Assembly (NCBI GenBank): GCA_000092065.1
Contig: CP000585.1
Direction: 5' to 3' (one strand)
From: Ostreococcus lucimarinus
Lineage: Eukaryota
Length of the DNA: 64,000 nucleotides
Shown here one piece after another: positions 1 to 64,000 of the stretch. The notes below the pieces were generated by a model. It made no database searches. It saw only the letters and a program-made list of their open reading frames with translations, and was not told the DNA's origin. The first letter of the stretch is position 1. Each line of letters begins with the position of its first letter. A program made the position numbers and the translations under genes.

Positions 1-2
1 GC

Positions 3-977
3 TCGTTCGAGATGCTGGCGAGCATCCCGCCCGGCACTCCGCGCGTGCACTACGCGTCGTCTTGGCCCGAGCGCATGAATAAGTCGGACGTGAGCTTGTT
101 TTGCATCGATCACCAGGGCCACGGGCGAAGCGACAGCGCGTCGCCCGGAAAGCGATGCTATTTCCATCGCTTGGATGATTTAGTGCGCGATTTCGCGCGG
201 TTTTGTACTTTAATACGTGGAGATGTCCCCGGAGTTCCGCTGTTCGTGGTCGGCACCAGTCTCGGTGGGTTCGTGGCGACGAAGACGGCGATGGAGTTTC
301 CAGACGTCGCCAACGGGTTGGTCACGTTGGCGCCGATGTTGAGCTTGGATCAGTTGTGCAAGCGGCCGCTGAATCGCGTGCTGTTGCCTTTCACGACGTT
401 GTTGTCGATGTTTATTCCAACCGTGCCTCTGGCGAAGACGGTGCGGAACACAAAGTTTCCTCTGACGCAACAAGAGGTCGAACAAGACGCGAACACGTGG
501 CCGAGCGGGGTGAACAACACGCGCGTGCGCGTCGCCGCCGAGGCGTACCTGAGCACGCTTAAACTGAAAAAGGCTGGGGAATTAGAAAAGATCACCATGC
601 CAGTGATTTCATTTCACGGCAAGGACGACCCAATGACCGATCCGAGCTCGAGCACGATGCTCATCGAGCGCGCGAACACAGCGGACAAGCACCTCGAGTG
701 GGTCGACGACGTCTTTCACGACCTCTGCCACGAAAAGCCCACGTCCGATCACATCTGCGAAGACATCATCGCCTGGTGTATCGCCCGCGTCAACGGTCCA
801 GTACCCAAAAAATCCGGCGACAAGCGATCGCGAGAGACCACTTACAGGGAAAACGGCGTGAGCGACCGCGACGCCGCTCGAGGCGCGACGACCAAGCGCG
901 TCCGCGCCGCCGCGACGAAGACATCGACTCGCAAAGCGCCCGGCCGCCGGCCGCGTCCGCGTCGCGAGTCGCGTTGA
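3..977 (+). CDS. alpha/beta-hydrolase fold lipase (monoacylglycerol lipase / lysophospholipase-like); 5'-partial because the gene starts upstream of the window
   Basis: Residues 22-37 of the 321-aa ORF (LFCIDHQGHGRSD, the ...GHG.S... signature) sit about 60 aa upstream of the nucleophile-elbow GxSxG motif (VGTSLGGF). A C-terminal HGKDDPMTDP block precedes a His. Only about 37 aa lie upstream of the GHG motif, so the N-terminus is missing. Confidence 0.6.
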   Translation, partial: SFEMLASIPPGTPRVHYASSWPERMNKSDVSLFCIDHQGHGRSDSASPGKRCYFHRLDDLVRDFARFCTLIRGDVPGVPLFVVGTSLGGFVATKTAMEFPDVANGLVTLAPMLSLDQLCKRPLNRVLLPFTTLLSMFIPTVPLAKTVRNTKFPLTQQEVEQDANTWPSGVNNTRVRVAAEAYLSTLKLKKAGELEKITMPVISFHGKDDPMTDPSSSTMLIERANTADKHLEWVDDVFHDLCHEKPTSDHICEDIIAWCIARVNGPVPKKSGDKRSRETTYRENGVSDRDAARGATTKRVRAAATKTSTRKAPGRRPRPRRESR

Positions 978-1201
978 GTCCATTCATCTCGCGCGCCGCG
1001 TCTTTTCGCGCGCGTCGTAGCATTCTTTCTCGTCATTCATAACATCTTGTATTCTCTCCGTCTCGCCCAGTCACCCGCCCAGATGCGCCTCGCTCGCAAC
1101 ACCAAGAATAACAACAATCGCGCAGGGCCAGATCGTCACCCCGAGCCGCGCCGACGCGTCGATCGCGCGCCGCGACGACCGTGAAGACGCCAACGAGCGT
1201 C

Positions 1202-2197
1202 ATGATCGCCCGAACCGTCGTCGTCGCCGCCGCGCTCGCGCTCGCGGCGTGCCCGACCCCGATCGTCGCCGTCAAGTTTGGCGAGGATTTCACCGACACG
1301 CTGAAAAAGAAACCGGAACCGCTGAAGGGACCGACGTACGCGCGCGATTTCGACGGCACGCAGATATTCGCGGATGATTTGTCGACCATGTACATGCACG
1401 GATTGACGTGCGGGGCGTGCATGGCGGTGCTGAACGAGACGAAGACGCTGTACGATCGCACGGAGGAGACAAAATTTCATCACCCGGACGACGTCACGGG
1501 AGGTTTGATGTACGATTACATGCACGAAGCGACGGAACCCGAGGAATTCTGCGATGGGAACGTGCTGGGGGAGAAGTATGGGTTGAATAATATCACTGGA
1601 CACGTGGCGGCGGCGGCGTGGTTGCGGTTGCGGGCGGTGAGCCAGTTGCGCTTGCACGGTCAATACGAAGGCACGGAGATGGGCAAGCGAGCGATGATGT
1701 CTTTGAATGAGTACCGATGGGCGATTGATCTTGGATTGTTGGGATATGATTTGTTCTCTTTGCTCGAGGAGGACGAGGAGCGATTCGATCCGATCAAGCT
1801 CGCGGAGGAAAACGCGGTCGAGGTCGACGAAGACGACGAAAAGTATGACCAAAAAGTTGATACTCGGGAATTCATCGTCCGTTCGCTCAAGACGCATCCT
1901 TATCGCATCCCAAGACAGAAGATGAAGCTCGAGCAAGTGTGTTACGACATCGTCAAGAGTCGACCTTACATTCAAGCGCTGCTCCACCAGAAATTGCGCC
2001 GCGATCGCCACTACGAGATTTGCCACGCGCTGAAAAAGTGTGTCTGGAAAACACCACAAGAAGTGCGAATCATCGAGCAAGCCCGCGAGGAAGCGCTCGA
2101 AGCTTACATGGAAGCACTCTTAGAAGAAGGTGAAGACCTGTTCGACGACGAAGGAGAAGGAAAAGAGAATGAAGACGAGGAAGGAAAGGAATTATAA
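1202..2197 (+). CDS. Secreted saposin-like protein with an acidic C-terminal tail (hypothetical)
   Basis: The true ATG lies inside the GTG-initiated ORF (MIARTVVVAAALALAACP is a signal peptide). There are two Cys-pair blocks with saposin-B-like spacing (LTCGACMAVLNE...EFCDGN and QVCYDIVKSRPYIQALL...YEICHALKKC). The tail is rich in Glu and Asp. Confidence 0.4.
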   Translation: MIARTVVVAAALALAACPTPIVAVKFGEDFTDTLKKKPEPLKGPTYARDFDGTQIFADDLSTMYMHGLTCGACMAVLNETKTLYDRTEETKFHHPDDVTGGLMYDYMHEATEPEEFCDGNVLGEKYGLNNITGHVAAAAWLRLRAVSQLRLHGQYEGTEMGKRAMMSLNEYRWAIDLGLLGYDLFSLLEEDEERFDPIKLAEENAVEVDEDDEKYDQKVDTREFIVRSLKTHPYRIPRQKMKLEQVCYDIVKSRPYIQALLHQKLRRDRHYEICHALKKCVWKTPQEVRIIEQAREEALEAYMEALLEEGEDLFDDEGEGKENEDEEGKEL

Positions 2198-2283
2198 AAT
2201 GCTTTGCTCATTGTTTCAATCGGTACTGTATCAGCGTTGATGTGCGCATGTTTGTAACACCATCCGAAATTTGCCGCGATCGC

Positions 2284-4251
2284 CTACCTGTCTCTAAGAT
2301 ACCGCCAATAATGGTTCGTGTACTTGTGAATGTTGAGCACGACGCGATTTTTATTGGCGTACACCCTGTACGAACAGCGATCAACGATGACGTTCTTGTA
2401 GAGCTTGCGGATGAAGAAGCGATAAGCATTTTGTTTACCAAGCGCCCACATCTCTAACGCTCGATCTTGAAAGCACACGTAAACATCGCGCGCAAGAATG
2501 GCCTCGGGAATTTTCAAACGAATCTCCGCCCTCATATCTTCTTCGTACATTTCGTAATTGTCCAACTCGACGCGCTCCATCGCGGCGCCAGCGATCAAGC
2601 TTTCAATATCAATCAAACCTTTGTCCGCGAGCTCAGGTGGGAGCTTTTTGAAGCGATCGAACGTTTCACCTCTATCCGGCGTTCGCTGTGCTTCACTGCT
2701 CGTTTCGGCGACTTGATACGGGTTCTTATTGCGCAATATCGCCGTCTCGTGTTTCTTCATTGCGTCGACGACTTGCTTCGCCGCCATTCGATGCCCCACG
2801 GGGAGGTCTGCCCCGGGACCTATGGTTAGCGAGGCGTACGCACCCAACACGTACATCGACGTTCCTGGCCATCGACAGCCTCCACCTCCGCCTGCAGCCG
2901 CGGTTTGTCCTTTGTCGTGCGCACATTCAATTTTTTCCTCCGCGAGCGCAGGGAAGCCTCGAGCGATTTCTACGGACGTTGTCTCCACGAGCGTGCGGAG
3001 CGCTGGATCTTTCGCCAGGTCCACGAATTCACCACACGCTAGCCATATCTCATCGTGTGTAGATGTGACTTCTTTTTCGAAAATGGCGAGCGCTGAACTA
3101 TCGGGCTCGATTCCTTCGTCGCGATACCTTCTGTACATCGCCGACTCGAACTCCACTTTGGCTTCATCCGTAGGCGCCGATCGAACGCGCCATTTCTTTT
3201 CTCTGTCGCTCCACACGGCGCCATTCAACACGCGTTGCTCCAGAACTCGAATATTATCAGTCTTTAAGGCTGCATCTCGCAAACGACGGTGCGTGTGCTC
3301 GTTCACGCTCGCCTTCGACTTGAAGGACTCGAGCTTGTTGGCGCGAATTTGCGCGTCGGCGCACGCGTGAAATTCGTACAGTCCTTTATTCCCAAAATAC
3401 TTCACGTCGCATTCAAACTCACTCACGGTGATTTTCCTTCGGCACATCAGCGTCACTACCTTGGCGCCGCGCGTCTGCGCAGCGAGCGCGAGCGTCGCCG
3501 CCGTCGTTCCTCCGCCGACGACCAAGATGCACTTTCCTCGCGCGCAATCAGTGGCGCTCATATCCACGTCGGCTGCGTTCATGATTCCACAATCGATGCT
3601 TTGGCGGTCGTAAGACGCGTTGTACTTTGCGTACGACGCTTTCGCTTCCAGGACCCAGGACGGAACTAGCGGAAGGGAAAACTTCGGCGTCCACACGCAT
3701 CGCGCGGCGAGAAACGTCTTTCCGGTGTCGAGCGTCAATAAAATCGCGCCGCACCGCATCATAGCCACCGCATCACGCTCGTCCTGGCCCACGCCAGCAG
3801 CGCCTTCGCTCTCGTCAATTGCTTTGAACGCGTCACGAACCTCTTCCGACGTCTCGTCGCACCACCGCACGTCCACGACGGTGCCTCGCTCCACGCGCAC
3901 GCCACCGAATCGCTCCGCCACCGTCTTCGCGCAGTACTCCGCGAACACCCTCACACTCGGCACTCCCGCGAACCCACTACCCGTCCGCACCACATCGCGT
4001 TTCTTCCCCAACGTCTCTATGTACCGCTCGAGTCCACATGCGTTCTCAAACGGCACTTGCGTCGTCGTCGATCTCAAGTGCGTCGCCCCCAGCCTGAGTT
4101 GCGTCCTCGCGAACGAGTACAACCACGCCCCCGACGGGTCGATCACCACCGCTCGTTCGGCGCGACCTCTGCTCAGCCTCGACAAGACGCTCAAACACGC
4201 GCGTCCACTGCCGACGATCGCGAGCTCGCACCGCTCGCACGCCGTCGCCAT
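2284..4251 (-). CDS. FAD/NAD(P)-binding oxidoreductase with two Rossmann dinucleotide motifs and an uncharacterised C-terminal domain
   Basis: The start is at MATACERCELAIVGSGRACL (residue 96 of the 750-aa ORF). The first GxGxxG/A motif is AIVGSGRA; the second is ILVVGGGTTAATLALAA about 250 aa later. This arrangement resembles flavin monooxygenases or pyridine-nucleotide-disulfide oxidoreductases. Third codon positions are G/C-rich, consistent with this genome's coding bias. Confidence 0.5.
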   Translation of the reverse strand: MATACERCELAIVGSGRACLSVLSRLSRGRAERAVVIDPSGAWLYSFARTQLRLGATHLRSTTTQVPFENACGLERYIETLGKKRDVVRTGSGFAGVPSVRVFAEYCAKTVAERFGGVRVERGTVVDVRWCDETSEEVRDAFKAIDESEGAAGVGQDERDAVAMMRCGAILLTLDTGKTFLAARCVWTPKFSLPLVPSWVLEAKASYAKYNASYDRQSIDCGIMNAADVDMSATDCARGKCILVVGGGTTAATLALAAQTRGAKVVTLMCRRKITVSEFECDVKYFGNKGLYEFHACADAQIRANKLESFKSKASVNEHTHRRLRDAALKTDNIRVLEQRVLNGAVWSDREKKWRVRSAPTDEAKVEFESAMYRRYRDEGIEPDSSALAIFEKEVTSTHDEIWLACGEFVDLAKDPALRTLVETTSVEIARGFPALAEEKIECAHDKGQTAAAGGGGGCRWPGTSMYVLGAYASLTIGPGADLPVGHRMAAKQVVDAMKKHETAILRNKNPYQVAETSSEAQRTPDRGETFDRFKKLPPELADKGLIDIESLIAGAAMERVELDNYEMYEEDMRAEIRLKIPEAILARDVYVCFQDRALEMWALGKQNAYRFFIRKLYKNVIVDRCSYRVYANKNRVVLNIHKYTNHYWRYLRDR

Positions 4252-4739
4252 GGCGAAAACGCCCGCCCCGTCCCGTCGAACCCCACGAAACCACCTCCTT
4301 CGCGATCGTTCGCGGTCGCGCGCGCCCGACCGCGCGTTCACACGACGTCTGCGCGCGCCGCCCGACGCAGCGCGATTCCGCGCGCGATTTTCGTCGCGCG
4401 TTCGGCGCCGCGCGTGCGAACCGCGCGTCGCGCTCTGCCGCGTCGCGTCGCTTTTTTCGAGCGTTTCATCGAGCGTTTTTCTATCGAAAAAGTCAACGAG
4501 GCGTGGATGTGCGATACGCCCGACGCGACGACGCACAACGACGCGCGCGACGACGCGTAACGAACCGGCGAGGGAACGAAATAAAATAAACAGGCGCGTG
4601 GCGCGATGCGAGACGACGCGCGCGCGAGGATGGATGCGGTGCCGCGTCGAGAGTCTCGATCTCGGATGCGCTTTTTCTCGACCGACGCGAGAGCGTCGAG
4701 AGCGCCGACTGACGCGGTGATCGCGCCGCGCGCAGACGA

Positions 4740-5807
4740 ATGATGGTCGGGATGCGATTCGGTTCGACGGAGTTTCGACAAAAGTACGACTTCGTCGCGC
4801 AGTTGACGCCCGAGGACGGGGCGAAGATTTGCCGCCAGGTGAGCTTTTATTTCAGCGACTCCAACATCGGGCGAGACGACTATCTGCTTCGCGAAGTGGT
4901 CAAATCAAAGCGCGAGGGACACGATGGAGCGGTGGAATTGGCGACGATCGCGCGGTTTCAGAAGATGCGAGAGTTGCTTGCGCCGTATGGTGGGTACGAC
5001 AATTTCTCGGCGATGATGCCAAAGGTGGCCGAAGCGCTCTCGCAGTCAGACATCGTGGAGGCGTGCGAAAACGGAACGCGGGTGAAGAGAAAATCTTTGA
5101 CGATCGATGGGAAGGAGCCCGATTTTTCTACGGATGAAGGCATGCTTCAATACCGTCAAGCGATGATGGTTGAGCTCGATAAGCGATACGTTTTTGCGAG
5201 CCCGTTCTCGAGGCACGCGACGATGGATTCGATCCGAGCCTTCTTCGACGGCGTCGGCCAAGTCAAATCGATTCGCCTGCGACGACACACGGCTAGTAAA
5301 GATTTCCGTGGAAGCGTTTTCGTCGAGTTCGCGACGGAGGAAGAGGCGAGACACGTCGCCGCGCGCACTGATTTGGTGCACGAGGGCGCGAAAATTGAGC
5401 TCGCGATGAAGTCTGATTACCTCGAGAAGAAGAAGGCGGAGTCGCTCTTACAAAAGGAGAAGCGCCGGCAAGAAGCCATAGCGCGGGGCCAGGATCCGGA
5501 GAATATCCCGCCCGAACCCGAACCTGTTTACGTGGGCAAAGTTCCTGAAGGCTTCGTTCCCGGCCGAGGCGGCGGACGAGGCGGCGGACGAGGCGGTGGA
5601 CGAGGCGGCGGACGAGGCGGCGGACGAGGCGGCGGACGAGGCGGCGGACGAGGCGGCGATCGAGGTGGCGATTTCGGTCACGATGGTCCCGGTCGGGGTC
5701 CTGGATTCGGGTACGGTGGTCCGGATCGCGGTGCGCCTCGCTTCGGATTCGGCGCTCCCGGTCCCCAACGACCCGGCCCTCCACAGCGATTCGGACGCCC
5801 ATACTGA
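4740..5807 (+). CDS. La protein (La motif + RRM + C-terminal RGG/GGRGG repeat tail)
   Basis: The ORF starts at a true ATG (ATGATGGTC). The La motif is VSFYFSDSNIGRDDYL. The RRM includes RGSVFVEFATEEEARHV. The C-terminus is a (GRGGG)n array followed by Gly/Pro-rich sequence. Confidence 0.8.
   Translation: MMVGMRFGSTEFRQKYDFVAQLTPEDGAKICRQVSFYFSDSNIGRDDYLLREVVKSKREGHDGAVELATIARFQKMRELLAPYGGYDNFSAMMPKVAEALSQSDIVEACENGTRVKRKSLTIDGKEPDFSTDEGMLQYRQAMMVELDKRYVFASPFSRHATMDSIRAFFDGVGQVKSIRLRRHTASKDFRGSVFVEFATEEEARHVAARTDLVHEGAKIELAMKSDYLEKKKAESLLQKEKRRQEAIARGQDPENIPPEPEPVYVGKVPEGFVPGRGGGRGGGRGGGRGGGRGGGRGGGRGGGRGGDRGGDFGHDGPGRGPGFGYGGPDRGAPRFGFGAPGPQRPGPPQRFGRPY
5563..5670 (+). repeat. Perfect 15-bp tandem repeat (ggcggcggacgaggc, about 7 to 8 copies) encoding the GGRGG repeats of the La protein
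   Basis: Direct reading of 5561-5670: cgaggcggcggacgaggcggcggacgaggcggtggacgaggcggcggacgaggc... with a single g-to-t variant. Confidence 0.85.
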
Positions 5808-5928
5808 ACGCGAATGAAATGACGCGAAATGTCGCTTGATGTCCGATTAATGTTTTGCCTAACGAAATGAAAGCTCATGTCTATGATATAATACCGCGCG
5901 TCGCCGCACCACCCGCCAAAAGAATCGA

Positions 5929-6290
5929 TTACTTCATTCTCAACCCGAGGCCCGACATGACCTTGGAGTATTCGTTGAAGTCTCTCTTTTTGAGGTAGTT
6001 TTGCAGGCGGCTACGCTGACCCAAGAGCTTCTTCAACCCACGCTGCGTGGCGTAATCCTTCTTGTTCTTGATCAAGTGCGCGGTGAGCCCTTCGATGCGC
6101 TTGGTGAGGAGCGCGATTTGCACCCCCGAGCTCCCGGTGTCGCTCGCCGACTTTTGGAACTCAGCCATGTCCGCCACCGCCGGGCGCGTGCGCTTATCCG
6201 CGGCGACGACTTGCAACGCGCCGCGTTGGTGCGTTTGCGCCCGTCGCGGAGCGAACGAGCTCGAGGCGTTAGCCTTGGCAGCTGCGCGCG
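5929..6290 (-). CDS. Bacterial-type (organellar) ribosomal protein S15; the 3' exon or mature part, with the initiator probably in an upstream exon
   Basis: DTGSSGVQIALLTKRIEGLTAHLIKNKKDYATQRGLKKLLGQRSRLQNYLKKRDFNEYSKVMSGLGL matches the uS15 signature (...RGLLkmv.qRR.LL.YL...). The track ORF starts at TTG (6216). The frame stays open upstream to about 6294 (LSRAAAKANASSSFAPRRAQTHQRGA, presequence-like) without an ATG. The only in-frame ATG (MAEFQK) would leave no targeting peptide. Confidence 0.65.
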
Positions 6291-6771
6291 AGAGTCAATT
6301 TCGGGTCAGATAAGAGGGTTCTAGGGTCAAATGTACGCCCGCGCGCGACGCACGCGCCCACGCGCGGCCGCCGTCCTCGACGCGCGTCGCGAACGACGCC
6401 GACGTATTTCCACATCCAAATCCATCGCGCGCCGTCGCGCGCGCGCCGTCGCGCGTCGCGCATCACCGCGTCGCGCGCGTCGCATCGCCGCCTCGCCACG
6501 TCGCCATCGCCGATGCGCGCGCGTTCGATCTCGTCGCGCGCGCGCGTCCCGCGCGGCGCGTCCCGCGCGACGCGACGCGACGCTCGAATTTTCTCGCCGT
6601 CGAGACGCACCGATGCGGGTCGTGGAGAGCGTGAACATCGCGCGTCGTGGTGTGCGGCGCGTCGCGTCGCGCCCGCGAGGGTCGGGCGGCAGTCTCGAAA
6701 TGTGAGTCACCACACGGAACACAAAGAGCGCCGAAAAGCGTCCCGCCGCCGCCACTCTTCGACGCGTCGCC

Positions 6772-7362
6772 ATGCGCGCGTCGTCGCGCGCGCCCGCGAC
6801 GCGTTGTCGCGCGCCGACGCGCCTCGTGACGACGCGACGCGCGACGCGCGCGCGCGACGACCGCCGCGCGACGACGCGACGCGCGACGACGACCGCGGAC
6901 GCGGACGAAGAAACCCAAGACGCGCAGGCTCGAAAGATGGCGATCGAATTCGCCGTCATCGCCGACGACACGCGCGCGGTCGAGGTGCAGGTGCTGTCGG
7001 TGGCGAAGAGCGTGTTCTACGCGCGATACGTCGTGCTGGCGACGGCGTTCAATCGACCGCAGATGAACGCGTGCTGCGCGAAGATGCGAGAACTGGCGAA
7101 CGAGGCGTACGGGTTGACGGTGCCGAAGAGCGCGGCGCAGGTGGGGGATTGGGCGTGTTTGGACTGCGCGGACGTCGTCGTGCACGTGTTTTCGCCGAAT
7201 TCGCGAACGCATTACGATTTGGACGGGTTGTATAAGGGCGCGGAGCGCGTTGAGTTGCCGTTCGTGACGGAGACGCGAGGGGGGAGCGAGACGGAGGACG
7301 AATTCGAGCCGTACGACGAAGAAGAAGACGAAGAAGACGACGAATTCGAAGTCTTCGAGTGA
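6772..7362 (+). CDS. Iojap / ribosome silencing factor RsfS family protein with an Arg-rich organellar presequence
   Basis: There is a true ATG at 6772. The C-terminal half (AIEFAVIADDTRAVEVQVLSVAKSVFYARYVVLATAFNRPQMNA...DWACLDCADVVVHVFSPNSRTHYDLDGLY) fits the RsfS/Iojap (DUF143) family. The tail is acidic (EE, DEEEDEEDDEFEVFE). Confidence 0.75.
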   Translation: MRASSRAPATRCRAPTRLVTTRRATRARDDRRATTRRATTTADADEETQDAQARKMAIEFAVIADDTRAVEVQVLSVAKSVFYARYVVLATAFNRPQMNACCAKMRELANEAYGLTVPKSAAQVGDWACLDCADVVVHVFSPNSRTHYDLDGLYKGAERVELPFVTETRGGSETEDEFEPYDEEEDEEDDEFEVFE

Positions 7363-7522
7363 GCGTCGCACGCGATGTAGAGTAGACGTTAAGTAATATT
7401 GATTATCGCGCTTGTAAGTTCACGCGCGGTCGCGCGGGACGAGACGCGGCGCCGTCTCGCGCCGCGCGCCCGTAGACGTCGTCGCGCTCGCGCGCGCGCG
7501 CCGCACAGCGCGCCTCGCGCGT

Positions 7523-7554
<32 letters not shown>

Positions 7555-7556
7555 TC

Positions 7557-8585
7557 ATGTCGATCGACCGCGAGCGCGCCGTCGTCGCCGTCGTCGTCGC
7601 CGCGCTGTTCGCCGCGCACGCGCGCGTCGTCGGTCGCCTCAAATCTCGACTCGCCGCCGCCTCGACCGAAAAGCAGCGCTTGCAATCGATCCTGCGCGTC
7701 CGCGACGTCCCTAAGACCACGGGTATGTTCGCGCCGATCGCGCGCGCGCGCAGTGCGTTTTCTCGACGCAACGGCACGCCGCGACAGGGCGGCGCGCTCG
7801 TGCCTCGGGCGCGGTGCGAGGTAAAGATGGAGGCGCGCCTGCCGCGACACCTGCTGGAAGGCTTGGACGAGTACACGCACTGCTGGGTGATTTACGTGTT
7901 CCACGCGAACACGAATTTAGCGGGGACGAAGACGGGGGGTGCGGCGAAGGGAAAGGTGGCGGTGCCTCGATTGGACGGAAAGCGCGTCGGGGCGCTGGCG
8001 ACGAGGACGCCGCACAGGCCGATTCCAGTCGGGCTGTCCGTCGGGACGGTGGAGAGCGTCGACGCCGAGCGAGGAGTGGTAGTGATAGGAGGGATTGATT
8101 TAGTAGATGGAACGCCGATTTTGGATATAAAGCCGTATGTGCCGTTTTGTGACTCGATCGCGAGCGCGAAGGCGCCGGATTGGGTCGGGAAGGAAGCGGT
8201 CGGGAAGGATGAACCGTTGAAAATTATTCGAGTCGACGTCGCGGAACGCGCCGAGGCGCCGTTGGCGAGTTCATACGCTCGAAGCGCGGCGGCGAAGACG
8301 CTGTATCCCGATGTCAGCGCGTTTGTTGAATTCTGCAAAGAAGTGTTGACGTACGACATTCGTTCCATTCGCGAACGCAACGCAGACGTGGACAAGCGAA
8401 AGTTTGACACGTACAGGGTGATTTTGTGCGACGTGGAGATCGAGTACACCATTAGCGAGGAACGCAAAGTCGAAATTACTGGCGCCAAAGCGGTCCCTAG
8501 AGAGATTTTTGATGATTGGGAGCGCGCGAAAGTCGAGCAGCAGGCTCGTGAGGCGTTGGGAGAGCATCCAAAGCCGAAGCATTAG
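7557..8585 (+). CDS. TsaA/YaeB (TRMO-like) tRNA m6t6A37 methyltransferase family protein
   Basis: There is a true ATG at 7557. The conserved core is HCWVIYVFHAN...LATRTPHRPIPVGLSVGTVESVD...GIDLVDGTPILDIKPYVPF, characteristic of the UPF0066/TsaA fold. The N-terminus has an Arg-rich presequence. Confidence 0.7.
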   Translation: MSIDRERAVVAVVVAALFAAHARVVGRLKSRLAAASTEKQRLQSILRVRDVPKTTGMFAPIARARSAFSRRNGTPRQGGALVPRARCEVKMEARLPRHLLEGLDEYTHCWVIYVFHANTNLAGTKTGGAAKGKVAVPRLDGKRVGALATRTPHRPIPVGLSVGTVESVDAERGVVVIGGIDLVDGTPILDIKPYVPFCDSIASAKAPDWVGKEAVGKDEPLKIIRVDVAERAEAPLASSYARSAAAKTLYPDVSAFVEFCKEVLTYDIRSIRERNADVDKRKFDTYRVILCDVEIEYTISEERKVEITGAKAVPREIFDDWERAKVEQQAREALGEHPKPKH

Positions 8586-8623
8586 CGAGATAGTCATAGC
8601 AGGGCGATTCTTTGTGACAATTT

Positions 8624-10111
8624 CTAGAGTAACATCGTCATCGGATCTTCTAAATAACACTTGAAGGATTGAAGCCACTGCGCCCCCACGGCTCCATCCA
8701 CGACGCGATGATCGCAGCTCAAAGTCGCGCTCATTACCAAGACTTCCTCGTAGCCGCCCTCTGCGTTCTTGACGACTTCCTTTCTAGCTCCGCCGACGGC
8801 GAGGATCGCCGCTTGCGGCGGGTTTACGATCGCAGCGAAGTTCTTCACGCCGAACATGCCGAGGTTGCTAATGGTAAACGTGCCTCCAGTCATGTCCTGG
8901 GGCGTGAGAGAGCCGCTGCGCGCGCGGCCGGCGAGCGACTTGACTTCGGCGCTGATAGACTTCAACCCCAGGCAGCACGCAGATCGCACGATGGGCACCA
9001 TCAGCCCGCGCTCGGTCTGCACCGCTACAGAAATATCAGCTTTTTTGTACTTGCGAATCTTATCGCCCAACCAGCTGGCGTTCACGTCCGGCACCGCGAG
9101 CAACGCCTTGGCGCTCGCCTTGACGATGAAATCGTTCACGCTAATCTTCGCCCCTTCCGCAGCCTTATCATCAGCGAGCTGCTTGTTCAACGTTTCACGA
9201 ATCCCCATCATGTTATCCAAGCGCACGTCTACGGTGAGATAGAAATGCGGCAGTTGCTGCTTGCTTTCCGTCAAGCGCTCCGCGGTGACGCGCTTGATGG
9301 CGCTCACGCTCACGTCTTCGAAATCCGGGAAAAACTTGGACAACGGATGTTCCGCCACAACCGTGTGCGTCACCGCCTCACTCGCGCTCGACGCGCGCGC
9401 CGTGAGCACGTCCTCGGCGATCACGCGCCCGTTCGGCCCACTCCCGCTCACGGTCTCCAATCGCACGCCTCGTTCCTCGGCCAACCGTCTCGCCAGCGGC
9501 GACGCGAACACCCGTTCCCCGCTCGCGCGCGCGCTCATCCGCGCCGTCGCGCGCGTCGACGCCCTCACCACCGGCATCGTCACCGCCGTCTCCACCGCGC
9601 TCTTCGCCGGTTCCGTCGTCACCGTCTCCGTCGCTTTATAATCCTTAAACGCCGCCACCGCGCTCGCCTCCTCGCACATCACGCACACCGGCGTCCCCAC
9701 CTCCACGTCCGTCGCTCCCTCGGGCACCAGGATCGCCGCCAGGTACCCATCATCCGTCGCTTCCATCGCCATCGTCGCCTTATCCGTCTCCACGTCCGCG
9801 ATCGCGTCGCCGGCTTTGATTTCATCGCCGATCGCGCGATGCCACCGCGCGATCCCACCGCGCTCCATCGTCGGCGACAGCGCCGGCATCGGCAGCACGA
9901 CGTGCTCGGGGAGCGTCGACGACGACGACGCGAATCGCGCGCGCGCGGACGCGTCGAGCGCGGCGCGCGCGGCGCGCGCGCGCGAGGACGCGTCGACGGT
10001 CGCGCGCGCGAACGTCGAGGCGCGCGCGCGCGACGACGACGACGACGACGACGACGCCGGCGCGGGCGCGCGCGCGGCGGCGACGACGGCGCGAGCGAGC
10101 GCGCGACGCAT
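8624..10111 (-). CDS. Dihydrolipoamide acetyltransferase (E2 component of pyruvate dehydrogenase complex), mitochondrial-type
   Basis: The lipoyl domain is LPMPALSPTMERGGIARW...IADVETDKATMAMEATDDGYLAAILV. The E3-binding domain is VFASPLARRLAEERGVRLETVSGSGPNGRVIAEDV. The catalytic-domain motif is SCDHRVVDGAVGAQWL. The N-terminus is a Ser/Ala/Arg-rich presequence. Confidence 0.85.
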   Translation of the reverse strand: MRRALARAVVAAARAPAPASSSSSSSSRARASTFARATVDASSRARAARAALDASARARFASSSSTLPEHVVLPMPALSPTMERGGIARWHRAIGDEIKAGDAIADVETDKATMAMEATDDGYLAAILVPEGATDVEVGTPVCVMCEEASAVAAFKDYKATETVTTEPAKSAVETAVTMPVVRASTRATARMSARASGERVFASPLARRLAEERGVRLETVSGSGPNGRVIAEDVLTARASSASEAVTHTVVAEHPLSKFFPDFEDVSVSAIKRVTAERLTESKQQLPHFYLTVDVRLDNMMGIRETLNKQLADDKAAEGAKISVNDFIVKASAKALLAVPDVNASWLGDKIRKYKKADISVAVQTERGLMVPIVRSACCLGLKSISAEVKSLAGRARSGSLTPQDMTGGTFTISNLGMFGVKNFAAIVNPPQAAILAVGGARKEVVKNAEGGYEEVLVMSATLSCDHRVVDGAVGAQWLQSFKCYLEDPMTMLL

Positions 10112-10377
10112 CGCGCGCGCGTCGCGGCGAGCGTCGCTCGGGCGACGCGCGAGGACGTGTGCGGACGACGCGTCGGGCGCGCGTCGCGTCGAGGGCTACT
10201 CCCGGGTGTTTCGGGCGCGCGCGTCGTCGCGCGCCGCGCGTCCGACGGCGCGGCGCGATGATCGATCGAATCTGCGCGAGGAATACGCATCGCTAACTAC
10301 GCTAGAGCTAATCTACGGTCGTCGCGAACGCGCGCGCGTCGCGCGACGATTCGGCGGCGGCGCGCGCCGCGAGCGCG

Positions 10378-10989
10378 CTACGCGTCGGCGACGGCGCGGC
10401 GACCCGGCGGTAACGCCGGTTTCTTCCGCACTATCGGCGGCGCCGGCGGGTCGTCGTTCGCGCGCACGCCGTCACCGTCGCCGTCGCGCGTCCCTCTGGG
10501 AGCCGCCGCCGCGGGCGCCGCGCGAAGCGTCGTCGCCGCCAACCGTCTCGCGACTTCGGACGCCGGCGTCGCCGCCGCGCCCACGCGCACCGTCACCGCC
10601 TCGCTCGGATCGAACTCCACGAATTTCGGCGCCCTCGCCGCGACGTCGGACGTCGACCGCGCGTCGAGGTCGACGCGCGCGTCCCGCGCCGCGCGTTCCC
10701 GCGTCCCGACCGCGTCGCCGCCGCCGCGCGCCGCCGCGCGCACCTCTCCCGCGTTCGCCAGCGCCACCCCACTCGTCGTCCGCGCCAGCGCCGCGCGCGC
10801 GACCGCGACCGTCGCGCCGCGCTCGACGTCCTCGATCGTCGCCACCCCGGTCCAGCGCTCGCGCTCGACGACGACGACCTCACCGTCACCCGTCGCGAGC
10901 CGCAGTTTGAGCGTGCGACTCGCGCGCGCGTCCTCGCGCGCGCGCGCGCCGCGCGCGACGTCGCGCGCGTCCACGACGCGCAGCGCGAC

Positions 10990-11026
<37 letters not shown>

Positions 11027-11049
11027 CGCGCGACGCCCGACGGACGCAT
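10378..11049 (-). CDS. Hypothetical protein (possibly spurious ORF in a GC-rich divergent intergenic region)
   Basis: A 223-aa ORF lies between the E2 start (10111) and the SUN-gene start (11098). It begins with (GD)n and carries one mildly conserved-looking block (KFVEFDPSEAVTVRV). I recognise no family, and the compositional bias here makes any frame look coding. Confidence 0.2.
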
Positions 11050-11097
11050 TGTGCGGCCGACCGACCGACCGACCGACGCGTCACAACGCCGCGCGCG

Positions 11098-11247
11098 ATG
11101 CCCGCACGCGCGCCGGCGAGGACGCGCGCGCCGGCGACGAGCGCGGAGACGCGCGCGAAAAGCGCGACGCGCGCGCGCGGAGACGCGCGCGACACGCGCG
11201 GCGCGGACGCGCGCGATGATGATTTAAACGAAAAAGATGACCGTTCG

Positions 11248-11280
<33 letters not shown>

Positions 11281-14200
11281 TGCGACGACGCGTGGGGCGT
11301 CGCGCGCGGCGAGCGAGACGTGCGCGCGGGAATGATACGCGTGCGGAGCACGGTGCCGCTGATCGTGAGCACGCTGTGCGTGGTGGTGACGGCGCTCATC
11401 GCGGTGTGCGCGCAGAGCTGGCACGTGCGCGAGACGGCGATGCGGTTGGCGAGCGTGCGATTGAGCGCGACGAGCGTGAAGCTCGGACCGACGACGAGAC
11501 GGTTGACAGCGCTCGAGGATGCGGTGAGGAGATTGGAGAGCGAGAAGGCGAGCGTGCGCGCGGTGGATGGGGTGAAGGCGACGGTGGAGGCGGAGCGCGC
11601 GGCGAACGCGGCGAACGCGGCGACGACGACGACGGACGCGAAGGTCGTCAAGACGGAGATGAAGGCGGAGTTGAAATCGGTTTTGGCGCAGATTGATGCG
11701 TTGAGTAAGCGACAAAATAGTTTCGTGACGACCGCGGAGCTTAAGAAGAGCAGTGGCGCTCTCAAGGCGGAGCTCGCGGAACTCGAAAAGACGGCCGCGG
11801 CGCTCGAAAAGAAGCAAGCGAACTTCGCGGCCAAGACGGAGCTCGCGTCGCTCGAGAAGACCACCGCGGCGCTCGACAAGGGACAAGCCAATTTCGTCAC
11901 CAAAGCGCAGCTTCAAAAGGTGAACGTCGCGAACGATCTCGCACTGTCTGCTGAGCGCTTACGAATCGACGACGCCATCAAGGAGGCCAAGTCGCTTCGA
12001 GACGCCATCGACGCCGTATCCAAGAGCTTGGCGCAGATTGATGCGTTGAGTAAGCGACAAAATAGTTTCGTGACGACCGCGGAGCTTAAGAAGAGCAGTG
12101 GCGCTCTCAAGGCGGAGCTCGCGGAACTCGAAAAGACGGCCGCGGCGCTCGAAAAGAAGCAAGCGAACTTCGCGGCCAAGACGGAGCTCGCGTCGCTCGA
12201 GAAGACCACCGCGGCGCTCGACAAGGGACAAGCCAATTTCGTCACCAAAGCGCAGCTTCAAAAGGTGAACGTCGCGAACGATCTCGCACTGTCTGCTGAG
12301 CGCTTACGAATCGACGACGCCATCAAGGAGGCCAAGTCGCTTCGAGACGCCATCGACGCCGTATCCAAGAGCTTGGCGCAGATTGATGCGTTGAGTAAGC
12401 GACAAAATAGTTTCGTGACGACCGCGGAGCTTAAGAAGAGCAGTGGCGCTCTCAAGGCGGAGCTCGCGGAACTCGAAAAGACGGCCGCGGCGCTCGAAAA
12501 GAAGCAAGCGAACTTCGCGGCCAAGACGGAGCTCGCGTCGCTCGAGAAGACCACCGCGGCGCTCGACAAGGGACAAGCCAATTTCGTCACCAAAGCGCAG
12601 CTTCAAAAGGTGAACGTCGCGAACGATCTCGCACTGTCTGCTGAGCGCTTACGAATCGACGACGCCATCAAGGAGGCCAAGTCGCTTCGAGACGCCATCG
12701 ACGCCGTATCCAAGAGCTTGGCGCAGATTGATGCGTTGAGTAAGCGACAAAATAGTTTCGTGACGACCGCGGAGCTTAAGAAGAGCAGTGGCGCTCTCAA
12801 GGCGGAGCTCGCGGAACTCGAAAAGACGGCCGCGGCGCTCGAAAAGAAGCAAGCGAACTTCGCGGCCAAGACGGAGCTCGCGTCGCTCGAGAAGACCACC
12901 GCGGCGCTCGACAAGGGACAAGCCAATTTCGTCACCAAAGCGCAGCTTCAAAAGGTGAACGTCGCGAACGATCTCGCACTGTCTGCTGAGCGCTTACGAA
13001 TCGACGACGCCATCAAGGAGGCCAAGTCGCTTCGAGACGCCATCGACGCCGTATCCAAGAGCCAGGACGTCTTCATCACGAATACTACTCTCCGACGAGT
13101 GGAGTCACAAATCGAAGCGCTGAAGAAGATGCAAGCAAAGAAGGGATTCTTCTCAACACGGCCGAAAGGGCCGGTCGTTTCCGACGAGCAGATTGCGATG
13201 CTCGAGGCCACGGTTGCTACTTTTGCGACACATTTGGCGGATTTGGAAAAGAACCAAGCCGACTTCGTGACCACAGCGCAACTGCAAAAGTTCGAGGGCG
13301 CTTCGGAGGAAATCAAGTCGCTCCAGAGGGAAATTCACGTTGTTTCCAAGAAGCAAGCCAACTACGTCAGCGTGGCGCAATTACAAAAGCTCGAAGTGGT
13401 GACGGATGAAATTAAATCGCTGCAGAGTGAGATTTCGGCGCTCGCTAAGACGCAAGACGAGTTTGCTATTCTCAGCGCGAGTCTTAAGGATGTTGAGAGT
13501 AAGATCGCGGCGTTGGCGGATGGTAAGAAGAAGACCGGGCTCCTCTCTAAGCTTTCGAAGAAGACAGACACCAAGGTCACCAACAAGCAACTTGTTGAGC
13601 TCGAGAACGCTGTCGCGACGTTGGAGAAGACTCAGACGAAATTCGCTTCGCTTGCGAGTTCACAGATCAGCACGTTGGAGTCTACTCTTGATGCGATTTC
13701 GCAGCAGCAATCCAGTGCGCTCACAGCTGCTGATTTGAAGAGTATTCAAAAGGCCATCACGGCGCTGGAGAAGAGTCAGGAAAGTTTCGCGACGACTGCA
13801 CAGCTACAGAAAGTGGATGCATCTCGAGAGATCAAGGCTTTGGAAGAAGCTTTAGCGGAGATTCTACAGAGTCAGCATTCGTTTGCGAACTCGACTGCCG
13901 TCGAAGAGCTTGAGACGAAAGTCATGGCACTCGAAGCTCGACAAAACGAAAAGCGCGGTGGGATGTTCAAGCGAAGCGCGAGCACCGACACCTCTGTCAC
14001 CAATAAGCAACTCAAGGCTTTAGAAGACACCATCGCGGCCCTGACGAAGAGTCAAGCGGACTTCGCCACGGTTACCCAGCTGAAAGAAAGTGCGCAGGCG
14101 CTTTCGCAACAGCAAGCCGGCGCGCTTACGGCGGCTGACTTGAAGGGCATTCAAAAAGCAGTCGCGTCGCTAGAAAAGAGTCAGAACGGTTTCGCGACGA

Positions 14201-16128
14201 CGGCGCAATTACAAAAGCTCGAAGTGGTGACAGATGAAATTAAATCGCTGCAGAGTGAGATTTCGGCGCTCGCTAAGACGCAAGACGAGTTTGCTATTCT
14301 CAGCGCGAGTCTTAAGGATGTTGAGAGTAAGATCGCGGCGTTGGCGGATGGTAAGAAGAAGACCGGGCTCCTCTCTAAGCTTTCGAAGAAGACAGACACC
14401 AAGGTCACCAACAAGCAACTCAAGGCTCTAGAAGACGCCATCGCGGCTCTGACGAAGAGTCAAGCGGACTTCGCCACGGTTACCCAGCTGAAAGAAAGTG
14501 CGCAGGCGCTTTCGCAACAGCAAGCCGGCGCGCTTACGGCGGCTGACTTGAAGGGCATTCAAAAAGCAGTCGCGTCGCTAGAAAAGAGTCAGAACGGTTT
14601 CGCGACGACGGCGCAATTACAAAAGCTCGAAGTGGTGACAGATGAAATTAAATCGCTGCAGAGTGAGATTTCGGCGCTCGCTAAGACGCAAGACGAGTTT
14701 GCTATTCTCAGCGCGAGTCTTAAGGATGTTGAGAGTAAGATCGCGGCGTTGGCGGATGGTAAGAAGAAGACCGGGCTCCTCTCTAAGCTTTCGAAGAAGA
14801 CAGACACCAAGGTCACCAACAAGCAACTCAAGGCTCTAGAAGACGCCATCGCGGCTCTGACGAAGAGTCAAGCGGACTTCGCCACGGTTACCCAGCTGAA
14901 AGAAAGTGCGCAGGCGCTTTCGCAACAGCAAGCCGGCGCGCTTACGGCGGCTGACTTGAAGGGCATTCAAAAAGCAGTCGCGTCGCTAGAAAAGAGTCAG
15001 AACGGTTTCGCGACGACGGCGCAATTACAAAAGCTCGAAGTGGTGACAGATGAAATTAAATCGCTGCAGAGTGAGATTTCGGCGCTCGCTAAGACGCAAG
15101 ACGAGTTTGCTATTCTCAGCGCGAGTCTTAAGGATGTTGAGAGTAAGATCGCGGCGTTGGCGGATGGTAAGAAGAAGACCGGGCTCCTCTCTAAGCTTTC
15201 GAAGAAGACAGACACCAAGGTCACCAACAAGCAACTCAAGGCTCTAGAAGACGCCATCGCGGCTCTGACGAAGAGTCAAGCGGACTTCGCCACGGTTACC
15301 CAGCTGAAAAAGGTTGCCGCCACGTTGGATGCGTTGAAAAACGTGCACGACAATTATGCGACGACGAAACTTGTGAAGAACTTGGAACTCAAGCTGAACC
15401 AGGTGATCAAAACGAGCGGGGGGCTGTCGACGACGCAGACAAATTTGGTGGAGTTAGAGCAAAGAGCGATGGAGCGCGTTGAGAGTTATATTAAAACAAT
15501 CCCGAAAGATACCTCGAGAAAGCTCACGAAACACATCGAGGAGGCTTCGAGTTTGTGGTTTGCGGACAGAACTGGAAGGCAGGACTTCGCGCTCGCTTCA
15601 GGTGGCGGGCGCGTCGTCGGTCACTCTCAGCTTTCGCCGTTTGTAGGCCGTGGCGACGGTCCCATCACGTCGGTGCTTTCGTTCCTTCAATCCGGAGTGC
15701 ATCCGAAGAGCGACGAGTGGTTACTCACGCCGTCTTTGGAGCAACCAGGGGATTGTATCGCGTTGCATTCGTCGACCGGTTATGTTGATGTTCGTTTGCG
15801 TCAGTCTGTGAAAGTGGACGCGGTCACGCTCGAGCACGCGAATAGCTTGAACGCGTACGACTTGCACAGCGCGCCACGAGATGTACAAGTATACGGTTGG
15901 CACGCACGCAAGAAGAGTTGCAAGCATAGCAAACCGCCCAAGTCGTTGATTCCTCTCGGCAACTACACGTACAGTATCAACCGCGGAAGCGTACAAACTT
16001 TCGACGTGGTGTCACCGCAGACCGTCGACCATGTGCGTCTAGTGGTGAAGAACAATCAAGGGCACCAGAAGTGGACGTGCCTGTACCGGTTCCGAGTACA
16101 CGGCGTGCCAGAACGAGTCGAAGCGTGA
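11098..16128 (+). CDS. Giant coiled-coil membrane protein with a C-terminal SUN (Sad1/UNC-84)-like domain; a predicted inner-nuclear-membrane/LINC-type protein
   Basis: This is a single 1676-aa ORF. Its N-terminus is an Arg/Asp-rich low-complexity stretch. A single hydrophobic span (PLIVSTLCVVVTALIAVCA) sits near residue 90. About 1300 aa of heptad-rich sequence rich in Ala, Leu, Lys, Glu and Gln follows, built from tandem repeats. The C-terminal roughly 190 aa are globular and end ...QGHQKWTCLYRFRVHGVPE. This resembles SUN-domain termini (...YRxRVHG) and the architecture resembles SUN proteins. Confidence 0.65.
11683..13062 (+). repeat. 345-bp tandem repeat, 4 nucleotide-identical copies (115-aa coiled-coil unit) inside the SUN-like gene
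   Basis: The string ttggcgcagattgatgcgttgagtaagcgacaaaatag recurs at about 11683, 12028, 12373 and 12718. Three identical 111-aa antisense ORFs spaced exactly 345 bp apart in the track (11913, 12258, 12603) confirm nucleotide identity. The unit encodes AQIDALSKRQNSFVTTAELKK...KEAKSLRDAIDAVSKSL. Confidence 0.9.
13370..15300 (+). repeat. 408-bp tandem repeat: three nucleotide-identical copies plus one diverged leading copy (136-aa coiled-coil unit) inside the SUN-like gene
   Basis: Identical antisense ORFs recur at 14181, 14589 and 14997 (period 408 bp). The unit encodes ...QLQKLEVVTDEIKSLQSEISALAKTQDEFAILSASLKDVESKIAALADGKKKTGLLSKLSKKTDTKVTNKQLKALEDAIAALTKSQADFATVTQLKESAQALSQQQAGALTAADLKGIQKAVASLEKSQNGFATTA. 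A diverged copy starts at about 13370. Confidence 0.9.
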
Positions 16129-16387
16129 AACGCAAACTTACGTAGCTCCCGTAGATTAATTTTGATGAAACTCAACAAAGACTATTAACGCTGCGAGCAC
16201 ACGGAAAGGGGCGCGCAAAGGACGCACAAAGTGGGCGTGGTTATTCAACCTTCTAAGCTAATACGGCAACTTGATAGCCTGTGGTTTCGTGATCGATGAA
16301 CATCACCGTTCACTCGCGCGGGTATAACGATATTACCCCGAGCGATGGGCGAGAGTGAAAGTATACAACGATGAAGCTCTTGCTCGC

Positions 16388-16879
<492 letters not shown>

Positions 16880-17762
16880 TCACGCAAAACATTCGAGCGT
16901 CCGTCAGTCTCCCGTACCCACATCGCGTCGCGTTTCGCTCTCAACCGCCCCCGCGACGTCGACGCCGCGCGCGCGCGACGCTCGACCGCCCCCGTCGCTC
17001 GTCCCATCGCCGCCCACGACGCCATCGACCCCACATTCGCGCGCATATCATCCAGCGATAATACACATCCCACGCCCACGCCCCATCGCCTCCCCTCGCG
17101 CGTCGGCGCCCATCGAGCCCTCCCATTTCCAACGCCACAGATCGAGCGCCAACGATCCAACGCGTGCGCGCACGATCAACGCCCTCTCGCGTTCCTCGAT
17201 CACCCGTTCGACCCGATCGCGCGCGCGACGCGCGCGACGAAATCTTCCCGCGCGATTTCCGCCGTCCGAGCCGACGCGCGACGCGCGACGCGCGACGTGG
17301 GCGGCGATTCCGCGCGACAATCCGAATCGCGCGATTATGCGCTGGAATCGTCCATCGTCGATCGTCGTCCGCGTCTCGTCGACGCGTCGCGATCGCGGCG
17401 CGCGCGCGGTATCCGCGGGCGCATCAAAACGCGCGCGCGTACCATGTCGTGTGATTTCGCGAAGTCGCGTCGCGGTGTGCGCGCGCGGGGGCGCGTGGTC
17501 GGAGTGTCGTCACCGCGCGCGCGAAACGATCTGATGGGCGTTTGTGGTATTAAATATGTAAATGTACATTTCAACCAACGCGTCGTTATACATAGAGCTG
17601 TCGTGTGATTTTATATGCACATCGCTCGTGATAAATTTTGTCGGTTTGAACGGTCGACGACGACAGCTCGAACCGCTCGAGCGACGCGCGCCAGAGCGAC
17701 GCGGGCGCGGGCGCGAACGCCAACGAGGAGCGACGGAAGGGAAGACGACGCGCTTTCGGACG

Positions 17763-19781
17763 ATGCCGAAAAAGCCGACGAATCTGAACGCGAAAGGGGA
17801 CAAAAATCTGACGCAAAAGTCTCCGGCGGAATTTTTCCAAGACAACAAAGGCATCGCTGGGTTCGAAAACGCGGGGAAATCGCTGTACACGACGCTTCGA
17901 GAGTTCATCGAGAACGCGTTGGATGCGGCGGAAGCGATCGGGACGCTGCCGGAGATCGATATCGCGGTGGAGGAGGTGTCGGTGTCTCAATACGAGAGCC
18001 TCATCGGGCTCAAGGCGCACGTGCGGTTGGACGACGAGCTGTACGCGGATTTTGAGAGCGATAAGGCGAAGGCAAAGCGGTTGGCGCAAGAGGCGAAAAA
18101 GGCGGCGAAAGCGGCGTCGGCGGCGTCGAAGCGAGGGGGAGGTGGGAAGCGGGATCAGGCGAAATGTTTTTATAAGATTACCGTCAAGGACAACGGGAAG
18201 GGCATGCAACACGAGGACATTCCGAACATGTTGGGACGGGTTTTGAGTGGTACCAAGTACGGGGTGCGACAAACGCGAGGGAAATTCGGACTCGGGTCGA
18301 AAATGGCGTTGATTTGGTCCAAGCAAACCACAGGATTGCCCATTCGCATTCGAAGCGCGTTGCCGAACCAGTCGTTCATCTCCGAGTACGCGTTAGACAT
18401 CGACATCGAGAAGAACGAGCCAAACATTCATAAGGAGGCGAAATTACCCAATGACGATAAGTGGCACGGTGCGGAACTGTCGGTGACCATCGAAGGTAAC
18501 TGGACGACGTACAGGCAATACGTGTTGTCGTATTTGAGACAGCTCGCCATCGTCACGCCGTACGCGCAGTTTCGGTTTAGATTTGTTACCTCTGCGGCGA
18601 CGACGTCGACGGCGAAAGATATCGATATCGTATTTAGACGCCGTACCGATATCATGCCGGCGCTTCCCACGGTGACGAAGCATCACCCTTCGGCGGCGAA
18701 GGAGAACATGCTCTTGATAAAGGATTTACTTTCGCAGACGCGTGAGAAGAATTTGCTCAACTTTTTGCATAAAGAGTTCACGTGCATCAACAAGGACCAT
18801 TCTTCTCGCCTGATTCAAGAACTCGGCTACGGTTTCGATACGGACATGCACCCGTCCGAGGTGACGGATAAGCAAGCGACGAGAATACAGCAGCTTTTGG
18901 CGGACGCGCGCTTCGACGATCCAGACGGCTCGTGCCTTTCGCCGGCGGGCGAATACAACCTGCGTTTAGGCATCATGAAGGAGCTCGGCCCAGAGTGGAT
19001 CGCATCATTTTGCGCTCCTGCTTTAGCTTGCGGTGGACACCCGCTCGTCGTCGAAGCTTGCGTTTCGCTCGGCGGTCGCGAAGTGAAACCGGGATTCAAC
19101 GTGTTTCGCTTCGCAAATAGAATTCCGCTCCTCTTTGAAGGCGGTAACGACGTCGTTACGAGATGCGTGCAGCGCTTGAACTGGAACACGTATAAGATTG
19201 ACAAGAACAACGATAAGATTGGCGTCTTCGTCTCCATCGTGTCCACAAAAATCCCTTTCAAAGGCACGTCCAAGGAGTACATCGGGGATGAAAACAACGA
19301 AATCGCCGACGCCGTCGACAAGGCAATCAAGCAGTGCGCCTTGCAGCTTCGAGGGAAGATTGTCCGCGCGCAAGTGGCGAAAGATCGGAAAGCTCGCAAA
19401 AAGCAACTCGCCAAGTACATTCCTGATGTGGCGCGCGCAGTCTTCGCGATGCTTGCGGCCGCCGCGGACGCGGACGAGCCGCCATCGAAACGCGCTCGCG
19501 TCGGCGCCGCGTTATGGAAGGTGGACGAAAAGTGGGAGACGGACGTTTTGGAGCGGGCGAGAGAAGGTGAAGTGAGTGAAGCCGTGCTCAGGGCAAAGCT
19601 TGAAGAGCACGTGCAACGAAGTGATCACGAACAAGCGCTGGAATTTGCCATGCAAAACAACAAGGATGGCTTAAGCGAACTCATGTACTTGGTGCCCAAG
19701 ACGCCCGAGCACGAGTACCTTCCCGAGATTCGAAGCGGATCGTGTGCGTTTAGATTTCTCAAGGCGGCTGAATTGCGATGA
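17763..19781 (+). CDS. TOP6B: DNA topoisomerase VI subunit B (TOP6B), Bergerat-fold ATPase
   Basis: The start is at MPKKPTNLNAKGD. The ATPase region is SPAEFFQDNKGIAGFENAGKSLYTTLREFIENALDAAE (an ExxNxxD-type ATP-binding motif). Downstream come ...YKITVKDNGKGM and the transducer-domain block FRFANRIPLLFEGGNDV, typical of TopoVI-B. Confidence 0.85.
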   Translation: MPKKPTNLNAKGDKNLTQKSPAEFFQDNKGIAGFENAGKSLYTTLREFIENALDAAEAIGTLPEIDIAVEEVSVSQYESLIGLKAHVRLDDELYADFESDKAKAKRLAQEAKKAAKAASAASKRGGGGKRDQAKCFYKITVKDNGKGMQHEDIPNMLGRVLSGTKYGVRQTRGKFGLGSKMALIWSKQTTGLPIRIRSALPNQSFISEYALDIDIEKNEPNIHKEAKLPNDDKWHGAELSVTIEGNWTTYRQYVLSYLRQLAIVTPYAQFRFRFVTSAATTSTAKDIDIVFRRRTDIMPALPTVTKHHPSAAKENMLLIKDLLSQTREKNLLNFLHKEFTCINKDHSSRLIQELGYGFDTDMHPSEVTDKQATRIQQLLADARFDDPDGSCLSPAGEYNLRLGIMKELGPEWIASFCAPALACGGHPLVVEACVSLGGREVKPGFNVFRFANRIPLLFEGGNDVVTRCVQRLNWNTYKIDKNNDKIGVFVSIVSTKIPFKGTSKEYIGDENNEIADAVDKAIKQCALQLRGKIVRAQVAKDRKARKKQLAKYIPDVARAVFAMLAAAADADEPPSKRARVGAALWKVDEKWETDVLERAREGEVSEAVLRAKLEEHVQRSDHEQALEFAMQNNKDGLSELMYLVPKTPEHEYLPEIRSGSCAFRFLKAAELR

Positions 19782-19900
19782 AGATCAAGCCGCACGAATA
19801 TAGCGGGGAATGACGATGTAATATAACGACGACGCACGTAAAACGGAAAGCTTAGTAAATCGCTCACAACTGAAATTTTTCGCGCGCGAAGCGGCGCCCT

Positions 19901-20770
19901 CTACCAACCCGTCTCGGAGAACTTCGTGGGGTTGTAAAACTTTTCATAGCCCCATTCCGTGGGCACGGCGAACGGTTCGCTGATCGTCACCCCATCCTTC
20001 GTGACTTTACAAATTTGAAACTTGTTCATCATCTGCTTGTCGCGCATCACGCACGCGTACAGCGCCGATCGCATCACCTCCACCGCCTGCTCCTCCGTCA
20101 TATCAGCCTTGTAAAACTCTCTGAAAATCGGTCTCGCGATGTGATTGCCAAACCCAGCGCAGACGTGATCGTCTTCGTAGTGCGTTCCGATCATCCCCAC
20201 CGTGCCCAAAAACGTCTCCCCGTTTGTCTTCAATCCCGCGACGACGAGCGAGTTCCAGAGCGGATCGAACTTATTCCTCCGATTATACATCACTCGCGTG
20301 AGATATTGATAAATCTCCTCCGCGTCTCGCGTCATTCCATCGTCCTCGCAAAAGTCCTCCGTGGTCAACTCCTCCAACAGATTACACACGTACGTAAAAT
20401 CGCTCAGCTCCCCCGTGAACGCGATCGCGCACCGTTCGTTCACCTTCTTCACCCGTTCAACGTTTTTATACCTCTTCGTGCTTCCGTAGCACGCCAGCGT
20501 GTCGCACGCCAACAGCACGCCGTCGCCGTACTTCAGCCCCAGCGCGCTCGTCCCCGTCACGTACGGCGTCTGCGTTCGCGTCGTCGGCGCCTTCTCCCGC
20601 GCCTTCCCATCCAGCGTGAACGCGCGTCCGCTCGCCGGCGCGTGCGTCGTCGTCGCCGGTCCATCGCGCGCGTCGTCCCGCGCGCACGCCGCGTCGTACT
20701 CGGCGTCGACGCCGCGCGGCACCACGCCCGGGCCGATGATTGGATTGTGCGCGACTCTTCGCGGAATCAT
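19901..20770 (-). CDS. 20S proteasome subunit beta type-4 (β7/PBG-type) with a propeptide
   Basis: The start is at MIPRRVAHNP (residue 252 of the 540-aa track ORF; the upstream part is GC-rich antisense extension). TTRTQTPYVTGTSALGLKYGDGVLLACDTLACYGSTKRYKNVERVKKVN...LTRVMYNRRNKFDPLWNSLVVAG...FGNHIARPIFRE...NKFQICKVTKDGV aligns along its whole length with human PSMB4. Confidence 0.85.
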   Translation of the reverse strand: MIPRRVAHNPIIGPGVVPRGVDAEYDAACARDDARDGPATTTHAPASGRAFTLDGKAREKAPTTRTQTPYVTGTSALGLKYGDGVLLACDTLACYGSTKRYKNVERVKKVNERCAIAFTGELSDFTYVCNLLEELTTEDFCEDDGMTRDAEEIYQYLTRVMYNRRNKFDPLWNSLVVAGLKTNGETFLGTVGMIGTHYEDDHVCAGFGNHIARPIFREFYKADMTEEQAVEVMRSALYACVMRDKQMMNKFQICKVTKDGVTISEPFAVPTEWGYEKFYNPTKFSETGW

Positions 20771-21632
20771 CGCGTTCGGCGCGTCGTCGTCGTCGCGACG
20801 CGCGCCTTCGTCGTCGCGATCGTTCGCCGCGCGTTCGCTCGCGCGTCGTCGCGCGCTCGAGCGTCGCGCGCGCGTGTGCGGCGAACGGATCGATCGGATC
20901 GATCGGTCGCGCGCGCGACCGGGTCGCGCGTCGCGACACCGACGCGCGCGACGAGCGCGCGACGCGCGCGCGCGGCGCGCGACGAACGACCGCGGCGCGC
21001 GCGCGCGCGGCGCGCGATGCGGGACGCGCGCGCGACGACGCCGCACGACGTCGAGCTCGGCCATCGCGCCGAGGCGTCGACGAGCGACGCCGCGCGCGAC
21101 GACGACGCGACGACGCGCGACGGCGACGACGACGCGCGCGACGCGACGACGCGCGACGACGACGACGACGCGCGCGACGCGGCGTCCCCGGGACGGGCGC
21201 CGATCGGAGGGATCAACGAGGACGGGTACTTCGGCGACGCCGACGGCGCGTGGCTGCCGAGCGATCGCGTGCCGTTGGTGCTGCGCGCGCGAGAGGCGGC
21301 GATGGCGGCGGGAGAGGATTACGGACGGGACGTGCGAACGTTCCTCGGCGCCTTCGGATGGCCGATCGCGGCTTCGGCGTTTTGCGTGTTTCTGTTGATT
21401 TTCGCGCTCGAGGAATTCGGCGGCGCGAAGACGCGGCGACGCGGGCCGTGACGGGGGCGAGGCGTTCGGCGGCGGCGGCGACCGCGCGGGGGTGGTTTTT
21501 GCGTTGATATTTAGTAGACTCATTAAGGTGTGGCGCGGGCGCGCGATCGGGTCGATCGCGCGTCCGCGCGTAGTAGCGCGTTTTGCAATAGTACGCTCGC
21601 GTCAGAGCTTCGGCGCCGCACACGCGCGCGCG

Positions 21633-23135
21633 ATGCTCGCGCGCACGACGCGCGCGATGACGACGCTTGCGGTCGGCCATCGAGCGGCGTGTCGTCGCGC
21701 GCCGCGCGTCCGCGCGCGCGTCGCCGCGGCGTCCGAGACGTCGCACGCCGCCGCCGGTTCGTTCGGTTTCGCCTCGCGTCGCCGTCGCGCGGTCGTCGCC
21801 GCGGGGAGAGATCGCGTCGCGGACGTGTCGTCGGGAATATTCCTCGGCTCTGGACGCCTGGACGAGGGCGCGCCGCGCGCGGTGGACGCGAACACGGTGG
21901 TGCTGGGGATCGAGACGTCGTGCGACGACACGGCGGCGGCGGTGGTGCGAGGCGATGGCGTCGTCCTGGGCGAGGCGATCGCGTCGCAGGCGGCGATACA
22001 CGGACCGTGGGGAGGCGTCGTGCCGAATCTCGCGCGCGCGGCGCACGAGGAGGTGATCGATGACGTCGTGCGACGAGCGCTGACGGAGGCGGGGGTGTCG
22101 GCGGCGGATTTGAGCGCGGTGGCGGTGACGTGCGGACCCGGTTTGTCCATGTGCCTGCGCGTGGGCGTGCGTAAAGCGCAGCGGATGAGTGCAGAGTATG
22201 GGATTCCGATCGCGCCCGTGCATCACGTGGAGGCGCACGCGCTCGTTTCGCGGCTTTGCGCGGGGACGGAGACGGTTAAATTTCCGTTTCTGGCGCTGTT
22301 GGTGAGCGGAGGGCACAATTTGTTGATCAAAGCGCGCGGGGTGGGGGATTATACGATATTAGGAACAACATTAGATGATGCCTTGGGCGAGGCGTACGAC
22401 AAGACGGCGAGGCTGTTGGGGTTGCCCGTCGGCGGCGGCGGCGGACCGGCGTTGGAGAAACTCGCGCTCGAGGGCGACGAGAAGCGATTCAAGTTTCCCG
22501 TGCCGCTGCGTCAGCGTAAGAATTGCGATTTTTCCTACGCTGGATTGAAAACCGCGGCGCGTATGGCGATCGACGCCGAAATCGGAGGCGAAGACGTGGA
22601 GTGGGACGGCGTGGACAAGCGTCAGACGCGAGCCGACATCGCGGCGAGTTTCCAAGCCAAAGCGGTGAAACATCTCGAAGAGCGCATGCGTCGCGCTCTC
22701 ACGTGGGCGCTCGAGGACACCCCAGATTTATCGTGCGTCGTCGTCGCCGGCGGCGTCGCGGCGAACGCCACGGTTCGATCGACCCTGGTAAAAGTGGTGG
22801 AAGAAACCGGGCTTCCCCTCGTCTTTCCGCCGCCCAAGTGGTGCACGGACAACGGCGTCATGGTCGCCTGGACTGGATGCGAACGCCTCGCTCTCGGTCT
22901 CGCCGAGGCGCCCGTTGACGCCGAGCTTGAAGCAAAGCACGCGATGATGGATCCGCGCGACGTTCACGTCAATCTACTCCCGCGATGGCCGCTCGGAGAG
23001 AAAGACGCGCGCGCGACGGGCGACATTAAGAGCGGCAAGAAGGCTCGCATCGCCGACCCGCTCACCGGCGCCGGGCACCGCGACAGTGGCATTGCAGTCT
23101 CTCGCGACGCGGTTTCTAATAACTCCGATGACTAG
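21633..23135 (+). CDS. tRNA N6-adenosine threonylcarbamoyltransferase, mitochondrial-type (Kae1/TsaD family, Qri7/OSGEPL1-like)
   Basis: The N-terminus is a presequence (MLARTTRAMTTLAVGHR...). The core is VLGIETSCDDTAAAVV...HGPWGGVVPNLARAAHEEVID...VAVTCGPGLSMCLRVGVRKAQRMSAEYGIPIAPVHHVEAHA...LALLVSGGHNLLI...GTTLDDALGEAYDKTARLLGL, matching the Kae1/TsaD signature blocks. Confidence 0.8.
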   Translation: MLARTTRAMTTLAVGHRAACRRAPRVRARVAAASETSHAAAGSFGFASRRRRAVVAAGRDRVADVSSGIFLGSGRLDEGAPRAVDANTVVLGIETSCDDTAAAVVRGDGVVLGEAIASQAAIHGPWGGVVPNLARAAHEEVIDDVVRRALTEAGVSAADLSAVAVTCGPGLSMCLRVGVRKAQRMSAEYGIPIAPVHHVEAHALVSRLCAGTETVKFPFLALLVSGGHNLLIKARGVGDYTILGTTLDDALGEAYDKTARLLGLPVGGGGGPALEKLALEGDEKRFKFPVPLRQRKNCDFSYAGLKTAARMAIDAEIGGEDVEWDGVDKRQTRADIAASFQAKAVKHLEERMRRALTWALEDTPDLSCVVVAGGVAANATVRSTLVKVVEETGLPLVFPPPKWCTDNGVMVAWTGCERLALGLAEAPVDAELEAKHAMMDPRDVHVNLLPRWPLGEKDARATGDIKSGKKARIADPLTGAGHRDSGIAVSRDAVSNNSDD

Positions 23136-23373
23136 CGGGACACTATTAGCGCTGTAATTCCGATGTTTGTACAAGCAACGCTCGCGCTCGCCGCGTCTCG
23201 AGCGCCGCGCTCCACTCTGCGCCGTCCCCGCGTTCGCAAACGCGCTTTTCGCCGCGGGAACGACGGACGCGACGGCGTCGTCAATCACCATCCGCGCGCT
23301 CTTCGCGCGGCGTCGACTCCCGCGCCAATCGCGCGGTGTCGCCCCGAAACTTCCGCCGCCGGCGCTGCGCAGA

Positions 23374-24777
23374 ATGGTCGCGACCGCGCTGAACGGACCG
23401 TTATCGCCGCCTCCGGCGGTGCACGTCGATCGCGAGCAGTTCAAAACATCTCTGCGCGTGCGCGCGATTCGAGTGCCCACGCGCGAGACGGATGCGGTGC
23501 TGAAAGCGCTGCGAGGATTCGCGCTGGACTTGCCCAGGGTGAAGGCGGTGACGCGAGACGCCGAGGGCGAACGCGACGGGAATTTAATCCTCCTCAACGA
23601 TAAAGTCGTCGACGACGATCTTCGCGCGGTGGTACCGGAAGAAAGGTTAAGCGTCGTGCGCGAGCGCGTCGGAGGTGAGATCGAGGTGACGGAGTACGAC
23701 GTGCCGTTGACGTACGAATATTTCAACGCCGCGCAAGTGCTGAGGAAATTGTTGCCTTCGGCGGTGGAGGTGCCGAGCTCGTTCGAGACGGTCGGGCACA
23801 TCGCGCACATGAATTTGAGGGATGAGCACGAATCGCACAAGTATTTGATAGGGAAGGTGATTTTGGAGAAGAACGAGCGGTTGCGGACGGTGGTGAATAA
23901 AGTCGGGAGCATCGAGAGCGAGTTTCGCGTGCCGGAGTGGGAGTTGCTGGCGGGCGAACCGAGTCTCGTGACGGAAGTGAAGCAGCACGGGATGACGTTT
24001 AAGCTAGATTTCGGAAGCGTGTATTGGAATTCAAGGTTAGAGACGGAGCATAAACGGTTGGTGGACTCGTTCAAGGCGAATGAAGTCATTTGCGACGCGA
24101 CGAGCGGCGTCGGGCCGTTTTCGGTACCGGCGGCGCAAAAGGGTATACGTTGCTACGCCAGCGACTTGAATCCGGATTGCGCCAAATATTTGAAAATCAA
24201 CGCCAAAGAGAATCGAGTGAAGAATCTCGTCAAGTGCTACAACATGGATGCGCGCGCGTTCATCAAGGCACTTTTAGCGGCGCCAGAGAACCGTGACGTC
24301 GACGTCGAGCGAGAGTGGACGGCCACCAAAGCGACGTACGACGCGGAACTCGCCGATTATAACGCCAAGAAGCGAGACGCGAAGGCCAAAAAGATTAATT
24401 ATCGCGAGGCGAGGCCCAAGCTCACGTGGGCGGCGGCTGATGACGACGGCGCGCCCCCCGCAGGGGCGACGTTCGATCATTTGGTTACGAATTTGCCGGC
24501 GTCTGGGATAGAATTTTTAGATTGTCTGAGGGGTTCGTTTGATCGAAAGGTTTGGGAGCACAGAGAGTTACCTATGATACACTGTTACACGTTCAAAGGG
24601 GCGGACGAGACCGACGCGGACGTCATTAAACGTGGTGCGGGCCATCTCGGCGCGGAAATCGTCGACGCCGCGGTGAGCGAAGTTCGCGACGTGTCTCCGA
24701 ATAAGCTCATGGTTTTGTTGTCTTTCCGAATCAGCGCGGAAGCAGCGTTCTGTACAAAAAGACAGTGCACGACGTGA
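23374..24777 (+). CDS. TRM5: tRNA (guanine37-N1)-methyltransferase TRM5 (Met-10+ class I SAM methyltransferase)
   Basis: VGHIAHMNLRDEHESHKYLIGKVILEKNERLRTVVNKVGSIESEFRVPEWELLAGE...VKQHGMTFKLDFGSVYWNSRLETEHKRLV...NEVICDATSGVGPFSVPAAQKGIRCYASDLNPD matches the Trm5/Tyw2 family; the DATSGVGPFS block is the SAM-binding region. The alternative upstream start at 23167 is GC-rich and low-complexity. Confidence 0.8.
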   Translation: MVATALNGPLSPPPAVHVDREQFKTSLRVRAIRVPTRETDAVLKALRGFALDLPRVKAVTRDAEGERDGNLILLNDKVVDDDLRAVVPEERLSVVRERVGGEIEVTEYDVPLTYEYFNAAQVLRKLLPSAVEVPSSFETVGHIAHMNLRDEHESHKYLIGKVILEKNERLRTVVNKVGSIESEFRVPEWELLAGEPSLVTEVKQHGMTFKLDFGSVYWNSRLETEHKRLVDSFKANEVICDATSGVGPFSVPAAQKGIRCYASDLNPDCAKYLKINAKENRVKNLVKCYNMDARAFIKALLAAPENRDVDVEREWTATKATYDAELADYNAKKRDAKAKKINYREARPKLTWAAADDDGAPPAGATFDHLVTNLPASGIEFLDCLRGSFDRKVWEHRELPMIHCYTFKGADETDADVIKRGAGHLGAEIVDAAVSEVRDVSPNKLMVLLSFRISAEAAFCTKRQCTT

Positions 24778-24822
24778 GGATGAATTTGTAAAATAAATAT
24801 GCAACGTTCTACGTTCTACGTT

Positions 24823-26664
24823 CTAATGGTTTTTAGCGGGACTCGACGACGCCTCGCGCAAAGCGACTACCACTTCAGATGGATCGCTCGTGATGCACGC
24901 AACGTGCGCGTCAGGTCGAACTAATACTAATGACTTCGTGCCTAAGTGGTTGGTCTTTTTGAACCATGCACCGTAAGCGTCGAACGCGGCCGAGGGCGAG
25001 TCGGTGGGTGAGTCCACGATTCGCACCAATCTCATCGGGAACCCCCCTGGCTCGGAGAGAGTGTCCTCTTGAATATCATCGAACCCTCGCGCGAACACAG
25101 TGAAACGCGGGCCCGTGACGTCTTCATCGACGAGGTCAAGGGTCGAAAGCTCGCCCCGCGTCGTTTGCATCCAGGCGTGGGGCACGCGAACGCCGACGCG
25201 CAGCGTGCCGGGCTCGTGCAATCTGGCGAGACCGTCGGCGTCGGCGGGCTCGTAGGAGAACCCCACGTCTTCTTTCGGGAACTGAAGCCTCAACGTGCCT
25301 TGCGGGTCGTCGCACATACGTTTCACGGCTGCGCGACGCGCGGCGCCGATCGGGTTATCCGCGGTGAGCAGAGATCCGCACTGCGCGCGGCCTACGGCTA
25401 ATCCGGCTTCTAAGATGGTCTTTCGCATCGAACTCGGGATGACCGAAGGCAATCCCGACACGACGTCTCTCAACGCGTTCGCCGCTATCGGTGGTAGGCC
25501 CAGAGCGGTCGGAATCTTCAGCACGGCTTCAAAGTTCTCGACGCTCAGTGCCGTGTTTCGCAGAGCCACCGGCCGACGTTCGGATTCGTACGTTTGCAAC
25601 AGCTTCGGCGAGGAAAGCCCGCGCGTCACCGCGGCGAGCTTCCACGCCAGATTATGCGCGTCTTGAATTCCAGTGTTCATTCCGAATCCCCCCGAGGGTG
25701 GGAATCGATGCGCGGCGTCACCGGCGAGAAAAACTCTTTCGCCCGCGCGAAACGTCTCGCTCACTTCGGCGGACATTGTCCACGCGCGCACGTCGAGAAT
25801 CTCGAGCTTTTTCGACGTCTCTCCGTCGCGCCAACCGATCGCCGAACGCAGGATCCGTTCGCACACCGCGCGCGTGAAGTCGCTCGCGTCCTGAACCGGC
25901 GGTAAGTACGGAATCTGCGCCACGAACTCGCCTTCGCGCAAATCGTGCGCGACGACGACGACGACGGCGTCCGGATTGAACACAAAGTACAACATCGCGG
26001 GATCGTCGACGAGATCGTTCGCCAAATCCCGCGATTTAAAGTGTACGTTCACGAGTCGCTGCAGATCCCGTTTCCCTCGCATCGCGATCCCCAATCGCGT
26101 CCGCGTCTCGCTATTCGCGCCGTCGGCGACGACGCAATACTCGGCTCGAATCTCCAGCGTCCCCCCCCCCGCCCCGACCTCCGCGCGCACCGTCACGCCC
26201 TCCGCGTCCGCTCGCACCTCTTCCACGCGCGCGTCCTCGATCACCCCCGACGCGCCCTCCGCGTGCGCTTCCCTCGCGCGTCGCATCAACGCTCGCGTCA
26301 ATTTATGTTGCGAAAAGTGCGTCGAATGCGTCGGCGACGCCTTCGTCCTCGCCGTCGTCGCGCCGTCGAACTGATCCACCGCGCCGAGCGCCGCGCCGTT
26401 CGTCAGCGACGTCGCGTACCTGAACCACCGCCACTGCGCCAGCGCCGGCGCGTCGTCGACGCACGCGCGCGCGAGGTCCCCGTCGACGCCTCGAAACACC
26501 TCCATCGTGCGCGCGTTCACGAAGTGCGCGCGCGGGTGCGTCGACGGCGCATCGCGACGCTCGAGCGTCGCGCTCGCGACGCCGTGTCGCGACAGCAGCG
26601 CGCTCAGCGCGAGCCCGGTCGGGCCGCCGCCGACGACGCACACCGTCGTCACGACGCGACGCAT
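24823..26664 (-). CDS. FAD-dependent aromatic-ring monooxygenase (PheA/TfdB, FAD_binding_3 family)
   Basis: The start is at MRRVVTTVCVVGGGPTGLALSALL, a GxGxxG FAD-binding motif. The second FAD motif is VFLAGDAAHRFPPSGGFGMNTGIQDAHNLAWKLA, the conserved GD/DAAH and G(F)G(M)N...D block of phenol and salicylate hydroxylases. Upstream of this ATG the track ORF is antisense to LipB and therefore spurious. Confidence 0.75.
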   Translation of the reverse strand: MRRVVTTVCVVGGGPTGLALSALLSRHGVASATLERRDAPSTHPRAHFVNARTMEVFRGVDGDLARACVDDAPALAQWRWFRYATSLTNGAALGAVDQFDGATTARTKASPTHSTHFSQHKLTRALMRRAREAHAEGASGVIEDARVEEVRADAEGVTVRAEVGAGGGTLEIRAEYCVVADGANSETRTRLGIAMRGKRDLQRLVNVHFKSRDLANDLVDDPAMLYFVFNPDAVVVVVAHDLREGEFVAQIPYLPPVQDASDFTRAVCERILRSAIGWRDGETSKKLEILDVRAWTMSAEVSETFRAGERVFLAGDAAHRFPPSGGFGMNTGIQDAHNLAWKLAAVTRGLSSPKLLQTYESERRPVALRNTALSVENFEAVLKIPTALGLPPIAANALRDVVSGLPSVIPSSMRKTILEAGLAVGRAQCGSLLTADNPIGAARRAAVKRMCDDPQGTLRLQFPKEDVGFSYEPADADGLARLHEPGTLRVGVRVPHAWMQTTRGELSTLDLVDEDVTGPRFTVFARGFDDIQEDTLSEPGGFPMRLVRIVDSPTDSPSAAFDAYGAWFKKTNHLGTKSLVLVRPDAHVACITSDPSEVVVALREASSSPAKNH

Positions 26665-26721
26665 CGCGAAGTGACGCCGACGCGACGACGCGACGCGTCG
26701 CGACGCGCGCGCGCGCGCGAG

Positions 26722-27399
26722 ATGCGGCGCGCGCTGCGCGTGCGAATCCTGCGCGGCGCGCGTATGTACGACGACGTGGCGGCGCGGATGCGGGCGACGC
26801 ACGCGGCGGTGCGGGACGGCGCGGCGGACGCGCTGCTGCTGAGCGAACACGCGCCGACGGTGACGGTGGGGAAGCGCGCGGCGCTGGGAGAGACGCACGT
26901 GAAGAGCTCGAGGGCGGCGCTCGCGCGGGCGGGGATCGCGGTGCGACGGACGGACCGGGGGGGGGACGCGACGTACCACGGGCCGGGGCAGTTGGTGGCG
27001 TACCCGGTGGTGTCGCTGCGGCGCGCGAGGGTCGGCGCGAGGGCGTACGTCGAGGGATTGGAGGCGTGCGTCGAAGAGGCGCTGAGAGGGATCGGCGTCG
27101 ACGCCAGGGGGGGGCGTAAGGGCCGAGAGGGGGTGTGGGTGAAAGATGGGAAGATCGCGGCGGTGGGGGTGAAAATATCGGCGGGGACGAGCTCGCACGG
27201 CGTGGCGATCAACGTCGATCCGGATTTGACGCACTTCGAGCACATCGTGCCGTGCGGACTCGAGGGGTACGAAGTCACGAGCGTGGTGAAGGAGTTGGGG
27301 CGGGCGGTGGCGATGAGAGACGTGGAGACGAGAGTCGTGGACGCGTTCGCGAGACGGTTTGGGTACGCCGAAGTGTTTTGGTCGGAAGAAGACGAATGA
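26722..27399 (+). CDS. LIPB: Octanoyltransferase LipB (lipoyl(octanoyl)-[ACP]:protein N-octanoyltransferase)
   Basis: LLSEHAPTVTVGKRA...RTDRGGDATYHGPGQLVAYPVVSLRR...REGVWVKDGKIAAVGVKISAGTSSHGVAINVDPDLTHFEHIVPCGLEG matches the LipB hallmark blocks (RGG.vTyHGPGQlV.Y, KI.A.G.r....HG.alNv, IvpCG). The gene lies 58 bp from the FAD monooxygenase start, in divergent orientation. Confidence 0.8.
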   Translation: MRRALRVRILRGARMYDDVAARMRATHAAVRDGAADALLLSEHAPTVTVGKRAALGETHVKSSRAALARAGIAVRRTDRGGDATYHGPGQLVAYPVVSLRRARVGARAYVEGLEACVEEALRGIGVDARGGRKGREGVWVKDGKIAAVGVKISAGTSSHGVAINVDPDLTHFEHIVPCGLEGYEVTSVVKELGRAVAMRDVETRVVDAFARRFGYAEVFWSEEDE

Positions 27400-27412
27400 T
27401 GGGGTGTGATAT

Positions 27413-28399
27413 TCACGCGCTCGCGTCGAGCTCGCGCGCGGCGTACTCGACGAGACGTCGAGCGAGCGTTGCGTCGCGCGAAATCTCGCGCACGCCTCTC
27501 GGATTGCACGACGCGAAATAATACTCGCCGAATCTGTTGTACATCGACGCGCCGGGATGAAGCGCGCAATAAATCGTCGTCGCCGCGCCGCACTCGACGG
27601 ATTTGACGAACGGTGCGCCGACGCAGTGGAGCAAGGCTCCGCGCCAACCGCTGGATTTTCGCGCGCGCGCGCTGCCTTGCGTGGCGACCGAGCCCGGATG
27701 CACGGCGAAAAATTGCACGCCGCGCTCGCGAAGCGCTTCGCCTTGGTACCGAGTCCACAAGAGCAGCGCGAGTTTCGATTGGGCGTAGGATTTCACGCTG
27801 TCGTACGCTCGGTCGTCGTCTATTTTGCCGAACCGAATACCTTCCGGATAAGAGAAGCGATAGACTTCGCTGGTGACGTTCACCACGCGCGCGCCCGCCG
27901 GATCAAACGATTCCAGGAGCAACTGCGTTAAAACAAAGTGGTTGAGAAACTTCACGTGAAACGCGAGGTCTCGGTGTGAATCTGCGTCAAACGGACAAGG
28001 CATTATACCAGCGTTGTTCACGAGGACGGTGAGCTTGAGATTGAGCGCGAGAAATGCGTCAACAAAGGCGTGAACCGACTTTGAACACGACAAGTCGAGA
28101 CGAAGGACGCGAACGATGGACGTCGTCTTAGACATGAGCTCGCACGCGAGCGCCTTTGCTCGCGCTTCGTCACGCGCACCGACCACTACCGTCGCACCCG
28201 TGCTACAAAATGCTTTGAGCGTCTCGAAGCCTATGCCAGCCGTGGCGCCGGTTATGAGAACGCAATTTCGGCTGGCAGATCCAGGGTCGAGGTCCGCGAT
28301 GACGTCGCGCCAGGACGATTTGGAGCCGAAGCCCGAAGGTCCGAGCCATCCTCGCAAGTGGCCGATAGGCCACCAACATCGCGGCATTTTTGACTTCAT
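27413..28399 (-). CDS. Short-chain dehydrogenase/reductase (SDR) family oxidoreductase
   Basis: The start is at MKSKMPRC (M38 of the TTG-initiated track ORF). The coenzyme site is TGATAGIGFE (TGxxxGxG). Other SDR signatures are NNAG, the catalytic YAQSK (YxxxK), and PGSVAT. Confidence 0.75.
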   Translation of the reverse strand: MKSKMPRCWWPIGHLRGWLGPSGFGSKSSWRDVIADLDPGSASRNCVLITGATAGIGFETLKAFCSTGATVVVGARDEARAKALACELMSKTTSIVRVLRLDLSCSKSVHAFVDAFLALNLKLTVLVNNAGIMPCPFDADSHRDLAFHVKFLNHFVLTQLLLESFDPAGARVVNVTSEVYRFSYPEGIRFGKIDDDRAYDSVKSYAQSKLALLLWTRYQGEALRERGVQFFAVHPGSVATQGSARARKSSGWRGALLHCVGAPFVKSVECGAATTIYCALHPGASMYNRFGEYYFASCNPRGVREISRDATLARRLVEYAARELDASA

Positions 28400-28502
28400 G
28401 ACGAGGCGAGCGTGACTTTTTGTGATGCGGCGCGCTGTCTCGTTGTCTCGACGCTCGTTGACTCGCGCCTCGAAATTGACAAGACGTGACGAGACAGCGA
28501 CG

Positions 28503-29324
28503 CTAACCAACTTTCAAACGAAGGCGTTTCTGCGCTTCTTCCCATCGTCGCTCGATGCCATCCATATGAGCCATGCCGACGACGGCGACGACGCGCTCGC
28601 CTTTGCACCGAAGTAAAGCTTCGACCATTATTTCGTCGCGTTCGTCCACAAAGACTCGCGCGATTTTGGGCATCTGATATGCCAAATATTCGCGCATCTC
28701 ACGAATGTGCCTCCGCGTCTTGAGATTTTCAACGATGTGTTCGATGTTATCCATGGATCCACCCATAGCGCTCGGCGGCGGAGGACCGCCCGGTCGCGTA
28801 CGACCCATCACGATGGCCATGACGTCCATCGTTGTCACGCTTTCGCGTAGCCGGCGCAAAGTCATCGTCACGTCTCTGTCCGCGCACACGATCTTCGCCC
28901 CAATGCAACCCGCCTCTTTTACTGCTTCCTTAAACTCAGCGCCGGGGTCGAGTCCGCTCAATTTGAAGAAGCTATAGAATGTTTTAAACGCCGCCTGCAG
29001 CAAACCGTCGCCGACGTTGCCGCCCGCGAACGCCCCGAGAAAATCTTTGACCGCCTGTTGAACGAACGCCGATTTGCCGTTCGACGCCGATTCACCCGGT
29101 TTCTTCTCTTCGTCGTCCACGATGCGCTCGCGCATCGTCCGCAATCGCTGCTCGCAGAGCTCGACGTGGACTACGCTCGGCTTGACCAGTCTGATGAGTT
29201 CGCGAACCTCCCTCGCGCTTCGCTCGCTCACGTGCGCGGTGCCGACCAGATAAATTTCACGCGGCGTGGACGACGAACGAAGAATGCTCAGCGTTTCGAC
29301 GCCGCCGTCGGAGACGTACTCCAT
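28503..29324 (-). CDS. TraB family protein (pheromone-shutdown/TraB domain)
   Basis: The start is at MEYVSDGG. IYLVGTAHVSERSAREVRELIRLVKPSVVHVELCEQR and the C-terminal ...VVAVVGMAHMDGIERRW are characteristic of the TraB/PrgY-like family (GTAH...VELC...GxxH). Confidence 0.7.
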   Translation of the reverse strand: MEYVSDGGVETLSILRSSSTPREIYLVGTAHVSERSAREVRELIRLVKPSVVHVELCEQRLRTMRERIVDDEEKKPGESASNGKSAFVQQAVKDFLGAFAGGNVGDGLLQAAFKTFYSFFKLSGLDPGAEFKEAVKEAGCIGAKIVCADRDVTMTLRRLRESVTTMDVMAIVMGRTRPGGPPPPSAMGGSMDNIEHIVENLKTRRHIREMREYLAYQMPKIARVFVDERDEIMVEALLRCKGERVVAVVGMAHMDGIERRWEEAQKRLRLKVG

Positions 29325-29570
29325 CTCCCGCGCGCGCGTAGAGCGCGCGCGATGGGTCGACGCGCTGGGACAGGCGCGCGGTGGTTCGACGCGCGGCAGC
29401 GCGCGCGCGAGGCGCCAGACGCGACGCGACATGGCGACGCGATGCGCGCGCTCGCAAGCGCGCCGCGCGCGCGACGGCGACGCTCGAAAATCGTGCGCGA
29501 CACTGCGGCGCGCGACTCGACGCGCGAGTTTCAACTGTTTCGCTAAGCGCGTTTACACTAATTTCTACGA

Positions 29571-30170
29571 CTACGACGCGCGCGCCGCGAATTTCACGGC
29601 GAACACGCTGCGATAAATTCGTCTATACGATACCAATTCGTTCTCGCCCACGGCGCCGGACGCGGTGACGCGCCAGCCGTAGCGCGTCGGAGCGTCGGAG
29701 TCCGGCGTCGACGCCGGATGATACGCCGACGCCGCGTCGACGACCAAATGTTTGTCCGCATCCCTCGCGAACGCCTCCGCCGACGCGTACTTTACCTCCG
29801 CGCCATCGAACGCGACCCATCCGATTATTTTTGCCGTCGACGCGCCCGGCGTGCCGCCCGGACACGGATCGTCGTTCCGCTCGCGAGCGTCGCCGCCGAA
29901 CCACGGTTCGCGAAGCCTTCGCGCGACGTCCGCGCGCGACCGCGGGTTGAATCCGCCCTTCGTCCACGCGTCGGCGAGCACGCTCTTACCGGGCGTCCCG
30001 CGCGTGGTCTCCAGGACGTACACGCGCGCGTTCGGCGTCAATTTCGCCGTCGACAGCGCGTAGCCTCGAACGTCGATAGACTTTTCGCCGTCGACCAACA
30101 GACGCGCGAACGGGGCTTGGACTTCGAGCGCGAGCGCCTCGCCGACGCCGACGCCGACGCCGCGATCCAT
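29571..30170 (-). CDS. Hypothetical protein, possibly ASCH/PUA-like fold
   Basis: The start is at MDRGVGV. The N-terminal block LEVQAPFARLLVDGEKSIDVRGYAL...RVYVLETT resembles ASCH-type beta-barrel openers. No firm family is recognised. Confidence 0.4.
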   Translation of the reverse strand: MDRGVGVGVGEALALEVQAPFARLLVDGEKSIDVRGYALSTAKLTPNARVYVLETTRGTPGKSVLADAWTKGGFNPRSRADVARRLREPWFGGDARERNDDPCPGGTPGASTAKIIGWVAFDGAEVKYASAEAFARDADKHLVVDAASAYHPASTPDSDAPTRYGWRVTASGAVGENELVSYRRIYRSVFAVKFAARAS

Positions 30171-30321
30171 CTCTCGAGCGCCCGCGCGACGCGATGTGGC
30201 GGCGCGCGGCGCGCGGATGTAACAAGTTGTACAATAAATTGTCAATACAAAAATAAATGGTGAATCGACGACGCCGCGCCGTCGCGGCGTCGAATGGAAA
30301 AAATAATGAATATTTATGCCG

Positions 30322-32889
30322 CTAGTCGGCGCGGATGAACACGGGGAGGACGTCGAGCGGGGCGTCGACGACGACGCGGCGACCGCCGGCGACGGCGTTC
30401 GATTCGTCGTATCGCCGCCAAGACCCGGCGGGGAGGTAAACCGTGCGCGATGTCGCACCTTTTTCGACCACAGGGGCGACGATCATGTCGGTACCGACGG
30501 CAAACTGGTCGTCGATGGCGAACGTTTGGGCGTCGTTGGGGTCGAGCCACCACATTGGACGACAGATGGGTTCGAGGGAGGCTTTGGCGTCCTCCGCGAG
30601 CGCGGCGAGCTTGGGTAAGAGCAGCCGTTCGCGCATGTGCATCACCTTGACACTCGCCTCGTACGCCACTGAGCTCACTTCCCACGGTGGAATCGACCAT
30701 TGCACCGCGGGCATGAACGCGCTGACTTGCGCCCAGCGAATCATCAACTCGGTATCGGGCGTTTGATTCCAATACGCGTTGCCGCCGATGATGTCCGGAA
30801 GCGTGAACGGGAACCCGATAACTGCGGACGTGAGTAAGCTCGGAATGAGACTCTGTAGACCGTTATCGACGCCCCACACGGTATCTTTATCGCCCATGCG
30901 AATTAAGCCGTTGTAATTGTTCGTTCCCATCGCCACGCGCACTTCGCTCAAGGCAAATTTAGAACAAACTTTTTCCACGTATGCCTGACTGTACTCTTGT
31001 GGATGTTTCAGGGGCGTGTGCGGGCGGGCGCCGTAAGGCATGAAACAAGGCTCGCCGGCGTCAAACTTGAAACCGTCGAGTCCGACTTCTTCTTGCAGTT
31101 TCTTGAGTCGACGCACGAACCATTCGCACGCCTCGTCATTGGTGAAATCGATGCCGCGGACGGGCTGCGTGCCCCACCATCGGAACTGTCCAGGCTCAAG
31201 GTTGCCCCCACCACCGCCGCCTTCCCAGTGACCGGGTGGCCAGTCGTAGCGATCGACGAACACTTTCACAGTAGTCCCGAGGACTTGACCGACGCCTCCC
31301 GTGAGCACCTCGACGACTTCGTTCGGCGGTTGCGAGCCTTCAAGTAAGTACCCTAATCGCTTTGCCTCCTCGCACGCCGCTGAACTCTCTTGCAAGAACG
31401 GCATCACCCACGCCGTTACTAAAAATCCCATGTCGTGAAGCTCCTTGATCATGCCTTTCGGATCCGGAAACTTCACGGGATCGAAATGAAGTTCGCCATA
31501 TCGCGCTTGCCAGCGGTCGTCGATTTCGATGATCGAACCGTTCGGTAATCCCGAGTCAGATTTGGCTTTTGCGATGTCCTTAGCTACTGCAAGTGTTGAC
31601 TCTTGCGTGACATCAGCGTGCGACGTCGCCCAAGTCGTCCAGATTGGATAGAACATCAGAGACTTGTCCGGCGCGGCGCTCGGCTTTGGAAGCTGCGCCA
31701 AGGCGACTCTCGTCGCGCTCCTCGCGTCTTCCTGCGCAGATACGGCGACGCGTAGCTGCAAGCGCGTTCGCGCGTCATTCGTATTGATGCTTTGCCACGG
31801 ATGCAACATGTTCGCGTCCGCGTAATTCGCCCGTGATTGCAATCGAAGTAGTCCGTCGCCGCGTTCCGACGTCAGAGCCTCTTCCAGCGGCAACGACGGC
31901 CGGGAAGCGTTTTGAATACCGACACCGAAATACCGCGGCGCTTGACCTCGCGGGACGAATGCCGGTGCGTTCAAGCCGACGTGTAATAAATCACTATTTG
32001 GATCGGCGAATATCAACGTCCCACCGCTCGACACCCAGTGAGTGCCGAGAACGTTGCCGACGCCGTTCGGACCGTGGTCGAACGGGTAAAACGGTCCCAT
32101 TTCGATTTTCGCTCGCTCGAGCGGCCAGAGCTGCTTCAGCAAATGCGACCCACCGTACCAGTGGTCTTCGTCCGCTCCATCGCACAGCTTCACCGTCAAC
32201 TCCGCCGCTCCCGAATCCTCCATCGGCGCGCTCACCTCGAGCAATAACCCGTCCGCGATGTTTCGACACCACGCGTCGCTCTCCCCATCCGCATCGTTCG
32301 TTTTCCTCACCCGGAGCACCGTTCCATCGCTCCACAGCGCTGTCAACTCCCCCTCGTCCTCTTTCGCGTCGATTCGAATAACCTTAACCCCGTCTCCGGT
32401 CGCCGTCGTCCCTCGTCCGAGCGGCACCGCCAACGTCTGCGCCCGCGTCTCTCTCGTCCCGTCCACCCTCCACAGCAGCATCGTCCCATTTTCCCGCACG
32501 TCCAGCGCGCTCGCGCCGCTTCGCACGCGCCACGTTCTTCCGACGTACGCCTTCGCGTCATCGATCGCCAGCGTCGTCGTCCCGACGTCGTCTCGTCGCG
32601 GCGCCGCCGCGTCGCGCGCGCGATTCGTCCCCGCCACCACCGCCCCGCTCGCGATCGCCGCTCGCACGATCTCCGACCTCGACACGCTTCCCGACGCGAC
32701 GCCGCTCGCGTCGTCGTCTCCGCCGGCGTCCTCGTCCGTCGCCCGCGCCGTCGTCGTCGTCGTCGTCGTCGTCGAGTTTCGTTCCGGCCGCCACCCGCGG
32801 TGTCGACACCGCGCGCGCGGCGCCCGCGCGCGCGCGCGCGCGACGCCCGCGCGCGGTCGCGCGACCGACGACGCGCGCGCGCGCGCCAT
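30322..32889 (-). CDS. Glycoside hydrolase family 31-like protein (MYORG/KIAA1161-type alpha-glycosidase)
   Basis: There is a true ATG at 32889 (CCATGG palindrome). The core is IEIDDRWQARYGELHFDPVKFPDPKGMIKELHDMGFLVTAWVMPFL...GIDFTNDEACEWF...GLDGFKFDAGE...AYVEK..., the GH31 (beta/alpha)8 block pattern (IDD.W...yG...FD...FPdP...i..LH..G.....W..P). The N-terminus has a poly-Thr run. Confidence 0.65.
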   Translation of the reverse strand: MARARASSVARPRAGVARARARAPRARCRHRGWRPERNSTTTTTTTTARATDEDAGGDDDASGVASGSVSRSEIVRAAIASGAVVAGTNRARDAAAPRRDDVGTTTLAIDDAKAYVGRTWRVRSGASALDVRENGTMLLWRVDGTRETRAQTLAVPLGRGTTATGDGVKVIRIDAKEDEGELTALWSDGTVLRVRKTNDADGESDAWCRNIADGLLLEVSAPMEDSGAAELTVKLCDGADEDHWYGGSHLLKQLWPLERAKIEMGPFYPFDHGPNGVGNVLGTHWVSSGGTLIFADPNSDLLHVGLNAPAFVPRGQAPRYFGVGIQNASRPSLPLEEALTSERGDGLLRLQSRANYADANMLHPWQSINTNDARTRLQLRVAVSAQEDARSATRVALAQLPKPSAAPDKSLMFYPIWTTWATSHADVTQESTLAVAKDIAKAKSDSGLPNGSIIEIDDRWQARYGELHFDPVKFPDPKGMIKELHDMGFLVTAWVMPFLQESSAACEEAKRLGYLLEGSQPPNEVVEVLTGGVGQVLGTTVKVFVDRYDWPPGHWEGGGGGGNLEPGQFRWWGTQPVRGIDFTNDEACEWFVRRLKKLQEEVGLDGFKFDAGEPCFMPYGARPHTPLKHPQEYSQAYVEKVCSKFALSEVRVAMGTNNYNGLIRMGDKDTVWGVDNGLQSLIPSLLTSAVIGFPFTLPDIIGGNAYWNQTPDTELMIRWAQVSAFMPAVQWSIPPWEVSSVAYEASVKVMHMRERLLLPKLAALAEDAKASLEPICRPMWWLDPNDAQTFAIDDQFAVGTDMIVAPVVEKGATSRTVYLPAGSWRRYDESNAVAGGRRVVVDAPLDVLPVFIRAD

Positions 32890-33062
32890 GGCGCGCCGAC
32901 GTCGAGCGACCGCCGGCGACGACGCGCGGCGTCGCGGTGTCGCGACGCGTCGTCAGTCCCGCGCGCGGTGTCGACGGAACGACCGACGGACGCGCGCGCG
33001 CGCGCGCGCGAGGACGCGCGCGCGGACGCGACGACGACGACGACGACGACGCGACGATCGGC

Positions 33063-34064
33063 ATGCCGTCGTTCACGCCGTCGACGTCGGACGCCGCGGG
33101 ATGCCTGACCGCGCTCGAGGACGTGTCCCCGTCGCTCCGAGTCCTCGGCGCGATGTCCTTCGTCGTGAGCGCGCTGATCGGGGCGCCGCAGGCGTACAAG
33201 ATTTACGCGCGCAAGAGCTCGCGCGGGGTGTCGTTCTGGACGCTCGCGCTCGGGAACGTCGGTGGATTTCTGTGCGTGCTGAATCTGTACGTGCTGCACT
33301 ACGACCAGATCAAACTGAGCGGGAACGCGTTCGCGGATTTTAAGGGCTGGGCGCGCGGACAGCCGAGCCTGCTGTTCATATGGGTTGAATTGGCGAACAC
33401 GCTGTCGATGCTGATCGTGACGCCGATGGCGTACGCGTACGTGGAGGATAGCGAACACGCGTTCGCGGTGACGACGCCGCTCGGCGGCGTGGACTGGTCG
33501 ATGAAAAAGGCGGTGAGAGCGGGAGTGCTGTTGCAAATGGTGATCGTGGCGTGCGCGTGGGCGCCGGCGTTGATCGTGTTGCATCGGGCGGGGGAGTGCG
33601 CGCCGATGGCGTGGTACGGCAACGCCATCGGCGTGGTGGTGGCGATGATTATTTGCTTAAAGTTTATACCGCAGGTGAAAGAATCGTACGAAAACAAAGG
33701 CAGTGGGTCGCTGTCGTACCTGACGTACGGCGCGGATTTGTGCGGTGGGTTGGTGGCGTTCTTGCAAAAGTTGCTCGTGACGAATGAGCGCGTGTCCACG
33801 TGGCTACCACCGCTGATACTGCATTCCCTGGAGGCGTACGTGCTCGGGATGAACGCAATCAACGACAAAGCGCGCCTCGGCGCGGGCGCCGCCCGGCGAG
33901 ATCGTGACGCGGACGATGCGAACGAACCGGATGAGGAACGCGTGCAGAGCGAGCGTTTGTTGCCGCGCGCGAGTCGAGGTGCGAGCGGCGCAACGTCGCC
34001 TCGCGCCTCGTCGCCGACGCGCGCCGACGCGGCCTCGTGGTGGAAATCGGCTACTTGGTTGTAG
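33063..34064 (+). CDS. PQ-loop repeat (cystinosin/LCT family) seven-transmembrane protein
   Basis: The start is at MPSFTPSTSD (M43 of the GTG-initiated track ORF). There are two PQ motifs: LIGAPQAYKIYARKSSRGVSFWT and KFIPQVKESYENKGSGSLSYLTY. Multiple hydrophobic helices lie between them. Confidence 0.7.
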   Translation: MPSFTPSTSDAAGCLTALEDVSPSLRVLGAMSFVVSALIGAPQAYKIYARKSSRGVSFWTLALGNVGGFLCVLNLYVLHYDQIKLSGNAFADFKGWARGQPSLLFIWVELANTLSMLIVTPMAYAYVEDSEHAFAVTTPLGGVDWSMKKAVRAGVLLQMVIVACAWAPALIVLHRAGECAPMAWYGNAIGVVVAMIICLKFIPQVKESYENKGSGSLSYLTYGADLCGGLVAFLQKLLVTNERVSTWLPPLILHSLEAYVLGMNAINDKARLGAGAARRDRDADDANEPDEERVQSERLLPRASRGASGATSPRASSPTRADAASWWKSATWL

Positions 34065-34237
34065 GGCTTTCGCAAAGAATCGTTGGATATTGTTGCAAAG
34101 TGCGGAAATAATCACCTAGATCTATTGTGTAATAGAGTGTAACCTATATGATGATGGTGTGTATCGTTCGGGAAAAAGTGGTTCAGCGAAACCACTCAAT
34201 ACATGTTGTTTGGCTGTAATATTTTTGGCAAGTGAAG

Positions 34238-35638
34238 TCAGTGAAGGTACATGGCGACGACGACGGTGACGTTGTCGCTCGATCCTCGATGCATACTCGT
34301 ATCCAGAAGTTCCTGGGACGCGGCCGTACAGGCCGCTTCGATGGCTTTCTTGTCGGTCGATGTACACTTGCCTTCGCTCAAGACGCCGCGCGTGGCGAGT
34401 ATTTTGCGAGCAATGTCACCCGCCTCTTGATCTCGAATGACGTCCCACATGCCGTCAGAGGCGAGAATAATGAAATTGATATCTTCGGTGAGCTCGTAAC
34501 GCGACACGTCTGGTTCTGCGGTGACGCCAGAGTCTTTCGGTCGCTTGAAATCGATGTCCCCGAGCGAACGCGAGACGGCCAAAGCCGCTCGCACGGGTTT
34601 GTACGGATGATCCGCGATGACTCGCCAGCAGCCGCAAAATTCAATCTTGCCCCCCACTGCGGTTATTCTGCGCCGTTCATTCGACATCGACGGCTTGTGG
34701 TCTTCGGTCATGGCGCGAGTGCGTCCATCAGCGTAGCTGACGACTGCTCTAGAGTCGCCAGCATGCGCTGTGAAGAGCGCGCCGCCGATTTGCAAGACGC
34801 ACACCGCCGTGCTCCCGTCTCGCCTGCCCTCCGCGGCGGTGCTGTTGAGAATTTCGTCGTCGCAATCCATGTACATTTTCTTCAAAGACGTTTCCATATC
34901 AACGTTGAACCGCGTGAGTCTTTCCGGGCACGACGGCGACGAATCTTGTAAGAGCACGTCTGGCGCGAGAAAAGTGTGCATGCGTTCGCTTGCAAACTGC
35001 GCCGCCCAGTCACCGTTGTGACCATCGTACACGCCCAAAAACGAACGACGAACGCCATCGCAACCCGTCAACCCAAAAGGTTTCAGCTCAGTCACGGCGC
35101 TGTACCTGTCCTCCATGTACGCCCGCTGTCCTTGTTCGAAAGCCACGCCGACGACGACCTGGGCGCCCACCAAAGGAATATTCGCCTCGCCATCCGCCGT
35201 CGCCGTCGCCGCCTCGCTCACTTCATCGGACAACGGCGGACTCGCGCGCGCGGAATCTAAATCTCTCGCTCCCCCAGAACTCGTAGATTCCGATCCCATA
35301 TCGACATCCTCGCGCGCTTTCGCGCTCTCATCCGTCGTCGCGCGCGCCTTTTCGCGTCGCTCTCGTCGACTCTTCCCGTGCTTCCCCTTCCTCCGGCGTT
35401 TCTCTCGCGCCTCCCACGCCTCCGCCGCCGCGTTCGCCTCCCCCCGTCTCTTCTCCTGACCCACCGCGCGCGCTTCATTCGTCTCGCGCGCCTCCTCCTC
35501 GCTCGACGACCCCGCGCCTCGGCGTTCGCGCGTCGCCTTCGCCCCGTCCCTCGCGCCCTCATCCCTCATCACCCCCTCCCGTCCTCGTCCGGCGTCCTCC
35601 ATCGCTCCGCTTTCGCTCGCGTCCGCGCGAACCATCAT
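34238..35638 (-). CDS. Protein phosphatase 2C (PPM family)
   Basis: There is a true ATGATG at 35638. PP2C motifs run in order: RAYMEDRYS, FLGVYDGHNGDWAAQF, TAVCVLQIGGALFTAHAGDSRAV, ILASDGMWDV and GSSDNVTVVVA. Confidence 0.85.
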   Translation of the reverse strand: MMVRADASESGAMEDAGRGREGVMRDEGARDGAKATRERRGAGSSSEEEARETNEARAVGQEKRRGEANAAAEAWEAREKRRRKGKHGKSRRERREKARATTDESAKAREDVDMGSESTSSGGARDLDSARASPPLSDEVSEAATATADGEANIPLVGAQVVVGVAFEQGQRAYMEDRYSAVTELKPFGLTGCDGVRRSFLGVYDGHNGDWAAQFASERMHTFLAPDVLLQDSSPSCPERLTRFNVDMETSLKKMYMDCDDEILNSTAAEGRRDGSTAVCVLQIGGALFTAHAGDSRAVVSYADGRTRAMTEDHKPSMSNERRRITAVGGKIEFCGCWRVIADHPYKPVRAALAVSRSLGDIDFKRPKDSGVTAEPDVSRYELTEDINFIILASDGMWDVIRDQEAGDIARKILATRGVLSEGKCTSTDKKAIEAACTAASQELLDTSMHRGSSDNVTVVVAMYLH

Positions 35639-36006
35639 CGATCGTCGTCCCGCGCCGAGCGCGTCTCCCGCCGCCGCCGTCGCGACGCGCGTCGCGCGCG
35701 CGGATTCGAACGTTCACGATGCCGCGCCGCCGGTCCGCGTTCGCGCGCGTCGCGCGTCGCGCGCCGTCGCGCGTCGCGCGCGCGCGTCGAGCGTCGCGAG
35801 ACGCGCGCGCTCGAGTCGATCGCGCGCTCTTCGCGCGCGTCGCGCGTCGCGTCGCGCGTCGCGGAGCGTCGACCGGCGGCGCGCGCGCGGCGGGAAAAGC
35901 GCGCGAAGAGCGCGCGCGCGCGCGATCGGGGGTCGTATTGAAACACCCGGAAGTACTATCAACGCGCACGCCCGAGATGCGGATCACGCGCCAGCGCTGG
36001 CGGCCC

Positions 36007-36405
36007 GTGCGCGCTGTGTCCGTATAAAGACGCGCGAAGGACCCATGTGCGCGCTGTGTCCGTATAAAGACGCGCGAAGGACCCATGTGCGCGCTGTGTC
36101 CGTATAAAGACGCGCGAAGGACCCATGTGCGCGCTGTGTCCGTATAAAGACGCGCGAAGGACCCATGTGCGCGCTGTGTCCGTATAAAGACGCGCGAAGG
36201 CCCGTGTGCGCGCTGTGTCCGTATAAAGACGCGCGAAGGCCCGTGTGCGCGCTGTGTCCGTATAAAGACGCGCGAAGGACCCATGTGCGCGCTGTGTCCG
36301 TATAAAGACGCGCGAAGGCCCGTGTGCGCGCTGTGTCCGTATAAAGACGCGCGAAGGCCCGTGTGCGCGCTGTGTCCGTATAAAGACGCGCGAAGGCCCG
36401 TGTGC
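36007..36405 (+). repeat. 40-bp minisatellite, about 10 tandem copies in two variants (40-bp ...gaaggacccatgt... and 39-bp ...gaaggcccgtgt...); each copy contains TATAAAG
   Basis: Direct reading: gtgcgcgctgtgtccgtataaagacgcgcgaaggacccat repeats head-to-tail from 36007. Copies 5, 6, 8, 9 and 10 carry the ggcccgtg variant. The array ends about 60 bp before the ATG of the downstream + gene. It sits in the 826-bp divergent intergenic region between PP2C (-) and the TPR-J-GlcNAcT gene (+). Confidence 0.9.
36007..36405 (+). promoter_or_regulatory. Array of canonical TATA-box motifs (TATAAAG, + orientation) upstream of the gene starting at 36465
   Basis: Each minisatellite unit carries ccgTATAAAGacg. 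The most proximal copy is about 90 bp upstream of the ATG at 36465. Whether these function as TATA boxes is an inference. Confidence 0.4.
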
Positions 36406-36464
36406 GACGAACGTCGACCGGCGCGAGCGTTTCGCGAGCGTTTCGAACGCCAGACGACGACGCC

Positions 36465-39122
36465 ATGGCGCGCGTCGACGTCGAGCGCGCGGCGCGCGCG
36501 TCGAGCGCGCGCGAGGCGAGCGACGCGGGACGACGCGCGCTCGCGATGGGGGAACACGCGCTCGCGCGGGCGTTTTACGACGACGCGCTGGCGATGATGA
36601 CGGAAGACGCGACGGACGAGGCGAGGGACGAGCGGGAGGGGCGACGACGGCGCGCGGAGGTGATGGCGAATCAGAGCGCGTGCGCGCTGGCGGTCGAGGC
36701 GTGGGACGACGCGATGGAGCGCGCGGAGCGGGCGATCGCGTGCGATGAGGGGTACGCGAAGGCGCACGCGAGACGGGCGGCGGCGCTGCGAGGGAAGCGG
36801 GAGTACGCGCGCGCGAGGGAGAGTTTGAAGGTGTGTCGCGCGTTGCTCGCGCGGGAGGGGGAGACGAAGATGATTCGTGACGTGGACGCGATGGTGGCGG
36901 AGATAGACGCGGACGAGGCGCGAGGAGAACAAGCTGCACGCGTGGGGATGCAAGTAAAGATGGGATCGAAGGCGCAGGCGAAACCAAACTTTTCAGCGGC
37001 GACGACGAAGGCGAAGAAGGTGGTGACTTTCGATCCAAAGCTCGACATAGATTGCGACGAGGATGTGTTCGATTCGCGAGCGTCTCAACCGCCGAGTCGG
37101 CGTTCGTCGTCGAAGCCCATGCTGATGGATCTAGGCGTGTTGGCGGTGGAAAAGGCGATCGAGATGCAACGCGCCGTCGTCGAAGCTAGAGTCGAGGGAG
37201 GCTTCGAGCACAAGCGATGTAAGATGTGCGGCAACGTGTGTCACGCAAAACTCACCGCGTGTTCGTCGTGCTGCTTGCCGCTTGTATCGGTGGATTCTTA
37301 CGAGCCGGCGACTTTGCCGCGCGCGGGCGCTGAGGCGATTTACGAGAGCGATTCTGACGACGGTGAGGAGAACGCGACGACGACGAGCGCTGAGAAAGAC
37401 GCTGAGCCGTCGTATCTCGACTCTGATCCTTGGTGGGTGAGATATTACACCCGCTCGGCGCTGACCGAGCCGACGCACTCACGTGGTTTGGACCCGGCGC
37501 TTCGATCGAGTTACGCCGCGCTCGACGTTGCGCCGGGGAGCGACGAAGTCACTGTGCGCGCGGCGTTTAGAAACGCGCTCGCGCGAGCGCACCCCGACGC
37601 CGGCGGATCCGCAAAGGAGCTAGACGTGGTAGCGAGAGCTTATGACGCGATATCTCTCGACTTTTGGCGACATGATGAAGGCGCAGCGCGATTGCGTTTG
37701 CAGTCTCGAAGGCTCGCCGACGGATCGATTGAATTCTTCGACTCGGCGAATGAAGACATATTCGTCGTACTCGAAGTTTACAGAAACAGAGAAGCAGAGC
37801 ACACGTTGAAACGGTTATTCAGCGAAGCTTCCGATCCTTCGCGCGTCTACGTCGGCGTTACATGGCAATACAAGTCCACGACGCCGCCGCCCGACGCGCT
37901 CGGCGCGCGCATCGACCGCTTGCACACGAACGTCTACGTACTGACAGAGGAAATCCAAAAGCGCGCGGCGGACGTGAAAGATCCGGTAGAGCAGGAGAAA
38001 TATTTGACTAAAATGCGACGCTTGCAACTCAAAGCTCAGCGAACGGAAGACGCGGAGGAAAAGAGGTGTCACTCAGCAAGGGTGCTCGAAGCTCGTTTCC
38101 GAGATCACGTGCGAGAGACTCACATGCCGTGGGACGCTTCGGAAGGTCCATCGTACGCGCGACATTTAGCGATGCGCAAATGGGGTGGGGAAAAGTATGT
38201 TTTGCACATTGACGCCATGACGGTCGTCGACAAGGGATGGGATGAAATCTTGGTGTCTGAACTCGAACGCTGCGGCGACGACAAACGCGTACTCACGGCT
38301 GCGCCGTTAGGATACGAGCTTAAAACTCAACCGGTCGTCGAAGAAGAGACGTTCAGACAAATGTATCAGACCGACGTGTACGGCACGATCAAAGATCGGC
38401 TGCCAGCCGTGAGTGCTCTCGGTGAAATCGATCCCGCGCGCGCGCCCGCGATTACGTGCGCGCGCGAATTCGGCGAGTCGTTGTTCCGCACGCACGCCAG
38501 GCAACTCGCGGAGGTTCCGAGCGAGCCGACGCCGGCGCTCTTCTTCAACAGTAGTTTTGCGTTCGCGCGCGCCGAGGCTTTCGTCAGAGACGCCCCGCCC
38601 GACGCCCACGCGCCGTTCTTACATCTAGGGGAAGACTTGAGCGCGAGCGCGAGGCTGTACACGCGCGGCTGGAACTTGTGCACGCCCGCGCGCGTTCCCG
38701 TGTTACGCTGCTACTCGAACGCGCCGCGCGCGATGTGGATGGAAGATCACCGTTCGGGTAAAATGCTGTACGCCGACGCGCGTTTCGGCGTCGGTAACGA
38801 ATCCGACGCGGCGCGGCGAGAATTTCTCAATTTACTCTCGCGCCGGCGCGTCCTGCAGTTGGTCGCCGCCGCGGACGACAGCTCGCAGACCTCCCGGGAC
38901 GATCCCGTGCGTTTCACGCGCGCCTACGGCGCCGGGCGCGACAGATCCATCGAGTCATTCATCGAGCACATCGGCGTCGACTTCACCGCGAAACGAATCT
39001 CGACGCGCGCCGCGTGCGGCGGACACGACGGCGCGTTCGTCGCGTCTTCGAAATCGCTTCCCGCGCCGTTCGCGAGCGCTCGGACGGGCCCGAGCGAGCG
39101 CGCCGCGCGTCGGTATGTGTAA
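36465..39122 (+). CDS. Multidomain protein: N-terminal TPR-like region + central J (DnaJ) domain + C-terminal GlcNAc-transferase-like domain (Pfam 'Glycosyltransferase (GlcNAc)'/GT60-like)
   Basis: The start is at MARVDVERAAR. Residues 30-200 are Ala-rich helical repeats with TPR-like periodicity (...HALARAFYDDALAMM...YAKAHARRAAALRGKREYARARESL...). The J domain is ...YAALDVAPGSDEVTVRAAFRNALARAHPDAGGSAKELDVVARAYDAIS (HPD tripeptide). The C-terminal domain is IFVVLEVYRNREAEHTLKRLFSEASDPSRVYVGVTWQ ... GPSYARHLAMRKWGGEKYVLHIDAMTVVDKGWDEIL. This matches, from memory, the conserved blocks of the Skp1-type GlcNAc-transferase family. Confidence 0.6.
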   Translation: MARVDVERAARASSAREASDAGRRALAMGEHALARAFYDDALAMMTEDATDEARDEREGRRRRAEVMANQSACALAVEAWDDAMERAERAIACDEGYAKAHARRAAALRGKREYARARESLKVCRALLAREGETKMIRDVDAMVAEIDADEARGEQAARVGMQVKMGSKAQAKPNFSAATTKAKKVVTFDPKLDIDCDEDVFDSRASQPPSRRSSSKPMLMDLGVLAVEKAIEMQRAVVEARVEGGFEHKRCKMCGNVCHAKLTACSSCCLPLVSVDSYEPATLPRAGAEAIYESDSDDGEENATTTSAEKDAEPSYLDSDPWWVRYYTRSALTEPTHSRGLDPALRSSYAALDVAPGSDEVTVRAAFRNALARAHPDAGGSAKELDVVARAYDAISLDFWRHDEGAARLRLQSRRLADGSIEFFDSANEDIFVVLEVYRNREAEHTLKRLFSEASDPSRVYVGVTWQYKSTTPPPDALGARIDRLHTNVYVLTEEIQKRAADVKDPVEQEKYLTKMRRLQLKAQRTEDAEEKRCHSARVLEARFRDHVRETHMPWDASEGPSYARHLAMRKWGGEKYVLHIDAMTVVDKGWDEILVSELERCGDDKRVLTAAPLGYELKTQPVVEEETFRQMYQTDVYGTIKDRLPAVSALGEIDPARAPAITCAREFGESLFRTHARQLAEVPSEPTPALFFNSSFAFARAEAFVRDAPPDAHAPFLHLGEDLSASARLYTRGWNLCTPARVPVLRCYSNAPRAMWMEDHRSGKMLYADARFGVGNESDAARREFLNLLSRRRVLQLVAAADDSSQTSRDDPVRFTRAYGAGRDRSIESFIEHIGVDFTAKRISTRAACGGHDGAFVASSKSLPAPFASARTGPSERAARRYV

Positions 39123-39194
39123 AGCGCGCGTCTCCGGTCGCCAATCCATCACTGCACCGCGCGCTCGTCGATTCGCGCGCGCGCGGTCGTCGCG

Positions 39195-40301
39195 ATGCGA
39201 TCGTCGGCGTCGGCGTCGCGCGCGCCGCCGCGCGCGCGACGGCGCGCGCGCGCGCGGCGCGCGGCGCGCGATGGACGCGCCGCGACGCGTCGCGACGCCG
39301 GCGCGCGCGCGCTCGCGGACGTCGCGCGCGTCGTCGCGCTCGTCGGGACGCTCGGCGCGAGCGCGGCGGAACGGTTCGAGGCGCGCGCGCCGGACGACGG
39401 CGTCGCGAGCGCGGTGGCGAGCGCGGTGGCGCTCGTCGCGGGCGCGGCGGGGATGGCGATGAGCCTGGAGCGCGAGACGGACGCGCGCGAGGCGGCGCTC
39501 GCGGATAAAGTGCGCGCGCAGGCGGACGCGATGGCGGACGCGGCGTGGGAGAAGATCGAGGCGAGCGAGGCGAGCGCGGAGGCGGTGAGGCGCGACGTCG
39601 CCGCGCGAGGGGTGGCGCGAGTGAACGGAGTGATGCGGGAGGACACGGCGAGGGCGACGGAGGCGTACGTGCGCGAGACGCTGCGGACGAACGACGCGGG
39701 AGGGGATGGGAGGAATTTATCCGTGGAGTCGTTCGGGAACGTGTATTGCAAGAAGAATAGGTGGGATTTGAAACTCGCGTACGACGCGCCCGTGCGCGCG
39801 GCGCTGCGGGAGTGCGTGGCGTCGATGGGGGAAGCGCTGACGGCGGTGTGCGGCGCGGATGCGAAACTCGTCGAGCTCGCGGCGTTGGTGAGCGACCCGG
39901 GGTCGACGCGACAGCCGGTGCACCCGGACACGGCGTACAGGAGAGATCCCTCCGTGTTCACGTGCTTCGTGGCGCTGCAGGACGTCGAGCGAGACATGGG
40001 TCCGACGCTGTTCATCCCAGGAACGAACAACGCGCAGGCGCACGTCGAATTTAGGGAGGGTAACGAACGCGAAGGGCCAGTGTTTCGTCGACCGTACGAG
40101 CTCGGCGTCATCTCTCGCGGCGATGCGACTTTGTTTGATAGCAGAACGTTGCACTGCGGAACGGAAAACGACAGCTCGCGACGACGAGTGTTGTTTTACT
40201 TTTCGTTTCAACGAGCGGACGGCGACAATCCAAACGCCGCGATTAGCACGATTAGAACCGAGTTGCGTGACAAGTACACGCTCGCAGATTTATTGGCTTA
40301 A
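39195..40301 (+). CDS. Phytanoyl-CoA dioxygenase (PhyH)-family 2-oxoglutarate/Fe(II) oxygenase, paralog 1
   Basis: The HxD...H facial triad is in TRQPVHPDTAY...MGPTLFIPGTNN...H...DATLFDSRTLHCGTENDSSRRRVLFYFSF, typical of the PhyH family. The N-terminal roughly 90 aa are Arg/Ala-rich. The start codon is uncertain; an alternative M lies near 39458. Confidence 0.7.
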   Translation: MRSSASASRAPPRARRRARARRAARDGRAATRRDAGARALADVARVVALVGTLGASAAERFEARAPDDGVASAVASAVALVAGAAGMAMSLERETDAREAALADKVRAQADAMADAAWEKIEASEASAEAVRRDVAARGVARVNGVMREDTARATEAYVRETLRTNDAGGDGRNLSVESFGNVYCKKNRWDLKLAYDAPVRAALRECVASMGEALTAVCGADAKLVELAALVSDPGSTRQPVHPDTAYRRDPSVFTCFVALQDVERDMGPTLFIPGTNNAQAHVEFREGNEREGPVFRRPYELGVISRGDATLFDSRTLHCGTENDSSRRRVLFYFSFQRADGDNPNAAISTIRTELRDKYTLADLLA

Positions 40302-40306
40302 GATGT

Positions 40307-41401
40307 TTAATGATTATACGACGACGAATCCATGGACGCCATGCGTCCCGCCGTGAGGCGCATGTCGAAGACGTCGCTTCGTATGCTCCACTCCGCGCCC
40401 GCATTTCTACGCGTCGGGGCGTCAGGAATGGGAGGTTTCAAAAACGTCAGCGTCATCAACGCGCGACGCCCGTATTCGTTCGCACCGCCTTGGTGAAATG
40501 TGCGCGCATCGTACAACACGGCATCGCCTTTACGCAACTCGGCGTCGCAACACCTCGATTTGGCGAGTCGCGCAAACTGTTCTTCGTTCCACTTCGTCAC
40601 CGGAAACGCGTCGTGTGACGCCTTGTCTTGCGTGCCGAGCACAAAACACGTCGGTCCCATCTCCGGGATGACGTCTTGTAGCGCTATGAACAAAGAATAC
40701 AGCGGCGCGTGCGGCGCGTCGAACGCCACATCCGGATGCAAAACTTGTCTATCCGCCCCTCGTTCTGTCGCCAGCACGCTCATCTCCACCATCATCGCCT
40801 CCGCAGTTGCGTCTTCGACGTGCTCTAATATCGAATTCACCCCTCCTCGACCGCACGCTCGCAACAGCAAATCACGCGTGGCCCCATCGAATCCGAGCTT
40901 GACGTCGGTGCGCCGCAACGCGTCCCCGTACGTCGCCTTGACGGAATCACAAATCACGTTCAACTCCCCGAGCACCGCATCACACGCATCGTGCGGGACG
41001 ACATCTTTCAAAAATACCGCCCCATCGCGCTTCAACACCGCCGCGGCGTCGCGCGCGTCGTCATTCGTAATTATCCTTCGCGCCGCCGGCGCCGCCGCGA
41101 GCGCCCCGCCTCGCACCATCGCCTCGCGCTGCGCCGCGCTCTCCACTCTCAGGTACGTCGCGAGCGCGACTTCGGGCGATGAAGGTCCGAGTCCGTCGTC
41201 TTCACCGCCGTCCACGGCGTCGAGCGCCGGATCGACGACGGCGGTGACAAAGTCACTGATTCGTCTCCATACATTCGTCCGCGTCATCGTCCTATCGCGT
41301 CGCGACGTCGCGGCGCTCGTCGACGCGCGCCGCGACCGCGAGACGCGATCGCTCGACGCCGCGCGCGCGGCGACGGCTGGCGACGCGACGACGCGCGTCA
41401 T
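40307..41401 (-). CDS. Phytanoyl-CoA dioxygenase (PhyH)-family 2-oxoglutarate/Fe(II) oxygenase, paralog 2
   Basis: DRQVLHPDVAFD...MGPTCFVLGTQD...H...DAVLYDARTFHQGGANEYGRRALMTLTF is collinear with paralog 1 (same HPD...GPT...G(T)...LxDxRTxHxG...N motifs). It is convergent with paralog 1; the stops are 6 bp apart. Confidence 0.7.
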   Translation of the reverse strand: MTRVVASPAVAARAASSDRVSRSRRASTSAATSRRDRTMTRTNVWRRISDFVTAVVDPALDAVDGGEDDGLGPSSPEVALATYLRVESAAQREAMVRGGALAAAPAARRIITNDDARDAAAVLKRDGAVFLKDVVPHDACDAVLGELNVICDSVKATYGDALRRTDVKLGFDGATRDLLLRACGRGGVNSILEHVEDATAEAMMVEMSVLATERGADRQVLHPDVAFDAPHAPLYSLFIALQDVIPEMGPTCFVLGTQDKASHDAFPVTKWNEEQFARLAKSRCCDAELRKGDAVLYDARTFHQGGANEYGRRALMTLTFLKPPIPDAPTRRNAGAEWSIRSDVFDMRLTAGRMASMDSSSYNH

Positions 41402-41504
41402 GACGACCGCGAAGTGACGTCAAAAAGTGTCACTTTTTGCGCATAAAAACTCCGCGTCACACGCGCGCGCGAGCGACCGCGGCGACCGCCGAGACGACGC
41501 GGTG

Positions 41505-42977
41505 ATGACGTCCAAACCCGCGTCTTCGAAGTCCGCGGGGAAGCGCGCGGCGGAAGCGCGCGGGCGCGACGCGGGCGGCGGCGGCGGCGGCGCCTTTGCG
41601 AAGTGGCTTCGGGACAACAAAGTTGAGCTCGACGGCGTGGAGGTGGCGCGATTCGCGCGCACGGGGCGCGGCGTGCGAGCGACGCGTGATTTGCGCGTCG
41701 GTGAAGTCGTCGTGAGCGTTCCGGACGATGCCGTGCTCACGGTGGATGCGTGCGCGGTGAAGAAGGAATTGGGGGAGTTCGTCGGCGACGGGGACGACGA
41801 GGCGCCGTCGCCGCGGCTGGATAAAGAGCTGTTGGTCATCGCGGTGATGTGCGAGATGTGCGCGGGTAAGTCGAGCGCGTGGTGTGAGTATTTGGAGACC
41901 GTGCACGAGGCCGTGCGCGTCGGACACTCCGTGTTGGCGTGGGACGACGAACAGGTGACGGCGCTCTTCGGCACGGACGCGTGGCGAGACGCGTACGAAA
42001 ACGACGACGAGACGCTCGACCTTCCGATGATGACGGAGGAGCATTTTGAAAACGTTGTTACACTGTTTTTCAAGCTCTTTCCAAAACTGGCGAGCGGACT
42101 TTCTGTGGAAGCGCTGCGCGAACTTCATTTCGCGGCGACGGCGATGGTGGCGGGGTACTCGTTCACCCTTGGCGACGACGAGATTCAGGCCATGGTTCCG
42201 TTCTGGGACATGCTCAATCACGCGCCACCGTGCGAGGCTTCGGTGCGGCTGCATCACGATCAAAAGAATGGATGCTTGCAAATGATTACCGTGCGTGGAG
42301 TGAAGAAGGGCGAGGAAGTGTTCAACACGTACGGGCCGCTGCGAAACGCCGAGCTGTTGCGACGATACGGCTTCGTTTTGCCGCGGAACCCGCACGGTGG
42401 TACCACGGTAGGCTTGGCCGAGGTGATTCAGGCTGCCATGGGGGCAAATCCGCTCGTTGTGGACGAGCTGCCGCTTCGTTTAGCATGGCTCGAGTCTCGC
42501 GGTTTGGCGGACGAGGAGCTCAGCACGAGATTCTTCGTGCACCGGACTGGACGCCCGAGCGATAAACTTTTAATCGCGATGCGTTTGCTCACGCTTAAGC
42601 CGGAAGAGATGACGGCGCTCATAGAAGCCGACTTTGATGACGAAGAGCAGTTGATGCTTTTAGAAGGAAACGATGAAGAACGAACAGAGCAGTCATACAT
42701 GGTCGGCGCGTCGTTGCAATTTTTGGGCATGTATGCCAAATCGCGTTACGCCGAGTCCATGAAGGCGTCTCGTTTGACGTATAAAATGTACGCCAGTGTG
42801 TCGCCGCATGTGCAGAAGCATGAGAGTATCTATCGTGCGTGGGCCGCCGCTGTGGTGCGCATGGATGAGCAGCGTGCGTTGACGAAGCTTGGACGATGGA
42901 CGTACCACCCCGGACGATCCGAAGACGCGCTTTTGCACGCGTGGCCGTTTCCCGTGGCAGACGAAGAGGGGAGGTAG
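41505..42977 (+). CDS. SET-domain protein-lysine N-methyltransferase (Rubisco-LSMT/SETD6-like, with a C-terminal substrate-binding region)
   Basis: The start is at MTSKPASS. The SET region has the NH motif in ...VPFWDMLNHAPPCEASVRLHHDQKNGCLQMITVRGVKKGEEVFNTYGPLRNAELLRRYGFV (NHxxxx...ELxxxYG). A helical 'Rubis-subs-bind'-like domain follows. Confidence 0.7.
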   Translation: MTSKPASSKSAGKRAAEARGRDAGGGGGGAFAKWLRDNKVELDGVEVARFARTGRGVRATRDLRVGEVVVSVPDDAVLTVDACAVKKELGEFVGDGDDEAPSPRLDKELLVIAVMCEMCAGKSSAWCEYLETVHEAVRVGHSVLAWDDEQVTALFGTDAWRDAYENDDETLDLPMMTEEHFENVVTLFFKLFPKLASGLSVEALRELHFAATAMVAGYSFTLGDDEIQAMVPFWDMLNHAPPCEASVRLHHDQKNGCLQMITVRGVKKGEEVFNTYGPLRNAELLRRYGFVLPRNPHGGTTVGLAEVIQAAMGANPLVVDELPLRLAWLESRGLADEELSTRFFVHRTGRPSDKLLIAMRLLTLKPEEMTALIEADFDDEEQLMLLEGNDEERTEQSYMVGASLQFLGMYAKSRYAESMKASRLTYKMYASVSPHVQKHESIYRAWAAAVVRMDEQRALTKLGRWTYHPGRSEDALLHAWPFPVADEEGR

Positions 42978-42981
42978 TAGT

Positions 42982-43659
42982 CTATTGTTGTTTATCATCA
43001 CATCGATCGTCCAGTCGCATTCCTTGCGGAACGTTGTGTCCTCCGGGCGGAGTGCAATCGATAAAGGCGCCGGCGTCGCCGAATTCGCCCGCGCGATCGG
43101 CGACCCAGATTCTATCGATTGCCTCGGCGTTTATCAGCCCGTGCACGCGCACGCGATCACCAGTATCCGACGTAGACCCCCATCGATCGTGCGCGAGCAC
43201 CTTTTCGTCCGGCGCCGCGCTCGGTTCGTCTTCGTCCTCCACCACGGTGATGTCTGACACGTCGGTCAACTTGGCACCGTCAATCTGTATGACGTAATAC
43301 ATCCCTTTCTTCCGCCGCAGGCGCGCGTTTGCGTGCAGCTGCAAAGATCGCAGATTCGTAAACGCGTCGATGTGTCCTAACAAGTGAAAGTCCTCGCTCG
43401 CAAACATCCGCGTCCTCGATTTCGATTGCCCAGCGGCGTCCTCACCGCCTCCGTCGCTCGTCGCCGTCAGCGGCAGCTGCGCGTTGAACCTCTGCGCCTC
43501 GCACAAAACGTACAGATGACACTCCCCGTCCGTGACTTGAGACGGCGTCTTGTACACTCCTCGAAACTTGATGCGTTTCGCGCGACGAAACAACTCATCG
43601 TTCGGCAGCCCAACCTGCGCGGCGCGCGGCGAGTCGAAATCGAATCGCGTCAGTCGCAC
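42982..43659 (-). CDS. Hypothetical protein (possible OB-fold protein)
   Basis: This 225-aa ORF has G/C-rich third codon positions. It is tightly packed between the SET gene stop (42977) and the next gene. I recognise no family. Confidence 0.35.
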   Translation of the reverse strand: MRLTRFDFDSPRAAQVGLPNDELFRRAKRIKFRGVYKTPSQVTDGECHLYVLCEAQRFNAQLPLTATSDGGGEDAAGQSKSRTRMFASEDFHLLGHIDAFTNLRSLQLHANARLRRKKGMYYVIQIDGAKLTDVSDITVVEDEDEPSAAPDEKVLAHDRWGSTSDTGDRVRVHGLINAEAIDRIWVADRAGEFGDAGAFIDCTPPGGHNVPQGMRLDDRCDDKQQ

Positions 43660-43925
43660 CGACGCCGCGCGCGCGTCGCGATCGAACGAACGCGCGCACG
43701 CATCGCACGCACCACGCTCGCATCCGTCAAGCTCTGCATCCCGGCCTCGCGCGAGCCCGCGTCGTCGCGCTTCACACTGACGTCGCGTCGTGCGTCGTGC
43801 GTTTTATCGAGCGTTTTTTCCCCGCCGCATCCTCTTTTCTTTCGGGTCGACGCGGCGTCGGTGCGTGGTGTTCGTAGTCGTGTTGAATCCACGCGTATCT
43901 GTCTATTACGTGCACATCGCTAGAG

Positions 43926-44561
43926 CTATCCCACCATTTTCAAGCACCGCGTCTCCGCGTGCACGGCGGAGCACTTTTTCGAGCAAAAGCGCATCCCGCA
44001 GCGAGCGCAGCCGTACGGCGCTTGAAACCCGCACACGCTACAAAACTTCCTCGGCGCGCCCGCCTTCGACGGTCCCGCCGCGGCGGTGAGATACGTCGGC
44101 GTACCCTCAGGCGCGCGATCGATGAAGCTCTGCTCGAGCAGGGCGTTGAAGGTGCGCGCCGCCACCGCCCGTCTGTTCTCCGCCACGCCTCGCGTCGTGC
44201 GTTTGCCCGCCTTCTTTTTTCCTTTCACGATCACCGCCTCCCCATCGCGTGCGTTTTCGTTGAACACGAATTCATCGTCGTCTTCGTCTTCCCCCTCGCC
44301 CTCGCCGGTGGTGCCGGGAACGATGGCGACGTCGGATTCGAACGAGTCCAAGCGCGCCGCCGCCACCTCGGCGCGCGTCGCCGCGTCCACCCTTCGCAGC
44401 GCCTTACTGATCTTCCGCGCCCGTCCGCTCTTTCGCGCCCCGTCCGCGGACGCGCCACCGAGCGCGCCACCCGCGCTCGCGCCCGCGCTCGCGTTCGACG
44501 CGCTCGCGACGCCGAACCGCGACGACGCGAGTTCGGGGGTGACGTCTTGTACGAAATCCAT
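43926..44561 (-). CDS. Zinc-finger HIT domain-containing protein
   Basis: The start is at MDFVQDV. The C-terminus (KFCSVCGFQAPYGCARCGMRFCSKKCSAVHAETRC) fits the zf-HIT consensus C-x2-C-x(8-12)-C-x2-C-x(4)-C-x2-C...H...C. Confidence 0.6.
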   Translation of the reverse strand: MDFVQDVTPELASSRFGVASASNASAGASAGGALGGASADGARKSGRARKISKALRRVDAATRAEVAAARLDSFESDVAIVPGTTGEGEGEDEDDDEFVFNENARDGEAVIVKGKKKAGKRTTRGVAENRRAVAARTFNALLEQSFIDRAPEGTPTYLTAAAGPSKAGAPRKFCSVCGFQAPYGCARCGMRFCSKKCSAVHAETRCLKMVG

Positions 44562-44921
44562 GACGGCGGAAACGACGCTTTCACCGCGTCGCTCGGCGCG
44601 CGCGAGACGACGATCGACGTTTGACACGCCTGATGGCGTTTGAGACGCCCGACGCCGAGTCGCGACGACGCGCGCGCGCGAGATGCGGCGCGAACTGCGG
44701 CGCGTCTCGCGCGCGACTTCGACCAAACCTCGAGCGCGCGACGCCGACGGCGAGGATTCGATTCGAAACTTTACTGCGTACACATCGATTAAAACGAGGC
44801 CTAGGCGATCGTCACTAATTGTTCAAAATTTATTTCCCTCGTTCGCCGAACCCGCGCGGCGTCGACGTCGATCGTCGCGTCGCCGACGTCGCGCGTCGGC
44901 GCGAAGAATGCTTCAATTCGC

Positions 44922-45392
44922 TCACTTGTCCTTATTCTTCTTATCCTTTTTGTGCGACTTGTCCTTCTTGTGCTTGTCCTTCATCGCCGGGGGCGTGGAC
45001 ACCGGGTTCAGCGACCCACCGCCCTGCAGGCTTCCCTGCGTCCTCGACTTTTTCTCTCTCCAGCGTCGCGCGCACTCCGTGAACACCTCCTTCGGGCTCA
45101 GGTCTCCTCGCTCCACCCGCACGCGTTGCACCTCATCCTTCATGAACATGTTGAACGCCGTCGGCGCGCGCGGCGGTTTCAATTCGCGCTTCTGCGCCTT
45201 CGTCAGCCGCTTTCCCTCGCTGTCCATCCCGCGTCCGCGCTTCACGAGCGTCGATTCGTTCGGAATCTTTGCGAATTTCGACAGCATTCCCGACGCTTCG
45301 TGCGCCGCCTCCGCCATCTTCGCGAACGCCGGCGCCAATCGTTTCGCCAGCTCCATCGCCGTCATCTCCTCGTCCCGCTCGTCGTCCGACAT
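44922..45392 (-). CDS. HMG-box DNA-binding protein with a Lys-rich C-terminal tail
   Basis: The start is at MSDDERDEE. The HMG box is PPRAPTAFNMFMKDEVQRVRVERGDLSPKEVFTECARRWRE (P.rP.saf..F..e.r.......E....l...W). The tail is KDKHKKDKSHKKDKKNKDK. Confidence 0.7.
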   Translation of the reverse strand: MSDDERDEEMTAMELAKRLAPAFAKMAEAAHEASGMLSKFAKIPNESTLVKRGRGMDSEGKRLTKAQKRELKPPRAPTAFNMFMKDEVQRVRVERGDLSPKEVFTECARRWREKKSRTQGSLQGGGSLNPVSTPPAMKDKHKKDKSHKKDKKNKDK

Positions 45393-45723
45393 CGCCTTGC
45401 GCGCGCGGTCGTCCGCGTGTGTCGTCGTCGCGCGATTCGAATTCGAATTCAAACGGGCGCGCGCGGGCGGTCGACGAGTGAGACTGAATCTCACACACGG
45501 AGTCGTATGTATTTTAAGACTGAATCTCACACACGGATATCGGACGCGATCGCTCGATCGATGGAAGACTGCGCGACGCGCGCGCACACGGCGACGCTCG
45601 GCGACGCCGCGCGACGGACGACGCGACGTGAAGCGACGCGACACGCGCGGTTTTCGACGCGAGCGTTCGGTGAATTAAAGCGACGTAAAAAGTAACGCAA
45701 TCGACGCGCGTCGCGATCGAAGG

Positions 45724-46905
45724 ATGACGACGACGCGCGGGATGACGATGCGAGCGCATCACGCGCGCGCGACGGTGACGACGACGAAGAGAGGGCGATG
45801 CGAGCGACGCGATAGGGCGCGAACGACGCCGCGGGCGCGGATTTATGAAAATATTCTCGAGACGGTCGGGGACACGCCGGTGATCAAGGTCAACCGACTG
45901 GCGCCGGCGGGGATCGATATGTACGTCAAGTGCGAGTATTTTAATCCGTTGAGCAGCGTGAAGGATCGATTGGCGGTGGCGGTGATCACGGATGCCGAAC
46001 GACGGGGGTTGTTGAAGCCGGGGGATACGGTGGTGGAGGCGACTTCGGGCAACACCGGGATCGCGGTGGCAATGGCGTGCGCTCAACGCGGCTACAGATG
46101 CGTCATCTGCATGGCCGAGCCGTTTTCTGTGGAACGTCGGAAGATCATGCGCATGCTCGGCGCGAAAGTCATCGTGACGCCGAAGGGGGGTAAAGGTACG
46201 GGGATGGTGGCCAAGGCGGAGGAATTGGCGGAAAAGAATGGTTGGTTTTTGTGCCGACAATTCGAGAACGAAGCCAATCCCGCGTACCACGCCTCGACTA
46301 CGGGGCCGGAAATCTTGCGAGACTTCGCGGGTAAGAAGCTCGACTATTTCGTCACCGGTTACGGCACCGGCGGTACGTTCCAGGGCGTCGCGCGAACGCT
46401 CAAGGAATCTCGTCCGGACACCAAGGTGATTTTGCTCGAACCCGAAGCCGCGGCGTTGGTGACTTCCGGCATCAAGACCGAGCGTAAGCCCACGGGCGCC
46501 CCGAATGGGTCTCATCCGGCGTTCGCGGCGCACCCTGTGCAAGGTTGGACGCCCGATTTCATCCCTTTGGTTCTCGAAAATGGTTTGAACATGAACCTCT
46601 ACGACGAACTCGTGAAGATCGAAGGCGGCGACGCCGTCAAGACGGCGCAAGCGTTGGCGAGAAGCGAAGGTATCTTCACCGGTATTTCTGGTGGCGCCAC
46701 GTTCGCCGGTGCGCTCAAGGTTGCCGAAAAGGCGCCGAAGGGCTCGGTGATCTTGGCGATGTTGCCGGATACGTCTGAGCGTTACATGAGCACGCCACTT
46801 TACGACTCGATCGAGGCGGACATGAACGAGGAAGAGCTCGAGATCGCGAAGTCGACGCCGTCTTTCCAACTTATCCCGGGCCAAGAACCGACGCTGCAAA
46901 TGTAA
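45724..46905 (+). CDS. Cysteine synthase / O-acetylserine (thiol)-lyase (PLP-dependent), organelle-targeted
   Basis: There is a true ATG. IYENILETVGDTPVIKVNRL...YVKCEYFNPLSSVKDRLAVAVI (PLP-lysine motif SSVKDR)...EATSGNTGIAVAMACAQRGYRCVICM... matches CysK along the full length. The N-terminus is an Arg/Thr-rich presequence. Confidence 0.85.
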   Translation: MTTTRGMTMRAHHARATVTTTKRGRCERRDRARTTPRARIYENILETVGDTPVIKVNRLAPAGIDMYVKCEYFNPLSSVKDRLAVAVITDAERRGLLKPGDTVVEATSGNTGIAVAMACAQRGYRCVICMAEPFSVERRKIMRMLGAKVIVTPKGGKGTGMVAKAEELAEKNGWFLCRQFENEANPAYHASTTGPEILRDFAGKKLDYFVTGYGTGGTFQGVARTLKESRPDTKVILLEPEAAALVTSGIKTERKPTGAPNGSHPAFAAHPVQGWTPDFIPLVLENGLNMNLYDELVKIEGGDAVKTAQALARSEGIFTGISGGATFAGALKVAEKAPKGSVILAMLPDTSERYMSTPLYDSIEADMNEEELEIAKSTPSFQLIPGQEPTLQM

Positions 46906-47046
46906 GGCGCTCGCGAAAGCCGTGTGACGCAAGTTTTTTGAAGTTTAATAAAGTCAAATCAAGTTTCATAAAGTCGTCATCCAATAACAAAAATCTCGGC
47001 TAATGATCTGCGGCGTTGCGTGCGATAAAATCCGTGCTAATCGATC

Positions 47047-47892
47047 TCAAGGTGGCGACGAATCCGCGTCGTCGGCGTCTCTTCGTTCCTCCGCCCTCTT
47101 TTTCGCCTTTCTCCGCACTCTCGCCGTCCAAATGGTATCGCCCATCCCCGCCTCCGCTCGCGTCAAGCTCTCCTCTCTCTCCTTCGCCTTTTCCCAAATC
47201 AACCTCAACGTATCCGCCCTCTGCTGCAACTCCACGCGCCATAATAAACTCCCTATGATCATCACGCACGCATCGCTCAGCGCGCTCGCCACGGGCGACT
47301 CAAAACTCCCCGGCTCCATCGCAATCATCACCGCCTGCGCCGCCGCCGCGCTCGCGCTCAGCGCGTACACCACCAACCTCGGCCGTCTCAGCGGCGACGA
47401 CTTCCGCTCCGCCTCTATGATCGCTTGTGGCACGAATTCAGCGCCGACGACTCGTTCGAGTCGAGTTCCACTCTCGCTCGCGTCTCGCAGCGCCTCGACG
47501 CTGAAGATTTCCCGCAGCGGCGACGACGACGTATCGACGAGCAATTCCTTCCGCTTCGCGTCCACGTCGGGGTCGTCGTCCCACGCACCGTCGTCCCACG
47601 CATCGTCTTTGCTCTCGTCGTCGTCCGCCTCGCGCGCGCGCGCGCGCGCGCTCGCGCCGCGTTCAATGCTTTCGTCACGCGCGACAGCCCCACCGACGGC
47701 GCCGACGCGCGAGCGCGCCGACGCGCGCGCGACCCGCGGCGCGCGACGACGCGTCGACGGTGCGGATGCCGACGTTGTCGTCGCGCGGTGCGGCGAAATC
47801 GCGCGCATCGCACCGCGCGCGACGAACTGACGACGTCGCGCGCGAGGGTTGGTCCCTCGAGCGAGCGTCGCCGCTCGAGGTCGCGCGTCCAT
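47047..47892 (-). CDS. Hypothetical membrane protein
   Basis: This is a 281-aa ORF. The N-terminus is an Arg/Ala/Ser-rich presequence-like region. There is an acidic stretch (WDDGAWDDDPDVD) and two hydrophobic segments (LVVYALSASAAAAQAVMIAM, ALSDACVMIIGSLLW). Third codon positions are strongly G/C on this strand, unlike the overlapping + strand ORF. Confidence 0.35.
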   Translation of the reverse strand: MDARPRAATLARGTNPRARRRQFVARGAMRAISPHRATTTSASAPSTRRRAPRVARASARSRVGAVGGAVARDESIERGASARARAREADDDESKDDAWDDGAWDDDPDVDAKRKELLVDTSSSPLREIFSVEALRDASESGTRLERVVGAEFVPQAIIEAERKSSPLRRPRLVVYALSASAAAAQAVMIAMEPGSFESPVASALSDACVMIIGSLLWRVELQQRADTLRLIWEKAKEREESLTRAEAGMGDTIWTARVRRKAKKRAEERRDADDADSSPP

Positions 47893-47980
47893 CGTCGTTC
47901 GTCGGCGAACGTCGTCGGCGCGCGGACGCGATCGTCGCGCGCGGAGGGAAATCGGGAATTGTGTTACAGCGAGGCGCGCG

Positions 47981-49819
47981 CTACGATTTTTCGATCGTGT
48001 CGTCGACTTGTCGAAGCTTTTCGAGCGTCTTCGTGAGGTCGTCGATTTTGGATTTGAGCGCAGCGATGGCGTCGTCGCGGGACGCGGTCGACAGCGATGG
48101 TGGTGGTGAAGACGTGAGCTCGGCGCTCGGGGTGGGATCTATGCCGCCGACGTTCGCCGCTGCGGACGCGTTCGAAGCGTTGGGGGTGTTCGCTCCGACA
48201 AAATCTGGATCGATTGGTACGTCGCACGAGTGAATGCACGACTGTGATTCTTCCTGAGAGAAACCGATGATGTCCAGCTTACACATCGACGGACCGCAGC
48301 ACGGGGGTTGAATGACGTATTGAAAGTTTCCAAAACGTCCATCGCCTGGGAGCATGCCGGCGTACAATTTTTTCGCCGTGCGCTCGAATCCGAGGTCCAA
48401 CAAGTCGTGCACGCGCGCCTTGAATTTCGTGGCAAACTCGGGAGTAGCCATACCAAAGTACTCGTACACTTCTTCTTCTTCCATTGCGTCCACTTTTCGC
48501 AAGAATTCTTCAAACTGCTTTGGATACTTTTTACCGATCGACCCTCCGTCGACGTAGCATCGATAATCGAGCATCGCACCGAGAGTTGAAGGGGAGGGCC
48601 GCGCGGTATCACAGTTGTTCCGCAACGAACAGACCGTATGTATGAAGCCAACCCGGTAGGTTTCGAACTTTTGGCCTCCAGGAATAAGCATCGAATTCAA
48701 TTGGTTACGCATCGAGCTCTCGTTATCGATGCCGTGAATTAGACCATCCTCCGTGATGAATATGTTCTGACCGTGCCTATCGCCTTGTGAGGTCAGCAAA
48801 TCAAAAAGTGCCAATTTGAGTATCCTATCTGGGTCTATTTTGCGAAGTAACTCCAACAGCGTTGGCGTTATCCTTGGACCAAGAGATTCAAATCCGACGC
48901 CTGGCGCCGCGCCAAAGACCATGACGTCCATGTCTTGCTTCACACCCGACGACGTCTCCTTCCCCTCATCCCAGGGTGCGAAAGTTTTGGCCCGCATATA
49001 CTTAGCGCGTGGAATCACATCGCTCAACCCCGCTTCGTGTGATATCTTATCCAGGGCGCCCAGAAACGCTCCGTTACAAAACGTCCTCTTAGCCATGCCG
49101 CGCTCCGCTGAACAAAACGGCCCCTTCGTAAACGTCGGATGACTCGTCACCCTGTCGCTGCACGTTTCGCTCACCGTATCTTTCGTCCATATGAGTCGCT
49201 TGTAATCGCCTCTCACCCCACACCACGCCTTGACGAACACATCGAGCACCTCACCGTTCTCGCCGTCGCCGCCGCCGCTGAAGAAATCGCCATCCATGAT
49301 TTTCCCTTTCCACACCGGCGCGCCGCTCGCGCCGTGCGGTACGTCGACCGCGTCATCCCTAAACGTCGCCCGTTGTTCCATGCGCCCGATCAACACGTTA
49401 CATCCGTAACACGTCTTACAGTGCACTTTCCGCTTCGTCTTCTTCGTCGGCGCGTTCAACGCCACGCCGTCTGGCGCGTCGCCGAGCGCGCACGCCTCGC
49501 ACGTATCGCACGCGTCGTACGTCCCGACGAATCCGCCTTCGTCCTCGTCCTCGCCGTCGTCGTCCGAGCGAAATCCCGGTTCTTCCTCGTCGTCCTCCTC
49601 GCCGTCATCGTCGCCTTCGCGCGCCGCCTCGACGTCCCCGCGCGCCGCCGCCGCCTCGCGCGCCTCGCGCAGGCGCGCGCGCGCGCGCTCGACGTTCGAC
49701 GACGCGCTCGCGTCGACAACGCGCGCGCGCGCGACGACGAGCGCGCACGCGCACGCCGCGGCGAGCGCGACGACGCACCATCGCCGCGCGCGGCGTGCGC
49801 GGCGCGGGCGCGACGGCAT
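47981..49819 (-). CDS. Predicted type II membrane protein with a PI3/PI4-kinase-like catalytic motif (atypical kinase-like protein)
   Basis: The start is at MPSRPRRARRARRWCVVALAAACACALVVA, a signal anchor. An acidic/Cys-rich region follows (CDTCEACALG...CKTCYGC). A C-terminal domain carries ...LTSQGDRHGQNIFITEDGLIHGIDNESS..., resembling the GDRHxxN catalytic loop and hIDFG activation segment of PI3K/PI4K-family kinases. The family assignment is tentative. Confidence 0.45.
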   Translation of the reverse strand: MPSRPRRARRARRWCVVALAAACACALVVARARVVDASASSNVERARARLREAREAAAARGDVEAAREGDDDGEEDDEEEPGFRSDDDGEDEDEGGFVGTYDACDTCEACALGDAPDGVALNAPTKKTKRKVHCKTCYGCNVLIGRMEQRATFRDDAVDVPHGASGAPVWKGKIMDGDFFSGGGDGENGEVLDVFVKAWCGVRGDYKRLIWTKDTVSETCSDRVTSHPTFTKGPFCSAERGMAKRTFCNGAFLGALDKISHEAGLSDVIPRAKYMRAKTFAPWDEGKETSSGVKQDMDVMVFGAAPGVGFESLGPRITPTLLELLRKIDPDRILKLALFDLLTSQGDRHGQNIFITEDGLIHGIDNESSMRNQLNSMLIPGGQKFETYRVGFIHTVCSLRNNCDTARPSPSTLGAMLDYRCYVDGGSIGKKYPKQFEEFLRKVDAMEEEEVYEYFGMATPEFATKFKARVHDLLDLGFERTAKKLYAGMLPGDGRFGNFQYVIQPPCCGPSMCKLDIIGFSQEESQSCIHSCDVPIDPDFVGANTPNASNASAAANVGGIDPTPSAELTSSPPPSLSTASRDDAIAALKSKIDDLTKTLEKLRQVDDTIEKS

Positions 49820-49878
49820 CGCGCGCGCGACGGCGCGATGTGATGGTTCGGTTCGGTTGGTTGCGCGCTTGCAGAGCT

Positions 49879-51873
49879 CTAGCGCGAATCTACGGCGACG
49901 CGACTTTCGGCTAGCAGCTCGCGCAGGGCTCGGTTTAAGACGACGATGAGCTCGGTGAAATCCGGTCGAGCGTCGGGGGCGGTTTGCCAAGCGGGCACGA
50001 TGACGTCGTCGACCAACGCGCGGACGACGACGTCGTCGCGCGCGAACGGCGGCGCGTCCAGCGGTAGACGCTGCGATTGGATGGCGACGGCGAAGATGAT
50101 TTGCATGTGGTTCGCGAACCACTCCCAGGGGATCGACCGCGCGAGTGATTCCCACAGAAGGACGGAGAAGGAGAAGACGTCGCATTTGGTCGTCACCGCG
50201 TCGGCGTCGCCGTGAAAAAGCTCTGGAGCCATGTACGCGGGCGTTCCGGCGGTTCCGGCGGACGCGCCGCCGGCGCTCGTCGCCGAACCGCCGGCGCTGA
50301 GCAACGTCCGCTCAAGCGCGCGCGCGATGCCGAAATCCGCAACTTTGGCGCCACGGCCGTTGAGAAGCACGTTGTGCGATTTCAAGTCTCGGTGAACGAT
50401 GCATCTGGAGTGCAAATACGCCATCGCCTGCGCTACGTCGAGCGCTATCCTCACGACGTCGTCTAGACTCACGTCGTACTGCTTGTCTTGGTGAAGAAGC
50501 GCGTGCAAGCTTCCTCCGTCCATCATTTCCTCGACTATACAAAGATGCGGCAGCTTGAGACACGCTCCAAACATGCGCACGATTTTTGGATGTCGCACCG
50601 CGCTCAACACGGCGACTTCTCTCACGAACGTCTTCAAATCGCTCTTTCCAGCACCGGGTGGGACACCGTGTAACTTTTTCACCGCGACGACGCGTTTGTT
50701 CCACTTTCCCACGTACACCGCACCGTAAGCGCCCTGACCAATTAGTCTTCCGAGTTTGATGTTGCTGAGATGAATTTCAACGACGTCGTCGTCGTCGTCG
50801 GAAACCGTATTCGCATCCTTTGCGCTCTCCGCGTACGTCGCGAGCGACGCTTCGAATAAATCACCGTTGGTAGTTTTCTTTGCGCCTCGACGCGATGGAT
50901 GTGAGCCAGTGTTTATACGAGCCGTATCATCACCAGCGCGAGCGACCACGCCCTCCAAATCGTAATCTTTTGTTCTGAAGCATTGACCCGGTAACATGAG
51001 TGTATTTTTACGCTTCGCCGGCGCGATGATTTCATCGACGTCGACGTTTGCGAGCGGCACATCGTCGTCTTTACCAAACATGCACGATATCAACTGACGG
51101 ATAATTTCAATCATGAATACTAAGACGACCAGACAAGCGACGAGAAGCGCGCTCATCGTGCTTCCGTTTCTTAACCACGCCGTGCCGCCCGCCGCCGCTT
51201 GTGCGATGACGCCACCCTGCGCGACGACTGTTGGTCCACCCTGCGCGACGACTGTCGGTGGTTTTGGCGGCGCCGGTGGCGCTGGTGGAGGAAACGGTGG
51301 AGGCGATGGGACTACTCGTCCACAGCAGAACTGGTACTCTCTCCGAGCACACGTTCCGTCATCGATGAAGCTCACGGCGGAGTTCTCCATAAAGACCGGC
51401 GAGTTGCACCAGACACCGTTCACGGCGACTCGAAGGATGTTCGAGGGAATGTCGCCATTTGTGACGTAGCCAGTGAATGAAAATTGTCTTCGAGGGATGC
51501 CAAGTTGATTTACGACGCGTGCTGGCTGCCCTGAAGGCCCGCCTGGATTGATGAGCAACGCGTCCTCGACTCTGCCTTCGTGCACGCCCTGCCCGTTCGG
51601 AAAGATCCAAGCGACTTGCCAGCTCGCCAGTGCCTCTGGATGAACACTCGTCATTGTAAACGTACCGGTGAATAGATTTAAATCATCGTCGTCGCTCTCT
51701 GCCGAGAGCTCCGTGGCGTACGCGACATCTATGCTGCACCTCGCGCAAGGTCGCGTCGAGTCGTCGCACTCGCGACAAGTTTGCGCCAAGCTGCTCCGTA
51801 TAGGCAAGACGAGCGCGCCGAGGGCGCCTACAATTATCCGTACCGAGACATAACCCCGATGACATTTCTTCAT
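49879..51873 (-). CDS. Receptor-like protein kinase: signal peptide, extracellular Pro-rich domain, one transmembrane helix, intracellular Ser/Thr/Tyr kinase domain
   Basis: The start is at MKKCHRGYVSVRIIVGALGALVLP (signal peptide). A PSPPPFPPPAPPAPPKPP segment follows, then a TM helix (LLVACLVVLVFMIEII). The kinase has the expected subdomains: IGQGAYGAVYVGKW...VAVKKL (ATP-binding Lys), HRDLKSHNVLL (catalytic loop), KVADFGIAR (DFG), TPAYMAPE, and DVFSFSVLLWE. Confidence 0.75.
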   Translation of the reverse strand: MKKCHRGYVSVRIIVGALGALVLPIRSSLAQTCRECDDSTRPCARCSIDVAYATELSAESDDDDLNLFTGTFTMTSVHPEALASWQVAWIFPNGQGVHEGRVEDALLINPGGPSGQPARVVNQLGIPRRQFSFTGYVTNGDIPSNILRVAVNGVWCNSPVFMENSAVSFIDDGTCARREYQFCCGRVVPSPPPFPPPAPPAPPKPPTVVAQGGPTVVAQGGVIAQAAAGGTAWLRNGSTMSALLVACLVVLVFMIEIIRQLISCMFGKDDDVPLANVDVDEIIAPAKRKNTLMLPGQCFRTKDYDLEGVVARAGDDTARINTGSHPSRRGAKKTTNGDLFEASLATYAESAKDANTVSDDDDDVVEIHLSNIKLGRLIGQGAYGAVYVGKWNKRVVAVKKLHGVPPGAGKSDLKTFVREVAVLSAVRHPKIVRMFGACLKLPHLCIVEEMMDGGSLHALLHQDKQYDVSLDDVVRIALDVAQAMAYLHSRCIVHRDLKSHNVLLNGRGAKVADFGIARALERTLLSAGGSATSAGGASAGTAGTPAYMAPELFHGDADAVTTKCDVFSFSVLLWESLARSIPWEWFANHMQIIFAVAIQSQRLPLDAPPFARDDVVVRALVDDVIVPAWQTAPDARPDFTELIVVLNRALRELLAESRVAVDSR

Positions 51874-51963
51874 CTGCGCGCGCGAGCATGTCACGACGAG
51901 ACCCGCTCGAGATGGCGAACCGTTACATTCGAGGCGACCTCGCCGACGCAAACGTCAGCCGCC

Positions 51964-52752
51964 TTAACTTTCTTCGATTCCATCGCCATCGTCTTCGCTC
52001 GCGCCGTCGCCTTCCCCGCTGAACGTCACCTTTTTACGAACACGTCGCACGCTCATCGCGCTCGCACCGAACGCGCCCAACGACGAATCGCCGCCGCTCC
52101 CCGTCATCGCCCACGGCGCGACGCCGTCGCCGCCGCGCATCGTCTGCGCCACCATCGACCGCACGCCGCTCGTCCTCGCCCCCGGTCCGCACTCTCCTCG
52201 ATCGAACCCACCTCCTATAATCCCTCCGCGTCCTCGTCCTGCCGCGAACACGTGCCCAGACCTCGGTCCCGCGCCCGTCCCCGCCGACGCCGGCGGCGGC
52301 GCCTTCATCGCGTACCGATCGCTCTCCCACGCCTCCTCGTCTCGACTCAGCCGCACCAACACCCGTCCCGACGCATCATCTTCCCTCACTTCGTGCACGC
52401 GCTGTTTTCGCGCGATCCCGACGTATTCACCGTTCAAATCTCTGTACACGCGTTCGCCCGTCGTCAGCGCGACGTGATACCGGTGCCACGGGCACACCGC
52501 GCACGCCCCTCGCCCCGGCACCTCCTCGATCTCCGCCCACAGCAGCGGTCCGCCCATGTGATAGCACGTCGCGTCGATCGCGTGCAAGCGCGCGCTCGGC
52601 GCCGGCGCGCGCACGAGCGCGAGGTGTCGTCCCGCGACGCACACCGCGCGCCGCGCGTTCGACCGGGACACCTCTTCGACGCCGCAGACGTCGTGCCAGC
52701 CGTCGTCGCGCGCCGTCGCGTCGCGCGTCGCGCGCGCGGCGTTCGCGCGCAT
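51964..52752 (-). CDS. Rieske [2Fe-2S] domain-containing protein
   Basis: There is a true ATG. The two Rieske boxes are CYHMGGPL (CxH) and CPWHRYH (CxxH), separated by 22 residues in a roughly 100-aa N-terminal domain. The C-terminal half is Gly/Arg-rich. Confidence 0.65.
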   Translation of the reverse strand: MRANAARATRDATARDDGWHDVCGVEEVSRSNARRAVCVAGRHLALVRAPAPSARLHAIDATCYHMGGPLLWAEIEEVPGRGACAVCPWHRYHVALTTGERVYRDLNGEYVGIARKQRVHEVREDDASGRVLVRLSRDEEAWESDRYAMKAPPPASAGTGAGPRSGHVFAAGRGRGGIIGGGFDRGECGPGARTSGVRSMVAQTMRGGDGVAPWAMTGSGGDSSLGAFGASAMSVRRVRKKVTFSGEGDGASEDDGDGIEES

Positions 52753-52852
52753 CGCGTCGTCCGCGCTCGAGCGCGCGCGACGCGATCGCGGCGCAGTGCC
52801 GCGCGCGAGAGAGAGAGTTCGTTAGCCGACGCGTCAGACGCGGACGCGCGGC

Positions 52853-53329
52853 ATGTTCGTCGTCGCGCGCGCGCGCGCGACGCCCGCGCGCGCTCGGACG
52901 CGCGCCGAGGCGAAGGCGCGCGCGTCGACGCGCGCGACGCGCGCGACGCGCGCGACGCCGCGCGCGAAGGCGACGTTTGGGTTTCGTCGACGAGAGTTCG
53001 TGAACGCGCTGACGACGTTCGGCGTGCTCGCGCTGTTCGACCGGTCCTCGGACGAGGACGAGGACGAGGAGGAGGAGGAGGAGGAGGAGGAGACGCTGGT
53101 GGACGAAGACGGGCGCGCGGTGTGGTACGACGAGGAGACGGAGGCGTATTATTACTACGAGGACGAAGACGGCGAGGCGTTCGCGGAGGAGGAGGAGGAG
53201 GAGGAGGAGGAGGAGGAAGAATACGTCGACGAGGAAGACGACGAGGCGTACGTCGGAGAAGACGAGGAGGCGCGCGAGGGTGAGGACGAGGCGTATCGCG
53301 ACGACGCGGAGGAGGAGGACGAAGGATGA
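52853..53329 (+). CDS. Hypothetical small protein: presequence-like N-terminus, one hydrophobic helix, and a highly acidic (Glu/Asp/Tyr) tail encoded by (GAG)n
   Basis: This 158-aa ORF has an Arg/Ala/Thr-rich N-terminus, a FVNALTTFGVLALF helix, and a tail DEDEDEEEEEEEEE...YYYYEDEDGE.... It lies divergently 100 bp from the Rieske gene start and convergently with the FHA gene, which fits the local gene packing. The low complexity keeps confidence modest. Confidence 0.35.
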   Translation: MFVVARARATPARARTRAEAKARASTRATRATRATPRAKATFGFRRREFVNALTTFGVLALFDRSSDEDEDEEEEEEEEETLVDEDGRAVWYDEETEAYYYYEDEDGEAFAEEEEEEEEEEEEYVDEEDDEAYVGEDEEAREGEDEAYRDDAEEEDEG

Positions 53330-53400
53330 ATTACGTTTCGTTTCCGGCGGACGCGACGCTCGACTAATACTACGAGCGCGCGCGCGCGCGCGGCGCGGTC

Positions 53401-54204
53401 TCAAGATTCCACGACGTCTTCACGCAGTAATACGTAATCTCTCGAGCTGTGAGCAAACTTGATGACGTCCTTGGACTTTAACCGCACGTACGCTTTGGCT
53501 TCGATCGCGCGCTTGTTCACGCGCGTCCCGTTCGCGCTTCCCAAATCGTACGCGTACGGTTCGCTCCCGCGCCCGTCGTCTAAATCTCGAAACTGAATCA
53601 CGCAGTGCTGCTTCGAACAGCTCGGGTGGTCGCTCGGAATATCCACCACCGCTCGATCGCGTCCAATCAGATAACTCGTCTTCGAACCGGACAACTTGTA
53701 CGGCGGCTCGCACTCGACGTCCCCCTTGAAGCAATACAACCGCCACGCCGCGCTCGGCGGTTTTGCCTCCCCCAGCGGCTCGCTATGTTTCAGCGCCACC
53801 CCTCGCACCGAGTTCGTCTCCGCGGCGAGCAATCCGCTCAGCGCAAAGTTCGCTTCCTCCTTCGGAACCTTCGGCGCGTCCTCCGCCGCCGCCGCGCCGA
53901 CGCCGCCGTACGTCCCTCCATCGCCCGGTCTCGCGAGCGCCGCCCGCGCGCCCGCGCCCGCGCGCGCGTCGTCGCGAGCGCCGTCTCGCGCGTCGCGATC
54001 GCGCGAGTCATCGCGTCGTCGCCGCGTCGTCCGCGCGTTCGAATCGTCGTCGTCCGCCTCCCGCGAGCGTTCGTCTCGACCTCGCGCGCGTCCCGCGACC
54101 GAGCACGACCCCGCGCGTCGCGCGCGATCGTCGTCGTCATCGTCGTCGCGCGTCGACCGCGCGCGCGCGGTGTCCAGGTCACCGTCGCGCGCGCGCGCCG
54201 TCAT
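53401..54204 (-). CDS. FHA domain-containing protein (SNIP1-like)
   Basis: The start is at MTARARDGD. The C-terminal FHA domain is YLIGRDRAVVDIPSDHPSCSKQHCVIQFRD...YAYDLGSANGTRVNKRAIEAKAYVRLKSKDVIKFAHSSRDYVLL (GR.....D......SR.HA...........D.GS.NGT.vN). The N-terminal half is an Arg/Asp-rich low-complexity region, as in SNIP1. Confidence 0.7.
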   Translation of the reverse strand: MTARARDGDLDTARARSTRDDDDDDDRARRAGSCSVAGRARGRDERSREADDDDSNARTTRRRRDDSRDRDARDGARDDARAGAGARAALARPGDGGTYGGVGAAAAEDAPKVPKEEANFALSGLLAAETNSVRGVALKHSEPLGEAKPPSAAWRLYCFKGDVECEPPYKLSGSKTSYLIGRDRAVVDIPSDHPSCSKQHCVIQFRDLDDGRGSEPYAYDLGSANGTRVNKRAIEAKAYVRLKSKDVIKFAHSSRDYVLLREDVVES

Positions 54205-54259
54205 GACGAAACGAATCCAATCTTCGGCGCCGCGGAGTGGCGCCACTCGCGCGCGCGCC

Positions 54260-54264
<5 letters not shown>

Positions 54265-54300
<36 letters not shown>
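54265..54300 (+). repeat. (ACG)12 trinucleotide microsatellite in the FHA/helicase divergent region
   Basis: Direct reading: cgacgacgacgacgacgacgacgacgacgacgacg, 54262-54300. Confidence 0.9.
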
Positions 54301-54302
<2 letters not shown>

Positions 54303-54322
54303 CATCGCTCGCGCGACCGCGC

Positions 54323-54392
54323 ATGCTCGCGCTCGCGCGTCGCGCGTGCGGCGCGACGCGACGAATGCGCGCGGCGGCGGCGGCGGCGCGAC

Positions 54393-54430
<38 letters not shown>

Positions 54431-55945
54431 CGAACGGCGACGCGCGGACGCGCGCGGACGTGGACGCGCGGCGCGGTGGCGTGGACGCGCGCGGACGCGG
54501 GCGCGAGCGCGACGACGGTCGGGACGCGGCGCGGGGAGGCGCGAGGGACGGCGCGAGGGACGGCGACGACGACGCGAGGGACGTTCGAGGACGCGGGATT
54601 GACGGACGAGAGCCTGCGACGGGCGCTGGAGAACATGAACATCGTGGAACCTACGGAGATACAGACGAAGGCGATCGATGTCATCGGTCGAGGGGCGGGG
54701 AACGCGTTCGTCGCGTCGCACACGGGGAGCGGGAAGACGTTGGCGTACTTGTTGCCGGTGATTCAACGCATGAAGGCGGCGGAGATCGCGGCGGGGGATC
54801 GGTTGGCGAAACCGAAGAGACCGAAAGTGGTCGTGGCGTGCCCGACGCGAGAGCTGGCGGAACAAGTCGCGGAGGTGGCGAAGGCGTTGAGTCACGTGGC
54901 GAAATTTAGTTCGTATTTAGTCGTCGGAGGTAGACGTTTAGGGACGCAAAAGGAGCGGTTAGACTCCGCGATCGATGTCGTGATCGGGACTCCGGGTCGA
55001 TTGATCAAGCACGTCGATCAGGGGAACTTATTCTTGGGGAGCGTGGACGCGATGGTGTTGGACGAGGCGGACACGCTCTTTGAAGCCGGATTTGGCGACG
55101 AGGTAAAGCGGTTGTTACGACCACTCAAGGCGCGTCCAGAGGGAAAGACGTGCGTCCTCGTCTCGGCCACCATGCCGGATCGACTAAAGAAGCTCGTGGA
55201 CGAGGAGCTTCCGGCTTTGCAGTACATTAAGACGGATTCATTGCATCGCTCCGCGCCAGGGCTCAAGCACCGCTTCGTCGACTGTCCGGGCGACGTGGAC
55301 AAGATGACGGTGCTCGAGCAAATCGTCGCGCCCGAGCACAAACAGGGGAAAAAGCTGATGATCTTTTGCAACACGCTTCCCTCGTGCATCGCGGTCGAGC
55401 GCACCATGTTCGAGGCAGATATTCGCACCGTGCAGTACCACGGCGACATGACGAGCGACGCTCGCGCCGACGCCATGCGCGAATTCATCGACGCCGACGC
55501 CGACGAAAACCTCACCATGGTGTGCACCGACCTCGCCGCTAGAGGTTTGGATTTTGGTCGCGTCAAGGTCGATCACGTGGTGAACTTTGACTTCCCCATG
55601 AACTCGCTCGACTACATTCACCGCTCCGGTCGCACCGCTCGCGCGGGCGCCGGCGGTAAAGTCACCAACCTCGTCGCCAAAAAGGACCGCGTTCTCGCGA
55701 GCGAGATCGACAACGCCGTCAAGCTCGGTCTGCCGATCGACAACGCCACGAGCTCACGCGCCGTGAGCGAAGCTCGCAAGAAAAAATCCATCGCCGACGC
55801 TCGCGACAGGCGCACCGGAGGCCGTTCTCGCGCCAAGCCGAGCACCGTGCGCGATTCCAAACCTTCCAACCGCGGTCGTCGCGGCGCCGCGCGGTTCACC
55901 ACGGACGACACTAAGACTAAGCCTTCCAACCGAGGTCGTCGCTGA
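54323..55945 (+). CDS. DEAD-box ATP-dependent RNA helicase, organelle-targeted
   Basis: The start is at MLALARRACG; an alternative upstream ATG lies at 54203. The Q motif is TFEDAGL...PTEIQ. The helicase motifs are I ASHTGSGKT, Ia PTRELA, II VLDEAD, III SAT, and VI HRSGRTARAG. The presequence contains a (Thr)12 run and a (Thr-Ala)n stretch. Confidence 0.85.
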
Positions 55946-56232
55946 CCTCCTTGTAACACGCGTCGCATCACATCGCACCGCTCCGTCCCGCGCCCGCGCG
56001 ACCCGGTGGCCGAGCGACCGGTGCCGTTGGTGGTCGTTATCCAACCCACCCGACCGTCGTCACTCGCGCGCGCGCCGCCTCTCGTCGGCGTCGTCCGTCG
56101 CGAAACGAGCGAAACCGTCACCGCGGCGAAGCGCCCGGTCGTTCGAAGCGGCGTCACGCGCGCGCGCGACGCCAAAGTCGCGAACGCGTCGTCGTTCGAG
56201 TTATCCAAACGCCTTCGTTCCATTCTCCGCGG

Positions 56233-57112
56233 ATGAAATTGCTCGTCGAGCCGGACGTGGCGGCGTTGAACGCGTTCCTGACGAACGTGAACGTCGGAGA
56301 CTACGTCGTGAGCGGACAGGTGGAGAGTTACAGCTGTGCGTGCGCGAAGCGAGGCGAGGCGAGGGGACGCGCGAGCGCGAGGGGGCGAACGGGACGACGC
56401 GACGGCGCGGGACGGGATGACTGACGATGGAAACGCGAATGGACGGTGATGTGATGCAGGTAAATTAGCGGGCACTGATAAGAAATTGTCGCGCTCGCTC
56501 GATGCGGAGGTGGTGACGGAGATTGTGTCGAGCTGCTCGCCGACGAACCTGAGCACGTCGCCGGTGGGGCCGTTGACGGATCAAAACAGTCGGAAGACGT
56601 TAATTTATCTTATACTGACTCTGAATCACATCTATCCGGATTACGACTTCAGTAGTTTGCGCGCGGAGCATTTCACCAAGGAAGGGACGCTGAGCGACGT
56701 GAAGACGGACATAGATACGTTGCTCATGGAGAGTAGTAAAGTTTGGGCGGCGCGGTACGGGAACGAGGAGCCTTTTCTCGAGGTTTTGTGGAAGACGATC
56801 GATGCCGCGATCGAAGTGTTTGATTGCGACGTGTATTCTTACAAAGCCGTGGCCGAGGGTGATCCGTTCACAGACGACGGTAATCTGTGGTCGTTCAATT
56901 ACTTCTTCTACAACAAAAAGCTGAAGAGAATTCTCTACTTCACGATGCACGCGACTTCAAAGACGATGTTAGACTTAGACTCCGACGACGAACTCGACTT
57001 GGACGAGTCGAATGACCAAACAGGCGGAACGGGGTACAATTCCTACGATGGATCGTACCGAGAATCATTCGGTAACGATGACTCGATGGTCTTTGACGAG
57101 ATGGACCTATGA
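56233..57112 (+). CDS. MAF1: Maf1 (repressor of RNA polymerase III transcription); two exons, join(56233..56335, 56460..57112), with a 124-nt GT-AG intron
   Basis: Exon 1 encodes MKLLVEPDVAALNAFLTNVNVGDYVVSGQVESYS-C. A GTGCGT donor lies at 56336. The acceptor ...gatgcag| is at 56457-59, and the split Cys codon (t|gt) restores the frame. The spliced product reads ...ESYSCKLAGTDKK..., aligning with human MAF1 ...ESYSCKMAGDDKH.... Exon 2 contains SRKTLIYLILTLNHIYPDYDFS and the Maf1 signature LWSFNYFFYNKKLKRILYF. Confidence 0.85.
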
Positions 57113-57170
57113 GAAAAATAGCGAGCCGTGGTTTCTTGTATTACAGTACAACGTGTAACAACTCTACAAC

Positions 57171-59045
57171 TTAGCCGAGGTGTTCGCCTTTCGAATCGCG
57201 GCGCAATTTACGAATAGCGTTGGAAAATTTCTTGCGTACAGTTTTCCGGCTCGCGGCGTACAGTGCGCACGCGAGAAGCATGACGATGACGAGATTACGA
57301 GACTGCTGCGCGGAGTGCGCCGCAGCGTCCTCAGCGAGTTGAATCTTGGCTTCCGCTTCGCGAAGCTTCAGTTTGACGTCCTGGTCGACCTTTTCGGGTT
57401 CTTCGCCAGATTTTTGAGAAGTGGGTCGATTTGATCGCGTGAGTTGCGGCTTTTCGATCACTTTAGCCCCGTCTCGCTTCGCTTCCTCACGCGCCACTTC
57501 TGCAGCGTGCGGGCGCTCCTCCTCGACGTGCACCTTTTTTGCTTCGACGTGCACCTTTTCTTCTTCGACGTGTGTCTCTTCCTCGGTCTGTTTGCTCTTC
57601 ATCGCCTTGATGGGTTGTGCAGACGGCAGTGGCACATGAAGTATGTTGAGGGATTCTTCGCACGGTTTCGCCAACGATGCGGACGGCATGCTCTTGACGT
57701 CCCAGAGACAGGACGTGATCAATCCGTATCCACTCTGCACTCCTCCGCAATTTTCTTTGATATCCGCCTCGCACACGTCCTTGACTTTTTCTTCCGCGTG
57801 CCAGAACTCATACACTCGAGCTTGCGCAGCCTTATACTCTTGATGACACTCCTTCGTTATGATGCTCTTGCGCCCGCCCGGTTTTCCGAACTCCATGAAT
57901 GTTTCCAGCGCAACCTTCTCTTCAGACTTGATGACGTATTCGACGCAATCAAAATAACTTCTCGAAATTACTGGAATCTTTTTCATGAGGTGGTCGTACA
58001 TATCCTTCGCGTTTTGTTGCGGCGCGCGGTGTCGTCGACCGTTTCGATTACGGTAGCTCGTGCGTCCGCCACGATCGTCGTTCATGAACCAGTGATCTTC
58101 CTTCTGTTCGCCTGCTTCCAAGGCGCCACCTCTGAAGCCCAAATCCCCCGCCGCGTTGATCATCCTTTTTTTATCACCGTTCAGCTTTTGCAAGCGTTTT
58201 TGATACATGACATTGTCAGGCTCTTCTTTCAGCTTTGCCTCCACCGCGGCGATGTCGTTCTCGAGCTTCTCCGGATCGTTCGCGAGCGTGCCTTTGGGAA
58301 AGCTTTTCAGCGCATCAAACTTCATTTGTTCAGCCCTCTCTATGACTTCTTGTTTCGCTTGCGCTTCTGCTTCCTCTTTCTCTCGTTTCGCTTCTTCTTT
58401 TGACTCGCGCTCTGCGCGCCCTCTGTTCATTCTGTCGCTCAGCGATCCTCTGGAGCCTCGGCTCGGGCTCGCGCGCGAGCCGCCGCGTCGCGCCAAGAGC
58501 GATCTCGTCCCACCCACGGACCCGATCGACTCCATAGACGCCGCCGCAGCGTCAACGCTCGCTTCCTTCGCCTCCGCGCCCGTCATCGTTCGTTTCTTCT
58601 CCCTTCGCCGCGCCGCCTTCGCCGCCAACTCCTCCTCGTACCGCACCCTTCGCCACGCCTCCGCCGCCAGGTCCCTCGCCTGTCGCACGTGCGAGCACTG
58701 CTTCTTCAGCACCATCCCACACGCACCGTCCACCTCCAAATCATTCTGCGGGTGTCGCAGCGCGCGTTCAAGCGCCGTCTTCGTCTCCCACGCCTCGAGC
58801 GCGCGCTCCGCGCGCGTCCTCCTCGGCGTCTCGCCCCCCCCCCCCGTCATCGGTCGCGCCGCCCGCGCCGTTCCCGCGACGACGCCGCAGAGCGCGATCG
58901 CGACGATCGTCGCGATCGTTCGCGCCGACCCTCGATCGCCCCCTCGCGCGCGTCGTCTCGGCGCCGACGCTTCGCCGTCGTCCAATCGCGCCTTCGATGA
59001 TTTCCGACGCGCCGCGCGCGCGCCCGCGCGTCGTTCGAGCGCCAT
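57171..59045 (-). CDS. Type I membrane protein with Cys-rich lumenal repeats (possibly GLG1/Cys-rich FGF-receptor-like) and a C-terminal transmembrane anchor
   Basis: The start is at MALERRAGA, followed by a hydrophobic signal (IATIVAIALCGVVAGTA). The central region has paired-Cys repeats (YFDCVEYVIKSEEK...ECHQEYKAAQARVYEFW...DVCEADIKENCGG...ITSCLWD) and charged EEK repeats. The C-terminal TM helix is LVIVMLLACALYAA, with a short basic tail. Confidence 0.4.
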   Translation of the reverse strand: MALERRAGARAARRKSSKARLDDGEASAPRRRARGGDRGSARTIATIVAIALCGVVAGTARAARPMTGGGGETPRRTRAERALEAWETKTALERALRHPQNDLEVDGACGMVLKKQCSHVRQARDLAAEAWRRVRYEEELAAKAARRREKKRTMTGAEAKEASVDAAAASMESIGSVGGTRSLLARRGGSRASPSRGSRGSLSDRMNRGRAERESKEEAKREKEEAEAQAKQEVIERAEQMKFDALKSFPKGTLANDPEKLENDIAAVEAKLKEEPDNVMYQKRLQKLNGDKKRMINAAGDLGFRGGALEAGEQKEDHWFMNDDRGGRTSYRNRNGRRHRAPQQNAKDMYDHLMKKIPVISRSYFDCVEYVIKSEEKVALETFMEFGKPGGRKSIITKECHQEYKAAQARVYEFWHAEEKVKDVCEADIKENCGGVQSGYGLITSCLWDVKSMPSASLAKPCEESLNILHVPLPSAQPIKAMKSKQTEEETHVEEEKVHVEAKKVHVEEERPHAAEVAREEAKRDGAKVIEKPQLTRSNRPTSQKSGEEPEKVDQDVKLKLREAEAKIQLAEDAAAHSAQQSRNLVIVMLLACALYAASRKTVRKKFSNAIRKLRRDSKGEHLG

Positions 59046-59307
59046 CGCGCGTTCGCGCGCCGCGTCGATCGATGTCGCGCGCGCGCCGCGCTCGACGATC
59101 GGCAGCGCGTCGCGACGGCGCGCCGCGGCGTCGCGATGTCGCGCGTCGAGGCGTTGGCGCGATCGGCACGTCGCGCGGCATCGCGCGGCGCGCGCGTGGT
59201 TCGCGACGCGCGGACGCGGGACGGTGCGCGCGGTCGCCGCCGCGGGCGCGGGCGCCGGCGCGCTGACGCTCGCGCGCGCGCGGCTGGAGACGCGCGAGCG
59301 CGAAGCG

Positions 59308-60102
59308 ATGGAAAACATCGACGCGGTGGAGGTGGTGGAGACGCTGGCGCGCGCGTGCGCGGCGAGAGGTTTGGACGTCGTCGCGGCGTGCTCGGCGGCG
59401 GATTACGACGCGGCGGCGCCGGAGACGGCGAGGATCGGCGCGAGGGAAGACGGACGCGCGACGTCGCCGTTGGTCGCGTTGATTGGAAATTCGAAAGCGC
59501 TGTGGCCGGCGTTCGCGGACGCGTTGGCGAGGGATGGGACGATGACGCTGGATGAATATTGCGAACGCGTCGTTCGCGACGCCGCGGCGGACGCGATTGA
59601 GGTGGCGCGCGGATTTAAGCGACGTTCGGGGGAGGATTCGTCGAGTAGAGTGCGAATTTTTTGGGCGTCGGACGTCGAGGAAGGAAAGGTGATCGCCATT
59701 CAACGCTTGGCGCACGTCGCAAACTGCGCGTGGTTGGATGAGAACACGCATCAGTCGATTCATCCGCTGCACGGGCCGTGGTGCGCGTTTCGAGCGGCGG
59801 TGGTCTTTGACGACGTCGAAGAGCCGGACGAAGAGGACTTGCAGCCGAAGATAGAGAAGTGTCCGGTGAGCGATGAGACACTGGCGAACGCAAAGGCGGC
59901 GTTCGACGTCGCCGTTGAGCGATTCAACGCGACCGACGGGAAAGATCCCGAGCAGTGGCGGTTGTGGCTCGCCGCGCGAGACGCGATGGGTGGTGGTGCG
60001 TTTGCGAAAGAGCGATATTACGAGGATCAAATCCTTTGGCATTATGACGTCGATCGAGAGGGGGTGCGTAAAAGGCTGGCACGCGGCGTGAAAACGGTGT
60101 AG
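59308..60102 (+). CDS. MMACHC: MMACHC (cblC)-like cobalamin-processing protein (cyanocobalamin reductase/alkylcobalamin dealkylase family)
   Basis: The start is at MENIDAVEVVETL (human MEPKVAELKQKIEDTL). Aligned blocks: SPLVALIGNSKALWPAF; HVANCAWLDENTHQSIHPLHGPWCAFRAAVVFDDVEEP versus human HVAGAAYYYQ...[24 protein letters not shown]; and WRLWLAARDAMGGGAFAKERYYEDQILWHY versus human [24 protein letters not shown]. Confidence 0.7.
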   Translation: MENIDAVEVVETLARACAARGLDVVAACSAADYDAAAPETARIGAREDGRATSPLVALIGNSKALWPAFADALARDGTMTLDEYCERVVRDAAADAIEVARGFKRRSGEDSSSRVRIFWASDVEEGKVIAIQRLAHVANCAWLDENTHQSIHPLHGPWCAFRAAVVFDDVEEPDEEDLQPKIEKCPVSDETLANAKAAFDVAVERFNATDGKDPEQWRLWLAARDAMGGGAFAKERYYEDQILWHYDVDREGVRKRLARGVKTV

Positions 60103-60129
60103 AAAATGTGTTGTAAATTCTATTAAGAG

Positions 60130-61380
60130 CTATTGGAACTTTGGCAGCACCGAGCGCTGAAAATCTTCTTCCCAGAGCGCGCGGCGACCTTCCCACGCCT
60201 CACCGAGAGGCGGTGGATGAAACCAATAATTGAATGCAACGTGTCCTTCGCCTGCATCTCGGCTCGAGACGTCGTGGAACCATCCCGTGGGTAAGTACAG
60301 CGCTTCGCCAGCTTTCACGGTGAACTCCATCGCCGACGCGGTTTTGAAGAGAGGAAATTCATCGAGACGGTCGTAATCGATCCGGCTAAAACTCGGTGGG
60401 TCCTCTTCGTCATCATCGTCTTTTCGTTTTTCCTCTTCGGCCGAATCGTCGTCGGAAGGTTCTGGAGTTTGATTGAGTTCATCGTAATCATCGACGCCGT
60501 CAAAGTCGGCGAAATCGTCGTCGCTACTGCCGATCGCCGGTTCGTCTTCATCTTCGTCGCCGCGAGCCTTGCGCAATCTAAACTCCAACGCGGACTCCCC
60601 CGTGGCTAATGCCACATCGCCATCCTGAAGCGTGCTCGCGCCTTTGTAATTAATGAGCCCGTTCTCGTGCACCCAACATATCTTCCCAGTCGTGTACATG
60701 CGTCCAGCGTCGCGCGGAGAAAACACTTTGAAAGTCTTCTCGCCTCGCACCAACACGTACAAATTGTCGTGATAATCGTGATGCAGACCGCTCGACGTCG
60801 AGGTCGAATTCCTACCCATCCATAAATTCACATCCGCCGGCACGAGCGAGCGAGGCACTCCTTTCGGACGTAACGGCAGCTTCCCTTTGCTCGACTTCGC
60901 CGTCTCGCTCGCCAACAACCGTCCCGGCGCCGCAAACGGTTCCGCCTTCCCTCCCGCTGAGAGATACCATCCCCCGTCTCGCGCCTCGTACTTATCCATG
61001 AACGCATCGAACGTCATGGATTTATATTTTCCTCGTCCGAACCGTTCGTTCGCGCCTTCATCGCGCGATTCTACGCGCGACGTCGACGCGTCGCCGCCGC
61101 ACGCGTCCCGCAGAAAAGCGTTTGTCCACATGTTCGCCCCCGCGAGATCGCTCTCGTCGCTCAGGGCGTCCGTGAGGATCACCGGACGACGACCGAGGAC
61201 GTATTTCGTCTCGAACGCGTCGGCGTCGAGCGAGGCGTAGCGCACGCGATCGATCTGAGGTGGGTTTCCGTGGTCGGGGACGGCGCAGCCGGCGTACTGA
61301 TTGAGAAACGCTCGAAGCAGCGGATCGTCGCCGACGGCGATTTTGCGGCGTTTCGCGCCCGAGCGAGATTGGTGCGACAT
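60130..61380 (-). CDS. JmjC/cupin domain 2OG-Fe(II) oxygenase-like protein with an about 80-aa acidic insertion
   Basis: There is a true ATG at 61380. The JmjC core is NLWMGRNSTSTSSGLHHDYHDNLYVLVRGEKTFKVFSP (HxD/E). An acidic insert follows (EDEDEP...DDDSAEEEKRKDDDDEEDPP). The second core block is GEALYLPTGWFHDVSSRD...VAFNYWFHPP (distal His). Confidence 0.7.
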   Translation of the reverse strand: MSHQSRSGAKRRKIAVGDDPLLRAFLNQYAGCAVPDHGNPPQIDRVRYASLDADAFETKYVLGRRPVILTDALSDESDLAGANMWTNAFLRDACGGDASTSRVESRDEGANERFGRGKYKSMTFDAFMDKYEARDGGWYLSAGGKAEPFAAPGRLLASETAKSSKGKLPLRPKGVPRSLVPADVNLWMGRNSTSTSSGLHHDYHDNLYVLVRGEKTFKVFSPRDAGRMYTTGKICWVHENGLINYKGASTLQDGDVALATGESALEFRLRKARGDEDEDEPAIGSSDDDFADFDGVDDYDELNQTPEPSDDDSAEEEKRKDDDDEEDPPSFSRIDYDRLDEFPLFKTASAMEFTVKAGEALYLPTGWFHDVSSRDAGEGHVAFNYWFHPPPLGEAWEGRRALWEEDFQRSVLPKFQ

Positions 61381-61474
61381 CGCACGCGATGGCGTCGGCG
61401 GCGCGCGCGCCGACGCGCGGCGCGGTGAGCGAAGTGACGTCTATGAAGAATCAACTATAACAACTCGCTCTTCG

Positions 61475-63907
61475 CTACGCGACGAAGACTTCGTCGCCGA
61501 GGAGAGAACGTAAATACGACGCTTTCTCTTCAATGGTGAGCATGTCGCCCCAATCGGCGTAGGGAACGATGACGACACGCCAACCCCATGATTTTAAAAG
61601 ATTGTTGCGCATGACGGTTTGACCGAGCTCGCGAAGACGACCGGATGCGTCGCGGCTGTAGTGATGCGGACCGTCGACTTCAACGACGATTCGCGAGTTC
61701 GGGAATACGATATCAGAACGAATCTTGCCGCCCTCCACGAGCGCTTCAACCTCAAAATCTTGCGCGCCAATTTCGCGGAGTACTTCGCCGATGTGATGCT
61801 GAACTTTGCTAATCGTCGGATCTTGAGCCTTTGCGCGGAGCCAGGCACGCTCGCATTCGTCGGCGACGCCATCCGTGACGCCAAGGATGAGCTCTTCGAA
61901 CGGCTTTCCCATAGAAGTGAGACGCGCCATGTAGAGAGAGCATAGTTGCGCATCCTCCAAGTCTTCCGAACTCGTCAAAGCACCACCTTGAAGTTTGACG
62001 AGCGCGTGCAAGACACGCACGACACTGTCTCGCGCGTCTTCCAGTGAGCCGAGCAAAACGAGCGACCACAAAGCCAACACAAAGTTTTGCGGTTTGAACT
62101 GGGACGCAGAACCTCGAATCTCGTCTTCAATCCGCGCGAGTAAAGCATCATGAGGCTGTGCGCACAGCGTCGCGTGCGACCATAAAGTCATGCTTATCCT
62201 GTATGAGTCGAAGCGATCAAGCGTCTTCGCCGAGCTTACGCCGATGAAATCGAAAGTTTCGTCCGCGAGCATGTACCTAAGCCTCGCGAATACGCGCAAG
62301 AATTCGGTGAAATCTTGCGATTCAAACGCATGCGCCGATTTCATGAGCTTGTTTTCGAACTGTAACATCATCTGTGGTCCCGGATCGTAGTTACTACTCG
62401 CCAAAGCCGAGCAAACCATGAAGATTCCAACTGGTGTAAACTCTTCCAGTTTTTGCGAGACGCAAAACATGGCGTGCGTAAACACTCCGAGTCCTGCCAA
62501 GTTTAGCGTTCCAAATCCGTACAATAGGTTTGATAGATTTTTTGCGCTCGCTTCTTCGATTTTATCGATCGCTTCTTCCTCGAGCCGTCGAACAAACTCG
62601 TCACTGGGCCGATGCTCCAGGTGCGCGAACGCCCACATTACGTAGCTCAAATCGTCCATGTTGCACTTCGCGATGGAGGCCAGAAAGGTGTTCTCCAGAG
62701 CTACGATCGCGGATTTGAGCGCCGCTCGTGTTTGCGCACTCATTCGAAGATGCGAAAGCGGACTTCCGGTCTCGCAATTGTAGTGCGTCACCGTGACGTC
62801 GTCCGTGAACGTCGCAAACGATCCCGTGATCAAGGCAATTTGTTGTGGCTCCAATCGTTTGGCGCCGCTCGCTCGCCTCTCAACTACTTTGAATATCTCC
62901 ATCGCATCGTCGTCGTCCAGGTAGTAACCCGCGTTTGACAACCCCCAGAGAAACATCGCAAGTTCCGTGTTGTCGAATTCGTGCAGAATGGTGAAAGCAT
63001 TCGAGGCTAACTCTTTCAGGAAACCTTGAGTCCCCTGACGCACTCTCCGTCCGCTGATGCGCGCGTACGCCGAAGCGATGTTCGTAAGCTCTTGTGAACC
63101 ACACGATTGAAGTCGCATCTCGCGCTCGAATACATCTAGCATTTCCTCCGTCGGAATGTCTCCAAACTTCGTGAGCGCCCAAAACGTGATGCTCAATTCG
63201 AACGGTTTGTACGCACTCGCATTTTGCACAATGTGCTTTTCTATGGCGTTGCGAATGCCGTTCGGCATGCGCATCTCAAGCTTTGCGTACGCCCACGCGA
63301 CGTTACTCGCACCTTGTGGCTCGCATTTACTAATTTCTCTCTCAATAGCCCGCTCTAATTCATCCCAAAACGCATCTTCACCATGCAGATGTCGACCCCT
63401 ATCCAAGTACCCGCACGCCCACGCAATTTGCGCGACGGCGCGCGCCTTGGTTTCGCACTCCCCCAGCTTCTCCATCGCGCGCTCTTCGAGTTCGGCGAAC
63501 CATTCCGACCGCTTGATCTCTTCACTAACTTTCCCTCGTCCCCCTCGCGCGAACCTGGCCAATTTTCCGTACGTCGTCGCGACGTTTACCGCCGACATGT
63601 CCCGCGCGACGCGACGCGACGTCTCCGCCAACGCCTCCAACGTCTCACACGACATCAGCTCTTTATTCAACGCCACGCTCGGTCCGAACGCCGCTCGTCG
63701 CTCCTTCTTTCCCATTTTCTTCTTCTCCGCCGTCATCGGCGTCGCTCGCGTCGTCGGCGTCTCGCCTCGTCCCTCGTCCCGCGTCCCGCTCGACGTCTCA
63801 ACCGCCGCCGCGTCCGCGCCGCCGCTCGCGCGCGCGCGATCGGGCACGACCCGCCGCGCGCCGCGCCGCACGCGTCGCGTCACCGCGCGTCCGCGTCCAC
63901 CGTCCAT
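61475..63907 (-). CDS. RAP-domain protein with FAST-kinase-like/OPR-type helical repeats (organellar RNA-binding protein family)
   Basis: The C-terminal RAP domain is KVQHHIGEVLREIGAQDFEVEALVEGGKIRSDIVFPNSRIVVEVDGPHHYSRDASGRLRELGQTVMRNNLLKSWGWRVVIVPYADW. Upstream are repeated helical hairpins (...NVAWAYAKLE..., ...ITFWALTKF..., ...ASAYARIS..., ...FLWGLSNAG..., ...LSYVMWAFAHLE..., ...TLWSHATL..., ...VLALWSLVLLG...) typical of FASTK/OPR proteins. The start codon is uncertain (63907 or an internal ATG near 63736). Confidence 0.65.
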   Translation of the reverse strand: MDGGRGRAVTRRVRRGARRVVPDRARASGGADAAAVETSSGTRDEGRGETPTTRATPMTAEKKKMGKKERRAAFGPSVALNKELMSCETLEALAETSRRVARDMSAVNVATTYGKLARFARGGRGKVSEEIKRSEWFAELEERAMEKLGECETKARAVAQIAWACGYLDRGRHLHGEDAFWDELERAIEREISKCEPQGASNVAWAYAKLEMRMPNGIRNAIEKHIVQNASAYKPFELSITFWALTKFGDIPTEEMLDVFEREMRLQSCGSQELTNIASAYARISGRRVRQGTQGFLKELASNAFTILHEFDNTELAMFLWGLSNAGYYLDDDDAMEIFKVVERRASGAKRLEPQQIALITGSFATFTDDVTVTHYNCETGSPLSHLRMSAQTRAALKSAIVALENTFLASIAKCNMDDLSYVMWAFAHLEHRPSDEFVRRLEEEAIDKIEEASAKNLSNLLYGFGTLNLAGLGVFTHAMFCVSQKLEEFTPVGIFMVCSALASSNYDPGPQMMLQFENKLMKSAHAFESQDFTEFLRVFARLRYMLADETFDFIGVSSAKTLDRFDSYRISMTLWSHATLCAQPHDALLARIEDEIRGSASQFKPQNFVLALWSLVLLGSLEDARDSVVRVLHALVKLQGGALTSSEDLEDAQLCSLYMARLTSMGKPFEELILGVTDGVADECERAWLRAKAQDPTISKVQHHIGEVLREIGAQDFEVEALVEGGKIRSDIVFPNSRIVVEVDGPHHYSRDASGRLRELGQTVMRNNLLKSWGWRVVIVPYADWGDMLTIEEKASYLRSLLGDEVFVA

Positions 63908-64000
63908 CGCCGCGCGCGCGCGCGCATCGCGCCCGTCGTCGTCGTCGCCGTCGCCGTCCTCGTCCTCGCGCGCGCGTCGTCCCGCCGCGTCCGCGCCGCC

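What the first reader, a model, noticed from the sequence alone, without database searches (positions are those of the whole stretch)
36465..39122. Unusual TPR + J-domain + GlcNAc-transferase-like fusion, an O-GlcNAc-transferase-like architecture built from a different GT family
One 885-aa ORF combines three parts: an N-terminal Ala-rich TPR-like region, a bona fide J domain with an HPD loop (Hsp70 co-chaperone), and a C-terminal domain that matches, from memory, the two conserved blocks of the Skp1-type GlcNAc-transferase family (PF11397/GT60-like). Those blocks are IFVVLEVYRN...PSRVYVGVTWQ and GPSYARHLA...GEKYVLHIDAMTVVDKGWDE. Canonical OGT (GT41) also pairs TPRs with a GlcNAc-transferase domain. 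Coupling a cytoplasmic GlcNAc-transferase to a J domain is not an architecture I know to be described, so it would be worth pursuing. It suggests delivery to Hsp70 clients, or glycosylation of Hsp70 itself.
Basis: partly seen in the sequence, partly recalled or inferred. Interest (0 to 1): 0.7.

Follow-up and report, generated by a model that had tools for sequence, protein, structure and literature searches.

The report
J-domain co-chaperone fused to GlcNAc-transferase
A green picoalga (Ostreococcus lucimarinus) makes one conserved soluble protein that joins an Hsp70-recruiting J domain, a chaperone-type TPR domain and a zinc ribbon to a family-60 GlcNAc-transferase domain; the combination is real, old and unstudied, but two of the three predicted metal-binding residues of the enzyme domain are replaced, so it may not transfer sugar in the usual way.

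Summary
Window 36465..39122 (+) is one 885-aa ORF. Residues 67-885 are identical to O. lucimarinus XP_001417797.1, a model that lacks the first 66 residues.

The protein has four modules:
- a 3-repeat TPR of the Hop/SGT/PP5 class (family profile vs PDB, E 2.4e-13), with only 3 of 5 carboxylate-clamp residues;
- a J domain (family profile vs PDB J domains, E 1.5e-6) with an invariant HPD;

There is no signal anchor.

The J+GT60 fusion forms one clade (bootstrap 93/100). Named members come from Ostreococcus, Micromonas, Pycnococcus/Pseudoscourfieldia and Prasinococcus. It is machine-annotated but not discussed in any paper I could find.

New caveat: the family's conserved D-x-H plus distal His are D-A-M and Arg here. 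These residues are present in 105 of 128 GT60 domains, and the distal His aligns with the Mn ligand His359 of GalNAc-T2. The clade also has an 80-aa helical insert under strong constraint.

Best reading: a nucleocytoplasmic class-C J-protein whose GT60 domain selects the substrate. Catalytic competence is open. This is a new variant of known kinds, of moderate interest.

The parts
36465..39122 (+). Single ORF of 885 aa plus stop: TPR, zinc ribbon, J domain, GT60. The organism is Ostreococcus lucimarinus CCE9901.
   Evidence: Searches give the ORF. One search shows aa 67-885 are identical to XP_001417797.1 (P0026). Searches give full-length orthologues at 54-99% identity.
36492..36944 (+). N-terminal domain of three TPR repeats (aa 10-160), of the Hsp70/Hsp90 co-chaperone class. 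Clamp residues N69, K99 and R103 are invariant. The two clamp positions in TPR1 helix A (S19, R23) are not conserved.
   Evidence: The profile A3 against PDB gives Hop TPR2B at E 2.4e-13, then SPAG1, SGT, PP5, RPAP3, Cyp40, SGT1 and CHIP. The alignment is. dN/dS is 0.51. The domain is absent in Micromonas commoda.
37200..37289 (+). C4 zinc ribbon (aa 246-275; HKRCKMCGNVCHAKLTACSSCC). K250, C252, C255, C266 and C269 are invariant across the whole J-GT60 clade.
   Evidence: Invariance is shown. dN/dS is 0.07. PDB matches are weak: RadD zinc ribbon E 0.003, ZRANB2 E 0.13. There is no Pfam family match.
37491..37700 (+). J domain (aa 343-412), followed by an invariant linker motif, DFWRHDEGAxRLR, that leads straight into the GT domain.
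   Evidence: The profile A2 against PDB J domains gives E 1.5e-6. PF00226 passes threshold in some orthologues. dN/dS is 0.19.
37590..37598 (+). HPD tripeptide (H376-P377-D378), the Hsp70-ATPase-stimulating loop of J domains.
   Evidence: It is invariant in 15 orthologues and in all Mamiellophyceae sampled. It is degenerate (HPA, HPL, HPS) in some deeper lineages.
37755..38987 (+). GT60 / PF11397 glycosyltransferase domain (aa 431-841), with a GT-A fold.
37872..38108 (+). Clade-specific helical-hairpin insert of about 80 aa (aa 470-548) inside the GT domain. Canonical GT60 domains have about 20 aa here.
   Evidence: Insert length is 76-95 aa in 16 of 18 J-fused members, against a mode of 20-21 in others. 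The model shows helices at domain residues 63-77 and 82-110. dN/dS is 0.03.
38211..38219 (+). D583-A584-M585. The family's D-x-H metal motif has its His replaced by Met.
   Evidence: At this column His occurs in 113 of 128 domains, Met in 8 and Arg in 4. DAM is found in all Bathycoccaceae orthologues. The motif lies at the end of a beta strand, the usual DxD position.
38706..38708 (+). R748. It occupies the family's conserved distal His, which aligns with the Mn ligand His359 of GalNAc-T2.
   Evidence: His occurs in 115 of 128 domains. The hhalign local alignment is, using a GalNAc-T2 sequence verified. Within Bathycoccaceae this position is either H or R.
37785..37787 (+). N441. The family's Y-R-D motif after strand 1 reads Y-R-N here.
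   Evidence: Asp occurs in 113 of 128 domains and Asn in 8, all of them Bathycoccaceae.

Best explanation
This is a soluble, nucleocytoplasmic class-C (type III) J-domain protein of prasinophyte green algae. Its specificity module is a GT60 (polypeptide alpha-GlcNAc-transferase-type, GT-A) domain.

Shown:
- One conserved ORF encodes TPR, zinc ribbon, J and GT60.
- The J domain keeps an invariant HPD.
- The TPR belongs by sequence to the Hop/SGT/PP5 co-chaperone class.
- The GT domain is a complete GT60 fold, closest among solved structures to GT27.
- There is no membrane anchor.

Inferred:
- The GT60 domain binds a specific polypeptide segment.
- The J domain, attached through an invariant short linker, recruits cytosolic Hsp70 to that bound protein and triggers its ATPase, so that the substrate is handed to Hsp70 or remodelled by it.
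- The TPR adds a second, weaker contact with the chaperone machinery. It is dispensable, since Micromonas commoda lacks it.

Whether sugar is still transferred in Ostreococcus is open; I put it at about 50:50. D583 and most family-invariant residues remain, but the His of D-x-H is Met and the distal His is Arg. The usual Mn2+ site is therefore remodelled. The domain may work with altered metal chemistry, or as a non-catalytic binding module.
For: - Domain calls: PF11397 at E 3.4e-105. J profile against solved J domains at E 1.5e-6, with invariant HPD. TPR profile against Hop, SGT and PP5 at E 2.4e-13.
- Single gene: the ORF is continuous, and full-length orthologues are collinear in many assemblies.
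- Purifying selection on every module: zinc ribbon 0.07, J 0.19, GT 0.20, GT insert 0.03.
- No TM or signal anchor.
- The J-fused GT60s form one clade (bootstrap 93/100), so the fusion arose once and has been kept. Named members come from Ostreococcus, Micromonas, Pycnococcus/Pseudoscourfieldia and Prasinococcus.
- About 25 of the most conserved family positions are retained; the changes are D441N, H585M, H748R and the conservative E724D.
- That J domains with HPD stimulate Hsp70, and that class-C J-proteins use their other domain to pick the client, is established knowledge of the family. It was not tested here.
Against: - No experiment or interaction data exist for any member.
- The single-sequence J and TPR hits are below Pfam thresholds.
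- The TPR keeps only 3 of 5 carboxylate-clamp residues and evolves fastest, at dN/dS 0.51, so EEVD binding is doubtful.
- In deeper lineages the GT-proximal J domain has HPA, HPL or HPS instead of HPD. The J fold next to GT60 can therefore persist without Hsp70 stimulation, which may mean it has a structural role.
- The acceptor is unknown.
- The mapping of D-x-H and the distal His to Mn ligands rests on homology with GT27 and a weak local hhalign match (E 0.087), not on a GT60 structure. None is solved.
Confidence: 0.5

Rival explanations
1. The protein is a fully active cytoplasmic UDP-GlcNAc:polypeptide alpha-GlcNAc-transferase. Through its J and TPR modules it is delivered to Hsp70 and glycosylates many Hsp70-bound unfolded clients, or Hsp70 itself. 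It would be a functional analogue of OGT, or of ER quality-control glycosylation.
For: - The GT60 fold is complete and under purifying selection.
- D583, W592-D593, E723, R730 and most other invariant positions are kept.
- Met can be an Mn2+ ligand in a GT-A enzyme: beta4Gal-T1 uses Asp254, Met344 and His347 (recalled from the literature, not tested here).
- O. tauri-type orthologues keep the distal His.
- The J and TPR modules are of the co-chaperone type.
Against: - In O. lucimarinus both conserved His are gone (M585, R748), and the distal position flips between H and R among close relatives. That is not expected for an essential metal ligand.
- Micromonas has D-S-R plus Val.
- Nothing points to broad substrate range.
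- Class-C J-proteins are usually client-specific (established knowledge).
Confidence: 0.2
2. It is the prasinophyte counterpart of the Skp1 hydroxyproline GlcNAc-transferase Gnt1. It acts on, or merely binds, Skp1, and the J domain brings Hsp70 to Skp1 or to SCF complexes.
For: - It is soluble with no anchor, like Gnt1.
- In the full NJ tree the J clade sits beside PhyA(P4H)-fused GT60s.
- Skp1-pathway enzymes are often fused to partners and can act non-enzymatically on Skp1 (PMC8724618; title and abstract of PMC13278062).
- The TPR profile also matches the SGT1 TPR at E 2.6e-7. SGT1's TPR is known to bind Skp1 in yeast (recalled, not tested).
Against: - The sister-group relation is not supported by bootstrapping. 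In the 93 replicates where the J clade was recovered, the sister group was P4H-majority in 47 and included TM-type members in 40.
- No PhyA, PgtA or Skp1 data for these algae could be obtained with the tools.
- The neighbouring dioxygenases are of the PhyH type, not P4H, and their adjacency is ordinary synteny.
- SGT1 is only one of many TPR hits.
Confidence: 0.15
3. The J domain is a structural 'J-like' appendage of this GT60 clade and does not engage Hsp70. The protein is simply a divergent soluble GT60 enzyme or pseudo-enzyme with accessory domains.
For: - The GT-proximal J domain has HPA in Prasinococcus and Pycnococcus, HPL in P0235 and HPS in P0115.
- The invariant J-GT linker suggests rigid packing against the GT domain.
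Against: - HPD is invariant in every Mamiellophyceae orthologue, across 54-99% identity in Bathycoccaceae and down to 36-39% in Micromonas.
- Pycnococcus-type and P0116-type proteins carry an additional N-terminal J domain with HPD.
- A co-chaperone-class TPR travels with the J domain.
Confidence: 0.12
4. The gene is a fusion artefact: two or three separate genes merged by a reading-frame coincidence or a mis-assembly.
For: One Pycnococcus provasolii annotation splits the orthologue into a 284-aa J protein and a 483-aa transferase.
Against: - The 885-codon ORF is uninterrupted.
- The same collinear architecture appears in many independent assemblies and lineages.
- The inter-domain linkers are conserved and constrained.
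- Other Pycnococcus and Pseudoscourfieldia records give a single protein of 837-840 aa.
Confidence: 0.02

Closest known systems
CAZy GT60 / Pfam PF11397: Dictyostelium and Toxoplasma Skp1 Hyp alpha-GlcNAc-transferase Gnt1, and the Golgi polypeptide alpha-GlcNAc-transferases of Dictyostelium and Trypanosoma cruzi
   Same: The profile match is full length (E 3.4e-105). The fold is GT-A and closest to GT27, as the literature states for this family (PMC8724618). Like Gnt1 it is soluble with no anchor. Most family-invariant residues are present.
   Different: - It carries N-terminal TPR, zinc ribbon and J modules.
- It has an 80-aa helical insert.
- D-x-H reads D-A-M, the distal His is Arg, and YRD reads YRN.
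- It forms its own clade within the family.
- Donor, acceptor and activity are unknown.
PhyA-Gnt1 fusion proteins (prolyl 4-hydroxylase + GT60) of oomycetes, Guillardia and other protists
   Same: GT60 is fused N-terminally to a partner domain acting on the same pathway. They are neighbours of the J clade in the full NJ tree.
   Different: The partner there is a 2OG-Fe(II) oxygenase, not a J domain. Their metal motif is canonical, DSH plus H. The sister relationship is not robust.
TPR-containing J-domain co-chaperones: DNAJC7/Tpr2 (cytosolic) and DNAJC3/p58IPK (ER)
   Same: They combine a Hop-class TPR with a J domain in one polypeptide and have no class A/B G/F region or client-binding CTD.
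   Different: Those proteins have 6-9 TPRs with complete clamps and end at the J domain (established knowledge). Here there are three TPRs with 3 of 5 clamp residues, a zinc ribbon, and a large GT domain after the J domain.
O-GlcNAc transferase OGT / plant SEC and SPY (TPR + GT41)
   Same: It is a nucleocytoplasmic protein with N-terminal TPRs followed by a sugar-nucleotide transferase domain. OGT TPRs appear among the weak TPR hits.
   Different: GT41 is a GT-B fold forming a beta linkage through an inverting mechanism, preceded by a long substrate-binding TPR superhelix (established knowledge). Here the fold is GT-A of the GT60/GT27 type, and the short TPR is of the co-chaperone type and dispensable. 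It is not homologous.
GT27 polypeptide GalNAc-transferases (GalNAc-T1, T2, T4, T12; TgGalNAc-T3)
   Different: Sequence identity is 12-15%. There is no lectin domain and no membrane anchor. The Mn ligands His226 and His359 of T2 correspond to Met585 and Arg748 here.

Membership tests
GT60 / PF11397 glycosyltransferase family | Full-length match to the family profile above the curated threshold | tested here: met
   352.8 bits against a cutoff of 21, E 3.4e-105, model positions 1-351 of 352
GT60 / PF11397 glycosyltransferase family | GT-A fold related to GT27 polypeptide HexNAc-transferases | tested here: met
GT60 / PF11397 glycosyltransferase family | Conserved D-x-H motif plus distal His (predicted Mn2+ ligands by homology with GT27) | tested here: not met
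   The window has D583-A584-M585 and R748. The family has His at these columns in 113 of 128 and 115 of 128 domains.
GT60 / PF11397 glycosyltransferase family | UDP-GlcNAc-dependent alpha-GlcNAc transfer to a polypeptide hydroxyl | not testable with these tools
   Needs an enzyme assay.
Skp1 Hyp GlcNAc-transferase (Gnt1, EC 2.4.1.229) | Soluble cytoplasmic enzyme without a signal anchor | tested here: met
   Maximum hydropathy 1.36, against 2.81 for an anchored GT60
Skp1 Hyp GlcNAc-transferase (Gnt1, EC 2.4.1.229) | Phylogenetic placement with characterised or PhyA-fused Gnt1 sequences | tested here: inconclusive
   It lies next to P4H-fused GT60s in the full NJ tree, but the sister group is unresolved in bootstraps.
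Skp1 Hyp GlcNAc-transferase (Gnt1, EC 2.4.1.229) | Co-occurrence with PhyA prolyl 4-hydroxylase and PgtA in the same genome, and action on Hyp-Skp1 | not tested
   The rest of the genome was not available. The neighbouring oxygenases are PhyH-type.
J-domain proteins (Hsp40), class C | J-domain fold recognisable by profile | tested here: met
   The orthologue profile against Ydj1, DnaJ, Sis1 and Hsp40 J domains gives E 1.5e-6 to 1e-5. The single sequence scores only 18.7 bits, below the cutoff of 27.8.
J-domain proteins (Hsp40), class C | His-Pro-Asp loop between helices II and III | tested here: met
   H376-P377-D378 is invariant in 15 orthologues.
J-domain proteins (Hsp40), class C | Stimulation of Hsp70 ATPase | not testable with these tools
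   Needs a biochemical assay.
EEVD-binding TPR co-chaperone domains (Hop, PP5, SGT, CHIP class) | Three-repeat TPR domain with sequence similarity to the class | tested here: met
   Hop TPR2B at E 2.4e-13; SGT, PP5, RPAP3 and Cyp40 at E 1e-8 to 1e-6
EEVD-binding TPR co-chaperone domains (Hop, PP5, SGT, CHIP class) | Two-carboxylate clamp, five residues (Hop TPR1 K8, N12, N43, K73, R77) | tested here: not met
   N69, K99 and R103 are invariant. The positions equivalent to K8 and N12 are S19 and R23 and vary among orthologues (manual register against the TPR consensus).
O-GlcNAc transferase (GT41) | GT-B GT41 catalytic domain preceded by a long TPR superhelix | tested here: not met
   The catalytic domain is GT-A GT60 and there are only three TPRs.

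The most novel reading that the evidence does not exclude
A lineage of green picoalgae has turned a cytoplasmic GlcNAc-transferase of the Skp1-Gnt1 kind into the client-recognition module of an Hsp70 co-chaperone. The GT60 domain has a rebuilt, possibly metal-free or dead, active site and a new helical hairpin. It grips a specific cytosolic protein, Skp1 being the obvious candidate by descent. The J domain then fires Hsp70 on that protein. This would be the first direct physical coupling of the Hsp70 cycle to a nucleocytoplasmic glycosylation enzyme or pseudo-enzyme.
Probability: 0.2. Interest if true: 0.75.

Novelty: new variant of a known kind. Interest (0 to 1): 0.55.

Why it matters
Cytoplasmic protein glycosylation outside the OGT/SPY system is known mainly from the Skp1 pathway of protists. 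J-domain proteins are the specificity factors of the Hsp70 system. A protein joining the two has been kept across several prasinophyte lineages. That suggests a link between chaperone action and either sugar modification or sugar-transferase-like substrate recognition, and this link has not been studied.

The Mamiellophyceae (Ostreococcus, Micromonas, Bathycoccus) are abundant marine primary producers, and O. tauri is genetically tractable (both from general knowledge), so the hypothesis can be tested.

The clade also offers a natural series, from a canonical to a remodelled metal site and from HPD to HPA. This could show how a glycosyltransferase drifts towards a binding module.

Practical point: the RefSeq model of this gene is N-terminally truncated and loses half of the TPR domain.

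Tried and rejected
1. Hydroxylase link. Two PhyH-family dioxygenase genes lie just downstream, which suggested a hydroxylate-then-glycosylate pair. The whole block PQ-loop/PP2C/this gene/PhyH/PhyH/SET is simply syntenic in Bathycoccaceae. Mamiellaceae have a different conserved neighbourhood, RPS9/gene/TRAM_LAG1/Cupin_8. Two deeper loci show no oxygenase. I rejected this as evidence of a functional link.

2. Solved GT60 structure. None was found by sequence or by profile, so metal-ligand mapping had to go through GT27.

4. Full-length AF2 model. It was poor (pLDDT 50.4), so inter-domain geometry could not be read.

5. Zinc ribbon classification. There was no Pfam hit and only weak PDB hits. 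It remains a generic C4 ribbon.

6. Sister group of the J clade. The full NJ tree suggested PhyA-fused Gnt1, but bootstraps do not support it.

7. Literature. Six searches found nothing on the fusion. Two West-lab papers were not held.

8. The afdb50 fold library was unavailable.

9. Word-index homologue searches with the GC-rich query returned only 17-20 proteins. A canonical-GT60 profile was needed to obtain depth.


Full report
**What is there.** Window 36465..39122 (+) is a single ORF of 885 codons plus a stop. Residues 67-885 are identical to XP_001417797.1 of Ostreococcus lucimarinus CCE9901 (UniProt A4RXQ3, 'J domain-containing protein', 819 aa), so the window comes from that genome. 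The public model starts at Met67 and so cuts the N-terminal domain in half. The longer reading is supported in two ways. Orthologues are collinear from residue 1, and matches of the orthologue profile to solved TPR domains begin at profile positions 3-13. A still longer GTG start at 36402 would begin inside a tandem repeat.

**Domains.**
- GT60. On the single sequence, Pfam gives a decisive full-length PF11397 match over aa 431-841 (E 3.4e-105). It gives only sub-threshold hits for DnaJ (E 0.0019) and TPR (E 0.22).
- J domain. A profile of eight orthologues (A2) matches solved J domains of Ydj1, DnaJ, Sis1 and human Hsp40 at E 1.5e-6 to 1e-5. H376-P377-D378 is invariant in all 15 aligned orthologues.
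- TPR. The N-terminal profile (A3) matches Hop TPR2B at E 2.4e-13, followed by SPAG1, SGT, PP5, RPAP3, Cyp40, SGT1, Sec72, FKBP51/52-type and CHIP TPRs. These are the Hsp70/Hsp90 co-chaperone class of three-repeat domains. Of the five 'carboxylate clamp' residues of that class, N69, K99 and R103 are invariant. The two in the first helix correspond to S19 and R23 and vary among orthologues. EEVD binding should therefore not be assumed.
- Zinc ribbon. The Lys and the four Cys are invariant even in the most distant relatives. It matches no Pfam family. It resembles other zinc ribbons only weakly (RadD E 0.003, ZRANB2 E 0.13).
- Localisation. No segment approaches transmembrane hydrophobicity. The maximum 19-residue Kyte-Doolittle mean is 1.36, against 2.81 for an anchored GT60. 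The N-terminus is the TPR itself. The protein is most likely nucleocytoplasmic.

**One gene, under selection.** Full-length orthologues (54-99% identity in Bathycoccaceae, 36-39% in Micromonas) occur in many independent genome and metagenome assemblies. Against the closest other species (locus L007, dS about 0.2), dN/dS by module is:

| Region | dN/dS |
|---|---|
| whole protein | 0.28 |
| zinc ribbon | 0.07 |
| J domain | 0.19 |
| GT domain | 0.20 |
| helical insert within the GT domain | 0.03 |
| TPR | 0.51 |

The J-to-GT linker, DFWRHDEGAxRLR, is nearly invariant. An assembly or annotation artefact is excluded for practical purposes.

**How widespread.** An exhaustive HMMER search with the GT domain found 2221 relatives at E <= 0.001. 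I scanned the best of these with the J and TPR profiles and with Pfam. The cluster look-ups name Ostreococcus lucimarinus and O. tauri, Micromonas commoda, Pycnococcus provasolii / Pseudoscourfieldia marina and Prasinococcus capsulatus. Further J+GT60 proteins come from unnamed metagenomic lineages, some of them syntenic with Micromonas.

On a 95-taxon alignment of the GT domain alone, all J-fused sequences form one clade in 93 of 100 NJ bootstraps, and Mamiellophyceae form a clade in 89 of 100. The fusion therefore arose once and is old.

Architectures vary around a core:
- TPR-Zn-J-GT60 in Bathycoccaceae and some Mamiellaceae;
- Zn-J-GT60 in M. commoda, where no TPR coding sequence lies upstream;
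- J-TPR-J-GT60 in Pycnococcus and P0116;
- a double zinc ribbon in Prasinococcus and P0235.

Public names are automatic: 'J domain-containing protein', 'GlcNAc-domain-containing protein' and 'glycosyltransferase family 60 protein'. I found no paper that discusses the fusion. The one survey that mentions prasinophyte GT60 calls functional inference 'speculative at best' (PMC3797821).

I aligned 128 diverse GT60 domains to a family HMM. The window protein keeps about 25 of the most conserved positions: F433, Y439, R440, T447, P458, G464, Q468, R550, G561, A565, R566, E576, D583, W592, D593, F700, P711, D713, E723, R730, G735 and others.

It departs at four positions:

| Family motif | Family count | Window residue |
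|---|---|---|
| Asp of Y-R-D | 113 of 128 | Asn441 |
| His of D-x-H | 113 of 128 | Met585 |
| distal His | 115 of 128 | Arg748 |
| second Glu of G-E-E | 118 of 128 | Asp724 (conservative) |

D583 ends a beta strand, the standard DxD position. A local profile alignment places the GT60 block 'GEE..RLwThGw...H' on GalNAc-T2 'WGGENLEISFRVWQCGG...SRVGH' (the T2 sequence was verified against 2ffu). This puts Arg748 opposite His359. In GalNAc-T2, Asp224, His226 and His359 hold the Mn2+ (established knowledge of GT27). So only one of the three predicted metal ligands remains.

The pattern across the clade is a mosaic:

| Lineage | Metal motif |
|---|---|
| Prasinococcus, P0235, P0123 | canonical D-S/A-H plus H |
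| Pycnococcus | DSH plus T |
| Micromonas and relatives | D-S/A-R plus V |
| all Bathycoccaceae | D-A-M, with the distal site flipping between H and R |

All but the two most basal members also carry an insert of about 80 aa in place of about 20 aa. It is modelled as a helical hairpin and is the most constrained part of the protein.

I cannot decide from sequence whether the Ostreococcus domain is active with altered metal chemistry, metal-independent, or a binding-only pseudo-enzyme. In favour of altered chemistry, a Met ligand is known in beta4Gal-T1 (recalled). In favour of metal independence, Arg can replace the cation in metal-independent GT-A enzymes such as C2GnT-L (recalled). I put activity at roughly even odds.

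**Neighbourhood.** Two PhyH-family 2OG dioxygenase genes follow directly, at 39195..40301 (+) and 40307..41401 (-). This was tempting, because GT60 Gnt1 acts on hydroxyproline. However, the whole block is ordinary synteny within Bathycoccaceae. Mamiellaceae have a different conserved block, and two deeper loci have no oxygenase. I draw no functional link.

**Mechanism.** Shown: domain identities, invariant HPD, soluble nature, single origin and retention of the fusion, and the remodelled metal site. Inferred from established knowledge of J-domain proteins: an HPD-bearing J domain docks on ATP-bound Hsp70 and triggers hydrolysis, and class-C members use their other domain to choose the client or the site of action.

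The most economical model is that the GT60 domain binds a particular polypeptide, with or without glycosylating it, and the rigidly attached J domain loads Hsp70 onto that polypeptide. The TPR would add an auxiliary contact with chaperones. I give this model 0.5.

Rivals:
- a Skp1-dedicated Gnt1 derivative (0.15). It is attractive because Skp1-pathway transferases are often fused and can act non-enzymatically (PMC8724618; PMC13278062), but it is phylogenetically unresolved;
- a purely structural J-like domain (0.12), suggested by HPA, HPL and HPS in some lineages;
- an artefact (0.02).

**Comparison with known systems.**
- By profile and fold, the catalytic domain is a GT60 member. It fails the family's conserved metal motif, so I file it as a divergent subfamily rather than a typical member.
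- It is not related to OGT. GT41 is GT-B, and the TPRs are of another type and number.
- The N-terminal half resembles TPR-J co-chaperones such as DNAJC7 in composition, but not in repeat number, clamp integrity or domain order.
- The nearest architectural precedent within the family is the PhyA-Gnt1 fusion of oomycetes and other protists.

**Verdict.** The protein is a new variant of known kinds: a conserved, uncharacterised J-domain/GT60 fusion with a remodelled active site. Interest is moderate (0.55). The architecture is unusual and testable in a tractable alga. It is already present, unremarked, in public databases, and nothing yet shows what it acts on.

Noticed in passing
window 36007-36406: There are ten head-to-tail copies of a 39-40-bp unit (GTGCGCGCTGTGTCCGTATAAAGACGCGCGAAGG + 5-6 nt), with a 34-bp core identical in all ten. 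Each copy contains a TATAAA. The array sits in the divergent intergenic region between the PP2C gene and this gene, 60-460 nt upstream of the ATG. It occurs nowhere else in the window and is absent from the orthologous spacer of the closest species (L007).
   Followed up: partly
window 36465-36662 (aa 1-66): The public RefSeq/UniProt model (XP_001417797.1 / A4RXQ3, 819 aa) starts at Met67 and omits the first 66 residues, which removes TPR repeat 1 and part of repeat 2. The O. tauri record OUS47905.1 (814 aa, against the 880-aa ORF) looks truncated in the same way.
   Followed up: partly
window 39195-40301 (+) and 40307-41401 (-): Two adjacent, tail-to-tail PhyH-family (PF05721) 2OG dioxygenase genes lie directly downstream. 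The pair is conserved in all Bathycoccaceae loci. In Mamiellaceae a Cupin_8 (JmjC-type) oxygenase gene lies two genes downstream instead. I judged this to be ordinary synteny, but the recurrence of a 2OG oxygenase near a GT60 gene in both families is curious.
   Followed up: partly
loci L002-L006 compared with window 39123-39194 and L007: Other Bathycoccaceae have a dienelactone-hydrolase (PF01738) gene on the minus strand between this gene and the first PhyH gene. O. lucimarinus and its closest relative lack it, leaving only about 70-120 bp between the two genes.
   Followed up: no
proteins P0306/P0136/P0137 (Prasinococcus type), P0235, P0115, P0121: Across the J-GT60 clade the GT-proximal J domain reads HPA, HPL or HPS where the GT metal motif is mostly canonical. 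It reads HPD in Mamiellophyceae, where the GT metal motif is degenerate. P0123 keeps both, and P0115 has lost both. This could be a trade-off between the two activities, but the sample is small.
   Followed up: partly
proteins P0109 (2022 aa), P0110 (1641 aa) and similar: These are giant proteins made of four or more tandem complete GT60 domains, from unnamed metagenomic contigs.
   Followed up: no
proteins P0329 and P0325: Other unusual GT60 fusions turned up. P0329 is an alphaproteobacterial MAG protein with GT2 (PF00535) + GT60. P0325 is a peroxiredoxin/redoxin (PF00578/PF08534) + GT60 protein.
   Followed up: no
window 34238-35638 (-): The upstream PP2C phosphatase gene has a long N-terminal extension of about 160 aa rich in Arg, Glu and Ala before the catalytic domain. 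The GC-rich region produces many long spurious antisense ORFs around 35400-37000.
   Followed up: no

What the first reader, a model, noticed from the sequence alone, without database searches (positions are those of the whole stretch)
47981..51873. Tandem pair of membrane kinase genes; the upstream one has a PI3/PI4-kinase-like catalytic motif in a predicted lumenal/extracellular domain
Gene 47981..49819 has a signal-anchor N-terminus and a Cys-rich segment (CDTCEAC..., CKTCYGC). After that comes a domain with GDRHGQNIFI...IHGIDNE, resembling the catalytic-loop and activation-segment motifs of lipid-kinase-fold (PI3K/PI4K-like) enzymes; I could not place the domain in a known secretory-pathway kinase family from memory. 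A kinase-like fold on the non-cytosolic side would be unusual and worth characterising. Immediately downstream on the same strand, 60 bp away, is a conventional receptor-like Ser/Thr kinase (49879..51873) with a Pro-rich ectodomain.
Basis: partly seen in the sequence, partly recalled or inferred. Interest (0 to 1): 0.5.

Follow-up and report, generated by a model that had tools for sequence, protein, structure and literature searches.

The report
Secretory-pathway PI4K-like kinase beside receptor kinase
A green picoalga gene encodes an unannotated kinase that folds like a type II phosphatidylinositol 4-kinase. It carries a secretory signal and 18 conserved cysteines, so it probably works inside the Golgi/ER lumen, perhaps phosphorylating glycans. 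The gene next to it encodes a membrane receptor-type kinase.

Summary
Two intronless genes lie 59 bp apart, but on the minus strand, so the receptor-type kinase B (49879-51873) is transcriptionally upstream of gene A (47981-49819).

Gene A (612 aa):
- It has one N-terminal hydrophobic segment, with flank charges of +7 on the N side and +1 on the C side.
- This is followed by an acidic stem, a CxxCxxC...CxxCxxC module and a kinase-fold domain.
- K197, D347-R-H-x-Q-N352 and D365-N-E are invariant in its orthologues; K197, D347, N352 and D365 are kept in at least 90% of a 63-member family alignment.
- No Pfam model reaches threshold for A itself, but 20 of 63 relatives touch PF00454.
- The family has about 480 representatives, all "hypothetical". 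It mostly carries signal sequences and 10-22 cysteines.
- One near relative is fused to sulfotransferase, GT47 and GT90 domains inside a hydroxyproline-arabinosylation gene cluster. An Ostreococcus paralogue sits head-to-head with a GT77 gene.

Best reading: A is an active lumenal atypical kinase, most likely a glycan kinase. The substrate is inferred, not shown.

Gene B is a TKL (Raf/CTR1-like) kinase with receptor architecture and a possibly CBM2-like ectodomain. It is not a classic RLK/Pelle kinase.

The A-B adjacency reflects general synteny. In three relatives an EamA transporter gene lies between them.

The parts
47981..49819 (-). Gene A: 612-aa secretory-pathway atypical kinase (PI4K type II-like fold), intronless ORF including stop
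   Evidence: ORF and translation. 99% identical 612-aa product on metagenome contigs. Family of about 480 representatives.
49724..49780 (-). A residues 14-32: the only hydrophobic segment (WCVVALAAACACALVVARA), a signal peptide or type II signal anchor. It is preceded by MPSRPRRARRARR (net +7).
   Evidence: Kyte-Doolittle scan. Flank charges +7/+1. A small-residue DASAS motif after it is conserved in orthologues.
49532..49702 (-). A residues ~40-96: acidic low-complexity 'stem' (42% D+E), variable in length between orthologues
   Evidence: Composition. Gappy, poorly conserved alignment columns.
49400..49510 (-). A residues 104-140: Cys-rich module CxxCxxC-x23-CxxCxxC, invariant and conserved across the wider family
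   Evidence: broad consensus CxxCxxC...CxxCxGC. Modelled as beta strands packed before the N-lobe, pLDDT 74-82.
48290..49345 (-). A residues ~159-510: kinase-fold core. G-loop GASG 163-166, beta3 Lys197, catalytic loop D347-R-H-G-Q-N352, metal-binding D365-N-E, family-specific IPGGQK (379-384) and DYRC (418-421) motifs, C-lobe helices.
47984..48187 (-). A residues ~545-612: S/T/P/A-rich linker with two NAS sequons, then a conserved C-terminal amphipathic or coiled-coil-like helix
   Evidence: Conserved LR..I.AL...L..LR.VE pattern.
49820..49878 (.). 59-bp spacer between the stop of gene B and the start of gene A
   Evidence: Coordinates.
49879..51873 (-). Gene B: 664-aa single-pass receptor-architecture kinase. 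Signal-like segment 7-25, CxxC-x6-CxxC, conserved beta-rich ectodomain (~45-185), Pro-rich linker (~188-205), TM 240-258 and a TKL-type kinase domain 372-644.

Best explanation
Gene A encodes a catalytically competent atypical kinase of the PI3/PI4-kinase superfamily, closest in fold to type II PI 4-kinases. Its N-terminal signal peptide or type II anchor targets it into the secretory pathway, so the disulfide-rich Cys module and the kinase domain face the ER/Golgi lumen or are secreted. There it would use lumenal ATP. K197 would hold the phosphates, D347/N352 would form the catalytic loop and D365 would bind the metal. The enzyme would phosphorylate a hydroxyl group on secretory cargo.

The most likely substrate class is a sugar residue of O-glycans or matrix polysaccharide. 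That would make A a lumenal glycan kinase, working like Fam20B or POMK but built on a PI4K-II-like scaffold.

Shown: the gene, the kinase fold, conservation of the catalytic residues, the secretory-type N-terminus, the conserved cysteines and the family's domain fusions.
Inferred: lumenal location, catalytic activity and substrate class.

Gene B is an independent TKL-type receptor-architecture kinase. It lies next to A through conserved block synteny, not through demonstrable functional coupling.
For: Fold:
- AF2 model pTM 0.80.
- Foldseek also ranks PI4K2A/2B first.

Sequence:
- PF00454 is the only recurrent Pfam hit: 20/63 family members at E<=0.01, best 4e-9. It is above gathering threshold in distant members.
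- A chlorophycean member is named 'PI3K/PI4K catalytic domain-containing protein' by UniRef.

Active site:
- K197, D347, R348, N352 and D365 are at least 90% conserved or invariant in 63 diverse members.
- All are invariant in the 14 Mamiellales sequences.
- The catalytic loop aligns to D308/N313/D346 of PI4K2A (sequence verified against 4hnd).

Topology:
- A has a single N-terminal hydrophobic segment with +7/+1 flank charges.
- 18 conserved cysteines follow it.
- 47/67 complete relatives have an N-terminal hydrophobic segment and none has a later TM.
- Paralogues such as P0025 and P0031 have textbook short signal peptides.

Glycan link:
- P0026 (E 1.4e-73 to the Mamiellales profile) fuses this kinase domain to Sulfotransfer_1, Exostosin GT47 and GT90 domains.
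- P0026 lies in a cluster with HPAT+GT77, four further GT77-type (Nucleotid_trans) genes, a PAP-phosphatase-like/UAA-transporter fusion and an epimerase/GLF gene.
- The Ostreococcus paralogue P0075 is head-to-head with a GT77 gene.
- Orthologues of A in three species are head-to-head with an EamA/DMT transporter gene.
- Green-algal HRGP O-glycans are known to be sulfated and to carry arabinose phosphodiesters (PMC9818292).
- The ancestral Fam20 activity is a glycan kinase that cross-talks with exostosin-like GTs (PMC7948968).
Against: - No biochemical, localisation or expression data exist.
- A itself scores only 13.8 bits on PF00454, against a cut-off of 27.1. Profile-to-PDB and hhalign matches cover only about 40-55 residues at E 0.006-0.1.
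- TM-scores to PI4K2A are low, 0.29-0.38.
- The model has low-confidence loops. I could not inspect coordinates for disulfides or pocket geometry.
- The glycan inference rests on one fusion protein from a different, AT-rich organism (GC 37%) and on two gene neighbourhoods. Gene clustering in eukaryotes is weak evidence.
- The other fusion partner, Cupin_8, points equally to protein modification.
- I could not identify the window organism. Its genome resembles Ostreococcus (see full report), a genus that, from my own knowledge, has no wall or scales, so the physiological glycan target is unclear.
- No dedicated signal-peptide predictor was available.
- The Arg-rich N-region plus an AxA-like site could also be read as a Tat-like or organellar signal.
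Confidence: 0.55

Rival explanations
1. A is a lumenal or secreted PROTEIN kinase (Fam20C/Fjx1/VLK-like in role) that phosphorylates Ser/Thr/Tyr, or hydroxylated residues, of secretory proteins rather than sugars.
For: It has the same fold and topology evidence as the best explanation. Weak catalytic-loop matches to Fam20A are the best PDB sequence hits (E 0.0057). The structural neighbours HipA, CtkA, CotH and actin-fragmin kinase are protein kinases. The Ostreococcus paralogue is fused to a Cupin_8/JmjC-type domain, a protein-modifying oxygenase fold.
Against: The closest fold is an inositol-hydroxyl kinase, not a protein kinase. The richest fusion and neighbourhood evidence is with glycosyltransferases, a sulfotransferase and nucleotide-sugar transport. 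PF06702 is matched by only 2/63 members.
Confidence: 0.25
2. A is a membrane-anchored lipid kinase (a true PI 4-kinase type II relative) whose catalytic domain faces the cytosol. On this reading the N-terminal segment is a reverse anchor and the cysteines are metal ligands or acylation sites.
For: PI4K type II is the best structural match. PF00454 is the nearest Pfam family. Type II PI4Ks are membrane-bound through a Cys-rich motif (own knowledge; CCPCC is seen in the sequence verified). CxxCxxC pairs could bind Zn or Fe-S.
Against: The positive-inside rule (+7 before, +1 after the segment) puts the domain outside the cytosol. 18 conserved cysteines are spread over the whole domain. Paralogues have short cleavable-type signal peptides. 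The family is fused to lumenal GT47/GT90/sulfotransferase domains behind a single N-terminal anchor. There is no CCPCC motif. Identity to PI4K2A is 9-13%.
Confidence: 0.07
3. A is targeted to the plastid or thylakoid lumen (a Tat-like RR + hydrophobic + AxA signal) rather than to the ER/Golgi.
For: The N-terminus is MPSRPRRARRARR followed by an Ala-rich hydrophobic stretch and VDA|SAS. This superficially resembles twin-arginine lumenal signals.
Against: There is no stromal transit-peptide segment ahead of the hydrophobic core, only 13 residues. The high Arg/Ala content is expected in a 62% GC genome. Homologues from other lineages have ordinary ER-type signals and are fused to Golgi enzymes. 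The density of conserved cysteines fits the ER oxidative-folding pathway.
Confidence: 0.05
4. A is a catalytically dead pseudokinase or carbohydrate/protein-binding scaffold, like Fam20A.
For: The best PDB sequence hit is the pseudokinase Fam20A. No activity data exist.
Against: All canonical catalytic positions (Lys197, Asp347, Asn352, Asp365, the Gly-rich loop) are retained. They are at least 90% conserved across a divergent family, 19-56% identical to A. That is the pattern of an active enzyme.
Confidence: 0.05

Closest known systems
Type II phosphatidylinositol 4-kinases (PI4K2A/PI4K2B; Pfam PF00454 superfamily)
   Different: Only 9-13% identity. A itself is below the Pfam threshold. It has a secretory signal, 18 conserved cysteines and an extra CxxCxxC module. 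It lacks the CCPCC palmitoylation motif and has predicted lumenal rather than cytosolic-face topology. It carries its own invariant motifs (IPGGQK, DYRC). The substrate is probably not PI.
Fam20/Four-jointed secretory-pathway kinases (Fam20B xylosylkinase, Fam20C Golgi casein kinase)
   Same: Same cell-biological logic: an N-terminal anchor or signal, a disulfide-rich atypical kinase domain in the Golgi lumen, and a DRH...(L/I)DN catalytic core that aligns to Fam20A. Fam20B is a glycan kinase that cross-talks with exostosin-type GTs (PMC7948968), which parallels the GT47 fusion in P0026.
HipA / CtkA / CotH / actin-fragmin kinase / Legionella MavQ atypical kinases
   Different: These are bacterial or cytosolic protein or lipid kinases. 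They lack the secretory signal, the cysteine framework and the glycan-enzyme associations seen here.
Plant RLK/Pelle receptor-like kinases (comparison for gene B)
   Same: Signal peptide, ectodomain, single TM and a cytosolic Ser/Thr kinase of the TKL group.
   Different: The best solved-structure matches are TNNI3K, CTR1, TAK1, RIPK2 and Raf rather than IRAK/BRI1-type kinases. The O. tauri kinome paper reports no RLKs but 13 TKLs (PMC4143559). The ectodomain has no LRR, LysM or lectin Pfam domain. Its only hint is CBM2-like.

Membership tests
PI3/PI4-kinase superfamily (Pfam PF00454) | Sequence match to PF00454 above the gathering score | tested here: not met
   A scores 13.8 bits, E 0.057, against a cut-off of 27.1, and only over residues 346-376. 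However, 20/63 family members hit at E<=0.01 and distant members exceed the cut-off (P0051 40.9 bits, P0149 29.3 bits). Membership is therefore transitive and at superfamily level only.
PI3/PI4-kinase superfamily (Pfam PF00454) | Catalytic loop DRHxxN and downstream metal-binding Asp (DFG-equivalent) | tested here: met
   D347-R-H-G-Q-N352 and D365-N-E are invariant in 14 sequences and at least 90% conserved or invariant in 63. They align to PI3K-gamma GDRHNDN...IDFG and PI4K2A DRGNDN...IDNG.
PI3/PI4-kinase superfamily (Pfam PF00454) | Bilobal kinase fold closest to PI3K/PI4K structures | tested here: met
Type II PI 4-kinase family (PI4K2A/B, LSB6) | Cytosolic-face membrane association via a palmitoylated CCPCC motif; no signal sequence | tested here: not met
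   There is no CCPCC. A has an N-terminal signal or anchor with positive-inside charge and conserved cysteines throughout.
Type II PI 4-kinase family (PI4K2A/B, LSB6) | Phosphorylates the 4-OH of phosphatidylinositol | not testable with these tools
   Requires an enzyme assay.
Fam20/Fjx1 secretory kinases (Pfam PF06702) | Sequence match to PF06702 | tested here: not met
   No hit for A. 1/11 orthologues at E 0.093. 2/63 family members at E>=0.0026.
Fam20/Fjx1 secretory kinases (Pfam PF06702) | N-terminal signal/anchor with a lumenal, disulfide-bonded kinase domain | tested here: met
   This is prediction only: hydropathy and charge, conserved cysteines and family-wide N-terminal hydrophobic segments. 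No experimental localisation.
Fam20/Fjx1 secretory kinases (Pfam PF06702) | Fold closest to Fam20 structures | tested here: not met
RLK/Pelle receptor-like kinases (gene B) | Signal peptide + ectodomain + single TM + cytosolic kinase | tested here: met
   Hydrophobic segments at 7-25 and 240-258. Kinase domain at 372-644.
RLK/Pelle receptor-like kinases (gene B) | Kinase domain belongs to the RLK/Pelle (IRAK) clade | tested here: inconclusive
   The top PDB matches are TNNI3K, CTR1, TAK1, RIPK2 and Raf, with none of the IRAK/BRI1 type among the best 60. No phylogeny was made. The literature reports no RLKs in O. tauri.
CBM2 carbohydrate-binding module (gene B ectodomain) | Sequence or fold match to CBM2 | tested here: inconclusive
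   The only PDB profile hit is the ChiC chitin-binding domain 2rtt, E 0.025 over 44 residues. Pfam CBM_2 hits at E 0.14 in 1 of 5 orthologues. The AF2 model is unreliable (pLDDT 46) and gives only generic beta-sandwich hits.

The most novel reading that the evidence does not exclude
Gene A would be a founding member of an undescribed, widespread family of Golgi-lumenal glycan kinases built on a PI4K type II-like scaffold. The family would install phosphate, including the precursor of sugar-phosphodiester cross-links, on O-glycans or matrix polysaccharides of green algae and other protists. It would work alongside Hyp-arabinosyltransferases (HPAT/GT77), GT47/GT90 transferases and sulfotransferases. 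That would make it the missing enzyme class for glycan phosphorylation outside animals.
Probability: 0.3. Interest if true: 0.75.

Novelty: new variant of a known kind. Interest (0 to 1): 0.55.

Why it matters
The secretory-pathway kinases considered here (Fam20A/B/C, Fjx1, POMK, VLK) are all animal enzymes. My literature searches found no secretory-pathway kinase described for plants or algae.

A conserved PI4K-II-like kinase family with secretory signals would therefore matter in three ways:
- It would show that the lipid-kinase branch of the kinase superfamily was independently recruited into the secretory lumen.
- It would give a candidate enzyme for the phosphate found on green-algal extracellular-matrix glycans (arabinose phosphodiesters in Volvox, PMC9818292).
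- It would provide a small, intronless, experimentally tractable gene in a picoalga related to the model genus Ostreococcus, in which to test lumenal phosphorylation outside Metazoa.

The family has no Pfam model and only 'hypothetical protein' names, so defining it would improve the annotation of hundreds of algal and protist genes.

The neighbouring TKL kinase with receptor architecture is also of interest, because the model relative O. tauri is reported to have no receptor-like kinases (PMC4143559).

Tried and rejected
- Direct Pfam and PDB sequence searches with A alone or with the shallow orthologue profile gave only sub-threshold hits. An ABC-transporter hit (E 0.007) covers C-lobe helices and was dismissed as spurious, because it vanished with the broader profile.
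- hhalign of the family profiles against the verified PI4K2A sequence aligned only the catalytic segment (probability <3%). Sequence alone therefore cannot prove type II PI4K membership.
- The afdb50 fold library was unavailable, so annotated AlphaFold relatives could not be surveyed.
- A word-indexed search with the 63-member profile added few sequences and no names.
With P0026 it found no viral relative, so I dropped the idea that the glycan cluster (L009) is from a known giant virus. Its origin remains unknown (GC 37%).
- Functional coupling of A and B was rejected. The whole block Rieske-B-(EamA)-A-PALP-YABBY-zfHIT-SET is collinear in relatives, and an EamA gene separates B and A in three of them. 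There is no EamA homologue anywhere in this window and no paralogue of A or B.
The permitted shallow alignment gave an unusable model.
- Literature searches for a described lumenal PI4K-like or algal secretory kinase found nothing relevant. The library is limited to open-access papers.
- The long + strand ORFs overlapping A and B (for example 49139-49843 and 51781-53283) are Arg/Ala-rich antisense artefacts of the high GC content.

Full report
**1. What is in the sequence**

The two ORFs named in the finding exist, but both are on the minus strand. Gene A is 47981..49819(-) and encodes 612 aa. Gene B is 49879..51873(-) and encodes 664 aa. They are separated by 59 bp.

The window is 62% GC and gene-dense, with no sign of introns in these two genes. 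Near-identical (99%) contigs occur in marine metagenomes. A paralogue's cluster contains Ostreococcus tauri proteins. The block synteny matches other Mamiellales-type contigs. The organism is therefore an Ostreococcus-like picoalga. The exact species was not identified.

All quoted motifs are present: CDTCEAC (104-110), CKTCYGC (134-140) and GDRHGQNIFITEDGLIHGIDNE (346-367).

**2. Anatomy of protein A**

A Kyte-Doolittle scan finds one hydrophobic segment (residues 14-32) and nothing else. It is preceded by MPSRPRRARRARR (net +7) and followed by a +1 flank. By the positive-inside rule the N-terminus stays cytosolic and the rest is translocated. I cannot decide between a cleaved signal peptide and a type II anchor. 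A conserved small-residue motif (D-A-S-A-S) follows the segment.

The rest of the protein, in order:
- an acidic, length-variable stem (residues ~40-96, 42% D+E);
- the CxxCxxC-x23-CxxCxxC module;
- a ~350-residue conserved core;
- an S/T/P-rich linker with two NAS sequons;
- a conserved C-terminal amphipathic helix.

Eighteen cysteines follow the signal. All are invariant or at least 90% conserved in 14 orthologues/paralogues. This is the signature of an oxidatively folded, non-cytosolic domain.

**3. It is a kinase fold, closest to type II PI 4-kinase**

Pfam gives A only a sub-threshold PF00454 hit on the catalytic loop (13.8 bits). PDB sequence searches are non-significant.

An AlphaFold2 model of residues 95-548, built with 11 aligned sequences, has pLDDT 73 and pTM 0.80.
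- Foldseek independently puts PI4K2A/2B on top (E 5.6e-5, probability 1.00), although TM-scores are only 0.29-0.38.

Using a PI4K2A sequence that I verified against 4hnd, hhalign aligns D347/N352/D365 of A with D308/N313/D346 of PI4K2A. By eye, the G-loop/beta3 region (HGASGAPVW...VFVKAW) mirrors QGSSGSYFV...AVFKPK (K152).

**4. The family**

An exhaustive HMM search of 1.84 billion cluster representatives found 480 proteins at E<=1e-3 and 238 at E<=1e-10.

A 63-member alignment, 19-56% identical to A, has these properties:
- D365, D418 and R420 are invariant.
- K197, G307, D347, R348, N352, S376, P380, Y419 and C421 are kept in at least 90%.
- The CxxCxxC...CxxCxGC module is in the consensus.

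This is the conservation pattern of an active enzyme, not a pseudokinase.

Scanning those 63 members one by one, PF00454 is hit by 20 (best E 4e-9). Fam20C and ABC1 are hit by 2 each and Pkinase by 1. Some Cys-free, multi-repeat distant members exceed the PF00454 gathering score. With the broad profile, the best PDB sequence hits are the catalytic loops of Fam20A (E 0.0057) and PI3K-gamma (0.027).

Named members are all 'hypothetical' or 'unnamed'. The exception is a Chlamydomonadales protein that UniRef calls a 'PI3K/PI4K catalytic domain-containing protein'. Another member comes from the snow alga Sanguina.

I found no paper describing the family.

**5. Topology across the family**

Of 67 members with a plausible complete N-terminus, 47 have an N-terminal hydrophobic segment ahead of the domain, and none has a later TM. 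The cysteine counts listed for these members are mostly 10-22. Paralogues such as P0025 (MRATLTLALLVAAFAAVSSDAS...) and P0031 have short, classical ER-type signal peptides. This argues against a plastid or Tat reading of A's Arg-rich N-region.

**6. Clues to function**

Three observations link the family to Golgi glycan modification.

(i) P0026 is among the closer relatives of A (E 1.4e-73). It is a 2055-aa protein in which a single N-terminal anchor is followed by the kinase domain, an RCC1-like propeller, a sulfotransferase, an Exostosin/GT47 domain and a GT90 domain. Its 79-kb contig carries, immediately around it:
- an HPAT (hydroxyproline O-arabinosyltransferase)+GT77 fusion;
- four more GT77-type (Nucleotid_trans) genes;
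- an Inositol_P (PAP-phosphatase-like)+UAA nucleotide-sugar/PAPS-type transporter fusion;
- an epimerase/GLF gene.

(ii) The Ostreococcus paralogue P0075 (kinase domain + Cupin_8) is divergently paired, 84 bp apart, with a GT77-type gene (PF03407, 27.1 bits).

(iii) In three more distant Mamiellales genomes the orthologue of A is head-to-head, 24-107 bp apart, with an EamA/DMT-family transporter gene.

Independently, green-algal HRGP O-glycans are known to be sulfated and to carry arabinose phosphodiester bridges (PMC9818292). In animals the ancestral Fam20 activity is a glycan (xylose) kinase that controls exostosin-like transferases (PMC7948968).

I therefore favour a lumenal glycan kinase. 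This step is inference. A lumenal protein kinase is the main rival. The Cupin_8 fusion and the protein-kinase structural neighbours keep it alive.

**7. Gene B and the 'pair'**

B has a signal-like segment, a CxxC-x6-CxxC motif and a conserved beta-rich ectodomain. These are followed by a Pro-rich linker, a strong TM (240-258) and a kinase domain.

The kinase's best solved relatives are TNNI3K, CTR1, TAK1, RIPK2 and Raf. That makes it TKL/Raf-MLK-like rather than RLK/Pelle. The O. tauri kinome paper reports 13 TKLs and no RLKs.

The ectodomain's only database hints are a chitin-binding domain of ChiC (2rtt, E 0.025; CBM2 by my own knowledge) and Pfam CBM_2 (E 0.14 in 1 of 5 orthologues). Its AF2 model was too poor to use.

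The adjacency of A and B is part of a collinear block: Rieske-B-[EamA]-A-small ORF-cysteine synthase-YABBY-zf-HIT-SET. This block is conserved in relatives where an EamA gene sits between B and A. In this window EamA is absent. There is therefore no evidence that the two kinases form a functional module. Co-expression could not be tested.

**8. Comparison and membership**

A works like a Fam20/POMK-type secretory kinase, but it fails Fam20 membership: there is no PF06702 match and the structural score is lower.

It is structurally a PI3/PI4-kinase-superfamily protein nearest type II PI4Ks, but it fails the defining type II features. It is not on the cytosolic face, has no CCPCC motif and is not above the Pfam threshold.

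The honest filing is a new, unannotated family within the PI3/PI4K-like atypical kinases that has been recruited to the secretory lumen.

**9. Verdict**

- Observation: confirmed.
- First-reader interpretation: supported, with corrections on strand order, the nature of B and the lack of evidence for a functional pair.
- Novelty: new variant of a known kind.
- Interest: 0.55. It would be higher if glycan-kinase activity were shown.

Noticed in passing
window 51304-51792 (-), gene B residues ~28-190: B's ectodomain is well conserved among orthologues. It has a C..V.Y ... SWQV.W.F..G ... VNG..C pattern reminiscent of CBM2 carbohydrate-binding modules. The only PDB profile hit is the ChiC chitin-binding domain 2rtt (E 0.025). 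Pfam CBM_2 hits at E 0.14 in 1 of 5 orthologues. The AF2 model was too poor (pLDDT 46) to confirm.
   Followed up: partly
L004:4870-5964(-), L006:4824-5894(-), L008:3951-5069(-): In three related Mamiellales genomes an EamA/DMT-family transporter gene lies between the B and A orthologues. It is head-to-head with A, 24-107 bp apart, which suggests a possible shared promoter. It is absent from this 64-kb window (tblastn).
   Followed up: partly
L009:8001-14168 (P0026) and flanks 5943-22168: A 2055-aa fusion of the A-type kinase domain with RCC1-like, sulfotransferase, GT47 and GT90 domains. It is embedded in a cluster of HPAT+GT77, four further GT77-type genes, an Inositol_P+UAA transporter fusion and an epimerase/GLF gene. 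The contig is AT-rich (GC 37%) and of unknown origin. Several genes look split, by frameshifts or introns.
   Followed up: partly
L012:5183-7870 (P0075) and L012:2955-5099(-): An Ostreococcus paralogue of A (cluster includes O. tauri XP_003077921.2) carries a C-terminal Cupin_8/JmjC-like domain. It is divergently paired, 84 bp apart, with a GT77-type (PF03407) gene.
   Followed up: partly
window 49400-49510 (-) and 51736-51777 (-): Both A (T-Y-D-A-C-D-T-C-E-A-C) and B (Q-T-C-R-E-C-D-D...C-A-R-C) begin their mature ectodomains with acidic CxxC-type motifs. I did not establish whether this reflects a shared module or chance.
   Followed up: no
window 49820-50185 (-) and + strand ORFs 49139-49843, 51781-53283: The ORF containing A runs 122 codons upstream of its real start and overlaps B's 3' end. 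Long Arg/Ala-rich ORFs on the opposite strand overlap both genes. These are typical high-GC artefacts, not genes.
   Followed up: yes
window 45724-46905 (+), 51964-52752 (-), 53401-54723 (-), 47047-47892 (-): Neighbours are a PALP-domain protein (cysteine-synthase-like by my reading; PF00291 on the orthologous gene in L001), a Rieske-domain protein, a gene at the position where related contigs carry an FHA-domain gene, and a 281-aa protein with no Pfam match directly downstream of A. The same order recurs in related genomes.
   Followed up: partly
P0041, P0051, P0141, P0149, P0157 (distant family members): These relatives are Cys-free or Cys-poor (0-6 Cys), and several have multiple repeats of the domain. 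They pass or nearly reach the PF00454 threshold, and some also show HipA_C/HipA_2/Fam20C signals (P0141 and P0157 for Fam20C). They may be cytosolic or bacterial cousins that bridge this family to PI3/PI4K, HipA and Fam20.
   Followed up: no
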